In this document: piece after piece, positions 1 through 64,000 of the stretch
Layout: every line of letters starts with the position of its first letter
Position numbering within the stretch: position 1 is the stretch's first letter
NCBI GenBank assembly: GCA_964440215.1
Contig: CAYTRB010000001.1
Coordinates: forward strand, 67 to 64,066
Direction of reading: 5' to 3'
Length of the DNA stretch: 64,000 nucleotides
Source of the DNA: an uncultured Methylocapsa sp.
GTDB taxonomy: Bacteria; Pseudomonadota; Alphaproteobacteria; Rhizobiales; Beijerinckiaceae
The notes under the pieces: generated by a model
Seen by the model: only the letters and a program-made list of their open reading frames with translations
The model's database searches: none
What the model was told of the DNA's origin: nothing
Position numbers and translations under genes: made by a program

Positions 1-131
1 TGGATGCCGACAACACAGACCCCGATAACCAAGGCAATAATGGCGGCCGTAAGGAGCGGAAAAAGAACGTTTCGTTTCTCGCCTTTAGGGAATCGAGACC
101 GCCCCATCGCAAATGTGATATTTGAAGGCAT
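1..131 (-). CDS. partial CDS (N-terminus only) of an unidentified membrane protein leaving the window at the left edge
   Basis: Hand translation of the minus strand from ATG 131-129 gives MPSNITFAMGRSRFPKGEKRNVLFPLLTAAIIALVIGVCVVGI with no stop before position 1: a basic stretch, then a hydrophobic helix. The SD is weak and the fragment is too short to name. It competes with + ORF 4..192, which looks non-protein-like. Confidence 0.25.
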   Translation of the reverse strand, partial: MPSNITFAMGRSRFPKGEKRNVLFPLLTAAIIALVIGVCVVGI

Positions 132-308
132 GATAATCCGTACCGCCCTGATGGTACCAAACCGAGAGACCAGCCCAAACCATAAAGCCTAATTAAAAAT
201 TGTGTGCAAGATCGGCGCGGTGATGAGTTACGCCCATTTCTCACAAGGTTTAGGCATGCGCATTGGGACACATGCCCGTAGAAGCATGCCCATGGGTGTG
301 CTTGTCTG

Positions 309-360
309 AAAAAAAGGCGGCAAGTGGCAAGCAGCAGACAGCAAGCCATGCTTTGCCGCC
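309..360 (-). terminator. rho-independent-terminator-like hairpin readable only on the minus strand
   Basis: GGCGGCAA (316-323) pairs with TTGCCGCC (353-360) around a partly paired interior. On the minus strand the stem is followed by TTTTTTT (complement of A-run 309-315). There is no T-run on the plus strand. Confidence 0.4.
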
Positions 361-622
361 AGCAGCTCGGTAGCCCATTTGCGGGACTATCTTTTCAGGC
401 TGGAGCACTCGGCTTTTCAGATGGCAAATCCATGCTGTAACCGGGCGAATGTTAAGTGACAGATCAAATTGCAATCATTGCATTGACCAGCAATTTGCTT
501 TCGCATGTTGAAATCCGGTTTCCGGGTCTGAACGATTCGTTCCAACGTTGCGTCCAAGACCGAAGAGTTCCCTGCACGCGCTTTATGCGGCGTGACGCGG
601 ACAGCATAGGCGAACCATCACC

Positions 623-1321
623 ATGAAAGCAGCTCGCATCGCGGTTCTTGGCGTTGCCGTGGTAGCCGGGCTCGGCGCCGCGTTCCTTGCCAGCGGCTCG
701 AAACCGCCGCCGATCGCGCCGCCGCCACCGCCGCCGCCCCAAGTATTGACGGACGACGTACTCGTCGCCGCCAAGGAACTGAACTTCGGCGCCGTCGTCG
801 ACGCGGCAGGCCTGCGCTGGGACGCCTGGCCAAAATACCATATTCCGGACGGTCTCATCCGCAAAAGCGTATCGCCGAATGGCGTCGAGGAACTGAAGGG
901 CGCGGTTGTCCGCACCAATTTCTCGCCAGGTGAGCCCTTGCGGCGCGAGCACCTGAGCAAAGGTTTGGAATTCCTCGCCGCAGTCTTGCACCCAGGCAAG
1001 CGCGCGGTGGCGATCAATATTGACACGCAAGGTTCGAGCACGGCTGGCGGGTTTATTCTGCCTGATAACAGAGTCGACGTGGTCCACACTTTTTCACATG
1101 GCAATTCTTTTTTCAGCGAGGTCATTTTGTCCAACATTCGCGTTCTCGCCATCGGTCAGTTGAATCAGGAGAAAAATGGGGAGCACGTCATAACAGGCGC
1201 CAGTGTTGCAACCTTGGAACTCACGCCTACTCAAGCCGAGACGGTAGTCCTAGCCCAGCGTACTGGCCAGCTCTCGCTGCTCTTGCGAGGCATGGCCGAC
1301 GCAAAGGCAAAGGGTGAGTAG
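623..1321 (+). CDS. cpaB: Flp/Tad pilus assembly protein CpaB
   Basis: N-terminal signal anchor MKAARIAVLGVAVVAGLGAAFLA, a poly-Pro linker, then a CpaB-like body (VLVAAKEL...GEPL...AVAINID...GGFILPDNRVDVV). First gene of a colinear cpaB-C-D-E-F-tadB-tadC set. Confidence 0.85.
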   Translation: MKAARIAVLGVAVVAGLGAAFLASGSKPPPIAPPPPPPPQVLTDDVLVAAKELNFGAVVDAAGLRWDAWPKYHIPDGLIRKSVSPNGVEELKGAVVRTNFSPGEPLRREHLSKGLEFLAAVLHPGKRAVAINIDTQGSSTAGGFILPDNRVDVVHTFSHGNSFFSEVILSNIRVLAIGQLNQEKNGEHVITGASVATLELTPTQAETVVLAQRTGQLSLLLRGMADAKAKGE

Positions 1322-1463
1322 CCGCCAAGCCGTAGCAACGGGCTTATTGGGCCCGCAATGTCGCGGCCATCCAAGACGGGGTGCGTTGAGCGCGAGAATT
1401 CGCGTGAATGGTAGCGGCCGCAAGGACCATCGAAAGAGCATTCATGTTTGTGGAACGCCGCGG

Positions 1464-2945
1464 ATGAAACGCCTGATCCCAGTCCTGGCCGCGGCATTTG
1501 TGGCGAGCCTCGCGGTCCCGACAAGCTTTGGCGGAGCCTTCGCCCAGGAAAAAATGGAAGCCTACCGGTCTGGCAGCGTCACACCACAGCGGATTTCGCT
1601 GGGTGTTGGTAGATCCCGGACCATTGATCTGCCTCACGATGCGGCGCAAATTTTCGTCGCCAATCCAAAGGTGGCGAATGCGGTGGTGCGCTCTCCACGT
1701 AGGCTCTATGTCATCGGCACAGATCCCGGCCAGACAAGCGTCTATGCCTTGGATGAGGATGGCCGTCAGATTGCGGCATTTGAGCTCAGCATCGGCCGCG
1801 ACATCGGCGAGCTTCAGCAGATTCTGCACGCCGCGATGCCCGCCGCGGCGATCACCGCGCGGACCGTCAATGATACGATCATCCTGACCGGCGCGGTCGA
1901 TTCTGCCGAAGAGGCGCAACGGGCCGGCGACATTGCCAAGGGATTTGTGCAGCGGCTCTATGGCGGTGTGGCTGCAGCCGCTTCGGGGCCGGGGACGAAT
2001 GTGGATGGCTTGGTTGTCAATACGCTCACCATACGCGGCCGCGATCAGGTGATGCTGAAAGTCACCATCGCGGAAATCGATCGCCAGATAGCCAAACAAC
2101 TGGGCATCACCACAAGCTCGCTAACCGCCAATTGGGGCACCTTCACGCAATTTAATCCATTCGCCATCAATGGCGTGCTCGCGACGGCTGGCGGTGCCGG
2201 AAGCGGGTACACAGCGGCAGGCGGGACCACCACCGCGCTGACCGCGACCAATCCAAGCAACACTTTGAGCGCGACGTTGCAAGCTTTCGAACGGTATGGC
2301 GTTACGCGCATTCTCGCGGAGCCCACGGTGACCGCCGTATCGGGTGAAAATGCCAAGCTTACAGTCGGCGGCGAAATACCAATACCGGGTCCAACAACCT
2401 GTCAATCAGGTGGCTGCAGCGGCGGTGGCGCCATCTTTCAGCCTTATGGCATCACTTTGCGATTCTCTCCTGTGGTGCTGGCCGAAGGCCGCATCATACT
2501 GCATCTTGCGACAGAAGTGACCGATTTGGATGAATCAACCGCCGCGACGGTGGCTGGCACGCTCATCCCAGGTTTGCTTACCCGCAAGAACGAGACGAGC
2601 GTCGAGATCCCTTCAGGCGGTTCGATCGCCACCGCGGGTCTTCTTAGAACGACATCGCAACAAGCCATCAATGGTCTTCCGGGGCTCCTCGAGCTGCCGG
2701 TTCTTGGCGCACTGTTCCGTTCGCGCGATTACCAGAGGCAGGAGACCGAACTCATGATCATCGTCACGCCTTACATCGTCAAACCGGTAGGACCAAACGA
2801 GATCGCGAAACCGACCGATGGCTTCACGGACGCAACCGATCCGCAAGCCTGGCTGCTTGGCCGCGTGAACCAGCTCTATGCCTCGCCGGGGAATTCGCAG
2901 GCCATCAAGGATTACAAGGGGCCGGTCGGCTTTATCCAGGATTGA
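1464..2945 (+). CDS. cpaC: Tad pilus secretin CpaC (RcpA-like)
   Basis: Start moved to ATG 1464 (MKRLIPVLAAAFVASLAVPTSFGGAFA signal peptide). C-terminal secretin signature GLPGLLELPVLGALFRSRDYQRQETELMIIVTPYIVKP; N-domain TIRGRDQVMLKVTIAEIDR. Confidence 0.9.
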   Translation: MKRLIPVLAAAFVASLAVPTSFGGAFAQEKMEAYRSGSVTPQRISLGVGRSRTIDLPHDAAQIFVANPKVANAVVRSPRRLYVIGTDPGQTSVYALDEDGRQIAAFELSIGRDIGELQQILHAAMPAAAITARTVNDTIILTGAVDSAEEAQRAGDIAKGFVQRLYGGVAAAASGPGTNVDGLVVNTLTIRGRDQVMLKVTIAEIDRQIAKQLGITTSSLTANWGTFTQFNPFAINGVLATAGGAGSGYTAAGGTTTALTATNPSNTLSATLQAFERYGVTRILAEPTVTAVSGENAKLTVGGEIPIPGPTTCQSGGCSGGGAIFQPYGITLRFSPVVLAEGRIILHLATEVTDLDESTAATVAGTLIPGLLTRKNETSVEIPSGGSIATAGLLRTTSQQAINGLPGLLELPVLGALFRSRDYQRQETELMIIVTPYIVKPVGPNEIAKPTDGFTDATDPQAWLLGRVNQLYASPGNSQAIKDYKGPVGFIQD

Positions 2946-2980
2946 TGTAAGGGCAACGCTATCGAGAAAGCGCAATAAAG

Positions 2981-3748
2981 ATGTCACTCATAATCCGCGC
3001 CGCGCGCCCCATCCAAAAATTGGCTTACCCGGCATTTGCCTCTGCGCGAACTTTTTTGCGCTTATGTTTGCTGCTTCCGCTGGCCGGTTGCGGCGCGACG
3101 GAACGCATGGTCGAATCCTCGATTCCGCAGGACGATTACCAGGTTCGTCACCCGATCGTGCTTGACGAGGAACCACGCACGCTGGAAATTCTTGTCGAGC
3201 CCGTGACGGGCGAGTTCGACCGCCATGCCGCGGCTCAGCTGCGAGAATTCGCCAACCTCTATCGCAAATTCGGCCGCGGACCGATCACCATCATGCCGCC
3301 GGCTTTCCCCGGGGCCACACCTTCCGTGGAGTCGGTCCGCACCGCGCTTTATAGCGCCGGAGCGCATACCCGTACGATCATAGCTCCCTATCCGGCCGGT
3401 GATAATCTTGCTGCGCCGGTACGGTTGAGCTTTCTCGGCCTCAAAGCCCGTGTCGCGGACCTGTGCGGCCAATGGCCAAGGGATCTAGCCTTAGGCAGCG
3501 GCCCCGTGGTGGACTGGAGCAACAAGCCGTACTGGAACTTCGGTTGCGCCTATCAAACCGCATTCGCCGCGCAGGTTGCCGATCCGCGCGATCTCGTGTC
3601 TCCGCAAGGGGAAACACCGGCGGACACCGCGATGCGCGTGCGTGGCATCGAAAGCCTTCGCAAGGGCCAGGACCCCGGCACGAATTGGAAATTCACCAAC
3701 TCCTCGATCAGCACTGTCGGAGCCGACAGCCAAGGCGGAGCGAATTGA
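2981..3748 (+). CDS. cpaD: pilus assembly lipoprotein CpaD
   Basis: Lipobox LLLPLAGCG near the N-terminus. About 250 aa, placed between the secretin and CpaE. C-terminal NFGCAYQ...DPRDLV...RG..S...G motif pattern typical of CpaD. Confidence 0.75.
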   Translation: MSLIIRAARPIQKLAYPAFASARTFLRLCLLLPLAGCGATERMVESSIPQDDYQVRHPIVLDEEPRTLEILVEPVTGEFDRHAAAQLREFANLYRKFGRGPITIMPPAFPGATPSVESVRTALYSAGAHTRTIIAPYPAGDNLAAPVRLSFLGLKARVADLCGQWPRDLALGSGPVVDWSNKPYWNFGCAYQTAFAAQVADPRDLVSPQGETPADTAMRVRGIESLRKGQDPGTNWKFTNSSISTVGADSQGGAN

Positions 3749-5016
3749 TGAAAGGGCCGGCCGGTTCGGAACACGCGCTTATCGCGCCGCTGCCCCGCAT
3801 CTCCTTGCACGCTTTCTGCGAATCGGCGGAGACGGCGCGGATCATCGAGACGGCCGCCTCCGACCGCCGGATGGAAAGGGCGCATGTGAGCGTGCACATG
3901 GGTGGTCCACCCGCCGCTGTCGAAGCCTATCGCGATGCCGCGACGCCAAATGTCATAGTGCTCGATACGGCCACTAATCGCGGTGACCTCGTCGAGCATC
4001 TCGAAGCGCTCGCAGAATTCTGCGATTCAGGAACCAAGGTGGTCGTGGCCGGCCGAACCAACGACATCATCCTTTACCGCGAGCTTATGGCGCGGGGAAT
4101 CAGTGAATATCTTGTCGCGCCCTTCAATGTCCTCGATTTCATCCGTGCCATATCGCATCTTTATGCGAGCGCGGGAGCAACGCCGGTCGGCAAGATCGTC
4201 GCTATAACAGGGGCCAAGGGTGGGACCGGCGCGTCTTCGATTGCGCACAACATCGCCTTCTCGATCGCCCGCGATCTTGATATCCAAACCATCGTCGCCG
4301 ATATGGATCTGGGCTTCGGGACAGCGGGGCTCGACTTCAATCAAGATCCGGCGCAGGGCATCGCCGAAGCTGTATTCGCTCCGGACCGGATCGACCAAAA
4401 CCTTGTCGACCGGCTGTTGTCGAAATGCGGCGAAAAGCTGAGCCTTCTGGCGGCGCCCGCAACGCTCGACCGGATGTATGATTTTCACGAAACCGCTTTC
4501 GACTCGTTGATCGATATATTGCGCGCCACCACCCCCTGCGTCATCCTAGACATTCCGCATATTTGGACCGCATGGGCGCGGCGGGCGCTCATCAATGCCG
4601 ATGAGATCGCAATTGTCGCATCACCCGATCTCGCCAATCTTCGCAACACCAAAAACATGCTCGATATGCTGCGCGCGGCGCGCGCGCATGATGGACATCC
4701 GAAACTTATTATGAATTTCGTGGGTATTTCGAAACGGCCGGAAATCAGCGTCACGGATTTTGCCAAGGCGGTCGATCTTGTACCCGCGGGACTCATTCCA
4801 TTCGAGCCCAAACTCTTTGGCACGGCTGCCAATAATGGGCAGATGATTGCTGAAGTCGACTCCGGGGGTAAAATCGCCGGCACAATCAGGGATCTTGCGC
4901 GGAAAATGACCCACCGGAATGAGCCGCGTAAAACGAAACGAAACCTTCTTGCTCCCTTGATGATGCGATTTAGCCGCAAGACGGCCTCCCGGGCCGAGCC
5001 AAGTGCCTCGCGCTGA
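3748..5016 (+). CDS. cpaE: pilus assembly ATPase-like protein CpaE/TadZ (REC-like N-domain plus MinD/ParA fold)
   Basis: ATG 3748 overlaps the cpaD stop (ATGA). Deviant Walker A ITGAKGGTGASSIAHNIAFS, then DMDLGFGTAGLDF. The N-terminal half looks like a receiver-type domain. The longer ORF-track start (3463) lies inside cpaD. Confidence 0.85.
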   Translation: MKGPAGSEHALIAPLPRISLHAFCESAETARIIETAASDRRMERAHVSVHMGGPPAAVEAYRDAATPNVIVLDTATNRGDLVEHLEALAEFCDSGTKVVVAGRTNDIILYRELMARGISEYLVAPFNVLDFIRAISHLYASAGATPVGKIVAITGAKGGTGASSIAHNIAFSIARDLDIQTIVADMDLGFGTAGLDFNQDPAQGIAEAVFAPDRIDQNLVDRLLSKCGEKLSLLAAPATLDRMYDFHETAFDSLIDILRATTPCVILDIPHIWTAWARRALINADEIAIVASPDLANLRNTKNMLDMLRAARAHDGHPKLIMNFVGISKRPEISVTDFAKAVDLVPAGLIPFEPKLFGTAANNGQMIAEVDSGGKIAGTIRDLARKMTHRNEPRKTKRNLLAPLMMRFSRKTASRAEPSASR

Positions 5017-5032
5017 ACCAGGACCTGGCATG

Positions 5033-5059
5033 ATCCCAAAACATGCGGACTTTTGGGAT
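5033..5059 (+). terminator. hairpin just downstream of cpaE (possible attenuator or partial terminator)
   Basis: ATCCCAAAA (5033-5041), 9-nt loop, TTTTGGGAT (5051-5059): a perfect 9-bp stem 17 nt after the cpaE stop. There is no strong U-tract after it. Confidence 0.3.
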
Positions 5060-5138
5060 TATCCGCAAAGCCGTTCCCGGGCGGCCAATTGATGCGTGGT
5101 TGGGGGGAGGGGGCTGAGCGTTACCTTATCGAGCAGAT

Positions 5139-5283
5139 GGATCCTCTGATCGATAAGGTAACACTTGGTCTCAAAGAGCAGGAGCATGTTAGCATCGAAA
5201 ATGTCCGTCAACTTTTTGGGATGATGGTGTTGTGCGGGATGAGGAAAAGGGGAACCCGGTTTTCTGCCAGCATCGCGCTCTAA
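5139..5283 (+). repeat. intergenic repeat element, copy d (family also at 49004-49097, 27748-27788, 14331-14367)
   Basis: Ungapped hand alignment of 5139-5219 with 49004-49084 gives 57/81 identical, including GGATCCTCTGATCGA identical over 15 nt. It shares a 15-nt identical core GGAGCATGTTAGCAT (5181-5195) with 14346-14360. Confidence 0.65.
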
Positions 5284-5301
5284 ACTCTAAGAATAACTCA
5301 C

Positions 5302-5334
5302 GATGATTTTGAATAAATTCAATCTAAAATCATC
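5302..5334. promoter_or_regulatory. AT-rich perfect inverted repeat upstream of cpaF (candidate operator)
   Basis: GATGATTTT (5302-5310), N15, AAAATCATC (5326-5334), with an inner GAAT..ATTC pair. It lies in a locally very AT-rich stretch 47 nt upstream of the cpaF ATG. Confidence 0.4.
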
Positions 5335-5380
5335 ATGATCTAGGGCGGCAATTTGGGCCGGTGTGCTGGTGAGGGGTGTT

Positions 5381-6820
5381 ATGTTCGGCAAGCGTTCACT
5401 CTCTGACGCCCGCGACAAGGGCGAAGCCGCAACGGCAAGGCTTGCCGTAGTGGCAAAACCAGCCGGCATGCCGGCTGTTCAGAATGCTCCGCCGGCGCCA
5501 CAACCAGCCCCGGCTCCGGAGCCGCAGCGTTCTGACGACTATTACATAACCAAAAGCATGATCTTCGGCGCTCTCATCGAGGCGATCGATCTATCTCAGT
5601 TGTCGCGCCTCGACGCGGAAAGCGCGCGCGAGGAAATTCGTGACATCGTCCATGAAATCGTCGCGATCAAGAACGTTGCCATGTCGATTGGCGAACAAGA
5701 AGATCTGATCGACGACATCTGTAACGATGTCCTCGGCTACGGACCTCTCGAACCTCTGCTTGGCCGCGACGACATCGCCGACATCATGGTGAATGGCGCG
5801 ACCCGCACATTCATCGAGGTCGGGGGCAAGATTCAATTGACCAACGTTCGCTTTCGCGACAATTCGCAATTGATGAATATTTGTCAGCGCATCGTCAGCC
5901 AGGTCGGGCGCCGGGTCGACGAAGCGTCGCCAATTTGCGACGCGCGGCTTACCGACGGCTCCCGCGTCAATGTGATCGCCCCGCCGCTCGCGATCGATGG
6001 GCCTGTTCTCACCATTCGCAAGTTTAGAAAGGACAAGCTTACCCTTGATCAGCTGATCCGTTTCGGTGCCATTTCGCCGGAAGGCGGCGAGATACTCAAA
6101 ATCATCGGACGAGTGCGTTGCAATGTCCTGATTTCCGGCGGGACGGGTTCCGGTAAAACCACGCTTCTCAACTGCATGACCAACTACATCGATCATGACG
6201 AGCGGGTGATCACCTGCGAAGACGCGGCTGAATTGCAATTGCAGCAGCCCCATGTCGTCCGGCTTGAAACGCGGCCGCCGAACCTCGAAGGAAGCGGCGC
6301 GATTACAATGCGCGATCTCGTTAAGAACTGTCTTCGCATGCGGCCCGAACGGATCATTGTCGGCGAGGTGCGCGGGCCGGAGGCATTCGATCTGCTGCAG
6401 GCGATGAACACCGGGCATGACGGCTCGATGGGCACATTGCACGCCAACTCGCCGCGCGAAGCGCTGGGCCGGCTTGAGTCCATGATTACCATGGGTGGTT
6501 TCGCTCTCCCGAGCCGGACCATCCGGGAAATGATCGTATCTTCCGTCGATGTCATCGTCCAGGCCGCAAGGCTTCGCGATGGGTCGCGCCGGATTACCCA
6601 TATCAGTGAAGTTTTGGGTTTTGAAGGTGACGTCGTCACTATGCAGGATCTGATGGTCTATGAGGTCACGGGAGAGGATGCCTCCGGCCGCCTGATAGGC
6701 CGCCACCGCTCGACTGGAATAGGGCGGCCCCGCTTTTGGGAGCGGGCCCGCTATTATAACGAGGAGGCACGTTTGGCCAGGGCCCTCGATGCTTCCGAGT
6801 TTAAGGGCAATATCCTGTAG
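5381..6820 (+). CDS. cpaF: Tad pilus secretion ATPase CpaF/TadA
   Basis: Walker [13 protein letters not shown]. Type II/IV secretion NTPase motifs [47 protein letters not shown] 5381 is preceded by GAGGGG; the GVG-type start at 5363 is possible but less likely. Confidence 0.92.
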
Positions 6821-6843
6821 TTGGAAAGAATGGCAGCTCTGAC

Positions 6844-7818
6844 ATGAACACGCATTTGTGGATCATCATGGGCCTTGCGATGGTCGCGGCCGGAGGCATC
6901 GTCCAAGTTTTCATCTCTCCCTATCTTTCTGGAGACATAAAGGCTGAAAAGCGGCAGGCCGCGTTGCGGTCGACGGGACCAAAGAGAAACGCGGAAAATC
7001 AGGCCGACGCCGCGAGCCGCCGCAAGCAAATCATGGACAGCCTCAAGGAGGTCGAGGCGCGTGGCAAACGAAAGCGGCAATCCCTGGATGTAAGGATCGC
7101 GCAGGCCGGGCTCTCGGGGAGCCGTAAATACTATATTATCGGTTCGATCGTCTCGGGTGTATTGGCTGGCGGCCTGATGTGTTTTGGTACGGCCAACCCG
7201 CTCATAATTCTGGCGGCCGCGGTTGTCGGAGGGTTCGGTATCCCGGCGTGGACCTTGAATTTCCTGCGCAAGCGCCGCTTGAAGAAATTCGTAGATGAAT
7301 TTCCAAACGCGGTCGACATCATCACTCGGGGTGTCAAGGCTGGACTGCCGCTCGGCGATTGCCTGCGGATTATCGCCGCCGAAACGGCCGAGCCCGTCCG
7401 TGGCGAATTCCGCCAGATCGTCGAGGCGCAAACCATGGGTCTTTCCACCGGCGAGGCTGTGGAACGGATCGTCGAACGTGTTCCTATCGCGGAGGCCAGC
7501 TTCTTCGCGATCGTTATCAACATTCAGCAAAAGGCCGGCGGTAATCTTGCCGAAGCCCTGGGCAATTTATCGTTGGTGTTGCGCGGCCGCAAAATGATGA
7601 AGGCGAAGATCCAGGCGATGTCGGGCGAGGCCAAAGCCTCCGCCTATATCATCGGCGCCATGCCTTTCATCGTGGCCATCATGGCCTATGTCACGAGTCC
7701 AAAATATATGGAACTCTTATGGACAACGCAGACTGGCGAACTGGTCTTGGGATGCTGCGCCGTGTGGATGGGAATTGGAATTTTCATCATGAAAAACATG
7801 ATCAATTTCGACATTTAG
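6844..7818 (+). CDS. tadB: Tad pilus inner-membrane platform protein TadB
   Basis: T2SSF-like architecture: one N-terminal TM helix, a cytoplasmic domain (FPNAVDIITRGVKAGLPLGDCL...), C-terminal TM helices. Sits 23 nt after cpaF. Confidence 0.85.
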   Translation: MNTHLWIIMGLAMVAAGGIVQVFISPYLSGDIKAEKRQAALRSTGPKRNAENQADAASRRKQIMDSLKEVEARGKRKRQSLDVRIAQAGLSGSRKYYIIGSIVSGVLAGGLMCFGTANPLIILAAAVVGGFGIPAWTLNFLRKRRLKKFVDEFPNAVDIITRGVKAGLPLGDCLRIIAAETAEPVRGEFRQIVEAQTMGLSTGEAVERIVERVPIAEASFFAIVINIQQKAGGNLAEALGNLSLVLRGRKMMKAKIQAMSGEAKASAYIIGAMPFIVAIMAYVTSPKYMELLWTTQTGELVLGCCAVWMGIGIFIMKNMINFDI

Positions 7819-7985
7819 AGCGTCATCCGGGAAGCGGCAAACTCTTTGGATAAGATCATGCGGTAATGCCAAGCGAATGAGACCGTGAGCGATTCCTCTT
7901 GAAGCGATCCTGGCCGAGCGCGCGATCTCTACCAAATATTTCAAACTGTCGAATGACCACGCTAACACACAGATAGTCACGCCAA

Positions 7986-8966
7986 ATGCTCGATCTGATT
8001 TACACCAAGCTGACGGATCCGCAATTTCTCCTCAGCATCCTTGCCGCGATCGCAACGATGGCAACGATTGTGACCGTCGCCATGCCGCTACTCGAAACCG
8101 ACATTCTGACCCAGCGGATGAAGGCGGTTGCGACGGAGCGCGAACGCATCCGCGCGCGAGAACGCGAGCGGCTATTGGCCGACAAAAGCAAACAAAGCCT
8201 CCGCCAAGAACCGAAAGCCTATATGAAACGAATCGTCGAGCGTTTCAGCCTGTCGAAATGGCTCGGCACCGACAAGGCAAAATTGCAGATGGCGATGGCT
8301 GGTTTTCGTGGACCACAAGCGGAAGTGGCCTTTCTGTTTTTCCGGCTGGTGACGCCGATCCTCAGTCTCGTGGTTTCGGCCTTCTATATTTTTGCCATAG
8401 CCGATTTTGGGTTGAGCCTCATACCGAAGATCGGCATCATCATTTTTTTTACCTATCTGGGTCTGAAGGCGCCCGAAATCTATCTCAACAATACGACCAG
8501 CAAACGCCAAGCCTCGATGGGCCGCTCATTTCCCGACGCGATGGATCTGTTGCTGATCTGCGTCGAGTCCGGCATGTCGATCGAACATGCCTTTCGCAAG
8601 GTTGCACAGGAAATCGGCAACCAGTCGATCCAGCTGGCCGAGGAGCTGACCCTGACGACCGCGGAACTCTCCTTTTTGCCCGACCGGCGTTCGGCGTATG
8701 AGAACCTCAGCCTAAGAACGGGAATCGAGTCGGTGAAACAGATCGTGACCGTGCTCATTCAAGCCGAGCGTTACGGCACGCCGCTCGGCGCTGCCTTGCG
8801 TGTGGTCAGCAAGGAAAGCCGTGACAACCGGATGCTGCTCGCCGAAAAAAAGGCTGCTGCCCTGCCGCCCAAATTGACGGTCCCGATGATCTTGTTTTTT
8901 CTTCCCGTGCTTTTCGCAGTCATCATGACGCCCGCGATCATTCAGATCAATCGTACCATTCATTGA
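7986..8966 (+). CDS. tadC: Tad pilus inner-membrane platform protein TadC
   Basis: T2SSF-like: FPDAMDLLLICVESGMSIEHAF...ERYGTPLGAALRV...R...AEKKAAALPPKLTVPMILFFLP. Paralogous architecture to TadB. Confidence 0.85.
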   Translation: MLDLIYTKLTDPQFLLSILAAIATMATIVTVAMPLLETDILTQRMKAVATERERIRARERERLLADKSKQSLRQEPKAYMKRIVERFSLSKWLGTDKAKLQMAMAGFRGPQAEVAFLFFRLVTPILSLVVSAFYIFAIADFGLSLIPKIGIIIFFTYLGLKAPEIYLNNTTSKRQASMGRSFPDAMDLLLICVESGMSIEHAFRKVAQEIGNQSIQLAEELTLTTAELSFLPDRRSAYENLSLRTGIESVKQIVTVLIQAERYGTPLGAALRVVSKESRDNRMLLAEKKAAALPPKLTVPMILFFLPVLFAVIMTPAIIQINRTIH

Positions 8967-9138
8967 TAATTCGATATGGGGATATGCCGTGCAGTCACGA
9001 AAGCAGGGAAAATATTCTTCCTAAAGTGATGGGCCAAAACATAAGCTTTTTTTCAACATCCCGTTTGGGCCAAATCCGCAATTCAGATTTCGCCGCACCT
9101 CACGCATGTCCATCCGCGCAAACCGCCAACCGGACAAA

Positions 9139-11253
9139 CTACTCCGCCGGTTTCAACGCAACTTCCACGGGCGTGAAGAGTCCATGGGCCGAGGCTCGCA
9201 TTTCGAGATGACGCTTATGGAATTGCGCGAGGCTCGCACGATGGCCAATCGAAATGATGGTCGTCGCGGGAAGTCTCTTAACGAGGGTTTCGTAGATCTC
9301 GGCTTCCCCGTCTTCGTCTATCGCCGAAGTGGCTTCATCGAGGAAGAGCCAGTCAGGCTTCGCCAATAAGGCACGGGCAAGCGCCAAGCGCTGCTGCTCG
9401 CCGCCGGAAAGCCTTTGCGACCAGAAATCCTCGAGGTCAAGCTCGCCAATCAAATCGCTCAATCTCGTGGTGCGCAGCGCGTCGATGATCGCGGCTTCCC
9501 CGTAGCGGTCCGGGCTTTCGGGATAGGTTACGGCGGCGCGCAAAGAGCCGATCGGAATATAGGGCCTTTGCGGCAGCAGCATTATTTTGGCGCCGGCCGG
9601 TAAAGTGATCGCGCCGTCACCATAAGGCCATATGCCGGATATCGCGCGGAACAAGGTGGATTTGCCGGAACCCGAAGGCCCGGTCAAAAGCACGGGCTCG
9701 GCTTCGGCAAGCCGAAGGCTCGCGTCTTTGATGATCTCGCGGCCGCCCGGCAGCCGCACATTGAGCGCCTCGACGTCGAGATGTTTGCGCGCCGCTGGCG
9801 TGTCCGCTCCCGTGCGCGGCGAAAAGCCTGGCGTCTTCGCACTGGCGATCGCAAGATCGAAGGACGTCAAGCGGTCGAGCACGGCTTTGAAATCGGCAAG
9901 CGAAACAAAATAGGTAACGAAGAAATTCAAGGCGCTCTGTACGCTGAGAAACCCGCGTGCCGTCTGCATCATGATGCCGAGCGTGACTTTACCGGCGAAA
10001 TAGAAGGGCGCCACGATAAGGTAAGGAATGATCTCGCTCGCCTGACCATATATCGAGGTTGCGGCGACCAGATTTTTGCGGCAGGCGATAATCCGGAAAT
10101 AGTTGATAACGATCGCGCCAAACCGCGTCTTGAGACTGGCCTTCTCGGTTCGCTCACCGGCGAGCAGGGCGATTTGCTCGGCGTATTCGCGCAATCGCGC
10201 GAGCGAAAAACGGAAGTCGGCTTCATAGCGCTGCTGGGTGAAGTTGAGCGCAACAAGCGGGTAGCCGATAAAACCGGTCATGAGAGAACCGATAAAAGCG
10301 TAGATGAGCGCAATCCAGAAGAGAAAGCCCGGCACCGCGATATCCGTAAAGGGCAGGGTGAAGTTTGCCGAGAGGCCCCAAAGCACGATGGCGAACGAGA
10401 CGAGCGAGCTCAAGGTGGAGATCAAAGCGATAGAAAAGGAGTAAATGCCATAGCCGACCTGGCCGCCATCTATGAAGCGGTTGATGTCCTCGGAGATGCG
10501 TTGATCGGGATTGTCGGCGGCGCCCCCCGCCAGCGACATACGGTAATGGGTATGGGTGTCGAGCCAGCGGCTGACATAATTGTTGGTGAGCCAGAGCCGC
10601 CAGCGAATGATGAGGGTCGATTGCACGATATATTCGATGACATGCGCCGCGACGTCGAAAAAGGCAAAGGGTGTGAAGACGAAAAAGATTTGGGTCCAAA
10701 AGGCTGCGGCGTTTTTATCTTGCAGGGCATTATACATGTCGCGGGAAAAAAACGACAGCCGCACGCTTACGCCGACTTCCATCTGATTAATCAGGACAAG
10801 AAAAACCACCATGCCGATGGCGACTCGCCGCTCCCGCGCGCCGAAAGCGGGAAACGGCCATATGCGGGCGCGGGTCGGCTCCTCCGAGTCGAAATAGCGG
10901 TCGGCGATGCGGGTGATCGATTGAATGACCGGGATATAGGCAATCGCGTAGACAAGGATGGCGAAAAGCGCGACTGTCAGTGGCAGGCTTTCGGGGAAGG
11001 CATAATCCTCAAGCGATGGCGGCCAAAGACCAATCTGATCGATAAGGAAAATAATGCCGAAGATCACGGTTTCGGCCGCGAAGATTGCCACGAATATTTG
11101 CAGAAAGGTCGAGATCTGTCGCGCCCGGTAGGTGGTAAAAGCGCACAAAAATCCAACCCCCGCGAGCAACAGCACGATGTTGTCGCCGGTTTTCAAACCG
11201 GCAGCGACGGCGGCGGCCGAGAAGAGGCCCACGAGGACGGCAAGGAGATGCAT
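9139..11253 (-). CDS. fused ABC transporter permease/ATP-binding protein, SbmA/BacA-like TMD type
   Basis: C-terminal NBD: Walker A GPSGSGKST, signature [16 protein letters not shown], Walker B WLFLDEATSAID. A large N-terminal multi-TM domain. Start set to ATG 11253 (MHLLAVLVGLF...). Confidence 0.85.
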   Translation of the reverse strand: MHLLAVLVGLFSAAAVAAGLKTGDNIVLLLAGVGFLCAFTTYRARQISTFLQIFVAIFAAETVIFGIIFLIDQIGLWPPSLEDYAFPESLPLTVALFAILVYAIAYIPVIQSITRIADRYFDSEEPTRARIWPFPAFGARERRVAIGMVVFLVLINQMEVGVSVRLSFFSRDMYNALQDKNAAAFWTQIFFVFTPFAFFDVAAHVIEYIVQSTLIIRWRLWLTNNYVSRWLDTHTHYRMSLAGGAADNPDQRISEDINRFIDGGQVGYGIYSFSIALISTLSSLVSFAIVLWGLSANFTLPFTDIAVPGFLFWIALIYAFIGSLMTGFIGYPLVALNFTQQRYEADFRFSLARLREYAEQIALLAGERTEKASLKTRFGAIVINYFRIIACRKNLVAATSIYGQASEIIPYLIVAPFYFAGKVTLGIMMQTARGFLSVQSALNFFVTYFVSLADFKAVLDRLTSFDLAIASAKTPGFSPRTGADTPAARKHLDVEALNVRLPGGREIIKDASLRLAEAEPVLLTGPSGSGKSTLFRAISGIWPYGDGAITLPAGAKIMLLPQRPYIPIGSLRAAVTYPESPDRYGEAAIIDALRTTRLSDLIGELDLEDFWSQRLSGGEQQRLALARALLAKPDWLFLDEATSAIDEDGEAEIYETLVKRLPATTIISIGHRASLAQFHKRHLEMRASAHGLFTPVEVALKPAE

Positions 11254-11504
11254 GGCATACCTTTTGTTTTCAGGTATTTGATGAAATAGTCGAAGGCTCT
11301 TTATGAGGTATATGGACGATGGGCAAGCGGTGCCGCGCCGCATCGAGACCAGAGTGACTGGTTCTGGCCGTCATGAAGGCGAGATGTTTTTGCCTTTTGT
11401 TTGTCGCCCATTTTCATCACAATGAGGGGGGTGATCGCGCGTAGAACCATAAGTGCAGGCCCGCCAATTTGGGTTGAAGCCGCCCGCCTGTGTTGGTCCA
11501 TTCT

Positions 11505-11873
11505 TCAGCTGAGATCGCTGCTTTCTGGCTCTTCTTCGGCCACCAAGCCATTGATCGATGCGCAAAGGACCGGCGACGGTTTGAAGGTGAGAACGCGGCG
11601 CGGCTTGATCGGCACTTCCACACCGGTACGCGGATTACGGCCGATGCGTTCGCGTTTGGTGCGCACCAGAAACAGGCCAAAGGAGCGCAGCTTTACGGGT
11701 TCACCGCGCACCAGCGAAATGGAAATTTCTTCTAGAGCCATTTCGAAGATTTCTTTTGCTTTGGCGCGCGAAAGCATCGGACAGGAAGCATAAACGGCGT
11801 TGAGGAGATCCGCTCGTGTTGCGGTTTTCCGGTTGCCAGCCGTATCCGGCCGCGGCCCAGACGCTCGAGGCAT
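11505..11873 (-). CDS. ihfA: integration host factor subunit alpha
   Basis: TRADLLNAVY...RAKAKEIFEMALEEISISLVRGEPVKLRSFGLFLVRTKRERIGRNPRTGVEVPIKPRRVLTFKPS matches the HU/IHF fold with the IHF-alpha-type arm (GRNPRTG..VPI..RRV.TF+P). Confidence 0.88.
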   Translation of the reverse strand: MPRASGPRPDTAGNRKTATRADLLNAVYASCPMLSRAKAKEIFEMALEEISISLVRGEPVKLRSFGLFLVRTKRERIGRNPRTGVEVPIKPRRVLTFKPSPVLCASINGLVAEEEPESSDLS

Positions 11874-12023
11874 CTTGTCGGTTCTCCCCCTTATAAGCCG
11901 CCCTCGTTAGGGTGATCTTAAATCATTTTGCAGTCCAGGGGAAACGGTGCGGCGGGTGCATTGAAAAAATAATGAAAACAACCGTTTCTGCGCGAATACG
12001 GATGGCGAACAATTGGCCGGCGC

Positions 12024-12051
12024 AAAAAAGGGCCCCGGAGTTCCGGGGCCC
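12024..12051 (-). terminator. rho-independent terminator of groESL
   Basis: GGGCCCCGG (12030-12038), loop AGTT, CCGGGGCCC (12043-12051): a perfect 9-bp GC stem. On the minus strand it is followed by TTTTTT (complement of 12024-12029). Lies 33 nt after the groEL stop. Confidence 0.85.
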
Positions 12052-12083
12052 TTCGCGCAACTTCAAGAATGAAACCAGCGGGG

Positions 12084-13730
12084 TTAGAAATCCATTCCAC
12101 CCATTCCGCCCATCCCGCCGCCGCCACCAGGTGACGCGGCGGACTCCTTCTTCGGTGCTTCCACGACGATCGCCTCAGTGGTGATGAGGAGACCGGCAAT
12201 GGAGGCCGCATCCTGCAGCGCCGTGCGCACAACCTTGGTCGGATCGATGATGCCGAGCTTCACGAGATCCCCGTATTCGCCGGTCTGGGCGTTGTAGCCG
12301 TAGCCGTATGAAGTATTCTCGATCAGCTTGCCGACCACAACCGCACCGTCGCCGCCAGAATTGTCGACGATCTGCTTGGCCGGTGTCTGGATCGCCTTGC
12401 GGACGATATCGACGCCGGTTTTCTGGTCGGCGTTTTCGACCTTGATGTTTTCAAGGGCCTTGATGGACCGCAGCAGGGCGACACCACCGCCCGGCAGCAC
12501 GCCTTCCTCGACGGCGGCGCGCGTTGCGTTGAGGGCGTCGTCGACGCGGTCTTTCTTCTCCTTCACTTCGACTTCGGTGGCACCGCCGACACGGATCACC
12601 GCGACGCCGCCGGCAAGCTTGGCCAGACGCTCCTGCAGCTTCTCACGGTCATAGTCCGAGGTGGTATCGGCGATCTGCGACTTGATCTGGGCGATACGCG
12701 CCTCGATGTCCTTCTTTTCGCCGGCACCGTCGATGACGGTGGTCGCTTCCTTGTCGATGCGAATCCGCTTCGCGCGGCCGAGCATCTGCAAGGTTACGTT
12801 CTCGAGCTTGATGCCGAGTTCTTCAGAGATCAGCTGGCCGGCGGTGAGGATCGAGATATCCTCGAGCATGGCCTTGCGGCGATCGCCGAAGCCTGGCGCT
12901 TTGACAGCCGCGACCTTGAGGCCGCCGCGCAGCTTATTGACGACGAGCGTGGCCAGCGCCTCGCCCTCGACGTCCTCGGCGATAATGACGAGAGGCTTGC
13001 CGGCTTGCACGACGGATTCGAGAACCGGCAGCAAGGCTTGCAGCGAAGACAGTTTCTTTTCATGGATGAGAATGAAAGGGTCTTCCAATTCTGCGATCAT
13101 CTTCTCGGCATTGGTGATGAAATAAGGCGAGAGATAACCACGGTCGAACTGCATTCCTTCGACGATATCGAGCTCCGTATCGAGGCTCTTTGCCTCTTCA
13201 ACGGTGATCACGCCTTCGTTGCCGACTTTCTGCATTGCCGTCGAGATCATTGATCCGACCGACTTATCGCCATTGGCCGAAATCGTGCCAACCTGGGCGA
13301 TCTCGTCATTCGAGGTGACCTTTTTCGAATTATGCTTGAGATCAGCGACGACGGCTTCAACGGCAAGGTCGATGCCGCGCTTCAGATCCATCGGGTTAAG
13401 GCCAGCGGCGACTGCCTTGGTGCCTTCCCGGACGATCGAAGCGGCGAGGATCGTTGCCGTCGTCGTTCCGTCGCCGGCGATGTCATTTTGCTTGGAGGCA
13501 ACTTCGCGGATGAGTTGGGCACCGAGATTCTCGAATTTATCGGCAAGCTCGATCTCTTTTGCAACCGCGACACCGTCCTTGGTGATGCGCGGCGCGCCGA
13601 ATGATTTTTCGATGACGACGTTACGGCCTTTGGGGCCAAGGGTGACTCGCACCGCGTTGGCAATGATATCGACGCCGCGTAACATGCGGTCGCGGGCATC
13701 GGATGAAAAACGGACGTCTTTGGCTGACAT
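12084..13730 (-). CDS. groL: chaperonin GroEL
   Basis: Unmistakable GroEL sequence (AKDVRF...GPKGRNVV...[11 protein letters not shown]...C-terminal [11 protein letters not shown]). ATG 13730 is preceded by AGGAG; the ORF-track start 13736 is a TTG two codons upstream. Confidence 0.98.
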
Positions 13731-13785
13731 GTTCAAACTCCTGAAAGCGGGTTCTTAAAGAAAATCGTGAAGGGGGTTTTCGGAC

Positions 13786-14073
13786 TCAGGCGACGACGCC
13801 CAGGATATCGCTCTCCTTCATGATGAGGAGGTCCTGACCGTCGATCTTGACCTCCGTGCCCGACCATTTGCCGAACAGAATCTTGTCGCCCGTCTTGACG
13901 TCGAGGGGCGTCAGCTTGCCGCTTTCATCGCGCCCGCCCGGGCCGACGGCGACGATCTCGCCCTCCTGAGGCTTCTCCTTGACGGTATCGGGGATGATGA
14001 TCCCACCCTTGGTCTTTTCCTCACCTTCGAGGCGTCTGACCACGACGCGGTCATGCAAAGGACGAAAGCTCAT
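13786..14073 (-). CDS. groS: co-chaperonin GroES
   Basis: [46 protein letters not shown]...: canonical 95-aa GroES, 55 nt upstream of groEL. Confidence 0.98.
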
Positions 14074-14166
14074 GTTTCTTTGGTTCCCTAATGTGCCACA
14101 TAAGGCGTCCCCCTATGCGCGGGAGGCACCTTGTAAAAATTGCGGCTGAATTAAAATGGCGCCCCC

Positions 14167-14193
14167 TTAGCACTCAACCAACACGAGTGCTAA
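14167..14193 (-). promoter_or_regulatory. CIRCE operator (HrcA binding site) in the groES leader
   Basis: TTAGCACTC (14167-14175), N9, GAGTGCTAA (14185-14193): a perfect match to the CIRCE consensus TTAGCACTC-N9-GAGTGCTAA, 94 nt upstream of the groES ATG. Confidence 0.92.
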
Positions 14194-14205
14194 CAAGGCA
14201 CCTGT

Positions 14206-14234
14206 TACCTAGGGGCGGAGCTTTGCTCTGTCAA
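14206..14234 (-). promoter_or_regulatory. candidate groESL promoter (sigma70/sigma32-like)
   Basis: The minus strand reads CCCTTGACA-GAGCAAAGCTCCG-CCCCTAGGTA immediately upstream of CIRCE. That is TTGACA (14229-14234), 17 nt, TAGGTA, and also resembles the sigma32 pattern CTTGAAA-N13-CCCCATNT. Confidence 0.5.
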
Positions 14235-14330
14235 GGGACATGCCCGGCTTTAAAAATTGCGCGGACTTTTTTTGATCAAATCTCCCGGGAAACGAGGAGA
14301 TAAGGACCGAAAGGGTTTGCCCGGAGCGCT

Positions 14331-14367
14331 CAGATTTAAAAAGTTGGAGCATGTTAGCATGCTCCAA
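14331..14367. repeat. intergenic repeat element, copy a (partial; core forms the degP terminator stem)
   Basis: CAGATTTAAAAAGTTGGAGC matches 16/20 with CAAATTCAAAGAATTGGAGC at 49031-49050. The 15-nt GGAGCATGTTAGCAT (14346-14360) is identical to 5181-5195. Confidence 0.45.
14344..14367 (-). terminator. terminator hairpin downstream of the DegP-family gene (bidirectional shape)
   Basis: TTGGAGCATG (14344-14353), loop TTAG, CATGCTCCAA (14358-14367): a perfect 10-bp stem. On the minus strand it is followed by CTTTTTAAATC; on the plus strand by a T-rich ATCTTTGTTTTGT. Lies 87 nt after the degP stop. Confidence 0.7.
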
Positions 14368-14453
14368 ATCTTTGTTTTGTCGCATATTTTAACGCGAATC
14401 GGACTCCAGTTCGCTTAAAAACGCGCGATCGGCGGCCGGTTTGGATTTGCCCG

Positions 14454-16013
14454 TCACGGCAGGCCAATCGCTACAAAACGCACTTCGCCTTGCCCATTGG
14501 CGACAAGGAGCAGCGCCGATTTCTTGCCGCCGCTTTTCAAAGCCTCAATTTTCTTAGCGATATCGGCGGGTTCCTTGACTGGTTCTTGATTGATTTCCAC
14601 GATCACGTCACCGGCTTCGACATGCTTCTCGGCGGCGCTCGAATCGGGGTCGACAGTGGTAATCACGACGCCGGAGGCGACACTGTTTTTGATCGCGAAT
14701 TTTTGCCGCAACTCATCGGTCAGACTCGAAAATTGCATCCCAAGCGCTTTTTCGGCCGGGCTGGCTGTTGCTTTCTTTCCTGCATCGTCGTGCTTCGCCG
14801 CGAGCGCTATCTGTTTCTCGTTCTCTTCCAACCGGCCAAGCTTGATCGTCTTGGTGATCTGCTTGCCCTGCCGAACCACGACAATTTCGACATCTTTGCC
14901 GACGGGTTCCGAGGCGACGATCTTGGGCAGGTCGCGCGACTCCTTAATGTCAATTCCATCGAATTTGACAATGACATCCCCGGCCTTAAGACCCGCCGCC
15001 TTCGCCGGACCCTTGTCATCGGTACCGGCGACGAGGGCGCCACGCAGCTGGCCGAGATTGAGGCTTTCGGCAATCGTATCGTCGACATTCTGGATGCGCA
15101 CGCCAAGCCAGCCGCGCCGCGTCTCACCGAATTTTTCCAATTGATCGATGACCGGTATTACGGTCGCGGCGGGTGTGGCGAATCCGATGCCGATCGAGCC
15201 GCCAGATGGCGACAGGATGGCGGTATTGATGCCGATCACCTCGCCCGCCATGTTAAACAAAGGTCCACCCGAATTGCCTTTGTTGATGGCCGCGTCGGTC
15301 TGAAAATAATTGTCGTAGGGACCCGAATCGATATTGCGATGGCGGGCCGAGATGATGCCCGCGGTGACCGTGCCGCCAAGCCCGAAGGGATTGCCGACCG
15401 CGACCACCCAATCGCCCACCCGCATCTTTTCGCTGTCGCCGAATTTCACCGCCTTGAGCGGCTTGTCCGTTTTGACCCGGAGCACAGCAACATCGACCTT
15501 TTCATCCTTGCCAAGTACTTCAGCCTTCAATTTCTGGCCGTCGGTGAAAATGACGGTAACCTCATTGGCGTCGGCAACCACGTGATTGTTGGTAATGACG
15601 ATGCCGGAGGGATCGATGACGAAGCCGGAACCAAGCGAATTCGATTTGCGTTCGCGCGGCTTTTGCTCCGGCCGGTCGTTACCGCCCTGCTGATGGCGCC
15701 GGAAGAACTCCTCGAACAGATCGTCGAATGGCGTGCCCGGCTCCAATTGCGGCACATTGCTGGCGTGCTTTTCGTCCATGGTCTGAGTGGCCGAAATGTT
15801 GACCACGGCATCGCTCACGGTATCCGCGAGATCGGCGAGGGAGTCCGGCCCCTTGGCGATGGCCTGGGGAAAGCCTGGGATAGGCAAGGCGCTTCCGGCA
15901 GCGCCCAGAAAGAGCGCGCCAAGGAGGTATAAGGCGGCGCGCGCGGGCCTTCGCCGTGCTGCGGCGCTGCGCCTTAACTGTCCTGCACCGATAAAAACCG
16001 GGAATAGACCCAT
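14454..16013 (-). CDS. periplasmic serine endoprotease, DegP/HtrA (Do) family, two PDZ domains
   Basis: Catalytic motifs TNNHVV (His), D, GNSGGPLF (Ser). Two PDZ-like segments (GLKAGDVIVKFDG; AEKHVEAGDVIVEINQ). Signal-like N-terminus from ATG 16013. Confidence 0.92.
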   Translation of the reverse strand: MGLFPVFIGAGQLRRSAAARRRPARAALYLLGALFLGAAGSALPIPGFPQAIAKGPDSLADLADTVSDAVVNISATQTMDEKHASNVPQLEPGTPFDDLFEEFFRRHQQGGNDRPEQKPRERKSNSLGSGFVIDPSGIVITNNHVVADANEVTVIFTDGQKLKAEVLGKDEKVDVAVLRVKTDKPLKAVKFGDSEKMRVGDWVVAVGNPFGLGGTVTAGIISARHRNIDSGPYDNYFQTDAAINKGNSGGPLFNMAGEVIGINTAILSPSGGSIGIGFATPAATVIPVIDQLEKFGETRRGWLGVRIQNVDDTIAESLNLGQLRGALVAGTDDKGPAKAAGLKAGDVIVKFDGIDIKESRDLPKIVASEPVGKDVEIVVVRQGKQITKTIKLGRLEENEKQIALAAKHDDAGKKATASPAEKALGMQFSSLTDELRQKFAIKNSVASGVVITTVDPDSSAAEKHVEAGDVIVEINQEPVKEPADIAKKIEALKSGGKKSALLLVANGQGEVRFVAIGLP

Positions 16014-16183
16014 GAAAACAATCTCCTTGAAGCACCCGCGAAAGCCCGAAGCGGGCAACACCTCCGCAACTCGACGGCGCCGAGTAGGGGCAGGCACGTT
16101 GAACCGGCACTGCGAGGGCCATCATTCGCTCATAACAGCACAGCTTACCCGACGCGCGGCTTTTCCGTCCAAACCGCCTTCTA

Positions 16184-17896
16184 CTACGGTTCTTCGTGAA
16201 ACTCATTCGTCTTTTTGCTGTTTTTGGTGAGCGCTCTTATGGCCTCGTCCACGCTGTGAAAGAAATGATCGTGGTGGACCACATCGGTAATCCCGAAACG
16301 CTTGAAGGCTTCCTCCGCGCGCACCGATTCAAGGCGGGCGATCGCGAAGGTGATTTTCGATTGTCTGCACTCTTCGATGACTTCGAGGAGAATTTGCGCG
16401 GCGGTGAAATCGATTTCAACGATGCTGCTCGCTTCCAAGACAATCAATTCGAGCGGCACGCGGCTATGTTTCGCACGGCTTTGCCGAATGGCGTGGCGTG
16501 CGCCGTCTTGGAATTTATAGACATTGAGAAAGGTGAGGGGGGCTTGGAAAGCCACGACCAGCGCGCCTTCGATCGTTTCCCCTTTGAGATGGTGGCCTGG
16601 CGGCCACCAAATCGAGGTTCCCGGTACCCGCTCGAAAGTGATGAGACGGGCTCTCGTCATCGACCATATCCCATGCAGCAGCGAAAGCACGATGCCAATG
16701 GCGACGCCGGTTCCCACCGGCAGAACGATGATCGCTGTCACGGTCGCGAGGATCAGCACGAACTCGCCGAAAGCACGTTGAAAAATCGTGATGATTTCTC
16801 GCGTGAGCACGATCCGCGCCGCGACGAAAAACAAAATGCCCGCGAGCGCCGCTTGCGGCACATGCGCGAGAAGCCCAGTGCCATATCGGGCGATGCCAAG
16901 GATCAGCGCGGCAGCCGCCAGCCCTGCGAATTTGCTGCGTCCTCCGGCTGCGGCGACAATCCCGGTCAGGGGCGGGCTAGCGTTGACGGGAAAGGCGCCG
17001 AAGTAGCCGGCCAGCAGGTTTGCCGCGCCCACGCCAGCGAAATCGAGGTTTATCAAGCCGCCATTTTGGGACGCCGCGGGGAATTCACGAGTCGTTGCGG
17101 CAGTTTGCACCATGATGGTGGCGACAACGACGAAGGCAAGTGGCGTGGCTTGAAGGAACTGCTCGAATTGAACCACGGGGATTTGAAAATGGGGAAATTC
17201 GCCTGGTATTTGTCCCAGAACTGCGACGCCGTCGCCCTCAAGCCCAAACCAATAGACCGCGAGGGTCGCAGCCACGATACCCAAAAGCGCGCCTGGAATG
17301 CGCGGGCTGATCCAGGTCGCGCAAACTGTTACGGCAAAGACGGTCAGTCCCAGCAAGAGCGAAACGCGATTGGTCTCGGCAAGCCTGCCCGCGATGATGG
17401 ATGCTTGGTGCAACAGACTGCCTTGGGGAGCCGATATTCCAAGCAGGGACGGGAGCTGCGAGATCACAATATGACAGGCGATGCCAGCCAAGAACCCTAT
17501 GGTGACGGGCTTCGACACGAGGTCGGCGATCCAGCCGAGCCGGAACAGGCCGCAACAGAGAAGAATGGTTCCGCATACCAGCGCGAAACTTGCGCAAAGA
17601 GAAAAATAGCCGGGGCTTCCGGTAGCAGCCAGCGCGGCGAGGCCGCCAGCGAAAATCGGTGCGATGGTTGAATCCGCGCAGGCCGCAACGAAATAATTGG
17701 CGCCGACGGTCGCGAAGCCGATCGATGCGGCAGCAAAAGCGATGAAGCCAGCGACTGGCGGAAAGCCAGCAAGATGCGCGGTCGCCATCTGCGAAGGAAT
17801 GGCGACGGCGGCGAGTGCCAGCCCGGCAGCGAGATCGGCGCGCAAGTCCTGTGCCGCATAGCGGGCGGCCGAGTGTAGGAAATCATTCGGCGGCAA
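16184..17896 (-). CDS. SulP-family anion permease with C-terminal STAS domain
   Basis: N-terminal DLRADLAAGLALAAVAIPSQMATAHLAGFPPVAGF, a multi-TM core, C-terminal STAS-like LIVLEASSIVEIDFTAAQILLEVIEE. The only in-frame start upstream of the first conserved motif is TTG 17896. Confidence 0.85.
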   Translation of the reverse strand: MPPNDFLHSAARYAAQDLRADLAAGLALAAVAIPSQMATAHLAGFPPVAGFIAFAAASIGFATVGANYFVAACADSTIAPIFAGGLAALAATGSPGYFSLCASFALVCGTILLCCGLFRLGWIADLVSKPVTIGFLAGIACHIVISQLPSLLGISAPQGSLLHQASIIAGRLAETNRVSLLLGLTVFAVTVCATWISPRIPGALLGIVAATLAVYWFGLEGDGVAVLGQIPGEFPHFQIPVVQFEQFLQATPLAFVVVATIMVQTAATTREFPAASQNGGLINLDFAGVGAANLLAGYFGAFPVNASPPLTGIVAAAGGRSKFAGLAAAALILGIARYGTGLLAHVPQAALAGILFFVAARIVLTREIITIFQRAFGEFVLILATVTAIIVLPVGTGVAIGIVLSLLHGIWSMTRARLITFERVPGTSIWWPPGHHLKGETIEGALVVAFQAPLTFLNVYKFQDGARHAIRQSRAKHSRVPLELIVLEASSIVEIDFTAAQILLEVIEECRQSKITFAIARLESVRAEEAFKRFGITDVVHHDHFFHSVDEAIRALTKNSKKTNEFHEEP

Positions 17897-19271
17897 TGGC
17901 GGTCTTTGTACCTCGGGCGGCCTTCAAGCTGGCATGGTCTTGCTTTGAGACCGCAGCATAGGCCATCGCGAATGAGGCAAGAGCATCATCAAGCGCTTCC
18001 GATTTTCCCATGTAGCCTGCGATCAGGGCGGGATCCCCGCTCCGCGCATGCGCTCGCGCAAGCGTCCTGCCGCAGAGATTGGCATAGGCAGCGAGCGCTT
18101 TGACTTCGAGGACTTCGCCGATCGACCCGAGACGCCGGTTCTTGAGTTGGCGGACATAGAATTGGCGGCCTGTCTTTGGGTCTTCCGTATAGCCCAGAAA
18201 AATATCGCTCGCGGCCTGCATCGCGCGCTGGCCGTCGGCCACGCGGCGGCCCTGATGGGTGATGGAGGGCGGCGGTGGCGCGATTTTTTCTAGAACCGAC
18301 GCCCATGCCTGCTTGATTTGTAAGAACAGAGGTTCGCCATCCGCTGTCATGAAAAGTCCGATCGCGCAAAAGGTGCCGACGCTGCCGACGCCAACGACCT
18401 TGAAGGCAATGTCGGCGAGTGTGTAGCGATCGACGAGCGCGCGCCGTTCCGGAAGCAGCGAGGATTGGTAATTGGCGAAGGCGGAATGCGCATGGATCTT
18501 ATAGTCTTTGGTCTCGGGCGTATCGAAATGATAGATCAAGGGCGGCCGGTTCTCGATATGGGCGTGGCCATCCTTCGCCGTCGCGAGATGCGGGAAGTTA
18601 TCATCGGCCGCCAAATCCTTTTTTGCTTTCACCAAGCTAGGAACAATAATATCGCGCAGCTTATTATCAGGGATCCGGTTAACCTCGCGATCAATATCCA
18701 TGCGCGTGTACCAGACTTCGAGCGGGGTCTTGGTGGCAAGTTCCAGGATGAATTCGCGATAGGATGTGATGGTCGCTTTGGCGAGCGCGCGCGCCTTTTT
18801 GTCCGGCAAGTTCGCATTGAGCGCGGCAACCGCGACGCTAGCGGCGAGCCGCTTCAAATCCACCGTGAAATCGATGCCGGGCAAAGTCTCGTCGAAATCG
18901 TTGATGTCGAAGAGGACGCGACCTTCCGGCGAGTTGAAAACTCCGAAATTCGTCAAATGACAGTCACCGCATGCCTGCACATGCGCGCCGGCCTGAGGAA
19001 CAGCGGAAAGATCATGGGCCATCACGGCGGCGGCGCCGCGCAGGAAGGTAAATGGCGATTGCAGCATGCGCTCGTAGCGGATCGGCAACAGTTCGGGAAT
19101 GCGGGCACCGTCGGTCTCGGCGAGAATGGCGACCGGGTCGCGGCCGGATGCTGGCGGGCACTCTGCATGGGCTTCGCGCGCCACGCTGTCGCGCAACGCC
19201 CGGCCTGCTTCATAGCGTTGCGCCCGCGGCAAATTCTTGGCCGGAATTTCACTTTTAGACGAGTTTGCCAT
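17883..19271 (-). CDS. DUF2252-family protein
   Basis: My recollection of the DUF2252 pattern: RYERMLQSPFTFLRGAAAVMAHDL...GDCHLTNFG...DINDFDET...FYVRQL. Start set to ATG 19271 (MANSSKSE...). The 3' end overlaps the SulP start by 14 nt. Confidence 0.7.
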   Translation of the reverse strand: MANSSKSEIPAKNLPRAQRYEAGRALRDSVAREAHAECPPASGRDPVAILAETDGARIPELLPIRYERMLQSPFTFLRGAAAVMAHDLSAVPQAGAHVQACGDCHLTNFGVFNSPEGRVLFDINDFDETLPGIDFTVDLKRLAASVAVAALNANLPDKKARALAKATITSYREFILELATKTPLEVWYTRMDIDREVNRIPDNKLRDIIVPSLVKAKKDLAADDNFPHLATAKDGHAHIENRPPLIYHFDTPETKDYKIHAHSAFANYQSSLLPERRALVDRYTLADIAFKVVGVGSVGTFCAIGLFMTADGEPLFLQIKQAWASVLEKIAPPPPSITHQGRRVADGQRAMQAASDIFLGYTEDPKTGRQFYVRQLKNRRLGSIGEVLEVKALAAYANLCGRTLARAHARSGDPALIAGYMGKSEALDDALASFAMAYAAVSKQDHASLKAARGTKTAIAAE

Positions 19272-19578
19272 GTTTGTGCTCCAACAGCGGACGCTCACCG
19301 GATGTCTTACCAGGAAGACGTTCAAAGCCGTGTGGTGTGTCAACCGATCCGAAATCACCATGCTTAACCATGGTGTGGGTAGAGCAAGTGAAAGACGCGT
19401 GTGCTGCTCAATTGGCTGTCATTGATCTGTCATATGTCAAACCTATCGCTCCCACAACGCATTTCAATCGGCTTGATGATGTTCCAGTCCTTGATGGTCA
19501 TGCCGGATTGGTTCGCCGTCCATTGATATTCCTTTCTGTGTGAGATGCGACCGGAAACCTGGACCTGGGGAAGAGCCG

Positions 19579-20289
19579 ATGCCACCGATATTCGATCCGG
19601 CCTTCGAGAAGGATGCGCTCGGTCTAATCACGGCCCTCCTGCTTGGCTTGGTCATCGGCTTCGAACGCCAATGGCGGCAACGTTTGGCGGGATTGCGGAC
19701 AAACACACTGGTTTCGCTTGGCGCCGCGATTTTCGTCGTCTTTGAAGGTCAATTCACCGATACCAGTCCGACGCGGGTCGCCGCACAGGTTGTGACCGGC
19801 ATCGGCTTCCTTGGTGCCGGAGTGATTTGGAAGGAAGGCGTCAATGTGCGCGGCCTGAATACTGCGGCGACGCTTTGGTGTTCCGCCGCGGTCGGGCTTC
19901 TGGCCGGCGCCGGCTATTGGCGCCAGGCCCTCCTCGCTGCCGGTCTCGTTGTCGGCGTCAATCTCGTGCTGCGGCCGCTGGTCGGATTGATCAATCGCCA
20001 GCCGATTGAATCCGCCGAGATCGAAACCTCCTATATCGTCAATGTCACTTGCCGGGGCGCCGATGAGGCGCAAATCCGGGCGCTTCTGGTGCAAGGCTTT
20101 GGTGTTAGCGACCTGCATCTCCGCGAACTCGAAAGCAGCGATATCGAAGGTACCGACCGGGTTGCAGTGACCGCAACGCTCACATCGGAAAAACGGCGCG
20201 AGATCGCGCTCGAATATATCGTCGGCCGCTTGAGCCTGGAGCCGAGCGTGACGAGCGCGCGCTGGCGGACGGTGAACACCTTCGTGTGA
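19579..20289 (+). CDS. MgtC/SapB-family membrane protein
   Basis: LLLGLVIGFERQWRQRLAGLRTNTLVSLGAAIFV...GIGFLGAGVI...GLNTAATLW is the MgtC signature. A C-terminal soluble ACT-like domain follows. ATG 19579. Confidence 0.88.
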   Translation: MPPIFDPAFEKDALGLITALLLGLVIGFERQWRQRLAGLRTNTLVSLGAAIFVVFEGQFTDTSPTRVAAQVVTGIGFLGAGVIWKEGVNVRGLNTAATLWCSAAVGLLAGAGYWRQALLAAGLVVGVNLVLRPLVGLINRQPIESAEIETSYIVNVTCRGADEAQIRALLVQGFGVSDLHLRELESSDIEGTDRVAVTATLTSEKRREIALEYIVGRLSLEPSVTSARWRTVNTFV

Positions 20290-20319
20290 GCTGCGCGCCT
20301 TACCTGCGCCTTGCACCTG

Positions 20320-21555
20320 CTAAATGCTTCCATCAAGTCGTCGCGCTGTTGTTATGTATTTCAGACGTGAGCTCAACACGCTGAGACCTAACCACAAGGC
20401 TACGCCTGCGCCAATAATATGCGCTATGAGCAAATTGCAATTTACAAGAAGAATAAATATGTCAAGGGCACGGATGATTTTTGACGGATCGTTAATAGCA
20501 ATCCCAGGTGGTTGCGATACGGTCTTCGCAATTAATAATGATATGCTTAGGGCGACGCCCACAAACGAAAACAATATTCCTAAAAGGCCGGTCAGAATGC
20601 CCGCAAGCAGAAACCAAAAGGCAATAAAGCCTCCTTGGTTTAAATAAGAATCCGGTCTTGAAGCGATTTTGCGCGCGACACGCGTGTAAGAGAAGGCCAA
20701 GCAAATAGCCAACAACAAAAGTATGAATCCATCGGCACCCCAATAAATGGCATCACCAAACCCCGATGCACCAGGGCTGAATGCGCGCCCCGACGTAGCG
20801 AACTCTAGTAATAGAGCGGTAAAGACGGCCAATACCGCCTGCAGCCAAAATTCAATCCAACCGAAGAGGCGCAGGTTTTTTGCCAATCCTCGCACAACGT
20901 TGGATGTTATAGGAGGGGTGGTATCCCCTGCATCCGCCTGCGGTTGCATGCTGACCGGCAGCAGCGGGGCCGCTCTTCGTGGGGGTCTAATCCTATTTAT
21001 GGCAGCAATGCCTATGTACGCAAAGAGCAATCCAGCCAATACAAAGGCTAAGAGACCATGGAGTGCCCCAAAAAATGCAGCCGATGTTACGTTGGTTGCG
21101 CCCCATATGCGGAAGGGAGCACCCCAGAATTTGCCAAAAAGGTCGGCTATGGGCCTGTCAACCACATCCCAGGCCGGTAAGCGGAGGCCCCAGAACTCCA
21201 CGGTGGCTCCACGGAAGATCGCTTGGAGGTATCCGCTGACAAGCAACAAGATCAAGGAAACGTATATGAGATAATATAACGAGTATGCTAATCTTGTATT
21301 CCATCGCGGGATTTCATCTATATCGGGCTTGTACTTCCGCGTAAGCAAAAAAATCAATATTTGTAATAAAAGCAATACTGCTACAATAATACCTATTGAT
21401 GTATGTATATCTAAGACAAATTCTCTTATTTGTTTGTTTATCTCGGGAGTATGGTTTGCATACCATCCCAGGCCGAGTGATGCGAAAATCAGAAATGCTA
21501 ATGCCTTTTGATTTAAGATGAAAATGGAATGGTAGCGTTCAACTTTTGAGCGCAT
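20320..21555 (-). CDS. multi-pass membrane protein: N-terminal cytochrome-b561-like 4-TM module plus a C-terminal 4-TM module (DUF3611-like by recollection)
   Basis: From ATG 21555: MRSKVERYHSIFILNQ...IHTSIGIIVAVLLLLQ...LAYSLYYLIYVSLILLLVSGY resembles CybB/b561 helices, but several expected His positions are not His. The C-terminal FWLQAVLAVFTALLLEF... block is hydrophobic. The gene is 25-45% GC in hand-counted 60-nt lines, versus about 62% next door. Confidence 0.6.
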   Translation of the reverse strand: MRSKVERYHSIFILNQKALAFLIFASLGLGWYANHTPEINKQIREFVLDIHTSIGIIVAVLLLLQILIFLLTRKYKPDIDEIPRWNTRLAYSLYYLIYVSLILLLVSGYLQAIFRGATVEFWGLRLPAWDVVDRPIADLFGKFWGAPFRIWGATNVTSAAFFGALHGLLAFVLAGLLFAYIGIAAINRIRPPRRAAPLLPVSMQPQADAGDTTPPITSNVVRGLAKNLRLFGWIEFWLQAVLAVFTALLLEFATSGRAFSPGASGFGDAIYWGADGFILLLLAICLAFSYTRVARKIASRPDSYLNQGGFIAFWFLLAGILTGLLGILFSFVGVALSISLLIAKTVSQPPGIAINDPSKIIRALDIFILLVNCNLLIAHIIGAGVALWLGLSVLSSRLKYITTARRLDGSI

Positions 21556-21799
21556 AAGAATATTTCCTGGCAGTGAGCACAAACTCCTTAATCGCACTAA
21601 ATCGTGCCCCGTTTGGGTTCCTGCGCAAGCCTGAGCCGTTGCATTTGGATGGGCAAATTGGTCGCAATGACCCATTTTCGCGCCTTCGTTGGATAATTCC
21701 ATCAACAGCGCGCAAAGCTTCCTTTGGATCATCGTCTTGGGCAACGAGAATCTCGATAGATCGAGACTTAATTGCGTAATTTAGGGCGAGACAGACCCG

Positions 21800-22372
21800 T
21801 TATTGTACGGATCGCGGCGGCGGTCCCTCGGGCCGCGCCGTCACCAGGGGATGCCCGGCATCCTGCCAGCCTTCGGCGCCGTCCGGATACCAATTGATAT
21901 TCCGATAACCGTAGGTGAGCGCGCGTTTGGCCGCGTTCCAACTCGCCCAGCAATGCGGGTGGCAATAAAAGACGATGGGCCGGTCAAGATCATCGCGGGT
22001 CAACGCACGGAGCCTGTCGCGGAAATATGCTTCTGTGATGTTATCAATATTTCCTTCGCCAATGCCGGGAATCCAAATGCTACCCGCGATATTTTCGTGT
22101 GGTGTCGGTTTCCACAGTGTTTCTGGTGCGAGATTCTCGGGGCGGTGTGGCACGCTTGCGGCGTCCACCAAAACGGCGCGGCCGTCCTGCAGCAGTGTAT
22201 CGAGTTGAGGCGCATGAATGACTTTGGCCCCGGATAATGTCGCGGGCAGCTCGTTATGCAGCGGCCCCATCCAATAGGTTTGCGGCTCCGGCACTTCGGC
22301 CGAGGCGGCGCTGGAGAGCACGGCAAAGGCTACGGCCATCAGGCCAAACGCAACATGAGCGGAAGATCTCAT
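21800..22372 (-). CDS. PQQ-dependent-catabolism-associated CXXCW-motif protein (rhodanese-like)
   Basis: Signal peptide, then a rhodanese-like body with the diagnostic FYCHPHCWASWNAAKRA (C-x-x-C-W) motif. The start overlaps the upstream stop by ATGA. Confidence 0.8.
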   Translation of the reverse strand: MRSSAHVAFGLMAVAFAVLSSAASAEVPEPQTYWMGPLHNELPATLSGAKVIHAPQLDTLLQDGRAVLVDAASVPHRPENLAPETLWKPTPHENIAGSIWIPGIGEGNIDNITEAYFRDRLRALTRDDLDRPIVFYCHPHCWASWNAAKRALTYGYRNINWYPDGAEGWQDAGHPLVTARPEGPPPRSVQ

Positions 22373-23175
22373 GATTTGCCGCCGGTGCCAAGATCGAAAT
22401 TATGCTCGAACACGGCGTTGTCGCTGTCATGCGCTTCGATCGTAAGCTTGCCCTTGTCCGGTCCATTCACCCCAAAGGTAATCGCCGGGTCGGCGGCGAG
22501 CGAAATATCGCTGTCGAGATGCAGCACTTTGACGCCATTCAAGGTGACATCGAGGGTCTTGAGAAAGCGGGCGGGCGTATAGCCCTGGGTCGCCGGATCC
22601 CTTTGCATGCCGTTGAAGTTCGGATGCCGGATCAACAGTTGCGCTTCCCGCGCTTGGCCCTCTTGCGGCTGCCCGAGAAAACGCAGCTTCATCTGCCCGA
22701 TCTCGGCAAGCGCCTCCGCGTCATAGGAGCCCGACGGCGCCGAGCAGCCGCCCGAGGCTTTGACAAAGCGATGGGTCTCGTAAAGAGCGCCATCCTTGGT
22801 TTCCTCGATGGCGTGCATATAGGTGTATTGATTGACCCGGACCCGGAATTTTAGGCTTTGCGGGTTGCCGGCCGGGCCAAACGTGACATGTGCGGCGACG
22901 GGCGCCGGATTGTCGTCGATGACGAGAGTGATGCTTTTGACATCGCCAGGGTTTTGCACGCTGATCGTGACTGGGACGAGGGCTGCGTCCTCGGCGCGCT
23001 CTGGTGCTTCCAAGGCAAATTTGGCGTCGCCCTGTTGGATTTGCCTGACCCCAAATATATCTTGCGCCAGCTCGTTCCAGCGGGCGGCGCGCGCGGCTTC
23101 ATCGTCAAGTGCCGCCGCCGCGCTAGCGAAAATCGCCGCGCTGGCGAGAAACCCCGCCAATGCTAATTTTTTCAT
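22369..23175 (-). CDS. quinoprotein-dehydrogenase-associated SoxYZ-like carrier protein
   Basis: Signal peptide MKKLALAGFLASAAIFASAAAALD (ATG 23175, GGAGA SD). SoxY-like half ending in KASGGCSAP (carrier Cys), followed by a SoxZ-like half (LLIRHPNFNGMQ...). Confidence 0.75.
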   Translation of the reverse strand: MKKLALAGFLASAAIFASAAAALDDEAARAARWNELAQDIFGVRQIQQGDAKFALEAPERAEDAALVPVTISVQNPGDVKSITLVIDDNPAPVAAHVTFGPAGNPQSLKFRVRVNQYTYMHAIEETKDGALYETHRFVKASGGCSAPSGSYDAEALAEIGQMKLRFLGQPQEGQAREAQLLIRHPNFNGMQRDPATQGYTPARFLKTLDVTLNGVKVLHLDSDISLAADPAITFGVNGPDKGKLTIEAHDSDNAVFEHNFDLGTGGKS

Positions 23176-23200
23176 ACCGGTCTCCATCGCTCGATGCGGC

Positions 23201-24139
23201 TCATTCCCATTCGAGTTCCTTATAGGCCTCGGTGGCATTGCGGGCGTTGTACTCGTCGAACAGTTTCCATTCATTGCGTTCGGACGCGGCGGCTGTTTTG
23301 ATCACGGACTCGATACTGCGGCCATCAGTGATCGCCCGACGTGTGTCGTTTTCGAGCACCGTCAAATAGCGAATAATCGCAGCCGAGGTGGAAGGCCAAT
23401 CCACCGCGGCCGGGCCGTGGCCAGGGACCGCGCGGGCCGCGGCACGATGTTTTAGCTCATCAAGCGTCTTGAGCCAGCCGCGCAAGCTGCCGTCGAGTGA
23501 AGGCATGCGCTGAACGAAGAGCAAATCAGCGGGCAAAAGCGTCCCCGTCTTATTGTCGAACAAGCTCAAATCGCAGGTCGTGTGGGCAGAGGCGTGGGCT
23601 GTCACCTCGATGATCCGGGAGCCGAGATCGATCTCGGCCCTATCGCGAATTTCCATGCCCGGAAAAACGACCGTCCCGACCTGCTCCGGCCCGAAGAGAG
23701 CGCTCAATTTCTCGCGATAATAGGCGCCGCGTTGTTGGAGCGCCTTGGCGAGCCGCGCATGGCCGACGAAAACTGGAGCATCCTTCAGAAACGCACTTGC
23801 CCCAAAAATGTGGTCGGGATGGACATGGCTCAGCACGACATATTTGACCGGCAGCTTGGTGATTAGCGCAATCGTGGCCCGTAAACGCTCGCCATCTTTG
23901 AGGCTGCCGCCCGGATCGGTGACAAGCACGGCGTCGCTACCCACGATAAAGCCGATATTGGCAATGGCGTTGTCATTGGCTTGCGTGGCCTCTTCATCGA
24001 GTCCGCGCCGGATGTGAATGCCGCCGGCGATTTCCGCCATCGCAAAAGGGCCGGCCTCGCTTGCGCGGATCACGCCGGGCAAGCAACAGAGACAGAATCC
24101 GCCAAAAAGAATTTTTCGCCGGGTCGCATGCCCCGTCAT
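23201..24139 (-). CDS. MBL-fold zinc metallohydrolase of the 'quinoprotein relay system' type
   Basis: Metallo-beta-lactamase motif VVLSHVHPDHIFG plus later His/Asp ligands (VTAHASAHTTCD...PGHG). Tat/Sec-like N-terminus RRKILFGGFCLCCLPG. Adjacent to the SoxYZ-like and CXXCW genes. Confidence 0.75.
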   Translation of the reverse strand: MTGHATRRKILFGGFCLCCLPGVIRASEAGPFAMAEIAGGIHIRRGLDEEATQANDNAIANIGFIVGSDAVLVTDPGGSLKDGERLRATIALITKLPVKYVVLSHVHPDHIFGASAFLKDAPVFVGHARLAKALQQRGAYYREKLSALFGPEQVGTVVFPGMEIRDRAEIDLGSRIIEVTAHASAHTTCDLSLFDNKTGTLLPADLLFVQRMPSLDGSLRGWLKTLDELKHRAAARAVPGHGPAAVDWPSTSAAIIRYLTVLENDTRRAITDGRSIESVIKTAAASERNEWKLFDEYNARNATEAYKELEWE

Positions 24140-24249
24140 GACTGAGGCCGAGCGGGGCCTTGAGTGTGCAAGAAGATTTTCAACCGCCGTGATTCCGGTT
24201 TCCCTAACCCCGCGCATATTTTATTGCCTTTGTCGTGCCAATAGGCTAT

Positions 24250-24259
24250 CTACTAGTAG
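24250..24259. promoter_or_regulatory. perfect 10-bp palindrome in the TetR/MBL divergent region (candidate TetR operator)
   Basis: CTACTAGTAG at 24250-24259 (12 of 14 if extended to ATCTACTAGTAGGT). Lies 42 nt upstream of the TetR GTG start and 111 nt upstream of the MBL hydrolase ATG. Confidence 0.4.
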
Positions 24260-24300
24260 GTTCGTTTCTTTCCGTCAAGAGCCACACGGGTCGCTGACAA

Positions 24301-24876
24301 GTGAACAACGAAACGGGGATAGGCACGCGCGGCCGGTTGCTGGCGGAAGCGGAATTCTTGGTCAGAACACGCGGCTATTCGGGTTTCAGCTATGCAGACC
24401 TCGCCAAAACCGTCGGCATAAGCAAGGCGAGCATTCATCATCATTTTCCGGCGAAGGAAGATCTGGGAGCCGCGCTCATCGACGCATATAAAGAGCGCTA
24501 CGATGTCGCGCTTGAAACCATATGGGAGGAAAGCACATCAGGGGTGGCGCGGATCGCCGCCTATGCAAGGCTTTATCTCGAGGGGCTGAGACAAGACCGG
24601 GGATGCCTGTGCGGCGTGATGGCCTGCGAACGCGACATCTTGCCTCAAGGCCTGCGCGTGGGCATCGCGCGGTTTTTCGAGGAGCATCTCATTTGGTTGC
24701 AAAGTGTCCTTGAAGCTGGCGTCGAGAACGGAACGATTCGGCGAGGGATTGATCACGCCGCGCAGGCAAAGCTTATCCTATCCGCGTTGGAAGGCATGCT
24801 CATGCTGGGACGCCTGTTTGGCGATAAGTCCGGATTCGACACGGCCGTTGACGCGCTTAGCAAAACCTTGCGTTAG
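24301..24876 (+). CDS. TetR/AcrR-family transcriptional regulator
   Basis: N-terminal HTH: GRLLAEAEFLVRTRGYSGFSYADLAKTVGISKASIHHHFPAKEDL. About 190 aa. GTG start. Confidence 0.88.
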   Translation: MNNETGIGTRGRLLAEAEFLVRTRGYSGFSYADLAKTVGISKASIHHHFPAKEDLGAALIDAYKERYDVALETIWEESTSGVARIAAYARLYLEGLRQDRGCLCGVMACERDILPQGLRVGIARFFEEHLIWLQSVLEAGVENGTIRRGIDHAAQAKLILSALEGMLMLGRLFGDKSGFDTAVDALSKTLR

Positions 24877-25019
24877 ACCACGCTCGCTTCAAGAGGAATC
24901 GCTGATGACTTTGGGCGAGCGTTGACGGGAGCGGCTCAAACTGGTCTACATCGGGCGCCTTTGGGCGCCACTGGCCGCGCACGGGCGCAGCTAACCAGGC
25001 ATTCGAGACCGCACCCTAG

Positions 25020-25823
25020 ATGAATTTGCTGACGCCTTTTTCCAACGCCTGGCACTATCGGGAATTGATCCGGGCCGTGGTCCGGCGTGAATTGGCGGTC
25101 CGCTTTCGCGGCACGATCCTCGGCTGGGTTTGGGCGATCTTCGGGCCTCTCGTCATGCTAACCGCCTATACGGTCATATTTTCCCATGCGGTCGGCCTTC
25201 CCGAGTCGGCCAAGGGGGGCAGCTTCGGCAGTTACGCTTTGTCAATCTTTGCGGGGTTGATTGTCTTCAATCTGTTCAGCGAACTCGCCTACCGCTCGCC
25301 TGGCCTTTTGCACGAACATGCGGGCGTCATCAAAAAGTCCATTTTTCCGAGCGAAACCTTAGCCTGGACGGCGACGATCCGCGCAGCCGTCTATGCGGCG
25401 ATAAGCTTAGCTGTTCTCATTGTTTTCGAGCTGGTACTGACGTTCAAGCTACCGCCTGCGAGTTTGCTTTTGCCCTTGGTCATCGTGCCTTTCTTTTTGT
25501 TTCTGCTTGGAACTTGCTGGTTTCTCATGGCGCTTGGATCGTTTACCCGGGATGTCGCACATCTCATGATTTCGATCGTGCCGGTCTTCATGTTCGCGAC
25601 GCCGATCTTTTATTCGATCGACGACGTGCCGCCCAATCTGCGCCTCTATCTGCATCTCAATCCGATCGGAAATTACGTCGAGATGATCCGCGACCTTCTC
25701 TTGTTCAACCGATTCCCGGGTCTCTTTCTCTATGGCGGGACGGTTGTGGTCTCGATCCTCATTTTCTTTTTCGCCTATCGTTTCTTCATGCAATACAAGG
25801 CCGTGTTCGTCGATGTCATCTGA
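25020..25823 (+). CDS. ABC-2-type polysaccharide export permease (Wzm/KpsM/TagG-like)
   Basis: YRELIRAVVRRELAVRFRGTILGWVWAIFGPLVMLTAYTVIF is the ABC-2 polysaccharide permease N-terminal signature, followed by 6 TM segments. Confidence 0.85.
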   Translation: MNLLTPFSNAWHYRELIRAVVRRELAVRFRGTILGWVWAIFGPLVMLTAYTVIFSHAVGLPESAKGGSFGSYALSIFAGLIVFNLFSELAYRSPGLLHEHAGVIKKSIFPSETLAWTATIRAAVYAAISLAVLIVFELVLTFKLPPASLLLPLVIVPFFLFLLGTCWFLMALGSFTRDVAHLMISIVPVFMFATPIFYSIDDVPPNLRLYLHLNPIGNYVEMIRDLLLFNRFPGLFLYGGTVVVSILIFFFAYRFFMQYKAVFVDVI

Positions 25824-26577
25824 TCCCGTCATCAGCTGCGATCGCGTCGGTAAGGCGTTCCAGCTCTATATGCGGCGCAACGATCAGCTCAAACAGGTGA
25901 TCTTCGGGCATTGGAAGCAGTACTACCATCAGCATTGGGTCCTGCGGGACATCACCTTCAAGGTTCGCCGCGGCGAAAGAATCGGAATCATCGGCCGCAA
26001 TGGTGCCGGGAAAACCACCTTGTTGCAGATCCTCTGCGGCATCACCTTGCCGACGCATGGCAATGTGAAAGTCAACGGCCGGGTGGCGCCGATTCTCGCG
26101 CTTGGCGCGGGGTTCGACCATGAGCTGACCGGCCGGGAAAATGCTTTGATCGGCGGCGCCATACTGGGCATGCGGCGCTCCACCGTAGAAGCGAGGCTAA
26201 CCGCGATTGCCGCCTTCGCCGATATCGGCGATTTCTTTTTTCAGCCGGTCAAACTCTATTCGAGCGGCATGGCGGCGCGGCTTGCTTTTGCCGTTTGCGC
26301 CCACGCCGATGCCGATATTTTGATCGTGGACGAGGCTCTCTCGGTTGGTGACGAAGCCTTCGGCGCCAAATGCGATGCCTTTATCAAGGATTTCGCTGTT
26401 CATGGCACGATCCTCGTCGTCTCGCATGATCTCGAAACCCTTGCGTCCATCTGCGACCGTGTTCTCTGGATCGAGGATGGCATGGTGCGCGGCGTGGGTG
26501 CCGCTAGGGAGATCATCTCGCTTTATCGCGACGCGGTTGAAGACAAGCCGGCGTCGGCGTTCGCCGAAATTTTATAA
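25813..26577 (+). CDS. polysaccharide export ABC ATP-binding protein (Wzt/KpsT/TagH-like)
   Basis: Walker A GRNGAGKTTLLQ, GFDHELTGRENA, signature YSSGMAARLAFA, Walker B ILIVDEALSVGD. ATG 25813 overlaps the permease gene end by 11 nt. Confidence 0.88.
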   Translation: MSSDPVISCDRVGKAFQLYMRRNDQLKQVIFGHWKQYYHQHWVLRDITFKVRRGERIGIIGRNGAGKTTLLQILCGITLPTHGNVKVNGRVAPILALGAGFDHELTGRENALIGGAILGMRRSTVEARLTAIAAFADIGDFFFQPVKLYSSGMAARLAFAVCAHADADILIVDEALSVGDEAFGAKCDAFIKDFAVHGTILVVSHDLETLASICDRVLWIEDGMVRGVGAAREIISLYRDAVEDKPASAFAEIL

Positions 26578-26590
26578 AGCCGTACAGATT

Positions 26591-27727
26591 TCAGCGCACT
26601 GGGAGCGCGACCGTGTCCTTGGCCAGCGAAAAATTCGCGTTTTGCCGTTCGATCAGGAAGATGGCAGCGGCAAGCTCCGCGACGATCGCAAGACCGACGA
26701 CAATGATAAGACGTGGGTCCTGTCGCACCAGCGTTTCGGCGGAAACGAGGATTGCGACATGGATCAAAGGAATCGCGAGCAGGGTTACGCTTGTCGCCGC
26801 CCCCGCGCGGCCGCTTGCTGAGGCGAGGTTCAAGACAAGCCCGATGGCGAGAAGCGTATGGGTCAGGGCGAGGAAAGGGATGCCGCACCGTTTGGCTGCT
26901 TCGCTCATCCATTCTCCATAAAGGCGCGGAAATATGACGGGCGATGGTCGTTTCTGAAAGAACTCCATAAACGGCATTTCGAACACACCGCGCCAACTGC
27001 GCTGCGGCAGCCCGCCCGTGCCTTGCATGTTGATCGGCATCGCATACTCATCGAAATGCGCTGTTCTAACGGTCGAGCCATCCGCCGGAAGCGTCTCGAT
27101 CGAACCATTGCTCAAGATCAAGACGACACCGTTGGCGTTTCGGCGGAACTCCGCTTCGGCGGCGGTGATGATCTGCTCCTCGTTCTTTTCGGCGGAGAAT
27201 TGATGGATGAACATGCCAGAGACGAGATCGGCGGAATGCCAGCGGCGGAAATAAATAGTCCGCGTGCCATTGTCGAAACTGTAGAATTGCGCCGGCTCCA
27301 GCATCCGGTGATTCAACGAATTGCGAATGACATAAATCACGTCGTGCATCTCGCCGACATGGGCGGGCGCGAAAATTGAGGAGAGCCAATAACCGGCGCC
27401 GACCGCGACAAGGGCGACGAACGCAGAAGGAAGCGTGATGGCCCAGGCCGAAAGGCGCAGGGAATAAAGAACCGCGATCATGCCATCGGCGGACATTCGC
27501 GCGAATTCGAGCGCAACCGCGACGCCAACCGCCATCGGCAGAGCAATATAGAGAACCGTCGGCAGAGTGCCGAGGACGGCCGGTATGAGCAGCCCGCCAC
27601 GGATGGCGGCCGGTGGAAGATAATGGAAAAGCGAGGTCATAACGACGGGAATGCAAAGCCCTAAAGAGATTATAAGCGCGCCGGTTGCGATCCGTTTCGA
27701 AAGATAGAAGAAAAGCAGACGGGGCAT
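26591..27727 (-). CDS. LptF/LptG-family (YjgP/YjgQ) permease, solitary copy
   Basis: MPRLLFFYLSKRIATGALIISLGLC... Three TM helices, a central soluble domain of about 130 aa, then three TM helices: the LptF/G architecture and N-terminal motif. Confidence 0.7.
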   Translation of the reverse strand: MPRLLFFYLSKRIATGALIISLGLCIPVVMTSLFHYLPPAAIRGGLLIPAVLGTLPTVLYIALPMAVGVAVALEFARMSADGMIAVLYSLRLSAWAITLPSAFVALVAVGAGYWLSSIFAPAHVGEMHDVIYVIRNSLNHRMLEPAQFYSFDNGTRTIYFRRWHSADLVSGMFIHQFSAEKNEEQIITAAEAEFRRNANGVVLILSNGSIETLPADGSTVRTAHFDEYAMPINMQGTGGLPQRSWRGVFEMPFMEFFQKRPSPVIFPRLYGEWMSEAAKRCGIPFLALTHTLLAIGLVLNLASASGRAGAATSVTLLAIPLIHVAILVSAETLVRQDPRLIIVVGLAIVAELAAAIFLIERQNANFSLAKDTVALPVR

Positions 27728-27747
27728 TGCACGGTTCCTGTCGCGCC

Positions 27748-27788
27748 CTAGAGCATGTCCCGAATAAGTTGATCGGCTTTATCGATCA
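27748..27788 (-). repeat. intergenic repeat element, copy c (inverted orientation)
   Basis: The reverse complement TGATCGATAAAGCCGATCAACTTATTCGGGACATGCTCTAG matches 49057-49097 (GAATCGAAAAAGCCGATCAACATTTTCGGAGCAAGCTCTAG) at 33/41 positions by hand alignment. Confidence 0.6.
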
Positions 27789-27927
27789 TGGGATTCCACG
27801 TGAAGGGCAAGCACTCCAAAGCCTGATATCTTAATGATCATCCGGCAAAGCCAAAGAGATAGATACCAGGAGCGGTGAAACTGCAAGTGCGCATGGCCGG
27901 CAACGTCCTTTCGCCTCCATGGACAAG

Positions 27928-28797
27928 TTAAGCTTTCATCCGCGCTGCGGCTTGGTTCGCAAATCGGCGCCAGGCAGCATCAAAGACACGGCGGCTGGGA
28001 AGATTAACTGCACCAGCCCAGTGTGCGAAGTAGATTTTATCGCCATAGACATCGCGCGGCCCTTCGGCGTCGAATGTAACCCCTTCGGCCTTGTAGAAGC
28101 TCTCCCCGGAGGCGCCCGGCAGACATTCCCGTAAAGACGTGATCTTCAAGCCCCTCCGGTGCGCGACGAAATTGGTCACCGGCTGGGCAAACAGCATGCC
28201 GCGCTGGCGCACCGCGTGAAAGATTGCCTCGTCCTTGTCGATGACGTCCTGGAAATCCTTCAGGCTAAGAATCTCATTCGAGGCGACGAAAAACCCATCG
28301 TTGAAGAGCATCACATCGCGGAGAAAATCATAGTTCTCACGCTTTTTATTGTAGACATATTCCTTCGTTGGAGCGGCCACGATGAAATCATTCTTGCCAG
28401 CTTCGAGGCGGCCGAACATCTCTCGAAAATCACGAAACAGGATAATATCGACATCGAGATAGATGACCTCATCGAGCGGTAGCACGAGGCTAAGGAATTT
28501 CCGCAGCCTCCGGCGATAGCCTGGAAACATCGGGTAAAGCCGCTTGGCCAGGGCATCAAGTTCAGCGCTGTCCGGTTCGACAAATTCGATGCCGTATATA
28601 TCGGCGGCCCGGCGCGTCAAGGCGACATTGTCATCGTAAGGGATGAGGTAGAGGGGCGTTGCCGAATTGGTCGCGAGATAGCTCTCGAGAAATGGGAGAA
28701 GCCAATTGATAATCTTATCATTGGCGATGATTGCCATGCCGTAGTTTTTCGATGGAGACGGAAGGTTTTGCATTTCACTCTTGAATTCAACTTGCAT
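27928..28797 (-). CDS. putative GT-A-fold (GT8-like) nucleotide-sugar transferase; family not identified
   Basis: MAIIANDKIINWLLPFLES... (Rossmann-like start), LDEVIYLDVDIILF (DxD-type motif), later FNDGFFV. Lower GC than its neighbours. The start is uncertain (ATG 28797, 28773 or 28737). Confidence 0.5.
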   Translation of the reverse strand: MQVEFKSEMQNLPSPSKNYGMAIIANDKIINWLLPFLESYLATNSATPLYLIPYDDNVALTRRAADIYGIEFVEPDSAELDALAKRLYPMFPGYRRRLRKFLSLVLPLDEVIYLDVDIILFRDFREMFGRLEAGKNDFIVAAPTKEYVYNKKRENYDFLRDVMLFNDGFFVASNEILSLKDFQDVIDKDEAIFHAVRQRGMLFAQPVTNFVAHRRGLKITSLRECLPGASGESFYKAEGVTFDAEGPRDVYGDKIYFAHWAGAVNLPSRRVFDAAWRRFANQAAARMKA

Positions 28798-28972
28798 TAA
28801 GCCTGATCGGCGGCTGGCGGCGGCAGGATCCGTCTGTATTGACGGACTAGCTGTTTCGGGGCGAAACTCCGCTCAACCGATGGGGTGGAGGCGTTTTGCT
28901 CTTCCTGTAGCTTGAGGAGGGCTGCCGGATCAAGCCGGAGCTTTGCCGCGTGAAAATGACCGCGAAGGTCGC

Positions 28973-30283
28973 ATGAATGATGAAATGCGGGCGCGAGAGC
29001 CGTTGGTTCCGCGAATGAACGGGGAGGACCCGCGAGAGGGAAGCGATGCGCCGGTTTCCTTACTGCTCGCGGGAAAAGTCGTGGTGATCGTGCATCCGGC
29101 ATGGCACTCTTGCGGCAGCCATCAGGTTTTCGTCTCGCAGGCGCGGGCCTATCGCAGCCTCGGCGCGAAAGTGGTTAGTCTAGCGATCGCCGATACGCCC
29201 GGCTGCGTCGAGGGATCGCGCGGTTCCAAAGTCTATCTCAATGCGACGGACGACCTTGAAGCCGACACCCGCCTATTCGCGGGCATGCCCTTGCGAAAAA
29301 TTCTGAACGGTGGCTTTCTTCGCGCGGCCAAGCAATGGCTGCACGGTAATGATGCCGCGATGCGGGTTGAGGTCGTGCGGCAGGTGGCGCTTCCGAGCCC
29401 CGGCGCTTTCGCGCCCCGCATCGATCTCATCCACTGCAATCATTTTTTCTGCATGCCGGCCGCGGTCCGCCTGCGCGAGAAGTATGCTTGTCCAATCCTT
29501 CTCGACACACATGATCTGCAAGCGCGCCAATATGCGCTGCGCAATCGCGCACGCTACCGGATTCCTCCCTCCGTCCGCTATGAAGACATGCTCGCTATCG
29601 AGCTCGACGCAATGCGTCCGGCGGCTCTGTTGCTCCATCTCAATGACGAAGAGGCAACGGTTTTCAAACAGCTCGTTCCGGATAAGCATCACGCGTTGCT
29701 CTATCCCACCATCAATGCGATGCCGGCTGGGCTTGGTGGGGGTGATCCCATCATTGTCGCGAGCGCCAATTATCCGAATTTCCTTGGGCTTAGCTGGTTC
29801 TTGCAGGAAGTCTTGCCGCTGGCGCCCGGTGTTCCGGTGCAAATCCTCGGCAATATCGACCGTGAATTTCAATCGCGCGCGCCGGATCTTTATAGGGCGC
29901 ATGCGGCGCACTTCCGTGGCAGGGTCGAGGCGGAGGATCTCCACGCCGCTTATCGTGGCGCCTCGGCTGTACTGCTCCCGGCCACGGCCGGGCACGGGAT
30001 CTCGATCAAAACCATAGAAGCGTTGTCCTGCGGCGCGCCGCTGATCGCGACCCCGCTCGCCTTTCGCGGCCTTGGGATCGCCATGACCGGTCTTCCTCAT
30101 GTGACCGTGACGGAAGTCGGCGCCGCTTTCGCCGCGGCTTTGCGCCGCGCTTATGCCTTTCGCCATTTACCCGGTGCCGACCGCCAGCAGGCGGCAACCC
30201 GCCGCATCTATGAAGAGCGCTTTGCGTTCGCCGCTTATCGCAAAGCGCTGGCGGCTATCGTGGAGCAAGTCGCAAAGACTTGA
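28973..30283 (+). CDS. GT-B-fold glycosyltransferase (GT4-like)
   Basis: C-terminal GT4-type motif AVLLPATAGHGISIKTIEALSCGAPLIATPLAFRGL. ATG 28973 chosen; the ORF-track start 28943 is a TTG. Confidence 0.7.
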   Translation: MNDEMRAREPLVPRMNGEDPREGSDAPVSLLLAGKVVVIVHPAWHSCGSHQVFVSQARAYRSLGAKVVSLAIADTPGCVEGSRGSKVYLNATDDLEADTRLFAGMPLRKILNGGFLRAAKQWLHGNDAAMRVEVVRQVALPSPGAFAPRIDLIHCNHFFCMPAAVRLREKYACPILLDTHDLQARQYALRNRARYRIPPSVRYEDMLAIELDAMRPAALLLHLNDEEATVFKQLVPDKHHALLYPTINAMPAGLGGGDPIIVASANYPNFLGLSWFLQEVLPLAPGVPVQILGNIDREFQSRAPDLYRAHAAHFRGRVEAEDLHAAYRGASAVLLPATAGHGISIKTIEALSCGAPLIATPLAFRGLGIAMTGLPHVTVTEVGAAFAAALRRAYAFRHLPGADRQQAATRRIYEERFAFAAYRKALAAIVEQVAKT

Positions 30284-30311
30284 TCAGGCCATGCTGTACG
30301 CGAGTCTTGCG

Positions 30312-31661
30312 TCAATCCCATTCCAGCACGAGATGCTTCGGAAATTGCGTCCCGCCCGTGTCGATTTGGCCGGCATCCCCAGGGGCACGCCGCAGGCCCG
30401 GCTTTAGGAGCAGCGGTTTCAGGATCGCCGGCAAGACGGCGCGGTTGATGTAGGCGCCGAAACATCCATGCAGCCCGTATCCCCAAAGAATATAATCGCC
30501 CCACGGCCGGTCCGTGCGGAAAGATTCAGGGGCCTCGATGTTCAGGCGATCAAACATGGCAGAAAGATTTGAAGCCAGCACCATGGTATCTTTCGGGATC
30601 TTGCGGGCGCGAAAATGTCCTGCCGCGATCGTGGTGTCCCGCGCCGCGCGCCGGTAGATGAAGGGGTTGATGGGGTTGAAGCGGAGCGCCTCGAAGACAT
30701 GCGCGGCAAGAAGCGTGTCATTGCCGTCATGCGCGGCTTGCTCGGCCGATGCAAACGCCTCGGGACGGTCGAGCAATTGGTCGAGCGCCTGTACGGCTGC
30801 CCTGGAGATCGTGGGGATCGCGCCGATCACGAGCCCGATGAGATTGTTGCGAATCCCGAGATCGTCCATGCCGGGCAGGCCAGCCGCCTGCATGACAAGA
30901 CAGCGTCCGAGCACGTCGTCCTTCGTCTCACCAGAAGCCTTACGCTTGGCGATGGCCGCATCGAGGACGGAGCGAAGGGCGGCCGCCGCGTCGAGCGCTT
31001 CGTGATCCAGCGCCGGATCGCCCGCAAGATCGGCGAAAAGATAGCGGAACATGAGCGTTGCCCACTCCACGAGATCGCTATCGGGCGCGCCGGTGACGCC
31101 GAAATAATCGGTGACGATCGCCGCCGGCACGGGGAGGCTGAGCTCCGGCGGCACATCGATGCGGCCGGCCTTTCCGGCGACAAGCTTTGCCGCCAATTGG
31201 CGTGCGAGCGGCTCGACGATCACGGCGACGTCGTCACGCCGTACCGCAAGACGCATATTGGAGACATCGCGCGTGTAAAGCGCCGTGTCCTGCATCCCAA
31301 GAAAGAAATTCTCGCCTCCCGTGATTGCCCGCATCCGGGGTTCGTAGACAACCTCGAAATCCGCGTTTCGATCGAGCACTTCAATCACATCTTCGTGGCG
31401 CGCGACGAGTACCGTGCCGGTATTTGGATAGGATTTAATGATCTTCTTTGTGAAGACCGGGGAGTTAGGCAGGAAGGCGCGAAGCAGCCGGAAACCGAGC
31501 CTCTGAGTCAACGGGTCCTGAAGCGCGGCCGCGAACTTCTCCTTGAGGCCAGAGCCCTGGGCTGAAAGCACCGCCACGGGTATCTGATACAAGGTAGCGA
31601 GACCATCGGTGATGACGCGCAGGCGCACACCGGCAACAGTGACGAAAGTCGGTACTCGCAT
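30312..31661 (-). CDS. cytochrome P450
   Basis: Heme-thiolate loop WGYGLHGCFGAYIN (FxxGxxxCxG type) and ExxR (EALRFNP). The I-helix reads LIGLVIGAIPTISRA, so it lacks the usual acidic residue before Thr. GGGAGGAA SD 6 nt upstream of the ATG. Confidence 0.88.
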   Translation of the reverse strand: MRVPTFVTVAGVRLRVITDGLATLYQIPVAVLSAQGSGLKEKFAAALQDPLTQRLGFRLLRAFLPNSPVFTKKIIKSYPNTGTVLVARHEDVIEVLDRNADFEVVYEPRMRAITGGENFFLGMQDTALYTRDVSNMRLAVRRDDVAVIVEPLARQLAAKLVAGKAGRIDVPPELSLPVPAAIVTDYFGVTGAPDSDLVEWATLMFRYLFADLAGDPALDHEALDAAAALRSVLDAAIAKRKASGETKDDVLGRCLVMQAAGLPGMDDLGIRNNLIGLVIGAIPTISRAAVQALDQLLDRPEAFASAEQAAHDGNDTLLAAHVFEALRFNPINPFIYRRAARDTTIAAGHFRARKIPKDTMVLASNLSAMFDRLNIEAPESFRTDRPWGDYILWGYGLHGCFGAYINRAVLPAILKPLLLKPGLRRAPGDAGQIDTGGTQFPKHLVLEWD

Positions 31662-31682
31662 CGTTCATTCCTCCCAGTCGCT

Positions 31683-33317
31683 TTACGTGGGGTCGACCAC
31701 GCCCATGCCGATCATGCGCAAGGCGGTCATGCTCGGCACGAAGAAATATTCGCCGCCGCGAGTCTCGACGAATTGCGGAAGGCCTTCGACGATAAACGGA
31801 GGATGGCCGGATGAGGGATCGGCAGGGATCACGAATTTGGCCTTGGGTCCGTTTTTGCCACCAGGCGTTCCATCCGAATGGTTGCCGACAATCGGGCAGG
31901 TGTCGCTGCCGGCATGCGAATCAAGCCCATAGTTGATCCATTGCTGTTGCACGAATTCGAACTGCCGGAACAGGCTCGCGCAGACAACGAGCATCACGAT
32001 GCCGTGCTCCTCCGAGTCCGGCGCCCCATTTGACGAATCGCCATAGGGCAAGCCGCGCCGGAGGATACGGCGGCGATTGTTCAACACCGATCCGTCGTCG
32101 CCGGTCGGGTCCATCATGTCCCGCGTATTGACCCGCCGCACATGCGCGGTGAGCGGACATTTGGCGCCTTCTTTATCGTCATTGAAGGAGAAGTTCGCAA
32201 GAGCCGCTTCGCGGGCCATTTGGTCAGACCCCGGATGGTCGATATTGAATTGCTTCCACGCTGCCACGTCCTTTGCGAGCGAAAGAGGCACCCCATCGGA
32301 CCAGCGGCCCGCCATCTTCGCCATCAGCGTTTCGCGCGCATCATCGAGGTCTGCGATGCCGGAAACCTTGGCATAATCTTTCGCTGTCTCGTGAATAAAG
32401 CTCCGGAACGCGGCGACATTCTCATGCAGCTTGCGATAGGCGATGAAAGTGCCGTTGCGGCTGAAATCGAGCGGCATGGCGGCGCCGGGGATCTCCTGCG
32501 CCTCGTCGGGATAGCCGAGCAGGAATTCGCCAGTCGCGAGCGGCCGCCAATTGCCCTTGCCGTCAAGGGCCCCGTTGCCTTCCGCGACCGCCTGCTCGTA
32601 ATCATTTGGATACTGACCTTCAAAAACCGGATCACCGATGGCGTCGGTGAAGCCGAAATGCTCCTTCGGAAGGGGCGTGACGGTACCATCGGAATTGTGT
32701 TCCAGGATCGCCGAAAGCTCTTGAAAATCCTGTTTCGGATGGCCCGGAAGATTGTGGCCGGTAAGCAGCCGCACGCCACCGCCGGTTTCTTGGCGAAGAG
32801 TCTCGATGTCTCTGGTTTGCGCGTCGAGCGCCGCGACGGCCGATCCGTCTGAGTTCATTTTCGCATTAAGCGTGACAAGAAGATGGACCGTATTCTCATT
32901 GGGTCCGTAGCCATCTCCGCTCCTGGTCCACACTTCGTCCCAGCGATTTTTCCAATCTTCGCGGAAATCATCGCCGAGCATGGGTGCGCGATTGATCATC
33001 CCGTCGATGAATTCGTCCGGCATCCCGCGCAGCGTGCGAACCGGAATGCCGAGCGCGAGCAGACCATACCAAGTGAAGGCAAGATTAACCGTGACATCGG
33101 GACGCGGCACCTCAATCTTCCCGGTCGGGATGTCAGTTGTCGACGACTTCCAGCGCAAAGCGGTGGTGATCATCGGCAATAATCCGGTCACGAATTTGCG
33201 CCCCGAATCAGGATTGTCGATGTGAAAGAGTATGAAGCGGCCCTTGGGAAATCCCAGCTTTCCATAGGGCGTGAGAATATTGCCTTGAATATCGGCGAGA
33301 TCGAGTTCGACGGCCAT
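31683..33317 (-). CDS. DyP-type heme peroxidase, long form (544 aa)
   Basis: N-terminal LADIQGNIL; GFTDAIGDP (GxxDG motif variant with Ala); proximal-His segment LTAHVRRVNTRD; RRILRRGLPYG; C-terminal LFRQFEFVQQQWINYG. No signal or Tat motif. Confidence 0.85.
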   Translation of the reverse strand: MAVELDLADIQGNILTPYGKLGFPKGRFILFHIDNPDSGRKFVTGLLPMITTALRWKSSTTDIPTGKIEVPRPDVTVNLAFTWYGLLALGIPVRTLRGMPDEFIDGMINRAPMLGDDFREDWKNRWDEVWTRSGDGYGPNENTVHLLVTLNAKMNSDGSAVAALDAQTRDIETLRQETGGGVRLLTGHNLPGHPKQDFQELSAILEHNSDGTVTPLPKEHFGFTDAIGDPVFEGQYPNDYEQAVAEGNGALDGKGNWRPLATGEFLLGYPDEAQEIPGAAMPLDFSRNGTFIAYRKLHENVAAFRSFIHETAKDYAKVSGIADLDDARETLMAKMAGRWSDGVPLSLAKDVAAWKQFNIDHPGSDQMAREAALANFSFNDDKEGAKCPLTAHVRRVNTRDMMDPTGDDGSVLNNRRRILRRGLPYGDSSNGAPDSEEHGIVMLVVCASLFRQFEFVQQQWINYGLDSHAGSDTCPIVGNHSDGTPGGKNGPKAKFVIPADPSSGHPPFIVEGLPQFVETRGGEYFFVPSMTALRMIGMGVVDPT

Positions 33318-33326
33318 GGTGCGCCT

Positions 33327-34289
33327 CTAGATGCCGATGATGCCCGGCTGTTGCGTGGGTCCGATGAGATTCTCGGGTTCGTTTGCGGCGACGAAGATCC
33401 CGAACGCGTCGTGGAGTTGATGTGCCGACTCCGGGTCTGCCGCCAGCAGCTGGTTGTCAATCGCGAAGCGGGTGAATGTTCGCTGCAGATGAAGGGCCTT
33501 GAGAACGGCCGGGAGATTCGAGTCCGGCGCCGCCGGAAACGGTTTGCCGCCCGCCGCTAAGAGGCTCGAATAGGCGAACCATAGTCCGGCAGCGAGCACC
33601 GCTGCGCCGAGCAGCATCACGATGAAGCCCGCCTTCCCCGACATAAAACAAAAGACGATAAGACCCAGTAAAAACACAACGGCGCCCGCACCGGCGGGAA
33701 TGAGATTTTTGTCGGCAGGCCACACTGGAAGCAGCGGCAAAGGACTATCGACGTAATAATCATTAAAAGACATTGTCGTTTCGATTTGGCAGCGCGCGAT
33801 ATATTTCGCGAAGGACGCCGCATCGCTGACATTCGTATCGAATCCAACGCAATACGTGAAAATACGCTGCAACTCATCTTGCATCGTATCCCAAAGGGTG
33901 GCGAGATAGGAATCCCGCTCGGTATCGGCAGCACTCGCCGCATCGAAGTCCACACCGAAGAAGAGAAACGGGCAGGTCAGATGATCCTGCGGCTGCGCGA
34001 CGATCGGGTTGATTTTCCGGATCACCGTCCATAGGACATTGCATTGTTCACGCCCATTGTAATTCGTATCGTCGATGATCACGAAACGGGCAAAATGGTT
34101 GCGCGTATTGCGTGCGAAGGGGCTTTGGCCGCCGCCACAGGCGGGCGTCTGCGCGGCTGTTGGCAGCATGGCGAGTTGCTTGCGTAAGGCATGGACAGGC
34201 GATGTGACCGCCGTCCCATCTTTTATCGGCTCGGTCCGGACTGGCACGAGAACGGTCAAGAAATAATGTCCGCCGTCGAATGTCGGCAT
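33327..34289 (-). CDS. uncharacterised 320-aa protein with two C-proximal TM helices
   Basis: ATG 34289 is preceded by GGGGGGAG; the ORF-track start 34304 is a TTG. Reads MPTFDGGHYFLTVLVPV...NHFARFVIIDD...PFLFFGVDFDAASA...YLATLW. TM helices: AGAGAVVFLLGLIVFCFMSG and GFIVMLLGAAVLAAGLWFAYSSLL. I cannot assign a family. Confidence 0.7.
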   Translation of the reverse strand: MPTFDGGHYFLTVLVPVRTEPIKDGTAVTSPVHALRKQLAMLPTAAQTPACGGGQSPFARNTRNHFARFVIIDDTNYNGREQCNVLWTVIRKINPIVAQPQDHLTCPFLFFGVDFDAASAADTERDSYLATLWDTMQDELQRIFTYCVGFDTNVSDAASFAKYIARCQIETTMSFNDYYVDSPLPLLPVWPADKNLIPAGAGAVVFLLGLIVFCFMSGKAGFIVMLLGAAVLAAGLWFAYSSLLAAGGKPFPAAPDSNLPAVLKALHLQRTFTRFAIDNQLLAADPESAHQLHDAFGIFVAANEPENLIGPTQQPGIIGI

Positions 34290-34322
34290 GTAGGCTCCCC
34301 CCAAAGATGCGGCAGGCCAAAC

Positions 34323-34988
34323 TCAGATCAGCGTCGCGGCCGCCTTTTGCTGATGTGCGACGTAATCCGCGCGGTTAGCGTCAGCGTTTTTCGTGTCATT
34401 GCTGGCGACCGGTGCATAGCCTTGATAGCCAAGGTCGTTCTGCACCTTGCAGAGCTCGGCGATATAGGCTTTCTGGAAATCCGCGGCCGCCAAATCCGCG
34501 TGCTTTTCGACGAGACTTAGAACCGCGCGCCGCACCCGTAGCGCCGCCTTGATGTCGCTCACCGCCGCGCCAGGCGTCGCATTGAAATAATAATCCGTGG
34601 TGAGCTGGTTCGCCCTTATGTAGTCTTTGAAGGGCGTGCTCGGGATCGAGTGCGGGAATTTCGTGCTCGAGATCCAATACAGGTCAACCCCGCTTGGAAT
34701 GGCGTCCGAAAAAGCGTCGAGATATTGATCCCAGGTTCCATTGAAGTTGCTGGAGAACAGCATGTAATCGTTCTGCAGATTCTGTTTTCCCTGGCCAAGA
34801 TCGGGCCATTGATTCCTCTTGACGATCGCCCAGCGGCCAAAATGGATGAACGTTAGGCCGAGCAAGCCGGCAAGGGTGGACGGGAAGGCGCGCGTCGCCA
34901 TATACGCCAAGCGGTTAAGCCACGTCAGCCATGGCGGCATCGGCGTGATGACGTTCATGACGTAAGCCTTGCCGGCGACGTTGGACAT
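34323..34988 (-). CDS. uncharacterised 221-aa protein, tandem paralog A
   Basis: ATG 34988 is preceded by GGGAGGGGGG. It aligns without gaps to paralog B (35328-35993): 159/221 identical by hand count. Motifs IHFGRWAIVKRNQWP and LFSSNFNGTWDQYLDAFS. I recognise no family. Confidence 0.75.
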   Translation of the reverse strand: MSNVAGKAYVMNVITPMPPWLTWLNRLAYMATRAFPSTLAGLLGLTFIHFGRWAIVKRNQWPDLGQGKQNLQNDYMLFSSNFNGTWDQYLDAFSDAIPSGVDLYWISSTKFPHSIPSTPFKDYIRANQLTTDYYFNATPGAAVSDIKAALRVRRAVLSLVEKHADLAAADFQKAYIAELCKVQNDLGYQGYAPVASNDTKNADANRADYVAHQQKAAATLI

Positions 34989-35113
34989 TCCCCCCTCCCA
35001 GTGCCGCGAGGGGATGACGCAAAACGCCATTCCCCAAAGCCCGCTATCCGAGGGCTCCGTAATTCTTGATTTTCAATCCCACGGAAAAGCGCGGGAACCC
35101 CTATTTGGAAACT

Positions 35114-35143
35114 ATTATGCCTCCTTTTTGGAGGCAGAGGCAA
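35114..35143 (-). promoter_or_regulatory. candidate sigma70-type promoter of paralog A (duplicated with the gene)
   Basis: The minus strand reads TTGCCT (35143-35138), 18 nt, CATAAT (35119-35114). The same spacing and the same -10 occur upstream of paralog B. The predicted 5' UTR is about 118 nt. Confidence 0.45.
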
Positions 35144-35327
35144 GGCTTTGATGGCGAGCTCGGCGGCCCAGAACTATAAGCGTCAGTGAGGATCCAGCGT
35201 GAGTTTTGGCGCCAGATTGTCCGGGTCTTGAGTGCGTGCTCATGTCTCCTCCAATGCAGCGCCTTTGAAGGGGGCCGGTGAGGAAGGAACAAAGATCGGC
35301 CGAACTGGGGGGCGGGGCTGGCCAAAT

Positions 35328-35993
35328 TCAGATGAGCGTCGCGGCCGACTTCTGCTGATTGTGGACATAGTCGGCGCGGTGAATATCGGCGTTTTTGGTG
35401 TCGTTGGAGGCGACCGGCGCATACCCTTGGTAGCCAAGACTGTTCTGCACCGCGCGGAGCGCCGCGGCATAGGCTCCTTGGAAATCCTCTGGCGTGAGCG
35501 TCTGATGTTGCGCGGCGAGCGCGAGAATGGTGCGCCGAACGATCAATGCCGCCTTGATGTCACGTTGGGCGGCACCGGGCGTTGCATTATAATAGTAATC
35601 CGTGTCAATCTGATTCGCCCGGATATAATTCTTAAACGGCGTGATCGGAATTGAGTGTGGATATCGCGTGCTCGAAAACCAGAACAGATCGAGTCCGCTT
35701 GGAAGTCCGTCTGAGAAGGCGTCGATATATTGGTCCCAGGTGCCGTTGAAATTGCTATAAAATAGCGTGTAATCGTTTTGCAGCGTCTGCTTGCCCTGAC
35801 CGAGGTTGGGCCATTGATTGCGCTTGATGATCGCCCATCGCGCAAAATGAATGATCGATAGGCCGAGCAGCGCACTCAAGAAAGATGGAAGCGCGCGTGA
35901 CGCCATGAAAATCGCCCGCTGGACCCAGGTCATCCACGGGTGCATTGGTGTCATCGTATTCATGCCGTAAGCTTTGCCGGCTATGTTGGACAT
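35328..35993 (-). CDS. uncharacterised 221-aa protein, tandem paralog B
   Basis: ATG 35993 is preceded by GGGGAGGGGG. Same length and colinear with paralog A (about 72% identity). The C-terminal 36 aa are 31/36 identical. Confidence 0.75.
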   Translation of the reverse strand: MSNIAGKAYGMNTMTPMHPWMTWVQRAIFMASRALPSFLSALLGLSIIHFARWAIIKRNQWPNLGQGKQTLQNDYTLFYSNFNGTWDQYIDAFSDGLPSGLDLFWFSSTRYPHSIPITPFKNYIRANQIDTDYYYNATPGAAQRDIKAALIVRRTILALAAQHQTLTPEDFQGAYAAALRAVQNSLGYQGYAPVASNDTKNADIHRADYVHNQQKSAATLI

Positions 35994-36075
35994 GTCCCCC
36001 TCCCCGAGGCCCGCTTAAGGCAATATTTTTATTTTTGCCTCCCAGGCGAATATTCAAATCGTGATATATTTTTTT

Positions 36076-36105
36076 ATTATGCCTCTTTTATCTCGCCATT
36101 TGCAA
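36076..36105 (-). promoter_or_regulatory. candidate sigma70-type promoter of paralog B
   Basis: The minus strand reads TTGCAA (36105-36100), 18 nt, CATAAT (36081-36076) inside an AT-rich tract (36020-36100). The predicted 5' UTR is about 75 nt. Confidence 0.5.
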
Positions 36106-36421
36106 GGCTTGGCTATGGCTATCCTCACGGCCTTGTCATGGCATCGCATGCTCATGGTGCCGCGCGGGATTGGCTCTGCGCGCGCATCCGTGCCTTGAAC
36201 ATATTGTGAAGAATTTGCTCGCCCTTTTCAATTCAAACAAGCCCCAACTCCATGATTTTTGGCGATCGCTTCCTGATCGCCGGATTCCCTGTGAAGGGCC
36301 GGCGGACACATGCGCGCGGAACGCGGCGATTTGAGGAGTCGGTCGCAACCTAAGATCGCTAGCAACCAATTATTATCGGATATGAGGCTAATTTGGCGCG
36401 AACATAACGGGGCCTAGCACT

Positions 36422-36946
36422 ATGACGTCAACCGCAAAGACGCCGACAGCAATGACGCAACAAGCCTGCCCGGACCTGCCGCGGCCCGCAACTTTTGCCG
36501 ATTCGGACGGAGGCCTCACCGGCGCCTATCTCAATCAGTTCAACGAAATGGTGAAGCTGATCGAACAATTGCCGGACACGCCCGAATTGATTGGCGATAT
36601 ATTAAACTGGCATCCGACGACCTATCAGGATTATTTCAACGCCTCGGCCATGCCCGGACGCGTCTCCGCAGCAGATGTCTATGCCTCGCTGAACCGCTGC
36701 GTGCGGCAAAATTTTGAAGGCGTTGTCGACGACTTGGACCGCAAGGCGCTCGGCGCGGTGGCGGTCATCAGACGCCATTACAAAACCCATGGCGAAGCCC
36801 GCCCAGACATCATGATGGAGATTTGCGCGCGCGCCGGCACGCATCTCCGCGAAGTGCTCGGCAAGGCGAATGATCTTGTCAGCCATGTTCCAGCGACAGC
36901 GGGGAATTTTGCGCAACGCCGGAAGCTACGGGTCTCGCAAGCTTGA
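36422..36946 (+). CDS. hypothetical protein (174 aa)
   Basis: An ORF with protein-like composition (LNQFNEMVKLIEQLPDTPELIGDILNWHPTTYQDYF...). No motif I can name. Confidence 0.5.
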   Translation: MTSTAKTPTAMTQQACPDLPRPATFADSDGGLTGAYLNQFNEMVKLIEQLPDTPELIGDILNWHPTTYQDYFNASAMPGRVSAADVYASLNRCVRQNFEGVVDDLDRKALGAVAVIRRHYKTHGEARPDIMMEICARAGTHLREVLGKANDLVSHVPATAGNFAQRRKLRVSQA

Positions 36947-37188
36947 GCGCAAACAAATCGAGACAGTTTTGCGGCGCAATCAAAAGAGCATGTTAAGACC
37001 AAGGCCGGCACCGGTTCCATAGAGTGGGCCTGCGGCACGCGTAAGGGCGGCACTGGCCCAACGCCGCTGTTTAGCTTAAGACTGTTCGCGTACCTTTGCC
37101 TTTCCTGCTGCACGCGATTAAACCCGGGACGAACATTGGGATTAGAGCATAGTCCCCGAGCCCTCCCTCCCATGGTGTCTGTCTGATC

Positions 37189-38511
37189 ATGCGCCTATCC
37201 CGTTATTTTTTGCCGATTCTCCGCGAGACGCCAAAAGAGGCCGAGATCGTCTCGCACCGCTTGATGCTGCGCGCCGGCATGATTCGCCAGGAGGCGGCCG
37301 GAATCTACGCCTGGCTTCCCCTCGGCCTTCGCGTTTTGCAAAAGGTGGGACAGATCGTGCGCGAGGAAATGGATCGTGCGGGCGCGATCGAACTGTTGAT
37401 GCCGACCCTTCAGCTTGCGGATTTGTGGCGGGAAACGGGCCGCTACGAGGCCTATGGTCCGGAAATGCTGCGAATCAAGGACCGCCACGAACGTGAGCTG
37501 CTTTATGGTCCGACCAATGAGGACATGATCACCGGGATCTTTCGGGCCTATGTGCGAAGCTACCGGGATTTGCCCAAAATCCTCTACCACATTCAGTGGA
37601 AATTTCGCGACGAGCAAAGGCCGCGTTTCGGCGTCATGCGCGGCCGCGAATTTTTGATGAAGGATGCGTATTCCTTCGATGTCGACGAGGCTGCCGCGCA
37701 GCTGTCCTACAACAAAATGTTCGTCGCCTATTTACGGATTTTTTCCCGGATGGGATTGAAGGCGATCCCGATGCGTGCCGAGACCGGGCCGATCGGCGGC
37801 GACTTGAGCCATGAATTCATCATTTTGGCGGAAACCGGTGAGTCGGCCGTATTTTGCCACGCCGATGTCTTGGATTTGCCCATTCCGCCTGAGAATACCG
37901 ATTATGATGGCGATCTCTCGCCGGTCATCCGCCAATGGACGAAGTTTTACGCGGCGACCGGGGATGTCCATGAGCAAGCAAGGTTCGAGCGCGAGACGCA
38001 AGAAGAAAAGCGAATTCACACGCGCGGCATCGAGGTTGGCCAGGTGTTTTATTTCGGCGAAAAATATTCTAAACCGATGCAGGCCTTGATCACCGGTCCG
38101 GATGGCGTGGAGCGGCCTTTCCAGGGCGGCTCATACGGCGTTGGCGTGTCGCGTCTCGTCGGCGCGCTGATCGAAGCCGGTCATGATGAAAATGGAATTA
38201 TATGGCCTGAGCCTGTCGCGCCTTTTAAGGCCGGGATCGCGAATTTGAAAGTTGGCGATGGCGCCACGGATGCCGCCTGCGAGAAGATCTATGGCGCGCT
38301 CGAAGGGGCAGGTGTGGAGGTGCTCTATGACGACACCGACGATCGGCCCGGCGCCAAATTCGCCAAGCTCGATCTGATCGGGCTGCCTTATCAGATCATC
38401 GTCGGGCCAAAGGGCTTGGCTTCGGGCACTGTGGAACTCAAGACAAGGGCGACCGGCGCCCGCGAAAACCTTGATGCCGCGGCGGCGATCGCGCGGCTTG
38501 CTGGCTCATGA
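37189..38511 (+). CDS. proS: proline--tRNA ligase (short, alphaproteobacterial type)
   Basis: [34 protein letters not shown]...; class II motifs [25 protein letters not shown] and [15 protein letters not shown]; C-terminal anticodon-binding domain. Confidence 0.95.
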
Positions 38512-39776
38512 TGAACGCCTCGGCTGGCACCCGCCCATTCGCGCCCTTCGAATGGATGATCGCGTCTCGCTATTTGCGGGCGCGGCGCAAAACGAGCTTT
38601 GTTTCGGTGATCGCCCTTTTCTCCTTTCTTGGAATTACGCTCGGCGTCGCGACTCTGATCGTCGTGATGTCGGTGATGAATGGCTTTCATAAGGAGTTGC
38701 TCGATAAGATCGTCGGCATCAACGGCCATGTCTTCCTTCAGGCCACCGACTCGCAGTTCACCGATTACGACGAAGTGGTGAAGGAAGTAGCGGCGGTGCC
38801 TGGGGTCGAATTGGTTGTGCCGATGATCGAGAGCCCGGCGGCCGCTTCCACCTCAAACATGGCCTTTGCTCTCGTGCGGGGAATCCGGGAGGCGGATATC
38901 AAGCGCCTGCCTGGCATCGCCCACAATGTCAAACTCGGCACGCTTAACGGCTTCGATACGGCAGGCGGTGTGGCGATGGGCCAAAGGCTCGCCGAGAACC
39001 TCGGTCTGCGAATCGGCGACAAGGTCAAAATACTGATCGCCAATGGCGCGCAGACGCCTTTCGGGGTAACACCGCGCACCAAGGTCTATCCGGTTGTGGC
39101 GATCTTTCAGATTGGCATGGCGGAGTTCGACAACCTCTTCGTCTATATGGCCTTGCCCGAGGCGCAAGCCTTCTTCAACAAGGACAAAGAGGCGAGCGTC
39201 ATCGAAATTTTCCTGCAAAAGCCGGAGGAACTCGATTCTGTCAGAAGCAAAATCGACGCGGCGGTGATGCGGCCGATGATCATGACCGACTGGCGCGAGC
39301 GCAACAAGACATTCTTCGATGCGCTGAACGTTGAGCGCAATGTCATGTTCATCATTCTGACGCTGATCATGCTTGTCGCGGCGCTCAACATCGTGTCTGG
39401 GCTTATCATGCTCGTCAAGGACAAGGGGCCGGACATCGCCATTTTGCGCACCATGGGCGCGACGCAAGGCGGGATCATGCGGATTTTTCTGATTACAGGG
39501 GTTTCAATCGGCGTCGCCGGAACTTTTGCCGGCTGCTTTCTTGGATTGCTTGTCGCCCACAATCTCGAAGCGGTTCGCCAGGGACTGAATTGGCTACTCA
39601 ACGCCAATCTGTTTCCGGCCGAACTCTATTTTCTTTCGCGTCTTCCCTCTGTCGTCGATCCGCTCGACGTCCTTGCCGTTGTCACGATGACACTCACGCT
39701 TTCGGTGCTGGCGACGATCTATCCGTCCTGGCGCGCGGCGAGGCTCGATCCCGTTGAAGCCTTGCGATACGAATAG
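38508..39776 (+). CDS. lipoprotein-releasing ABC transporter permease LolC/LolE
   Basis: [47 protein letters not shown], a periplasmic domain, and a C-terminal FtsX-like 3-TM (ILRTMGAT...). The ATG overlaps the proS stop. Confidence 0.92.
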
Positions 39777-39778
39777 CC

Positions 39779-40462
39779 ATGTCTGCTCCGGCTCTCCGTC
39801 TCGAAAAGGTCGAACGCAGCTATGATCAGGCGGGGTCGCCGCTTGAAATTTTGCGCGGCGCCGATTTTGTCTTGTGGGCCGGACAGTCGGTCGCGCTGGT
39901 TGCCCCCTCCGGCGCCGGCAAATCAACGCTTCTCCATATCGCTGGCCTTCTCGAGAAACCCGATGCGGGAGAGGTGTTTGTCGCAGGCGAAGCCACGGTC
40001 GCCATGGACGACGCGGCGCGAACAGCCTTGCGGCGCAGCGAGATCGGCTTTGTCTATCAGTTCCATCATCTGCTGCCGGAATTTACGGCGCTTGAAAATA
40101 TCATGCTGCCGCAGATGATCGGTGGAGTTTCCCGGCGCGAGGCTGCTGACCGGGCCGGGCAAGTGCTCCACTATCTTGGTTTATCGGCGCGCGCAAAACA
40201 TCGGCCCGCGGAACTTTCGGGTGGCGAGCAGCAGCGTATCGCGATCGCGCGTGCGGTCGCCAATAGTCCGCGCCTCCTGCTTGCCGACGAGCCGACCGGC
40301 AATCTCGATCCGAAGACCGCGGACCATGTGTTCAACGCTCTCGACACGATCGTCCGGGCGACTGGACTTGCAACCTTGATCGCGACCCATAACATGGAGT
40401 TGGCCAGCCGCATGGACCGGCGGGTGACCTTGCACGAAGGGCTTGTGCTGGAGCTCGATTGA
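39779..40462 (+). CDS. lolD: lipoprotein-releasing ABC transporter ATP-binding protein LolD
   Basis: Walker [12 protein letters not shown], signature [14 protein letters not shown], Walker [13 protein letters not shown]. Sits 2 nt after the Lol permease gene. Confidence 0.92.
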
Positions 40463-40611
40463 GGAAATTGGAGCAGCCTCGTACAGTCGCAAGGTTAGTT
40501 ATAACGTACAGTTTTGGTTCAAACAGGCGCATACTGGATGCGGCGTCCCCGCCGCGATCTGGCGGCGAGCGCCAAAAGTGCTTACATGGGAGGCATCGGA
40601 GGACTCACCTC

Positions 40612-40941
40612 ATGTCGAATGCAATTGTCATCACCGTGCCGCATAACCTCGGTGCCGAAGAGGCAAAAAGACGAATCAACGAGCAGTTGGAACATTTGCG
40701 CCGCGATTACATCGATAAAGTGGCTTACAGCGAGGTCAATTGGGACGCTGACACGGCGGATTTACGGGTCGTGGCGCTTGGACAAACCGTTACCGGAAAA
40801 ATCTGCGTCCTGAGCGATTCCTTGCGTATCGAAGTGCAGCTTCCCTGGATACTTGCCGCGCTCACCGAAAAGATCCAAGGCGTTCTCAAGAACAAAGCGG
40901 AGGAATCGCTGAAGATCGGCTACACTCCGCCAAAAATTTGA
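40612..40941 (+). CDS. small protein resembling the 'polyhydroxyalkanoic acid system' family (PHA_gran_rgn-like)
   Basis: MSNAIVITVPHNLGAEEAKRRINEQL...GQTVTGKICVLSDSLRIEVQLPWILAAL: the pattern resembles that family as I recall it. ATG 40612 is preceded by GGAGGA. Confidence 0.5.
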   Translation: MSNAIVITVPHNLGAEEAKRRINEQLEHLRRDYIDKVAYSEVNWDADTADLRVVALGQTVTGKICVLSDSLRIEVQLPWILAALTEKIQGVLKNKAEESLKIGYTPPKI

Positions 40942-41007
40942 ACAGGCAAAGGCCGAAACAGCAGAGCAAGCAGCAAAGCGCCAGCGCGAATTGAGCTTGG
41001 CATGCGC

Positions 41008-41217
41008 TTATTTTACCGCGATCATCACATCCGAGGCCTTGACGACCGCGTAAGCTTGCGTGCCCCTCTTAAGGCCAAGCTCGGTGACCGATTCGTTGGT
41101 GATCGAAGCGGTTATGATTCCCCCCCCTTTGAGTTCGATTTCGACATGAGCGGTGGTTGCGCCCATATGAACTTCCTTGATCGTGCCTTCGAGAGCATTG
41201 CGCGCGGATATTTTCAT
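41008..41217 (-). CDS. TOBE/Mop-domain molybdate-binding protein (69 aa)
   Basis: MKISARNALEGTIKEVHMGATTAHVEIELKGGGIITASITNESVTELGLKRGTQAYAVVKASDVMIAVK is a canonical single TOBE domain. Start moved to ATG 41217. Confidence 0.88.
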   Translation of the reverse strand: MKISARNALEGTIKEVHMGATTAHVEIELKGGGIITASITNESVTELGLKRGTQAYAVVKASDVMIAVK

Positions 41218-41402
41218 GTCGTGCCTCCCATTTATCCAATGGCACGAGACCGGACCTCCGCAGGCTTCGGTGAATGCCATTGTTTGACTTACGGCTCTTT
41301 CATACCATGTTACCGGCATGCGCCAACTCTTTCCGTTCGCGCGGCTCCCTTTCGATGGTAAGAGCCCGGGTGACCGGGAAGAGCTCTATAACATCAGCCA
41401 AT

Positions 41403-42929
41403 ATGGAACAGCGCGCGGCCTTTGACCAAAACGATGTCTTTGCCTTCCTGGCGGATCCCGCGACGCATGGGCTGCGCGAGCCGGTGACGCGAATCAATAC
41501 CCATGGTGCCGCGGTTTTTCTTGCCGGCAAGGATGTCTATAAAGTCAAACGGGCGGTGCGCTATCCATTCATGGATTATTCGACCCTTGCCAAGCGGCGA
41601 TGGGCTTGCGAACGCGAGATTGCCGTCAACAAAGCCAACGCTCCAGATCTTTACCTCGGCACCGTTCCGATTTCGCAAGACGGCCCGGTTTTAAAGTTCA
41701 GCGGCGGCGGTCCCATCATCGAATGGGCGGTTCATATGCGGCGCTTCGATGAAGACCGCACGTTTGATCGTCTGGCCAGTCGGAACGAACTTACGTACGA
41801 CATCATTACGAAACTGGCTGGCGTCGCCGCCGCGTCGCACGCTCGGGCGCTGGTCGCCCCGGGAAAAGACGCGGGCGAGGTGCTCCAGCGCCTGATCGAG
41901 GAGACCCTCGTCTCTCTCGAAGCCGCGCCCGGAATTTTCGCGGCTTATTCTGCCGGCAAGCTTCGCCACGCAATGGAGCAGGCCTTCAAGCGCGGAGAAT
42001 CGTTGCTCTCGGAGCGCGCGACTCAAGGTCAAGTCCGCCGCTGTCATGGCGATCTTCATTTGCGCAACATCGTCCTGATCGAAGATGAGCCGGTTCTCTT
42101 CGATGCGATCGAATTCGATGAGACGATCGCAACCTGTGACGTGCTTTACGATCTCGCGTTTTTGCTGATGGATTTGTGGACGCGCGGACTGCCCCGCCAT
42201 GCAAATCTTCTGCTCAACCGCTATTTATGGATATGCGACGATGTTGAAAGCCAGCTCAAAGGCCTTTCGCTTCTTCCGCTCTTCCTTTCCTTGCGCGCCG
42301 CAATCCGCGCCAAGGTGGCCATTCTCCAGCCTGGAGGTGGAGACGCTCAAGCGGCCGAAGCGCGTCATTATTTTGAGGCCGCGTGCGATCTTCTGGCACC
42401 GCGGCGGCTGGATTTGGTTGCTCTCGGCGGCTTGTCCGGGACGGGCAAAAGCACGCTTGCCACCGCGCTCGCGGGTGCGATCGGGCGCGCCCCGGGCGCC
42501 GTCCATCTGCGCAGCGATATTGAACGCAAACGGCTCTTTGAGGTCCGTCAGTTCGACCGCCTGCCGGAGGAGGCCTACCGGCCGGAAATCACCGCACAAA
42601 TTTATCAACATCTACGCGATCTGGCTGCCATCGCGCTCGAAGCCGGCCAGAGCGTAATTATCGATGCCGTGCAGTTGACGCCGGAAGAACGCTTGGCGGT
42701 GAAAGAGACCGCAAGCCGGGGCGCAGCACATTTCACCGGCCTATGGCTTGAGGCCCCTGTCGAGAGGCTCGTTGAGCGGGTCGCCAAACGCCAGCGGGAT
42801 GCGTCGGACGCAACGACCGGCATTGTGTCGGCACAGGCGAGGCAGCCAACCGGAGCGATGGACTGGCGCCGCGTCGATGCTTCGGGCGTGGCCGAAACCC
42901 TCGTCAAAACGGTTCTTGCGATGCTCTAA
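41403..42929 (+). CDS. bifunctional aminoglycoside-phosphotransferase-like / P-loop ATP-binding protein
   Basis: Kinase-like catalytic loop RCHGDLHLRNIVL...FDAIEFD in the N-terminal half. Walker A GGLSGTGKSTLA in the C-terminal half. ATG 41403. Confidence 0.8.
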   Translation: MEQRAAFDQNDVFAFLADPATHGLREPVTRINTHGAAVFLAGKDVYKVKRAVRYPFMDYSTLAKRRWACEREIAVNKANAPDLYLGTVPISQDGPVLKFSGGGPIIEWAVHMRRFDEDRTFDRLASRNELTYDIITKLAGVAAASHARALVAPGKDAGEVLQRLIEETLVSLEAAPGIFAAYSAGKLRHAMEQAFKRGESLLSERATQGQVRRCHGDLHLRNIVLIEDEPVLFDAIEFDETIATCDVLYDLAFLLMDLWTRGLPRHANLLLNRYLWICDDVESQLKGLSLLPLFLSLRAAIRAKVAILQPGGGDAQAAEARHYFEAACDLLAPRRLDLVALGGLSGTGKSTLATALAGAIGRAPGAVHLRSDIERKRLFEVRQFDRLPEEAYRPEITAQIYQHLRDLAAIALEAGQSVIIDAVQLTPEERLAVKETASRGAAHFTGLWLEAPVERLVERVAKRQRDASDATTGIVSAQARQPTGAMDWRRVDASGVAETLVKTVLAML

Positions 42930-42935
42930 CAATCG

Positions 42936-43925
42936 TTAAGCAGGCGGCAGCAGCACCGCCGCGCCTTCGAGCCTGCCGGCCCGCAAATCAGCCAAGGCAC
43001 AATTCGCTTGATCGAGCGGATAAGTCGTGGTCCGCGTCTCGATTCCGGCTTCGGCGGCGAAGGCGAGAAATGTTACGCCATCCTGCCGTGTGAGATTGGC
43101 GACCGAGATGATCTGACGTTCCTCCCATAGCAAACGATAAGGAAAGGAGGGGATATCGCTCATGTGAATCCCGGCGCAAACGACAATGCCGCCCTTGCGC
43201 ACCGCCGCGAGCGCAGCCGGCACCAGTTCTCCGACCGGGGCATATATGATCGCCGCGTCGAGAGGTTCGGGCGGGGTTTCGCCGGAGCTTCCGGCCCAAG
43301 CCGCTCCGAGGCGCAAGGCAAACGCTTGCGCCGCCTTATCTCCTTCACGCGTAAAAGCAAAAACCTGGCTCCCCTGTTTGCGCGCGGCTTGCACGATGAT
43401 ATGAGCCGCCGCCCCGAAGCCATAGAGACCGAGTGTCTTTGCTTCACCCGCAAAACGAAGCGAACGCCAGCCGATGAGACCGGCACAGAGCAAAGGCGCT
43501 AGCGCCGCGGCGCTACCCTCCTGGCTCAAGTGAAAGGCATAGCGCGCGTCGGCAATCGCACGGGTCGCGTAACCGCCGTTTCGCGTGTAGCCCGTGAAGA
43601 CCGGACGGTCGCAAAGATTCTCCCTGTGGCTCACGCAATAGGGGCACACGCCGCAGGTCGACCCAAGCCAGGGAATGCCGACCCTCTCGCCAATTTCATG
43701 CCCTTCAACATGGGGGCCGAGCGCATCGATCCGCCCGACGATTTCATGCCCCGGTATGATTGGGAGTATCCTGTCTGGCAGCTCGCCATCCACAACATGG
43801 AGATCGGTCCGGCAGACGCCGCACGCTTCCACGCGGACCCGAAGTTCGCCTGGGCCGGGGATAGGATCGGGTAATTCCTCGTAAACCAAAGGCCTGCCTA
43901 TTTCGTGCAGGACCATGCCAAACAT
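42936..43925 (-). CDS. zinc-dependent alcohol dehydrogenase family protein
   Basis: [14 protein letters not shown]...GHEIVGRI (catalytic Zn site), [15 protein letters not shown] (structural Zn), Rossmann [10 protein letters not shown]. Confidence 0.9.
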
Positions 43926-43968
43926 TGGCGGCTCTCCAGTCTATGCGCGCGTCAACGCGCCTAAGACG

Positions 43969-44784
43969 TCAATGCGCAAGGAGATGACAGCGGGAGGGTT
44001 GCCTCAGAAGATCGCGCGTCACGCCACCGAAAACCCATTCGCGGATTTTTCCGTGTCCGTAAGCACCCGCGACAATGAGGTCCAAGACTTCCGTGTCGGC
44101 AAGCGCGTCGAGTTGGGCTGCCGCGCCTTTGAGCAAGGGCTCGCTCCAAGCCGTTGCATTGACACCGTGGCCAGTAAGCCAAGCGATGACATCTTCGAGA
44201 CGGTGATTGGCAGCCGCCGGATTATTACCCTCATCGATTTCTGCGACGATGGCTTTTTGGCAGAGGTGCAAGAGAGGCAAGGCATCGTAAATCGCACGGC
44301 GCGCCTCCCGTGTATCCTTCCAAGCAACGAGGATCCGCTCTGCCTTCAGTAGCGCGACGTCGTCTGGAACGAGGAGCAGCGGACGGCCGGCCCACATTAC
44401 GAGATCGGCGGGATCGAGCCCAGTGTCATCGGCGCCCTTGCCAACAATCACGAGATCGGCCGCACGGCTCTCACCGGCGATAAAGGAAACAGGTTCAGCG
44501 ATCGCCGACCTCCATTCGATTTGCTTGGCCCGGCCTTTCAGCGCTTCGCGAAAGCGCTCTTCCACCTGTTGAAGGCGTTTCGCGATATTCGCCTGGTTTT
44601 GCTTCCACATGTCGACATTCGCAAAGGCATCGCTTTCCGCAAGACCGAGCGGAACAATCACTTCCTGCGCGGCAATTCCGATGACGCGCGCATCGAATCG
44701 CTCGGCAAGGGTTGCGGCGATATGGAGCCGGTTATCATGTTTTGGGTTCAGATCGCAACAGACCATCAAAGTATTATAGGACAT
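43969..44784 (-). CDS. tandem-domain universal stress protein
   Basis: Two USP-like halves, the second ending LIVAGAYGHGKIREWVFGGVTRDLL (ATP-binding G-2x-G-9x-G(S/T) type motif). GGGAG SD. Confidence 0.8.
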   Translation of the reverse strand: MSYNTLMVCCDLNPKHDNRLHIAATLAERFDARVIGIAAQEVIVPLGLAESDAFANVDMWKQNQANIAKRLQQVEERFREALKGRAKQIEWRSAIAEPVSFIAGESRAADLVIVGKGADDTGLDPADLVMWAGRPLLLVPDDVALLKAERILVAWKDTREARRAIYDALPLLHLCQKAIVAEIDEGNNPAAANHRLEDVIAWLTGHGVNATAWSEPLLKGAAAQLDALADTEVLDLIVAGAYGHGKIREWVFGGVTRDLLRQPSRCHLLAH

Positions 44785-44928
44785 CGGAGACTCCCGCTGC
44801 GGTTGGCCTTCGGCATGAGCATGATCGTGCCAGTTTCACCGGCTTTGACTTTGATCTTTCTCAAGCCTGGCCGCTCACGCCAGTGACTTTATTATGTTCC
44901 AAGCGCTGCTAGGCTAACGTATGCCCGT

Positions 44929-45342
44929 TCACACAGGTTCCACCGAGGCGACCTGAAACGTATGCAGGCCGTCGTCCTCGCGGACCGACACATAGTCACC
45001 AATAATGAACCGGTCAGAGCTGAAGTGATAGCCGGTTTCGTCGGCCTGATCGCCGCCGACGTCATAGCGAAAAGCCCAAGCACCGCCAGGTTTGCGCACC
45101 AGATGGCCGATGCCGTCGGCTTCGTCCGGACGAAACCGGACGACTCGGCAAAAGTCATGATATCCGTGCCACAAATTGGGATCGATCCGGCCATCGGCAT
45201 CGAGCGGCGCGACGAAAGTATAGCCGATCAAAGCGCTTCCCTTGGGATAGCCTTTTTCGCGCGCGAGTTCCAGACGAACGCGCCGGAAGGCTGGCGGTAG
45301 CGTGGTCCAGTCGAGCTTTGCGGTGGGGTCCAAATGTTTCAC
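44929..45342 (-). CDS. hypothetical protein (137 aa from GTG 45342; up to 173 aa if ATG 45450)
   Basis: Protein-like ORF (LDWTTLPPAFRRVRLELAREKGYPKGS...). GTG 45342 has an AAGAGGA SD 5 nt upstream, while ATG 45450 has none. Confidence 0.5.
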   Translation of the reverse strand: MKHLDPTAKLDWTTLPPAFRRVRLELAREKGYPKGSALIGYTFVAPLDADGRIDPNLWHGYHDFCRVVRFRPDEADGIGHLVRKPGGAWAFRYDVGGDQADETGYHFSSDRFIIGDYVSVREDDGLHTFQVASVEPV

Positions 45343-45595
45343 AGGGTCCTCTTGGCGCTTTCTCCCCGTGCGGTAGCTATTTTTCTGGATATGGTCCGCC
45401 TTTGGCCCGAAAGAGCGAAGGAAGACCACCAGCCACTGGCACGGATCCATATAACGCGGCTTTTTATGCCGTGTAGTTCCCTTTTATTGATTATCTTAGC
45501 TGTAGCTTTTGAGGATTGATTTGAATCAACGAGGCAAGCGCTTTGATCTTAAATATAGTTGGCACGCTTTTGGGTTTGGTACCGCAACTGGCGCT

Positions 45596-48500
45596 TCACG
45601 CGTTGGCATCCAACTCCATGCTTAAGTCTTGAAGGTCAGCGGGCAGCAAGGGCTGCACGCTATGTTCACCCCAAAGCCTCCGGTGCCCAAGGAGACGGCG
45701 GACCACAAGGCTAATGAAGATGCCGGGGCCGCTGGAATAGATCCGCCAACCTCCTTCGACGTCAATATCAGCGGATTTGACCCGCCACCAATCGGCACTT
45801 GCGGCATAACGGTCGCCGAACGCCGCATCGCTGCTGCTGAAATAGGCGTTGCGCTGGCGCAGGTCCGCTTGCGCGAGGCAGTCCGTCACGGCGATGGGAC
45901 TTGCAAGTTGAAGGGCTTCCCAAAGCGCTTCGGCTTCGCCCAGAATCGCTAGGGCCTCCACATAGCGCAGATGCGCGTGAACATACATGAGGCCGATTTC
46001 GCGCCCGAAGTAAGACGAGGATTCGGCGCGCCTGAATATGGTTTGCAGGCCGCCCCGGTAAGTGACCGGCCGGTCGATCAGGCGGACGCCATCGGGGAAC
46101 AGCAAATGCTCGCGGATCAGCTGGAGATGATGTTCCGCCTGTCGCGGGGTAAAGAGTCCGCCGATGATGCTCTGCGTCATCGGCAGCAGCGAGTATCTGA
46201 GACCCGTGCGCGTATCGCTTGGATGCAGCAGCAGCTCGGGCTTCTCCGCGCCCGGCTCGAAAATTCCATAGCCCGCGACGGTGCCATCAGCCAGGAGATA
46301 ATGGTTGAAGTCAAGGCGCATCGCCGCCGCTAGCTCGTTCAGTTCCCCGGCACGGGTGTCGCGGCCCGACCGCCGCAGAACCTCGGCGTAGCGATTGAGC
46401 TGCTCGTACAACAGCGCGACCGTCCAGCTGCTCACCATCCAGTCCCGCATGCGGGGATCGACGGGCTGCAGAGAATCGTTCCAATCGCCCTCGCCGTAGC
46501 GGACGAGATGGGTGCCAGGGACGAAGCGCGCCCGCACCACGGCAAGCAGGCTATCGATATGTTCGGCCACGCTGTCCTGCCGCGCTGTCAATTCGAACGT
46601 ATCCTCTCGCCGCCAGGCGAGTTTCTCGTCGAGAAAGCCGAAGTCCCCGGTTGCCTCGATGTAGTCGTTGAGGGCCTTGAGCGGCCAGACGATCACATCA
46701 CCATGGCTCACCCTATCCTGGATGATCGAATAGGGTTCGAGCATGAACCATTGCGGCCAATCGCCCGTCTCATATTGCTGAGCAAAGACAATCCGCAGGA
46801 TTGCCTTCACGAGTTTATCATGTTCCAGCGCGAGCAGAAACTCGACCGGTCCCTGGCAGACATCGCGGGTTCCCCAGGCGGCGCCGGTATATTGTTCGAG
46901 CCCATGCGGCACGGTCAGATGGATCATGGCATTGTGGGCGAGCCAAGGAATCAGCGCGTTGAGCGCGGCGCCCTCACGGCCACCGCCTATGATGCGGAGG
47001 TTGCGGGTGACGCCGTCCCAATAGCGGCCAGCCGGCGCAAGAAGGTTCCGGTCGGAGGTCGCAGTCTGATATTTGACGGCAAGTTGCGCCGCCAATTCAG
47101 GATCTTTCATCGAACCAACGGCGGCGAAACAAAATTCGTGCACGGGCCCCGTGCGAAACGCAATATAAGCCCCATTGGCCCCTTGCTGGGGTTGTCTATC
47201 GGCGTAAAGCAGTTCGCCGCCGCCGATCGCTTCAACGGCATCAGGCGTGCTGGTGACCAGATGATAGACAGCGTTCGGGTAATGCTGGCCCCAGATCGAC
47301 TTTAAGTCCGGACGCAAGGAAAAGCGCTTGGCTTGCGGGTCAACTTCGATCGGGCTCTCGGTGTCGAGTTCGCGTTCGCCCAGCACCAAATGTCCGAAGA
47401 CGAGAAAGCGGCAAGCTTCGCCATCGACGGCGACGCGCCATTGCATCGCTGGGTCTTCCCCGGATGCGATGGCATGCACGCTGACCGTGCGGCTGGAAAA
47501 GCGGTAGATCCAGCGGCAATCGGAGAGGCCCATTTCGAAAGCCGAGGGAACCGCGAGCAGCCGCCAGCCTTCGCCCGCGTCGATCAATATGCGCAGACCG
47601 CTCGCGCGGGTGATATTATAAGGGTCGCGCGACACCGAAAAAAGCTTGTGAAACGATGTGTTTCCTATCGTCAGTTGGGCAGCGAACACGCCCTGCATCC
47701 AGCATGTGGCGCATAGCGTCGCCTCGTCGGGCAGCATCGACTGGCCGGAGCGCAGCAAAGTGCCGTGCCGGCGTGTGACGCGGAGCTCCTTGTCGCGAAG
47801 CACGACATGCCGGTTGCGCGGCGGATCTCGAGTGAAAAAGGAAAGAAGCTCTCCGTCTCGCGTCTCTTCGTGGAGCCGTTCGGGGTAGAGTTGCGCGAGG
47901 CCCAAAGCATCAAGCGGCTCGGCCACGGCGGCAGGCGCATCCTGCGGCAAGCTTCTGGCCGGTGGAGCGAGCACGGTGGCGGCGGTGTCCTTATTGTCCT
48001 GCACCCAATCGTGATCTAGGACATCGAGCCGGGCGAGATCGTCATCGCTCGACGCTCCGGCGTGATCGGATACGGATAGACCGAAGAAGCGCCATGTCGC
48101 ACCCGCGCCCGGTGGCAGCAAAGCTGGCTTTGATTGGATCGCGGCACAGGCGAGTTCATGCTGCAACCGTGCGTCCGGCAAGCCTGCGCCAAACGCAAAG
48201 CCAAACGCATTGCCGTCGCGAAAGGCCGGGCCGAAGAGCTGCTTCCCGTCGGTCGCAAAGCCGCACGCGCCGTCGAGGCACCCGTGTGCAACCCAGGGGT
48301 TCTGGCCGCCCTGCGCGAGGTTTTGCCGGCTCATGACTACCGGTCCGTAAACAGGGTGCCGCGCGATATGATGGTCGATATATTGCGACGCGTAGGCTTC
48401 GTTGTTCATCAGAAAGCCGCGGTCGCCGAGGCCGAGGTCCTGGATGAGAATGGCGTCGAGAGATCGCGCGGCGGCACCTGTATTCCTCGCCTCTAAATGC

Positions 48501-48868
48501 CACAGCCAAGCGGGGTTTTGCGGATGCAGAAAGAGTGTGAGGCGGTGGCGGATCCCGCTCGTCTCCGCTTCCCACACAAAACGGTCTTCAGCAAACCCGA
48601 ACCGGGCATTGGCGCCAGCACCGGCGGTTTGGAGCGGGAAGGGAGCCTCGCCCTCAACACGCAGATAAATCCGGGCTATGCCATTATCGACCGGCGAGCC
48701 GAGCAGCTGGTTGATGAGGGTCACGCCGTTCGGGCGCTGGTGTTCGATTGCGAAGATGCAGCCGTTCGGAAGAACACTGATGGACAAGCCGGCGCGATTC
48801 TCGATCCGTCGCAGGCCGAGATCACAGTCGCGCGGCGTCGTCCACCTGCGCTTGCCTGAAAACGTCAT
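45596..48868 (-). CDS. GH94-like glycoside phosphorylase/hydrolase (cellobiose/chitobiose-phosphorylase, NdvB C-terminal-domain type), 1090 aa
   Basis: Large (alpha/alpha)6-barrel-type region with GAAWGTRDVCQGPVEFLLAL...QQYETGDWPQWF and the later EGDWNDSL. N-terminal beta-sandwich-like region. GAGGAAG SD. Confidence 0.65.
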   Translation of the reverse strand: MTFSGKRRWTTPRDCDLGLRRIENRAGLSISVLPNGCIFAIEHQRPNGVTLINQLLGSPVDNGIARIYLRVEGEAPFPLQTAGAGANARFGFAEDRFVWEAETSGIRHRLTLFLHPQNPAWLWHLEARNTGAAARSLDAILIQDLGLGDRGFLMNNEAYASQYIDHHIARHPVYGPVVMSRQNLAQGGQNPWVAHGCLDGACGFATDGKQLFGPAFRDGNAFGFAFGAGLPDARLQHELACAAIQSKPALLPPGAGATWRFFGLSVSDHAGASSDDDLARLDVLDHDWVQDNKDTAATVLAPPARSLPQDAPAAVAEPLDALGLAQLYPERLHEETRDGELLSFFTRDPPRNRHVVLRDKELRVTRRHGTLLRSGQSMLPDEATLCATCWMQGVFAAQLTIGNTSFHKLFSVSRDPYNITRASGLRILIDAGEGWRLLAVPSAFEMGLSDCRWIYRFSSRTVSVHAIASGEDPAMQWRVAVDGEACRFLVFGHLVLGERELDTESPIEVDPQAKRFSLRPDLKSIWGQHYPNAVYHLVTSTPDAVEAIGGGELLYADRQPQQGANGAYIAFRTGPVHEFCFAAVGSMKDPELAAQLAVKYQTATSDRNLLAPAGRYWDGVTRNLRIIGGGREGAALNALIPWLAHNAMIHLTVPHGLEQYTGAAWGTRDVCQGPVEFLLALEHDKLVKAILRIVFAQQYETGDWPQWFMLEPYSIIQDRVSHGDVIVWPLKALNDYIEATGDFGFLDEKLAWRREDTFELTARQDSVAEHIDSLLAVVRARFVPGTHLVRYGEGDWNDSLQPVDPRMRDWMVSSWTVALLYEQLNRYAEVLRRSGRDTRAGELNELAAAMRLDFNHYLLADGTVAGYGIFEPGAEKPELLLHPSDTRTGLRYSLLPMTQSIIGGLFTPRQAEHHLQLIREHLLFPDGVRLIDRPVTYRGGLQTIFRRAESSSYFGREIGLMYVHAHLRYVEALAILGEAEALWEALQLASPIAVTDCLAQADLRQRNAYFSSSDAAFGDRYAASADWWRVKSADIDVEGGWRIYSSGPGIFISLVVRRLLGHRRLWGEHSVQPLLPADLQDLSMELDANA

Positions 48869-49003
48869 CTGCTTCCTCGCCTTGTGGTTTGTCGAGAATA
48901 GAGAAGCGCTGCCCGATAAGGTGGAATGACGTCACAGGAAAGAATGCGCTCAAAAGAGTCCATCAGATCGGGACATGTGGTCGAGCGGTTGGGCTAGAGA
49001 TTG

Positions 49004-49097
49004 GGATCCTCTGATCGAAATGGAATCGCTCAAATTCAAAGAATTGGAGCCTGCCGGAATCGAAAAAGCCGATCAACATTTTCGGAGCAAGCTCTAG
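49004..49097 (+). repeat. intergenic repeat element, copy b
   Basis: See copies d and c: 57/81 ungapped identity with 5139-5219 and 33/41 with the reverse complement of 27748-27788. Ends in ...GCTCTAG, like copy c. Confidence 0.65.
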
Positions 49098-49258
49098 CTC
49101 AAAAGCGAAGATGCGGCTACCGGAAATGAATTTCCGGTCCTGCCGGACCCGCCAGCTGCGGGTGCCGGACACTGTCTGTCTTATCTAAACGGTGGGGGAA
49201 CGTTTTGATTTGTCGCGCCCCAGCGCATCGGCGGGTTACTTTCCGTGCCGCGTGCAGA

Positions 49259-49849
49259 TCAGGGCCAAGCGGGCCATAGCGGTTGCGACCTGACGACGGG
49301 ATTGGCCTGCCAAGCCCGAACCGGGGCGGCTGTCCGCCTCACCGGCGCGTAGGCGAGGGCATTATGATGTCTCGGGTGCCATGCGGCATAGGCCGTTCCT
49401 GAGCTGTGGAAATGGTGCGCATAGCTTGTGCTTGAAGGCGATCCATATATATGGATCGAGCCACCCTCGGCTTGCACCAAGTGGTATAGAATCGCGGCAT
49501 TGCCAGGGGCGATACGCACGCAGCCGTGCGAGGCGGGATGGCCAAGGGATCCCGTCGAATACGTGCCATGAATCGCATAGCCGCCGGCGAAAAAGATGGA
49601 ATAAGGCATTGGCGACATGTGGTATTTGTGCGAAAAATGGGAGCGCTGCAAACTGTAGGGCCGGTAGGTGCCGCGCGGAGTCCGGTAGCCCGAGCGGGCC
49701 GTCGAAACCCGCCAGTCATAGCTGCCGCTCGCTGAGCTCACATGCATGGTCTGCGAGCTCAGATCGATATTGATCTGCACCGATGCTTCAGCCTCCGGAA
49801 TGGTGAGGAACCCACAAGTGAGTGCGCAAGCACTTAAGATACCACGCAT
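49259..49849 (-). CDS. L,D-transpeptidase (YkuD domain)
   Basis: Signal peptide, then the catalytic motif IHGTYSTGSLGHPASHGCVRIAPGNA. AGAGGAG SD. Confidence 0.9.
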   Translation of the reverse strand: MRGILSACALTCGFLTIPEAEASVQINIDLSSQTMHVSSASGSYDWRVSTARSGYRTPRGTYRPYSLQRSHFSHKYHMSPMPYSIFFAGGYAIHGTYSTGSLGHPASHGCVRIAPGNAAILYHLVQAEGGSIHIYGSPSSTSYAHHFHSSGTAYAAWHPRHHNALAYAPVRRTAAPVRAWQANPVVRSQPLWPAWP

Positions 49850-50041
49850 AATGTGCTCCTCTTGGAGGCTTCGAAAGCAAGCTTCCGAAGCAATCTCAAT
49901 TTTTAAATTTCAGGTAAATTGCAAAGCTTCCGTGAGGTTTTCGAAAAGTGCCTCTCTGGCATGACAAAATGGGGTACGCGTGGTTAATTTTTCTATAATC
50001 CGTCCTGTTACGTTAACATTTTTCTCCGCTTGAATCTGACG

Positions 50042-50572
50042 CTAAAGCGCTCTGACCGCGGCGAGCACCGCTTCGGCGTGACCGGGGACCTTCACCTTGT
50101 TCCATACCGTTGTGATCTGGCCGTCCTTGCCGATGAGGAAGGTCGTGCGCTCGACCCCCATGTATTTCCGGCCATACATGCTTTTTTCAGCCCACACGCC
50201 ATAGGCTTCAAGCATCGCCTTTGATTCGTCGGCCGCGAGTGCGATATCAAGCTTATGTTTGGTCTTGAACTTTGCATGGCTTGCTACACTATCTGGCGAT
50301 ACACCAAGAATTGCCGCGCCGGCCTTTTTGAATTCGCCCCGCAAGCCGTTAAAGTCGATCGCTTCCTTCGTGCAGCCGGAGGTATCGTCCTTCGGATAGA
50401 AATAGAGAACGAGAGTCTGGCCGGCAAAACTCGCGAGGGAAATATTGGCTCCCGAATCAACCGCTAACTCGAAATCCGGAGCTTTGTTCCCAGGACCGAG
50501 CTTTTTCCTCGCAGGCTCGGCCAAATTCTTTTTATCGTTCTTCGATTGTTCATTCGACGCGTTTTTATTCAT
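50042..50572 (-). CDS. bcp: thiol peroxidase Bcp / peroxiredoxin Q
   Basis: LVLYFYPKDDTSGCTKEA active-site motif, later GVSPDS...K..L. ATG 50572 has an AAGGAAGG SD. Carries a Lys/Asn-rich N-terminal extension of about 25 aa. Confidence 0.9.
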   Translation of the reverse strand: MNKNASNEQSKNDKKNLAEPARKKLGPGNKAPDFELAVDSGANISLASFAGQTLVLYFYPKDDTSGCTKEAIDFNGLRGEFKKAGAAILGVSPDSVASHAKFKTKHKLDIALAADESKAMLEAYGVWAEKSMYGRKYMGVERTTFLIGKDGQITTVWNKVKVPGHAEAVLAAVRAL

Positions 50573-50891
50573 GGGCCTTCCTTTCGTCACATTGAACGGC
50601 GATTGGCAGAGCCCAACCTTTCGCTGCTGTGCGCCGTGCGTTTTTTCGATAGAGCGCCTATCCGATAAATGCGTATAGTGGCACAGGGTCAAAGTTTCCA
50701 GCTTCAGCTTGCTTTTGAAAGGCCGCGAGCGGTTGGTCGGACATGAGAATGAACATCCAGCCGGGTCGCGGACTTGGCTTGGACAGTGGCTGCGCCGGCA
50801 AGGTGGAGCGGCGAATGCCTCTCCGTGCACTGGGCTGAAGCGTAGCCGCAGGCGCGGGCCCGCACGGTTTGCCTGGACCACTTGCAAGCTG

Positions 50892-53800
50892 ATGCTGGGA
50901 TTAGCTTTACTGGCACTCATTTGCGGCGGTTTCTTCGTCGCCCGCATCACGCTGGGGCCGCTTTCGATCAAAGGTCTCGGGCCGCAAATCGCGCATGCCC
51001 TCGACGAGCGTTTCGGCCGTGGCTATGAATTCAGCTTCGGGGAAACGGCAATCGTCAAGAATGGCTATGCGCCAGCTTTGAGCATCGACAAATTGTCGAT
51101 TAAGGAACGCTCCGGCCACACGCTCTTGACCGCCCCGCGCGCCGAAGTGTCGGTCGATCCTTTTGCCCTCATTCTCGGCCGCGTGACACCAAAACAACTC
51201 GAAATCTTCGACGTCGAGGTGCATTTGGCGTTACGGCCAGACGGTTCGCTCGCCCTGCCGGTTTCGTCTGACTCCCTGGATGCCGTGGCGCTTACGCCGC
51301 CGCTGGCCTCGGCGCTTGCGGCGGAGGGCAATTCGCCGCCTGCGAACGCGGGCGCGCCAAATCGCGCTCAAGACCCCGCGGCAATGCCGCCGCGCGCTTT
51401 GCTTGTCAAGCAGATGGCTGCATCGATCCGGCTCATCATCGACACGCTGACCAATCCGGAAAGTCCGGCCGCGGCGATCGATCGTATCGGAATCACGCGC
51501 GGTAAGCTTGTCATCGATGACGAGACCACCGGCCAAACGCTGGTCTTCAATGGCGTCAATCTCGAATTCGCGAAAGCCTTCGGCGCCACGCGGTTCAATC
51601 TTTCCGTCGAGGGGCCGAACGGCCGCTGGTTGGCCTCGGGCGTTGCCGATGGGAAGCCCGGCTCCGATCGCGGGCTCAAGCTTTCGTTCGCCAATCTCTC
51701 TCTCGATGAAATCTTGCTTGCGACAGGTTCGCGCACGATCGGCGCCGATTTCGATATGCCGCTGTCCGGCAAGCTCAGCCTCCGTTTGCAAGGCGGCGAC
51801 ACGCTTTCGGAAGCGGCAGGTCAATTCGAACTTGGCGCCGGTTACCTGCGGTTCGACAATCCCAACGATGAACCCATGATGGTCGACGAGATCAATGGCG
51901 GATTTCACTGGGATTCGGCGGCGCGGCGCATCGTTCTCGATCATTGGCGGCTAGCGGCGGGGGCGACGCATTTCGCGGTTTCCGGGGCGGTGAAGCCCCC
52001 GGTTCGCGAGGGCGATCCGTGGTCGATCGGGCTTATCAATGCGGAGCCGGGCGTCTCGGGTCCCGAGCGGCCCGGCGAAAAGCCCGTCCTCATTGATCAC
52101 GTCGGCGTCGCGGCGCGGCTTTTTCTAACGGAAAAAAAATTCCTCATCGACCGGTTCTCTTTCAGCGGTCCGCAGTGCGGCTTTGCCATGGCCGGAGCGA
52201 TCGATTGGATCAGTGGACCCCACATAAGGCTTGGCGCCTCGATCTCGCCGACCCCGGTCAGTGCCGCCATGCGCCTCTGGCCATCCTTCCTCGCGCCGCC
52301 GGTCAAGTCCTATTTGCTTCCCCGCGTCCGCGAGGGAACATTGCAGAAGGGCACGATGCAGATCGATTTCGATGCCGCCGATTTGCAGGCCATGATGGCG
52401 GATCGCCCGCCTCCGGATGAAAAGTCCGCGGTCGATTTTACGATCGCCAACGCGAGCCTCGAATTTTTGTCCGGCGTGCCGCCTTTGCGCGGCATCAATG
52501 GGGTCGGCCATATGACCGGCCGGACCGCGACTTTCACGGTCGCGAACGCGGCCCTGGATGCTGGCGATGACCGCGTGTTGAGCCTATCGGGTGGCAGCTT
52601 CCATATTGCCGACACCGGGTTGAAACCGACGCCCGCCGTCATAGAAGCCAGGGTGACGGGCAGCGTCGAGGCGGTCGGACAGCTTCTATCGTATGACGCT
52701 CTTAAGCCCTATGCCAATCTTCCGCTCGATCCCGCGACCTTGCGGGGACAGAACGACGGCACGCTCGAACTCGATATGAAGCTTGGCCCCAACATGGGAC
52801 CGGCCGACATTACGCTCAAGATCAATACCGATGTTACCAATTTTACCGCCGAAAGGCTGATCGGCAACGAGAAGCTCGACGCCGCGACACTGAATGTCAA
52901 CGTGGATCCTGCCGGCGGCCTAAAAACGAGCGGACAGGGCATGATGTTCGGCGTGCCGGTGACGATCGCCATGACGCGGCTGCCGGGTAAGGCCGCCGAA
53001 GCATCGATTGCGATGACTCTCGACGATGCCGCCCGCACAAGGCTAGGTTTTGGTTCGATCCCAGGGCTGAGTGGCCCAATCGGTGCCAAAATGAGTGCTC
53101 CGATCGGAACCGGGGAAAAGCCCAAGGCGCGGGTCGAACTTGATTTGAGTCACGCTGACTTTGAGATTTCTGGAATTTCAAAACCCGCCGGCCAACCGGG
53201 AAAAATGACATTCGTGCTGGCCGTCAATGACACTGGATCATTGCTCGATCAACTTGTTATCGATGCCGGAACCATTCAGTTGCGGGGCACTGCAAACCTC
53301 GGCACGGATTTTTCTCTTATTGCGGCAAGATTTCCACAGGCCAAACTATCGGTTGGCGATGATATGAAAATCGATGTGACAAGGGCCGGCGAGACGATGA
53401 AAGTCGTCGTTCAGGGCACCACGATCGATGCAAGGCCATTCTTGAAATCGTTGATTTTCAGCCCTCCGGAACACGCTAGCGACGTGGCGGGCACCGGTGA
53501 CGATCATAAGGACGCCGGCCCGATCAAGGAGATCGAGTATGATGTTAAATCCGCCATTCTCAGCGGATACAACAAGGTTAACATCACCGAGGCTGATTTG
53601 AGCTATGCTAAACGCGGGGACCAGATAAGGAAATTCACTTTTGCCGGGACCTTCGGCCGGCAACCGATATCGAGCAATCTCACCGGCGGCGGCACAGCTC
53701 CTCTGCTCAATCTTGTCAGCGAGGACGCGGGATCGCTTCTGTTATTCCTAGACCTCTACACCCATATGGACGGCGGCCGTCTTACGGTCGGCTTGCGTCT

Positions 53801-54305
53801 CGCGGATAAGCTCGGCGGCGTCCTGGTGATAGACAATTTTGTGTTGCGCGACGAACCCGCCTTGCGCAGGCTCGTGCTTGAGGGCGCGCCGCCGCGCGAT
53901 GCCCAGGGCCACACCCAAAAGATCGACGCCGATGCGATTGCTTTCAACAAATTGCAGGTGCGCTTCCGCCGTGACGGCAGCCGTCTCGATCTCAGCGAAG
54001 GCACGATGCATGGCGAGGCCATAGGGTTGACGGTCGAAGGCGGTCTCGATTTCGTGCGCGATCAGGTGAATTTGAGCGGCACTTTCGTTCCCGTCTATTC
54101 ATTTAACAATATGTTCGCGCAAATACCGGTCTTCGGCTATATCCTCGCGGGAGGATCGAACGAAGGCTTGATCGGGGTCAATTTCCGGATCACCGGTATG
54201 GCCAGCGCGCCGACCCTCAACATCAATCCTCTTTCGGCGATCGCACCGGGAATTTTCCGTCAGATCTTTGGCGTCTCCGATTTCGATCCCATGCGCCCTC
54301 AGTGA
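50892..54305 (+). CDS. large AsmA-like / DUF3971-type envelope protein (about 1137 aa)
   Basis: N-terminal anchor MLGLALLALICGGFFVARITLGPLSIKGL, a long beta-rich repetitive body, and a C-terminal GLIGVNFRITGMASAPTLNINPLSAIAPGIFRQIF typical of AsmA/YhdP-like proteins. The start could be further upstream (TTG 50709). Confidence 0.75.
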   Translation: MLGLALLALICGGFFVARITLGPLSIKGLGPQIAHALDERFGRGYEFSFGETAIVKNGYAPALSIDKLSIKERSGHTLLTAPRAEVSVDPFALILGRVTPKQLEIFDVEVHLALRPDGSLALPVSSDSLDAVALTPPLASALAAEGNSPPANAGAPNRAQDPAAMPPRALLVKQMAASIRLIIDTLTNPESPAAAIDRIGITRGKLVIDDETTGQTLVFNGVNLEFAKAFGATRFNLSVEGPNGRWLASGVADGKPGSDRGLKLSFANLSLDEILLATGSRTIGADFDMPLSGKLSLRLQGGDTLSEAAGQFELGAGYLRFDNPNDEPMMVDEINGGFHWDSAARRIVLDHWRLAAGATHFAVSGAVKPPVREGDPWSIGLINAEPGVSGPERPGEKPVLIDHVGVAARLFLTEKKFLIDRFSFSGPQCGFAMAGAIDWISGPHIRLGASISPTPVSAAMRLWPSFLAPPVKSYLLPRVREGTLQKGTMQIDFDAADLQAMMADRPPPDEKSAVDFTIANASLEFLSGVPPLRGINGVGHMTGRTATFTVANAALDAGDDRVLSLSGGSFHIADTGLKPTPAVIEARVTGSVEAVGQLLSYDALKPYANLPLDPATLRGQNDGTLELDMKLGPNMGPADITLKINTDVTNFTAERLIGNEKLDAATLNVNVDPAGGLKTSGQGMMFGVPVTIAMTRLPGKAAEASIAMTLDDAARTRLGFGSIPGLSGPIGAKMSAPIGTGEKPKARVELDLSHADFEISGISKPAGQPGKMTFVLAVNDTGSLLDQLVIDAGTIQLRGTANLGTDFSLIAARFPQAKLSVGDDMKIDVTRAGETMKVVVQGTTIDARPFLKSLIFSPPEHASDVAGTGDDHKDAGPIKEIEYDVKSAILSGYNKVNITEADLSYAKRGDQIRKFTFAGTFGRQPISSNLTGGGTAPLLNLVSEDAGSLLLFLDLYTHMDGGRLTVGLRLADKLGGVLVIDNFVLRDEPALRRLVLEGAPPRDAQGHTQKIDADAIAFNKLQVRFRRDGSRLDLSEGTMHGEAIGLTVEGGLDFVRDQVNLSGTFVPVYSFNNMFAQIPVFGYILAGGSNEGLIGVNFRITGMASAPTLNINPLSAIAPGIFRQIFGVSDFDPMRPQ

Positions 54306-54354
54306 GGGGGCGATGTCCACCGGTCTCGAAAAAAGTCCTATTCGTCTCTTCGTC

Positions 54355-54579
54355 TCATGCGTCCGCCAATTCAAGCCGCTTCTCTATGCGCGTGATGCGC
54401 GTTTCGATGCGGTCGAAACGAACTGAATGTCCGGCAAGTTGGACTTGCACATGCGCAAGGTTTGTCTCGATATGTCCGACGCGAGTTGTCAAATCATCGA
54501 GTCTCTGCTCGATGCGATCGACAGCCCACCTGATATGACAGAGGTGTTCGAGAACGAGATTATCAGGACTATCTGGCAT
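54355..54579 (-). CDS. small coiled-coil protein (74 aa), hypothetical
   Basis: Heptad-like internal repeats (DRIEQRLDDL...FDRIETRITRIEKRLEL). The start lies 14 nt after the tyrS stop on the same strand. Confidence 0.4.
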   Translation of the reverse strand: MPDSPDNLVLEHLCHIRWAVDRIEQRLDDLTTRVGHIETNLAHVQVQLAGHSVRFDRIETRITRIEKRLELADA

Positions 54580-54593
54580 CGGCCTATCTTTGG

Positions 54594-55853
54594 TTAAATG
54601 ACCTTCAATAAAATATGCCGCTTTTTCCCGAGCGACAGCTTTACGACGCTTTCGGTGACATCTGTTAATCCTATCATGGCTCGTTCATCCGTGACCGTCT
54701 GATCATTGACTTTGAGGCCGCCTCCCTTGATCTGCCGCCGGGCTTCGCCGGTCGAGGCGACAAGCCCCGCCTTGACGAAAGCGGCGAGCACCCCAAGCCC
54801 GGCTTCGATGTCGGCGGCTTCGATTTCGACGCTCGGAAGGTTTTCCGCAGTCGCATTTTCTTCGAAGGTTTTTCGCGCCGTCTCCGCCGCCTGGAGAGCA
54901 GCCTCGCGCCCATGCAGCATGGCGGTCGCTTCGGTCGCGAGAATTTTCTTCGCTTCGTTGATCTCGCTGCCGCCCAATGTTTCGAGCCTGGCGATTTCAT
55001 CGAGCGGCAACTCGGTGAAGAGTTTCAGAAACCGCCCGGTGTCCGCATCCTCGCAATTGCGCCAATATTGCCAATATTCGAAAATGGGGAGCATGTTTTC
55101 GTCGAGCCAAACCGCGCCCTGCGCGGTCTTGCCCATTTTGGCGCCCGAGCCCGTCGTCAGCAACGGCGAGGTCAAGCCATAGAGCTGGCGCGTGCCCATC
55201 CGGCGGCCGAGATCGATCCCGGTGACGATGTTGCCCCATTGATCCGAGCCGCCCATCTGCAAGACGCAGTTGTGGCGCTTGCAAAGCTCGACAAAATCAT
55301 AGGCCTGAAGGCACATGTAATTGAATTCGAGGAAGGACAGTTCCTGATCGCGTTCGAGCCGGAGTTTCACCGAATCCATCGAAAGCATCCGGTTGACCGA
55401 GAAATGGCGGCCGGTGTCGCGCAGAAAATCGATGTAGTTGAGGGATGCAAGCCAATCCGCGTTATCCTGCATGATCGCGTCCTGCTTGCCTTCGCCGAAG
55501 TTCAGGAACTTCGCGAAGACGCGTTTGATTCCATCCTTATTGGCGGCAATCGTCTCAAGCGGGAGCAATTGACGGCTCGCGTCCTTGCCGGAGGGATCGC
55601 CGACCTGCGATGTGCCGCCGCCCATGAGCACGATCGGCTTGCCGCCGGTTTTTTGCAGACAGCGCAGGAGCATGATTGGGACGAGGGAGCCAGCATGCAG
55701 CGAAGCTGCCGTGCAGTCGAACCCGATATAGGCGATGAGCTCGCCACTCTTTGCTAATTGATCGAGCCCCGCGAGATCGGAGCATTGATGCAGAAAACCG
55801 CGCTCGGTGAGCGTGCGGAGAAAGCCGGATTGAGGAGAAAAATCACCGGTCAC
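54594..55853 (-). CDS. tyrS: tyrosine--tRNA ligase
   Basis: [14 protein letters not shown] (HIGH-type), KMGKT (KMSKS-type), C-terminal S4-like domain. The start is tentatively GTG 55853, giving 419 aa; the ORF-track start 56057 gives an implausible extension. Confidence 0.9.
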
Positions 55854-56061
55854 GGGAAGCCTTTGCGCAAAACGATCGTACCCTTGCAAGGAACGGGCGC
55901 GATCCCCTCGGATTGATGAAGCCGTGAGGTTTAGGGGGAAGGGCGCCCCAATGCAACGGGCTGCTGACGGACCGCCGGGTGATTGGCTACTCTTGAAAAA
56001 GCGATTTGCGAAGCGTACCAAATGGATCGTCAGCGGAAGGCATCGGGAGAAAGCCACTCAA

Positions 56062-57174
56062 ATGGTTCGGGCGATAGGTCTGATGAGCGGCACCTCGATG
56101 GACGGCGTTGACGTTGCCTTGATCGAGACCGACGGCGAAGAGGCGATCGCGCTTGGCCCGGCGCGATCCTACCCCTACGCGGAGGCGGATCGGGCGTTGT
56201 TGCGCGGCGCCCTCAGGGAGGCGGCATCGCTCGATGATCGCCGTGCGCGTCCGGGTTCGCTGGCCGACGCCGATGCCATGATCACGGCTCGCCATGCGGA
56301 AGCGGTCGAAGCCTTTCTCGCGACAGACTCCATCAATCGTGCGACGATCGATCTCATAGGCTTTCATGGGCAGACCGTTTTGCACCGGCCCGAGCGCCGC
56401 CTCACCGTGCAGATCGGCGACGGCACCGATCTCGCGGCGAGACTCGGGATCAAGGTTGCCTTCGACTTTCGCGCCGACGATGTCGCGCAAGGCGGGCAGG
56501 GGGCGCCTCTGGTGCCTGTGTTTCATCGCGCCCTTGCGGCGGCGGCGGGCTTTTTGGAGCCGGTCGCGGTGATCAATATTGGCGGCGTCGCCAATATCAG
56601 TTTCATCGCGCAGGGCAAGGAGCCGATTGCCTGTGATACCGGACCCGGCAATGCGCTTCTCGACGATTTGATGCAAAATCGCCTTGGCCTCGCCTTCGAT
56701 GAGGACGGCGCGATGGCATCCCAAGGCAAAGTCGATCAACGCGTTTTGAATGAGCTTCTCGCGCATCCTTTTTTCGCGGCGCCGCCGCCGAAATCACTCG
56801 ACCGGAATGATTTTTCCAGCGCGCCGGTCGCGCGGCTCGCAACCGAGGATGCGGCGGCGACGCTGATCGCCTTTACCGCGGCAAGCATCGCGCGGGTGCT
56901 GCCTCTCCTGCCGTCCATCCCTTCCATGGCGGTCGTCTGCGGCGGCGGCGCCCGCAACAAGACTTTGATGCGGGAATTGGCGGACCGGCTGCCGTGCCCT
57001 GTCGTTTTGGCCGAAACCGTCGGCTGGTCGAGCGAGGCGATGGAAGCGCAAGCCTTCGCTTATCTCGCGGTGCGCCGCCTAAAAAATCTGCCGATCACCT
57101 TCCCGATGACGACCGGAGTCGAAAGACCCTTGCCGGGAGGCATTCTGGCGGGAGGCGGAAGCCTCTTTCCGTGA
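56062..57174 (+). CDS. anmK: anhydro-N-acetylmuramic acid kinase
   Basis: GLMSGTSMDGVDVALIETDG...VINIGGVANI...DTGPGNALLD are AnmK motifs. ATG 56062. Confidence 0.9.
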   Translation: MVRAIGLMSGTSMDGVDVALIETDGEEAIALGPARSYPYAEADRALLRGALREAASLDDRRARPGSLADADAMITARHAEAVEAFLATDSINRATIDLIGFHGQTVLHRPERRLTVQIGDGTDLAARLGIKVAFDFRADDVAQGGQGAPLVPVFHRALAAAAGFLEPVAVINIGGVANISFIAQGKEPIACDTGPGNALLDDLMQNRLGLAFDEDGAMASQGKVDQRVLNELLAHPFFAAPPPKSLDRNDFSSAPVARLATEDAAATLIAFTAASIARVLPLLPSIPSMAVVCGGGARNKTLMRELADRLPCPVVLAETVGWSSEAMEAQAFAYLAVRRLKNLPITFPMTTGVERPLPGGILAGGGSLFP

Positions 57175-57190
57175 TTATCGCCAGCGGCGA

Positions 57191-58012
57191 TCACCTCGGC
57201 AGCATCTCGAACCCTTGCCCCGTAAATATCTTGGTGGCCGCCTGCGAGGTTAAATAGGCCAGGAAAAACGGTGCGTCCGGATTGGCTGAAGCCTCGACGA
57301 GAGCAACCGGATAGACGATTGGGCTATGACTCGACGCCGGGAATGTGCCAACCACTTTCACCTTGGGGTCGGCCTTCGCGTCGGTCGCAAACACAATGCC
57401 GAATTTGGCCTCGCCGCGCGAAACAAGACTCAGCGCATTGCGGGTCGTGTCGGCCTGCGCGAGCTTTGCTTCGACACTCGCGAAGACCCCGAGTGCATCG
57501 AGGGCTTCCTTCGCGTAAATTCCGCCTGTGCCTAAGTCGAGGGCGCAGACGGCGATTTTGCCATCGCCGGTGGCGCCTGCGAGATCGAATCCCTTTGCGA
57601 TCTCAAGCTTGGCATCCGTATCGCTTGCCGCGATGAGGACAAGCTTGTTGCCGAGCAATTTCCGGCGGGTGCCGCTACGGATGAGCTTGGCCTTTTCGAG
57701 ACGATCCATCCATGTGAGATCGGCGGAAAGGAAGATATCGGCGGGCGCGCCTTGCTCGATATGTTTCGCAAGGGAGCCGGAGGACTCATAAGCGATCGAC
57801 GCGGTCTTGCCAGTATCGGTCTTCCACGCCGCCGCGACCGCGTCGAGGGCGGTGCGTAAACTGGCGGCCGCGAAGACGATGACGGGTTTTTCCGTTTCCG
57901 GCCCGGCCGCTGGCGTCTCGCCTTGCCCGGCTGAGGGCAAAACCATGGCCGCCGCGAACGCTGCGGCGAGCCCCAAGGAAACGCGCAGGCGCCGTGCCGC
58001 CTTGCTTGTCAT
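57191..58012 (-). CDS. modA: molybdate ABC transporter substrate-binding protein
   Basis: Signal peptide, VFAAASLRTALD...YESSGSLAKHIEQGAPADIFLSAD...: the ModA pattern. Confidence 0.85.
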   Translation of the reverse strand: MTSKAARRLRVSLGLAAAFAAAMVLPSAGQGETPAAGPETEKPVIVFAAASLRTALDAVAAAWKTDTGKTASIAYESSGSLAKHIEQGAPADIFLSADLTWMDRLEKAKLIRSGTRRKLLGNKLVLIAASDTDAKLEIAKGFDLAGATGDGKIAVCALDLGTGGIYAKEALDALGVFASVEAKLAQADTTRNALSLVSRGEAKFGIVFATDAKADPKVKVVGTFPASSHSPIVYPVALVEASANPDAPFFLAYLTSQAATKIFTGQGFEMLPR

Positions 58013-58085
58013 ACCGCACCCTCAGGATTTTGACGGCGCATCAAGGATCGCGGCGGCTTTCCGTGGTCAATTGAAGGAGGCTGGT

Positions 58086-58430
58086 CTACAGGGCGAAGCT
58101 CGATCCGCAGCCGCAGGACGCGGTTGCCGCCGGATTGCGGATTTTGAACATCCGGCCCATCAGATCGTCGATGAAGTCGATTTGCGAGCCCCGCAAAATA
58201 TCAAGCGAGACCGGATCGATCACAACTTTTGCGCCATCGCGCTCGATCACGAGATCATCATGGGATTGTTCGCTTGTCAGGTTGTAGGTATAGGTAAAAC
58301 CCGAGCATCCGCCGCCCTCCACGCCGACGCGCAGGAACGAGCCCTGTGGCTCGCTCTTTAGTATCTCCGCGACGCGCCGCGCCGCCTTTTCCGTGAGTTC
58401 GACCGGATATGCGAGTGCGGTTTCGCTCAT
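58086..58430 (-). CDS. erpA: iron-sulfur cluster insertion protein (ErpA/IscA/HesB family)
   Basis: [15 protein letters not shown]...[14 protein letters not shown]: the three conserved Cys of A-type carriers. ATG 58430. Confidence 0.88.
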
Positions 58431-58559
58431 TTGAACACCTCGAAGGGACGCTTGGACAACAGGCCGCGCGGATGCGAGGCGTTTGCCGTCTTGTTCGGTA
58501 CAAACATATGTCGCAAAGCGCACGCCTGCAACTCAGTGGGTAAGGGTCAACCAATTTTC

Positions 58560-59825
58560 ATGCCAGACACCCGGTTTTCTCCCAGCTACACTCTGGCTGG
58601 CGCGCGGGCGCCTTATGCCATGGATCCGGCGCGGAGCCGTGGCCGCTTGATCGCTGAGCCAGCGTCGCCAACCCGCTCGGAATTCCAGCGTGACCGTGAC
58701 CGTATTATTCATTGCACGGCCTTCCGCAGGCTTGCTCATAAAACCCAAGTCTTTGTTCCGCATGAAGGCGACCATTTCCGCACCAGGCTCACTCATTCGC
58801 TCGAGGTCGGGCAGATCGCCCGCTCGCTTGCCCGCGCGCTCGGCCTCGACGACGATCTGGCCGAGGCGCTGGCGCTCGCCCATGATCTCGGTCACACGCC
58901 TTTCGGCCACACGGGCGAGGATGTGCTCGACGAACTCATGGCGCCCTACGGCGGCTTCGATCATAATGCGCAGGCGCTGCGAATCGTCACTAAGCTCGAA
59001 CGCCGTTACGCGGCCTTCGATGGGCTGAACTTGACTTGGGAGAGTTTGGAAGGGCTCGTCAAACATAACGGCCCGCTATTGCAAGGAGATGGGCAGGTGG
59101 CGCCGCGCTACGCCAAACGCGGGCTTCCGGCAGCGATCCTCGAATATAATGCCGTCCACAATCTCGAACTGGTGCATTTTGCGTCCGCCGAGGCACAGGC
59201 TGCGGCCCTCGCCGACGGCATTGCCTATAATGCGCATGATATCGATGACGGCTTGCGCGCCGGGCTCATCGATTTTGGGCAAATTGGCGAGGTGGATTTT
59301 CTGCGTGACATTCGAGGTGAGATCGCCGCGCTTTATCCGGGCCTTGAGCCCGTTCGTGCCATTCATGAGCTGGTGCGCCGTCTGATTACCCTTTTTATAG
59401 AAGATGCGATCACCGAGAGCCGGCGGCGGATCGAAAGCTCGGGGGTCGCGAGCGTAGACGATGTGCGGGCGAAGGCGGCGCCGCTCATCGTTTTTTCGCA
59501 GGACATGATAAATACCGGCAAGTCGATCTCGGTGTTTCTGTTTGAGAACATGTACCGGCATGAACGGCTGGTCCGCATTCGCGACAGGGCGGGCCTGATC
59601 ATCCGCGATCTGTTTGCCCGGTTTATGATGGCGCCGGACCTCATGCCGGCCGAATGGGCGCGGTCGGCGGCCAAGGCCGGCGACGATAAGGCGCGGCGGG
59701 CGCGGCTTGTCTGCGATTACATCGCGGGCATGACCGATCTTTATGCGATCGCGGAACATCGGAGGCTTTTTGACAAAACACCGCAATTGCGCTTGAGCGC
59801 ACTGGAAACGCAAGATGCGGATTAG
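58560..59825 (+). CDS. deoxyguanosinetriphosphate triphosphohydrolase-like protein (HD domain)
   Basis: [24 protein letters not shown]...[11 protein letters not shown]...[19 protein letters not shown] 58560. Confidence 0.9.
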
Positions 59826-59906
59826 GGTTTTGTTTCAGAGTCTGCTTTGCCAGCCCGCGGCAGCGCTGTCGAAAAGCGCCGTCCCATTTATCCAATTTGG
59901 TGAGTG

Positions 59907-61685
59907 ATGAATCTTTTTTCCGAATTCCACGGTCTGATCGCTTCGATTCTGCGGCGGATCGTGGCTGATGGCCGTTTGCCCGAAGGTCTCGACACCGGCC
60001 GCTTTATCGTCGAGCCGGCGCGCGACCCGGCGCATGGCGACATCGCCACCAATGCGGCGATGATTTACGCGAAAGAGGCAGCTCACTCCTTTGCCAATCC
60101 GCGCCAGCTCGCCGTGGAGATCGCCGCCGCGTTGGCGGATGATCCGCGTGTCGCGCAGGCGGAGGTGGCCGGGCCGGGCTTCATCAATATACTGGTGAGG
60201 CCGGACGTGTTCGCCAACGTCCTGCGTTCGGCGCTCGAACAAGGACCGCAATTTGGCCGTCCAATTCCCGGCAAGGAACAGAATCTTAAGGTTAATGTCG
60301 AATATGTTTCGGCGAACCCAACCGGTCCCATGCATGTCGGGCATGGGCGCGGCGCGGTCTTCGGCGATGCCCTCGCCAATCTGCTGGCTTTTGCCGGTCA
60401 CGGCGTCACCCGCGAATATTACATCAATGATGCGGGCGCCCAGGTCGATGTTTTGGCCCGTTCCGCCTATCTGCGCTACCGCGAGGCGCTCGGCGAGACG
60501 ATCGGCGAAATTCCCGAAGGGCTTTATCCTGGCGACTATTTAAAAATCATCGGTGCAACGCTTGCGAACAAATACGGCAGGCAATGGCTCGGACGGCCGG
60601 AAACCGAATGGCTTGACGCCGTGCGCGGTGCCGCCATCGAAGGGATGATGGCGATGGTTCGGGCTGATCTCGCTAGCCTGAACATTGAACATGAGGTTTT
60701 TTTCTCGGAGCGCTCGCTCACCCATGGCGGCGAAGGCGATTTGGTTGCCGAGACGATCGCGGAGCTGCGCCGGCGCGGTCTCGTTTATGAAGGGCGGCTG
60801 CCGCCGCCGAAAGGTCAGCCCGCCGAGGATTGGGAAGACCGCGAGCAGACTTTGTTCAAGTCAACGGAATTTGGCGATGATGTCGACCGGCCCTTAATGA
60901 AATCGGACGGATCCTACACCTATTTCGCGTCCGATATCGCCTACCACAAGACCAAGATCGACCGTGGCTATGCGCTTTTAATCGACGTTTGGGGCGCCGA
61001 TCATGGCGGTTATGTGAAGCGCATGCGCGCCGCCGTCGAGGCGCTCTCGGAAGGCCGCGTCGGCCTCGACGTCAAGCTCTGCCAATTGGTGCGCTTGATG
61101 CGCAATGGCGAGCCCGTGAAAATGTCGAAACGGTCCGGCGACTTCGTAACCTTGCGTGAGGTGGTGGATGAAGTGGGCGTCGACGCCGTTCGATTCATGA
61201 TGCTCTTTCGCAAGAATGACGCAACGTTGGAGTTCGACTTGAGCAAAGTGATCGAACAATCCAAGGACAATCCGGTTTTTTATGTTCAATATGCTCATGC
61301 GCGAGCTAAATCTGTGCTACGTCAAGGCCTTGCAACGATTTCTGGAATTGATATATCAAGTGACGCCCTGGCTGCGGCGGACCTTGGCCTGCTGGAGGAT
61401 CAAGGGGAAATTGCGCTGATTAAGCTCCTTGCGCAATTCCCCCGGATTGTCGAAGCCGCTGCCGTTAACCATGAACCGCATAGAGTCGCGTTTTATTTGC
61501 ATGAACTGGCGGCAACCTTGCACTCCCATTGGACTCGCGGCAAAGATCGGCCACAATTACGTTTTCTTAATGAAGAGCGGACAGATTTAACTGTCGCCAG
61601 ACTGGCTTTGGTAACTGCCGTGGCGGTGGTTCTCGCTTCAGGGCTTGGAATTTTGGGGGTGAGCGCCCCCGAGGAGATGCGGTAG
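59907..61685 (+). CDS. argS: arginine--tRNA ligase
   Basis: [15 protein letters not shown] (HIGH), GADHGGY, MSKRSG (KMSKS-type), C-terminal DALR anticodon-binding domain (FYVQYAHAR). Confidence 0.95.
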
Positions 61686-62034
61686 ATTTCCGCCGCTGTG
61701 CTGCCACGGTCTCGGACCTCAACGGACTATCGTCTCGGTTGCGGCCGCGGCGAAACGGCCAAAGCAGCAACCAGCGTGAATGGGATTGATGACACGAAGA
61801 TAAGATCAACAATTACGTAAACGGCCGAGACTTGATAAGTGTTAACAGGTTCTGGCCGCGCGGCACGTGTCGCGTGAAAACCGGTAAACAAGCAGACCGA
61901 GACATGAACCGGTCCTAAGCGGCTGGATCATAAGTTTGGATCGAGTAAACACTGCCCAGTGTGGGATGCGCGATAGCAATGCCGTGGAAGGGCGGGTTCG
62001 TCCGCCACGAAGTCGCGACAGGAGGGTGAGTAAG

Positions 62035-63426
62035 ATGGACGAGCCAATTGTAAAACGGCGGCCGATGATCGATCTGGAAGAGTTCGAAAGGCGTTTGCGC
62101 AAGCCGCTCGCCACAACTCAAAAGGACGATGATCCGCTTGCGGAACTCGCCCGCAGTTTTGCTGGCGACGAAGTCGATCCCTACAAGACGGTATTTGAAC
62201 CGCTGAACCGGCGGCCATCCGGTGCTTGGCGGAACGAGCAGGATCGCGGCGATGTCCGGGTGCAAGTGGCGCGGCAGCCCCTCATCGGGGGTGATTTCGC
62301 CGCCATCCAAGCGGGCCTGCTTGGCGGCGCGCGGCATGACAGCGAGGAGAGCCATGCTGCATCCGGCGGGGTGGAAAGTTACCTGCAAGAGGGTCAAGAA
62401 GACCACTGGCCCTACGCGGATGCGGGGGATCCCCATGAGGCCGATCCTAGCTATGAGGAAGTCCGTTCACGGCGTCCGCTCTGGATCATGGGATTGATGA
62501 TTATTGCTGGAATCGTCGGCATTGGCGCCAGTTTTGGCTTAAAGGGCGCGGCTTCCAACCCAAACGAGATCGCAACGATCAAGGCTGCCGACGGGCCGAC
62601 CAAGGTGCACCCCGACACGGTGGCCAGCGCCGAAGTTCCCGATCGCGACGCCTCCGTCCTTGGCGGGGTGCCTCAGCAGCCGCCGGTCGCCGCCGTGAAT
62701 AATGTCGAACAGCCAGCTGATTTGTCCGCGCAAGCCTATGCCACGCCGCTGGGGAGCGGCGAGCCGCCCGGTGCCGCCGCCGGTCTTGCGAGCGGGGCGG
62801 CAAGCGTTCCCGTGCCGCCGCCGCCGGTGCTAGCTCAGCCGCAACAGCCACAGCCTTCCGACGGTATCGCGGCCCTGATCGAACCGAAAAAGGTTAAAAC
62901 TGTTGCGGTCCGGCCGGATGGCACGGTTCTGTCCTACGACACGCCGCCACAGAGTGCAGGGGCCGGTTCGCCTGTGCCGCACCCCGCCGCCGTCTCCCCC
63001 GCCAAGCCGGCAACGCCAAAAACGACGGCGCGGGTGGCGACGACGCCAAAGCCGGCGGCCGCGGTGCCGAACGCGAATACCGACGCCGCGCGGACCTCGA
63101 TTGCCGCCAAGGCCAAGCGGGTGCAAGTTGCCGACGCCCAGGACCAAGTGGCGGCGGCCGAAGCGCCACGCCCGGCACCGGGGACTTTCGCGGTGCAGCT
63201 CGCTGCCCCGGGGACGGAACAAGAGGCGCGTGAAGCTCAAGTGCATCTCATGAAAAAATTTAGCGCCGAGCTAGCGGGTTTCCATCCCTCGATCCACAAG
63301 GCCGAGGTTGGCGGCAAGCCTGTCTATCGCGTCCGGGTCAGCGGTTTGTCCTCAAAGGATGAAGCCACGGCCTTGTGCCAGAAAGTCCAAAGCGGCGGCG
63401 GCAGCTGCTTCGTGGCCAAGAACTGA
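62035..63426 (+). CDS. SPOR-domain protein with a long Pro/Ala-rich linker
   Basis: ATG 62035 with a GGAGGG SD. One TM helix (LWIMGLMIIAGIVGIGASFGL), a low-complexity P/A-rich region, and a C-terminal SPOR domain (FAVQLAAPGTEQEAREA...YRVRVSGLSSKDEATALCQKV). Confidence 0.85.
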   Translation: MDEPIVKRRPMIDLEEFERRLRKPLATTQKDDDPLAELARSFAGDEVDPYKTVFEPLNRRPSGAWRNEQDRGDVRVQVARQPLIGGDFAAIQAGLLGGARHDSEESHAASGGVESYLQEGQEDHWPYADAGDPHEADPSYEEVRSRRPLWIMGLMIIAGIVGIGASFGLKGAASNPNEIATIKAADGPTKVHPDTVASAEVPDRDASVLGGVPQQPPVAAVNNVEQPADLSAQAYATPLGSGEPPGAAAGLASGAASVPVPPPPVLAQPQQPQPSDGIAALIEPKKVKTVAVRPDGTVLSYDTPPQSAGAGSPVPHPAAVSPAKPATPKTTARVATTPKPAAAVPNANTDAARTSIAAKAKRVQVADAQDQVAAAEAPRPAPGTFAVQLAAPGTEQEAREAQVHLMKKFSAELAGFHPSIHKAEVGGKPVYRVRVSGLSSKDEATALCQKVQSGGGSCFVAKN

Positions 63427-63563
63427 CCGGCGGAGTCTTATCGCCGGTCCCATCCATATTCTGTGGATGGAGCGTGAGGGTCGAAGGCGGTACTTGCGGC
63501 AGTGGTCTCGTCGCGGCAATGTTCGAGACGCGTGCCGCGCGGCCCTGACTGGGAGCACCTTAG

Positions 63564-64000
63564 TTGGATTTGCCTTTTGATCAAAATGACGTTGGGGCCC
63601 GGGAAGAGGGCCCCTTCGTGGTCGATGTCGAGGGATTTGAAGGTCCGCTCGATCTTTTGCTCGACCTTGCGCGCCGTCAAAAGGTGGATTTGGCCAAGAT
63701 TTCCGTTCTGGCCCTCGTCGAGCAATATCTTGAATTCATCGCGGCGGCGCGCCGCCTGCGTCTCGAACTTGCCGCGGATTATTTGGTCATGGCGGCTTGG
63801 CTTGCCTATCTCAAGTCGCGCCTTTTGCTGCCGCAGGCGTCGGCAGGCGCCGAACCTGAAGCCGCCGAGCTTGCTGAAGCGTTGCAGCTGCGGCTGCGCC
63901 GCCTCGATGCGATCCGCGCCGCCGCCGACGCGCTGGTGAACCGGCCGCGTCTCGGCCGCGATATGTTTTTGCGCGGCCAGCCGGAGGCACCGCTCGCCCC
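63564..64000 (+). CDS. scpA: segregation and condensation protein A (partial, runs off the right edge)
   Basis: The frame not listed in the ORF track reads ...FVVDVEGFEGPLDLLLDLARRQKVDLAKISVLALVEQYLEFI...DYLVMAAWLAYLKSRLLLP, the ScpA N-terminal signature. There is no in-frame ATG; candidate starts are TTG 63564, TTG 63570 or GTG 63618 (the last has an AAGAGGG SD). Confidence 0.8.
   Translation, partial: MDLPFDQNDVGAREEGPFVVDVEGFEGPLDLLLDLARRQKVDLAKISVLALVEQYLEFIAAARRLRLELAADYLVMAAWLAYLKSRLLLPQASAGAEPEAAELAEALQLRLRRLDAIRAAADALVNRPRLGRDMFLRGQPEAPLA

Follow-up and report, generated by a model that had tools for sequence, protein, structure and literature searches.

A conserved gene cassette joins two unannotated proteins to a DyP-type heme peroxidase and, often, a cytochrome P450

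Two heme enzymes and three proteins of no named family are encoded side by side in the window (the whole 64,000-nucleotide stretch of DNA analysed here), which raises the question of what the unnamed proteins do there. The physiological substrates of DyP-type peroxidases (DyPs) are unknown (PMC10820274), and a conserved cassette of such partners, here called A and B, is a concrete lead on the natural role of these enzymes. An earlier note described five co-directional, tightly spaced genes at positions 30312-36105, and the ORF listing contains all five on the minus strand. The features of the locus are as follows:

35328..35993, minus strand: A1, 221 aa, upstream, extra copy; unannotated family (ORF listing)
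34323..34988, minus strand: A2, 221 aa, paralog of A1, in the ancestral position and adjoining B upstream
33327..34289, minus strand: B, 320 aa, paralog of A (from profile comparison)
33549..33716, minus strand: predicted transmembrane hairpin of B, aa ~192-247 (AlphaFold helices and Kyte-Doolittle)
31683..33317, minus strand: DyP, 544 aa, class C/V heme peroxidase (Pfam and nearest solved structure)
30312..31661, minus strand: P450, 449 aa, divergent cytochrome P450 (PF00067)
36076..36105, minus strand: promoter-like element 5' of A1, TTGCAA, 18 nt, CATAAT (consensus scan)
35114..35143, minus strand: promoter-like element 5' of A2, TTGCCT, 18 nt, CATAAT (consensus scan and duplication)
34311..36110, minus strand: tandem duplication, two copies of 1005 nt (repeat families D1, D2 and D4; 73-78% identity)

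Gene organization and duplication of A

The gaps of 9 nt between B and DyP and 21 nt between DyP and P450 agree with those reported earlier, but the 18 nt reported between A2 and B applies only if B starts at the TTG at 34304. This start was rejected, as homologs all begin MPTFDGGHYF, and the A2-B gap is 33 nt. A1 and A2 are separated by 339 nt. The mechanical ORF of A2 is longer, reaching 35030; the ATG start that gives 221 aa is backed by homologs and by a GGGGGG Shine-Dalgarno sequence.

The products of A1 and A2 are 72% identical. A repeat search showed that the A gene was duplicated in tandem together with its upstream promoter-like region, and the two upstream regions align with each other. 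A1 was nearer to orthologs than A2 in 116/117 comparisons. No second copy of A was found elsewhere in 160 scanned loci, and a single locus (L016) repeats the whole cassette. The extra A copy arose by duplication at this locus and is not part of the conserved unit; what had been put forward as a five-gene system is, as a conserved entity, three genes (A, B, and DyP) with a frequent P450. The same promoter-like motif occurs ~90-150 nt upstream of A in four other loci (L004, L011, L019, and L021), and, judging from sequence, the element 5' of A2 is the likely start of an A2-B-DyP-P450 transcript.

Relationship and predicted fold of A and B

Searches of Pfam, NCBIfam, PADLOC, and the PDB sequences returned no match for A or B, in agreement with the earlier view that the three unknowns belong to no named family. 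Every one of the 2558 homologs of A1 (1126 clusters at 50% identity) and all 765 homologs of B are named "hypothetical". The motif logic that the unknowns had been said to share reflects real homology: in an hhalign comparison, A and B were matched with a probability of 92% (E 5e-7), and their C-terminal helices align as well. At the level of sequence profiles, this shows them to be paralogs within a family that had not been annotated before. A conserved His and Arg lie in beta2 of both proteins, with an H-x-A-R strand in each half, and B has an invariant Cys (C147). Among the components, median identity is highest for A (70%), followed by P450 (59%), DyP (57%), and B (46%), and the most conserved part of A is its folded domain rather than its tail.

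A is predicted to consist of a single ferredoxin-like alpha+beta domain with C-terminal helices, and B of an N-terminal ferredoxin-like domain (~aa 1-180) and C-terminal helices preceded by a two-helix transmembrane hairpin (AlphaFold). Modelled with AlphaFold, a natural A-B fusion contains two ferredoxin-like domains (pLDDT 83, pTM 0.84), and for such fusions the prediction is that A and B together build one tandem (pseudo-dimeric) barrel of the ferredoxin-like alpha+beta type. The best Foldseek matches, namely sulfur oxygenase reductase, WhiE-ORFI (ABM/SchA-like), FN1347 monooxygenase, and a CT0912 ferredoxin-like repeat, had probabilities of 0.9-1.0 but E values of 0.01-0.3 and low TM-scores; weak matches of this kind point to a fold class only, and to no active site. 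Structures of IsdG, HemQ, and Cld were not among the top 50 Foldseek matches, and a sequence relationship of A/B to DyP was undetectable (hhalign probability 0.1%). The idea that the unknowns are divergent alpha+beta-barrel modules beside the peroxidase is supported by the hhalign, AlphaFold, and Foldseek results, but the fold likeness to DyP or chlorite dismutase that came with it must be dropped, the nearest structures being sulfur oxygenase reductase and ABM-type tandem barrels.

The hairpin of B is formed by AlphaFold helices 192-215 and 218-247, and the Kyte-Doolittle 19-residue maximum of 2.5 lies at residue 196. It is found in 74/75 proteobacterial B proteins versus 1/70 divergent B' proteins, i.e., it is lineage-specific; the 320-aa protein is predicted to be membrane-anchored here, as had been claimed, but anchoring is not a general trait. 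In this genome, we infer, the A:B-DyP complex would be tethered at the cytoplasmic face of the inner membrane through the B hairpin. Most lineages lack the anchor, so a membrane lipid cannot be the substrate throughout the family.

Conservation of the cassette

A neighbourhood not conserved in related genomes had been named beforehand as one finding that would refute the proposed system. The result does not refute it: in two independent scans A, B, and DyP were collinear in 133/134 assessable loci overall, far more than chance would give. DyP lies directly 3' of A-B in all 76 assessable loci of a genome set of 80 species that spans Alpha- and Betaproteobacteria, Geobacteraceae, and Mycobacteriaceae, and in 57/58 assessable loci of a divergent metagenome set, whose sole exception (L113) keeps a truncated DyP N-terminus. 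MAGs of Xanthobacteraceae, an Acidobacteriota megaplasmid, and further contigs show the same gene order. A P450 gene directly follows DyP in 52/73 genome loci and 17/36 metagenome loci; because it is absent from roughly 30-50% of cassettes, the P450 is inessential to the core function. Neighbourhood scans of both locus sets revealed no other conserved neighbours. What is conserved comprises A, B, and a class C/V DyP, in many cases with a P450; this widespread, self-contained module is annotated nowhere by name and appears not to have been described. That the module is real and that A and B are functionally linked to DyP is, in our estimate, very likely.

Natural fusions combine the components in several ways: A-B (P0241, P0406, P0412, and P0432), A-B'-DyP (P0280 and P0289), B'-DyP (L150), and DyP-P450 (L140 and L155). 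In 6/150 representatives, A-B' is fused to a mini-catalase whose nearest structure is 3e4w, a type linked to organic hydroperoxides and not to aromatics.

The module is mostly found in soil and peat bacteria. A patatin-like gene lies immediately 3' of the cassette in L084, a glyoxal-oxidase-like gene and a mini-catalase adjoin it in L141, and in Granulicella Fur-katG is 4 kb away; TetR and SARP/BTAD-type regulators are found close to the cassette in actinobacterial-type loci. The earlier statement that the operon has no regulator is correct for the window locus but not everywhere, since in some lineages an ECF sigma factor gene is directly upstream (L085 and L088). The patatin, glyoxal-oxidase, and sigma neighbours occur at one to a few loci each, and together with Fur-katG they give weak hints of a lipid/peroxide setting.

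The heme enzymes

The identification of the two enzymes as a DyP-type peroxidase and a cytochrome P450 is upheld by Pfam scores above the cut-offs (DyP_N, 42.4 bits, and Dyp_perox_C, 20.3 bits, for DyP; PF00067, 34.7 bits, for P450). DyP has no signal peptide, and its nearest solved structure is DrDyP from Deinococcus radiodurans (8re2/8re3, E 2e-38). Its catalytic residues are intact, and 72 orthologs conserve D225 (motif GFTDA), H392, and R420/R421. The P450 is divergent (best PDB match E 2e-13 only). Its Cys ligand is intact; the loop around Cys400, GYGLHGCFG, is conserved, as is E324-x-x-R327. The I-helix has the sequence G280-A-I-P-T284 and lacks an acidic residue; across 52 orthologs its P-T pair shows 95% or higher conservation. 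The cassette contains no redox partner gene for the P450. A non-canonical I-helix alone does not prove peroxide-shunt chemistry.

Possible function of the cassette

The link between A/B and DyP is solid, and the mechanism of the module is speculative. The best explanation overall, to which we give a probability of about 40%, is that the locus is one lineage's version of the widespread module, with the hydroperoxide mechanism outlined below as its most likely, though speculative, chemistry. A and B would form a heterodimer, a dedicated partner of the heme peroxidase, and a physical A:B heterodimer or complex with DyP is probable. Our best guess is that this heterodimer serves the heme enzymes by supplying or presenting what they act on, either an organic hydroperoxide or a hydrophobic substrate. 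The barrel would bind a hydrophobic small molecule and, much as cofactor-independent ABM-type oxygenases or lipoxygenase partners do, make or present an organic hydroperoxide of lipid or quinone type; DyP (or, in other lineages, the mini-catalase) would reduce or rearrange it. The P450, with neither a redox partner gene nor the usual acidic I-helix residue, would use that hydroperoxide or substrate as well, working peroxide-dependently or as an isomerase, by analogy with the two-heme pathways of LOX-AOS and Psi-factor oxygenase (PpoA). Organic-hydroperoxide or oxylipin-like chemistry as such is a tentative proposal, made by analogy.

Alternatively, DyP and P450 could scavenge H2O2 or organic peroxides in peroxide-stress defence, with A:B as a regulatory or activating subunit that, for example, relieves a low-spin heme state like that of DrDyP or senses peroxide through the invariant Cys of B. 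DrDyP is inactive at neutral/physiological pH, its inactive state being a six-coordinate low-spin heme and its activation trigger unknown (PMC10820274), and Sugano et al. proposed H2O2 scavenging for P450-DyP fusions (PMC9719856). The upstream ECF sigma genes, the Fur-katG near the Granulicella cassette, C147, and the fusion of A-B' to two different peroxide-handling heme folds also fit. However, dedicated catalases and peroxiredoxins exist in these genomes, a P450 is an odd peroxide scavenger, the cassette has no conserved regulator, and the conservation of A, the highest of all components, speaks for catalysis or ligand binding more than for regulation alone, which makes stress defence rather improbable.

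Oxidation of aromatics or quinones is unlikely as well. Here, A:B would resemble ABM-type anthrone/quinol oxygenases and act on a polycyclic aromatic or a quinol, for instance a phenolic from soil, an anthraquinone of plant or fungal origin, or a quinol of the respiratory chain, which DyP and P450 would further oxidise or hydroxylate. Anthraquinone dye oxidation defines DyPs (PMC10820274), and the ABM/SchA-like polyketide proteins and putative monooxygenase among the structural neighbours, the soil and peat habitat, and the TetR and SARP/BTAD-type regulators are in line with such a role. Yet A and B are not members of the ABM Pfam family, and no conserved ring-cleavage, transport, or PKS genes lie nearby. 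The mini-catalase partner, too, belongs with organic hydroperoxides and not with aromatics.

The dimeric alpha+beta barrel superfamily binds heme repeatedly, and every partner domain (DyP, mini-catalase, and P450) is a heme b protein. A:B, of the IsdG/HemQ-like fold class, could therefore deliver, store, or degrade heme for the two enzymes or, via the conserved His of the H-x-A-R strand, act as a b-type cytochrome redox partner; the conserved His and Arg in beta2 would suit either role. We find this doubtful, given the absence of IsdG, HemQ, and Cld from the top Foldseek matches and of profile similarity between A/B and DyP; moreover, chaperones are seldom fused 1:1 with clients, and other heme enzymes in the same genomes work without A:B.

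Peroxide-driven cross-linking or oxidation of Tyr-rich tails by DyP and P450, proposed earlier, would make A a substrate rather than a partner. Biaryl cross-linking of peptides by P450 enzymes is an established reaction, and the tail motif G-x-Y-A-P-V-A-S-x-D is kept in proteobacterial cassettes. The proposal is nevertheless unsupported and very improbable, because the tail has two Tyr only, is confined to this one branch and missing from the wider A family, and is a low-pLDDT linker between domains in natural A-B fusions; in addition, conservation of A peaks in the folded domain, and many cassettes lack the P450. Finally, chance adjacency of unrelated genes, for which the synteny and fusion data gave no support, is already refuted by the collinearity in otherwise unrelated contexts and by several gene fusions.

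Comparison with known systems

The fold class of A and B, in which two ferredoxin-like beta-alpha-beta-beta-alpha-beta units pack into a barrel, is also that of the ABM/DABB superfamily (WhiE-ORFI/SchA-like, ActVA-Orf6, YgiN, and IsdG) and of sulfur oxygenase reductase. A and B match none of these in sequence or profile, and they differ from them in extra helices and in the transmembrane hairpin of B; the likeness is one of fold class only, and no signature residues of those families were identified.

DrDyP, the closest solved relative of the window DyP, is likewise of class C/V and cytoplasmic, and like the window DyP it has no assigned physiological substrate (PMC10820274). A proximal His, a distal Asp, and a distal Arg are present in both enzymes, and the GXXDG fingerprint is altered in each (GXXDM in DrDyP, GXXDA in the window DyP). 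The window enzyme is ~100 aa longer due to insertions.

In EfeUOB iron uptake, encapsulin-DyP, and Sco-ECuC-DtpA, the role of the DyP is set by co-transcribed partners (PMC9719856). These are, however, class A or B enzymes whose partners are transporters, shells, and copper chaperones, none of them with A/B-type proteins, and EfeUOB, encapsulin, or Sco-ECuC partner genes were found neither at the window locus nor among the conserved neighbours.

Two-enzyme oxylipin fusions, such as the coral and cyanobacterial lipoxygenase-catalase-related AOS and PpoA, the Psi-factor oxygenase of fungi (heme dioxygenase-P450), pair a module that forms a hydroperoxide, as a fusion or as a neighbour, with a catalase-related or P450 heme enzyme that needs no redox partner. 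The cassette resembles them in that A-B' is fused to a catalase-related domain (nearest 3e4w) or to DyP, followed by a partner-less P450; it differs in having no lipoxygenase or animal-heme-peroxidase domain, and hydroperoxide formation by A:B is purely hypothetical, so that the analogy is one of architecture only.

P450-TM-DyP fusions are known as DyP subclass V4 and are experimentally unexplored; joint action of the two heme domains on one compound or on H2O2 has been proposed, and an analogy with Psi-factor oxygenase has been drawn (Sugano and co-workers 2022, PMC9719856). In the window, DyP and P450 are encoded by separate genes in that order, the transmembrane segment belongs to B and does not lie between the heme domains, and the invariant partners A and B are undescribed in PMC9719856. 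What the two systems share is the linkage of a class V DyP to a cytochrome P450 and to a membrane segment, and the cassette family itself includes DyP-P450 fusions.

Organization of the cassette in the window

All five minus-strand genes described in the earlier note were recovered by ORF listing. They encode two copies of a protein that we call A (A1 and A2), a larger protein B, a DyP-type peroxidase, and a cytochrome P450.

Genes of the cassette in the window
35328-35993, minus strand: A1, ORF of 221 aa
34323-34988, minus strand: A2, ORF of 221 aa, start set by homologs and a Shine-Dalgarno sequence
33327-34289, minus strand: B, ORF of 320 aa, homologs all begin MPTFDGGHYF
31683-33317, minus strand: DyP, ORF of 544 aa
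30312-31661, minus strand: P450, ORF of 449 aa

From A1 to P450, the genes are separated by 339, 33, 9, and 21 nt. A longer mechanical ORF for A2, reaching 35030, was rejected; the ATG at 34988 was taken as the start because homologs begin with MSN(I/V)AGKAY and a GGGGGG Shine-Dalgarno sequence precedes this codon. A1 and A2 are 72% identical and arose by a 1005-nt tandem duplication, in which a promoter-like element, TTGC(A/C)N-18 nt-CATAAT, was copied along with the gene. Four related genomes likewise have this element, ca. 90-150 nt upstream of A; a search for the motif across the loci found it four times where expected and twice, by chance, within a glycosyltransferase gene. Nearly all homologs (116 of 117) are nearer to A1 than to A2, and no extra A copy was found in the other 160 scanned loci (the best 80 from each of two scans described below). 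Two whole cassettes were present in one scanned locus only, L016 from a Methylocella MAG, where A-B-DyP is followed in tandem by A-B-DyP-P450 (883-9126), while in the window the A gene alone is duplicated. An Rfam search of window positions 30000-37200 returned no RNA element. No convincing terminator was found inside the operon; three consensus matches, fewer than expected from shuffled sequence, all lie in coding regions.

The A-B-DyP order is conserved

The neighborhood of the cassette was surveyed in two scans. In the first, one genome per species was used; at least 578 loci were confirmed, and the best 80 were kept. Among these, A, B, and DyP were collinear in 76 of 76 assessable loci, and P450 came next in 52 of 73. 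Carriers include Methylocella, Methylosinus, Methylocapsa, Azospirillum, Falsiroseomonas, Rhodobacteraceae, and Mesorhizobium, as well as Sphingomonadaceae, Burkholderia, Geobacteraceae, and one Mycobacteriaceae MAG. Tractable carriers are Methylosinus sporium, Methylocapsa aurea, Salipiger bermudensis HTCC2601, and Burkholderia guangdongensis. The second scan, of metagenomes, was seeded with soluble fusions of A to B', a shorter counterpart of B, and yielded at least 464 loci, of which 80 with 30-50% identity were kept. Here, the order A (~198 aa), B' (~207 aa), DyP (~460 aa) was found in 57 of 58 assessable loci, the lone exception still having a truncated DyP N-terminus, and P450 was next in 17 of 36. 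Of the cassette components, A is the most conserved: median identity to the window proteins was 70% for A, 59% for P450, 57% for DyP, and 46% for B. The collinear locus counts refute chance adjacency, and the gene neighborhood that the earlier note proposed to survey is conserved as far as A, B, and DyP are concerned. The five-gene unit of that note has to be redrawn, since the core that emerges from the locus scans is A, B, and a class C/V DyP, frequently with P450.

All-versus-all ORF clustering of both locus sets revealed no other conserved neighbors (regulators, transporters, or redox partners). In Beijerinckiaceae, cassettes share the location seen in the window, in synteny between a glycosyltransferase gene and proS; other lineages have them in different surroundings. 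Individual loci contain additional genes. In L084, P450 is followed by genes for an 895-aa patatin-like protein and a DUF4139 protein (11998-16876), and in L085 (11772-14774) and L088 (11107-14202) an ECF sigma factor gene precedes the cassette and a gene for a ~1000-aa AAA/BTAD-type regulator follows it. Metagenome locus L141 has mini-catalase-like and glyoxal/galactose-oxidase-like genes directly after A-B'-DyP (7890-10745); enzymes of the latter type produce H2O2. A plasmid search gave Skermanella matches at 27.6% identity. On Granulicella tundricola plasmid pACIX901 (L168, 7001-9630), A and B' (WP_013572739/WP_013572740, a naturally soluble pair) are "hypothetical" in RefSeq and adjoin a "dyp-type peroxidase"; genes for a Fur-family regulator and katG lie ca. 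4 kb downstream of this cassette (13379-14624), with a TonB-dependent receptor gene in between. Such neighbors (ECF sigma, patatin, glyoxal oxidase, TetR, BTAD, Fur-katG) are sporadic and provide weak hints.

Several other ORFs surround the cassette in the window. The interval between proS and A1 contains a 174-aa ORF without a Pfam match (36422-36946, plus strand), oriented divergently from A1. In 11 related loci of the Beijerinckiaceae type, a homolog is found at this position; the product could be a regulator specific to the lineage, or else a conserved hypothetical protein unrelated to the cassette. On the other side, a 289-aa ORF without a Pfam match (27928-28797, minus strand) adjoins the GT4 glycosyltransferase gene (28943-30283) and is kept in 12 related loci. 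Positions 17883-27727 code for a DUF2252 protein, a cytochrome b561-DUF3611 fusion, a SoxY-SoxZ fusion protein, a metallo-beta-lactamase-fold protein, an ABC-2 permease/ATPase pair, and an LptF/G-like permease; the pairing of a SoxYZ fusion with a b561-DUF3611 membrane protein is unusual.

A and B form a family of predicted alpha+beta-barrel proteins

In a collection clustered at 90% identity, A has 2558 homologs (1126 representative clusters at 50% identity) and B has 765, all of them named "hypothetical protein" in their sources. The earlier note could place neither protein in a named family, and the searches bear this out: A and B had no Pfam or NCBIfam match at E-values up to 1 and no match to PDB sequences or profiles, nor were any PADLOC models of anti-phage defense systems matched by A, B, DyP, P450, an A-B' fusion, or an nSTAND1-A fusion.

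A and B are paralogs. In hhalign comparisons, A residues 1-131 aligned with B residues 1-171 (probability 92%, E 5e-7), and the C-terminal helices aligned as well (A 137-183 with B 253-304). Moreover, a single A query matches two stretches of natural fusions of ~390 aa, the second half of which is B-like. B is thus an A-like protein with an inserted two-helix transmembrane hairpin (aa ~192-247). Invariant residues are H49, R52, W53, S80, N81, N83, W86, and Y89 in A and H8, H65, R68, and C147 in B. The hairpin is present in 74 of 75 proteobacterial B proteins but in only 1 of 70 B' proteins of the divergent metagenome set, which are soluble and ca. 207 aa long.

An AlphaFold model of B alone had a pLDDT of 71, and a fold search with it gave no usable match. 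A natural A-B fusion from a Geobacteraceae MAG, P0412, was modeled instead, using a mixed alignment; identity to the window proteins is 67% for the A part of P0412 and 48% for the B part. The model (pLDDT 83, pTM 0.84) consists of two beta-alpha-beta-beta-alpha-beta ferredoxin-like domains, the hairpin, and a C-terminal helical bundle. The top PDB matches in a Foldseek search were sulfur oxygenase reductase, WhiE-ORFI (ABM/SchA-like), the putative monooxygenase FN1347, and CT0912, a ferredoxin-like repeat protein. The probabilities of these matches were 0.9-1.0, yet E-values were 0.01-0.3 and TM-scores 0.2-0.4. The support that the model gives is limited to the predicted fold class, a tandem or dimeric alpha+beta barrel; by sequence, neither A nor B belongs to the Pfam ABM, Dabb, EthD, IsdG, and like families. 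Derivation of A and B from DyP was rejected, since the A or B family, compared by hhalign with the cassette DyP family, gave a probability of 0.1%, and DyP or Cld structures were absent from the top 50 Foldseek matches of P0412. The structural proposal in the earlier note is largely right as regards predicted alpha+beta-barrel modules; homology of A and B to the CDE superfamily (chlorite dismutase/DyP/EfeB) was not detected. In A1, a strongly hydrophobic helix pair (residues 19-47) lies between beta1 and beta2, with a Kyte-Doolittle maximum of 1.77 at residue 38 and a weak, spurious Heliorhodopsin match. It may contact membranes or lipids with its surface, or cover a pocket as a lid.

The heme enzymes

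The product of 31683-33317 is a predicted DyP-type peroxidase, as judged by family profiles and catalytic residues. It scored 42.4 bits against Pfam DyP_N (cut-off 27.5) and 20.3 bits against Dyp_perox_C (cut-off 20). Its score against the NCBIfam superfamily model TIGR01413, 83.1, is below the cut-off of 100.5, and it is thus a divergent member. The nearest solved structure is that of DrDyP (DR_A0145; 8re2/8re3, E 2e-38), a class C/V enzyme from Deinococcus radiodurans. Residues H392 (proximal), D225 (distal), and R420/R421 (distal) align with DrDyP H324, D189, and R348, and are kept across 72 orthologs. In the GXXDG motif, which here reads G-F-T-D-A, the final Gly is replaced. The enzyme is predicted to be cytoplasmic, because neither a signal peptide nor a Tat motif can be read in it. 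DrDyP, its nearest solved relative, is inactive at neutral pH (PMC10820274).

The P450 is divergent as well, with 34.7 bits against PF00067 (cut-off 22.8, E 1e-8) and a best PDB match at E 2e-13. The Cys-ligand loop (FxxGxxxCxG in the family, W-G-Y-G-L-H-G-C400-F-G here) and the ExxR motif (E324-A-L-R327) are kept in 52 orthologs. The acid-alcohol pair of the P450 I-helix serves O2 activation with a redox partner. In the register given by sequence alignment, the canonical pair (A/G-G-x-D/E-T) is not present in the cassette P450; the corresponding stretch is G280-A-I-P-T284, in which the 52 orthologs have no acidic residue and P-T is conserved to at least 95%. No ferredoxin or reductase gene was found in the cassette in any of the 160 scanned loci.

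Natural fusions

Besides A-B fusions, we found A-B'-DyP fusions of 937 and 964 aa, as well as B'-DyP and DyP-P450 fusions. In 6 of the 150 best representatives, A-B' is joined to a catalase-related domain (mini-catalase). The structure nearest to this domain is 3e4w, a catalase-related protein of 33 kDa from M. avium paratuberculosis, which reacts with organic hydroperoxides. In a single case, the 719-aa protein P0297, an nSTAND1 NTPase (PF20703, E 1e-34) carries a C-terminal A domain (residues 518-714). This fusion suggests that an A domain can serve as a sensor/effector module in a STAND-type switch.

Both DyP and P450 are known kinds of enzymes, and the link between them has been noticed before: P450-TM-DyP fusions (subclass V4) were recorded, called unexplored, and suggested to carry out a joint reaction like that of Psi-factor oxygenase (PMC9719856). 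That paper does not mention A or B, and no prior description of the cassette was found in the literature searched. In the libraries and literature searched, both the cassette as a whole and its obligate partners A and B thus appear to be undescribed.

Discussion

The module shown by this analysis is real, widespread, and self-contained: it ties two paralogous alpha+beta-barrel proteins of an unannotated family to a class C/V DyP and, in many cases, to a P450 as well. From the natural fusions and the P0412 model, we infer that A and B form a heterodimer, which would work physically with the heme enzyme. In the genome of the window, the complex would be anchored on the cytoplasmic side of the membrane.

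The reading we favor, with a probability of about 0.3, would have A:B generate or present an organic hydroperoxide or a hydrophobic substrate, which the heme enzymes would then reduce or rearrange. It is favored because the heme folds found in fusions with A-B', those of DyP and mini-catalase, are unrelated to each other and both use peroxide, and because the P450 has neither a redox-partner gene nor an acidic I-helix residue. Other roles for A:B can be considered. Defense against peroxide stress, with A:B as an activator or sensor, is unlikely; the same two peroxide-using fusion partners speak for it, and against it the all-versus-all clustering revealed no conserved regulator. Oxidation of aromatic compounds or quinones in the manner of ABM oxygenases is less likely again: WhiE-ORFI is among the top structural matches, and by sequence A and B lie outside the ABM family. 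Heme delivery or redox partnering by A:B is still less probable. Finally, the cross-linking of Tyr-rich tails advanced in the earlier note is highly improbable and needs correcting, for the "GYAPVASND" tail of A is a disordered linker in the P0412 model.

The association is very strong and bears on a question of the DyP field, namely what most of these peroxidases, above all the cytoplasmic ones of class C/V, act on in nature and which role they serve. In practically all genomes examined, A and B go together with this subclass of DyP, at times as fusions with it, and they offer a direct experimental handle. With more than 1100 clusters at 50% identity, the A/B family is large, and Pfam, NCBIfam, and the PDB do not contain it. 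Its definition would allow thousands of proteins now called "hypothetical" to be annotated in soil, peat, marine, and methanotroph genomes; a new pathway of heme-dependent oxidation, of use in biocatalysis, may also come to light. If the hydroperoxide pathway is true, it would be the first physiological role for cytoplasmic C-type DyPs.

In its broadest and quite tentative form, our proposal is that A/B constitute a new family whose members form a heterodimer, as an obligate subunit of class C/V DyPs (and, elsewhere, of mini-catalases). Together with a redox-partner-independent P450, they would make up a new bacterial pathway that both produces and transforms an organic, lipid-derived hydroperoxide. 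The supply of a hydroperoxide or substrate by A:B to a heme enzyme resembles, in its logic, LOX-AOS and PpoA. The cassette may be a bacterial counterpart of LOX-AOS/Psi-factor oxylipin chemistry, built from entirely different folds.
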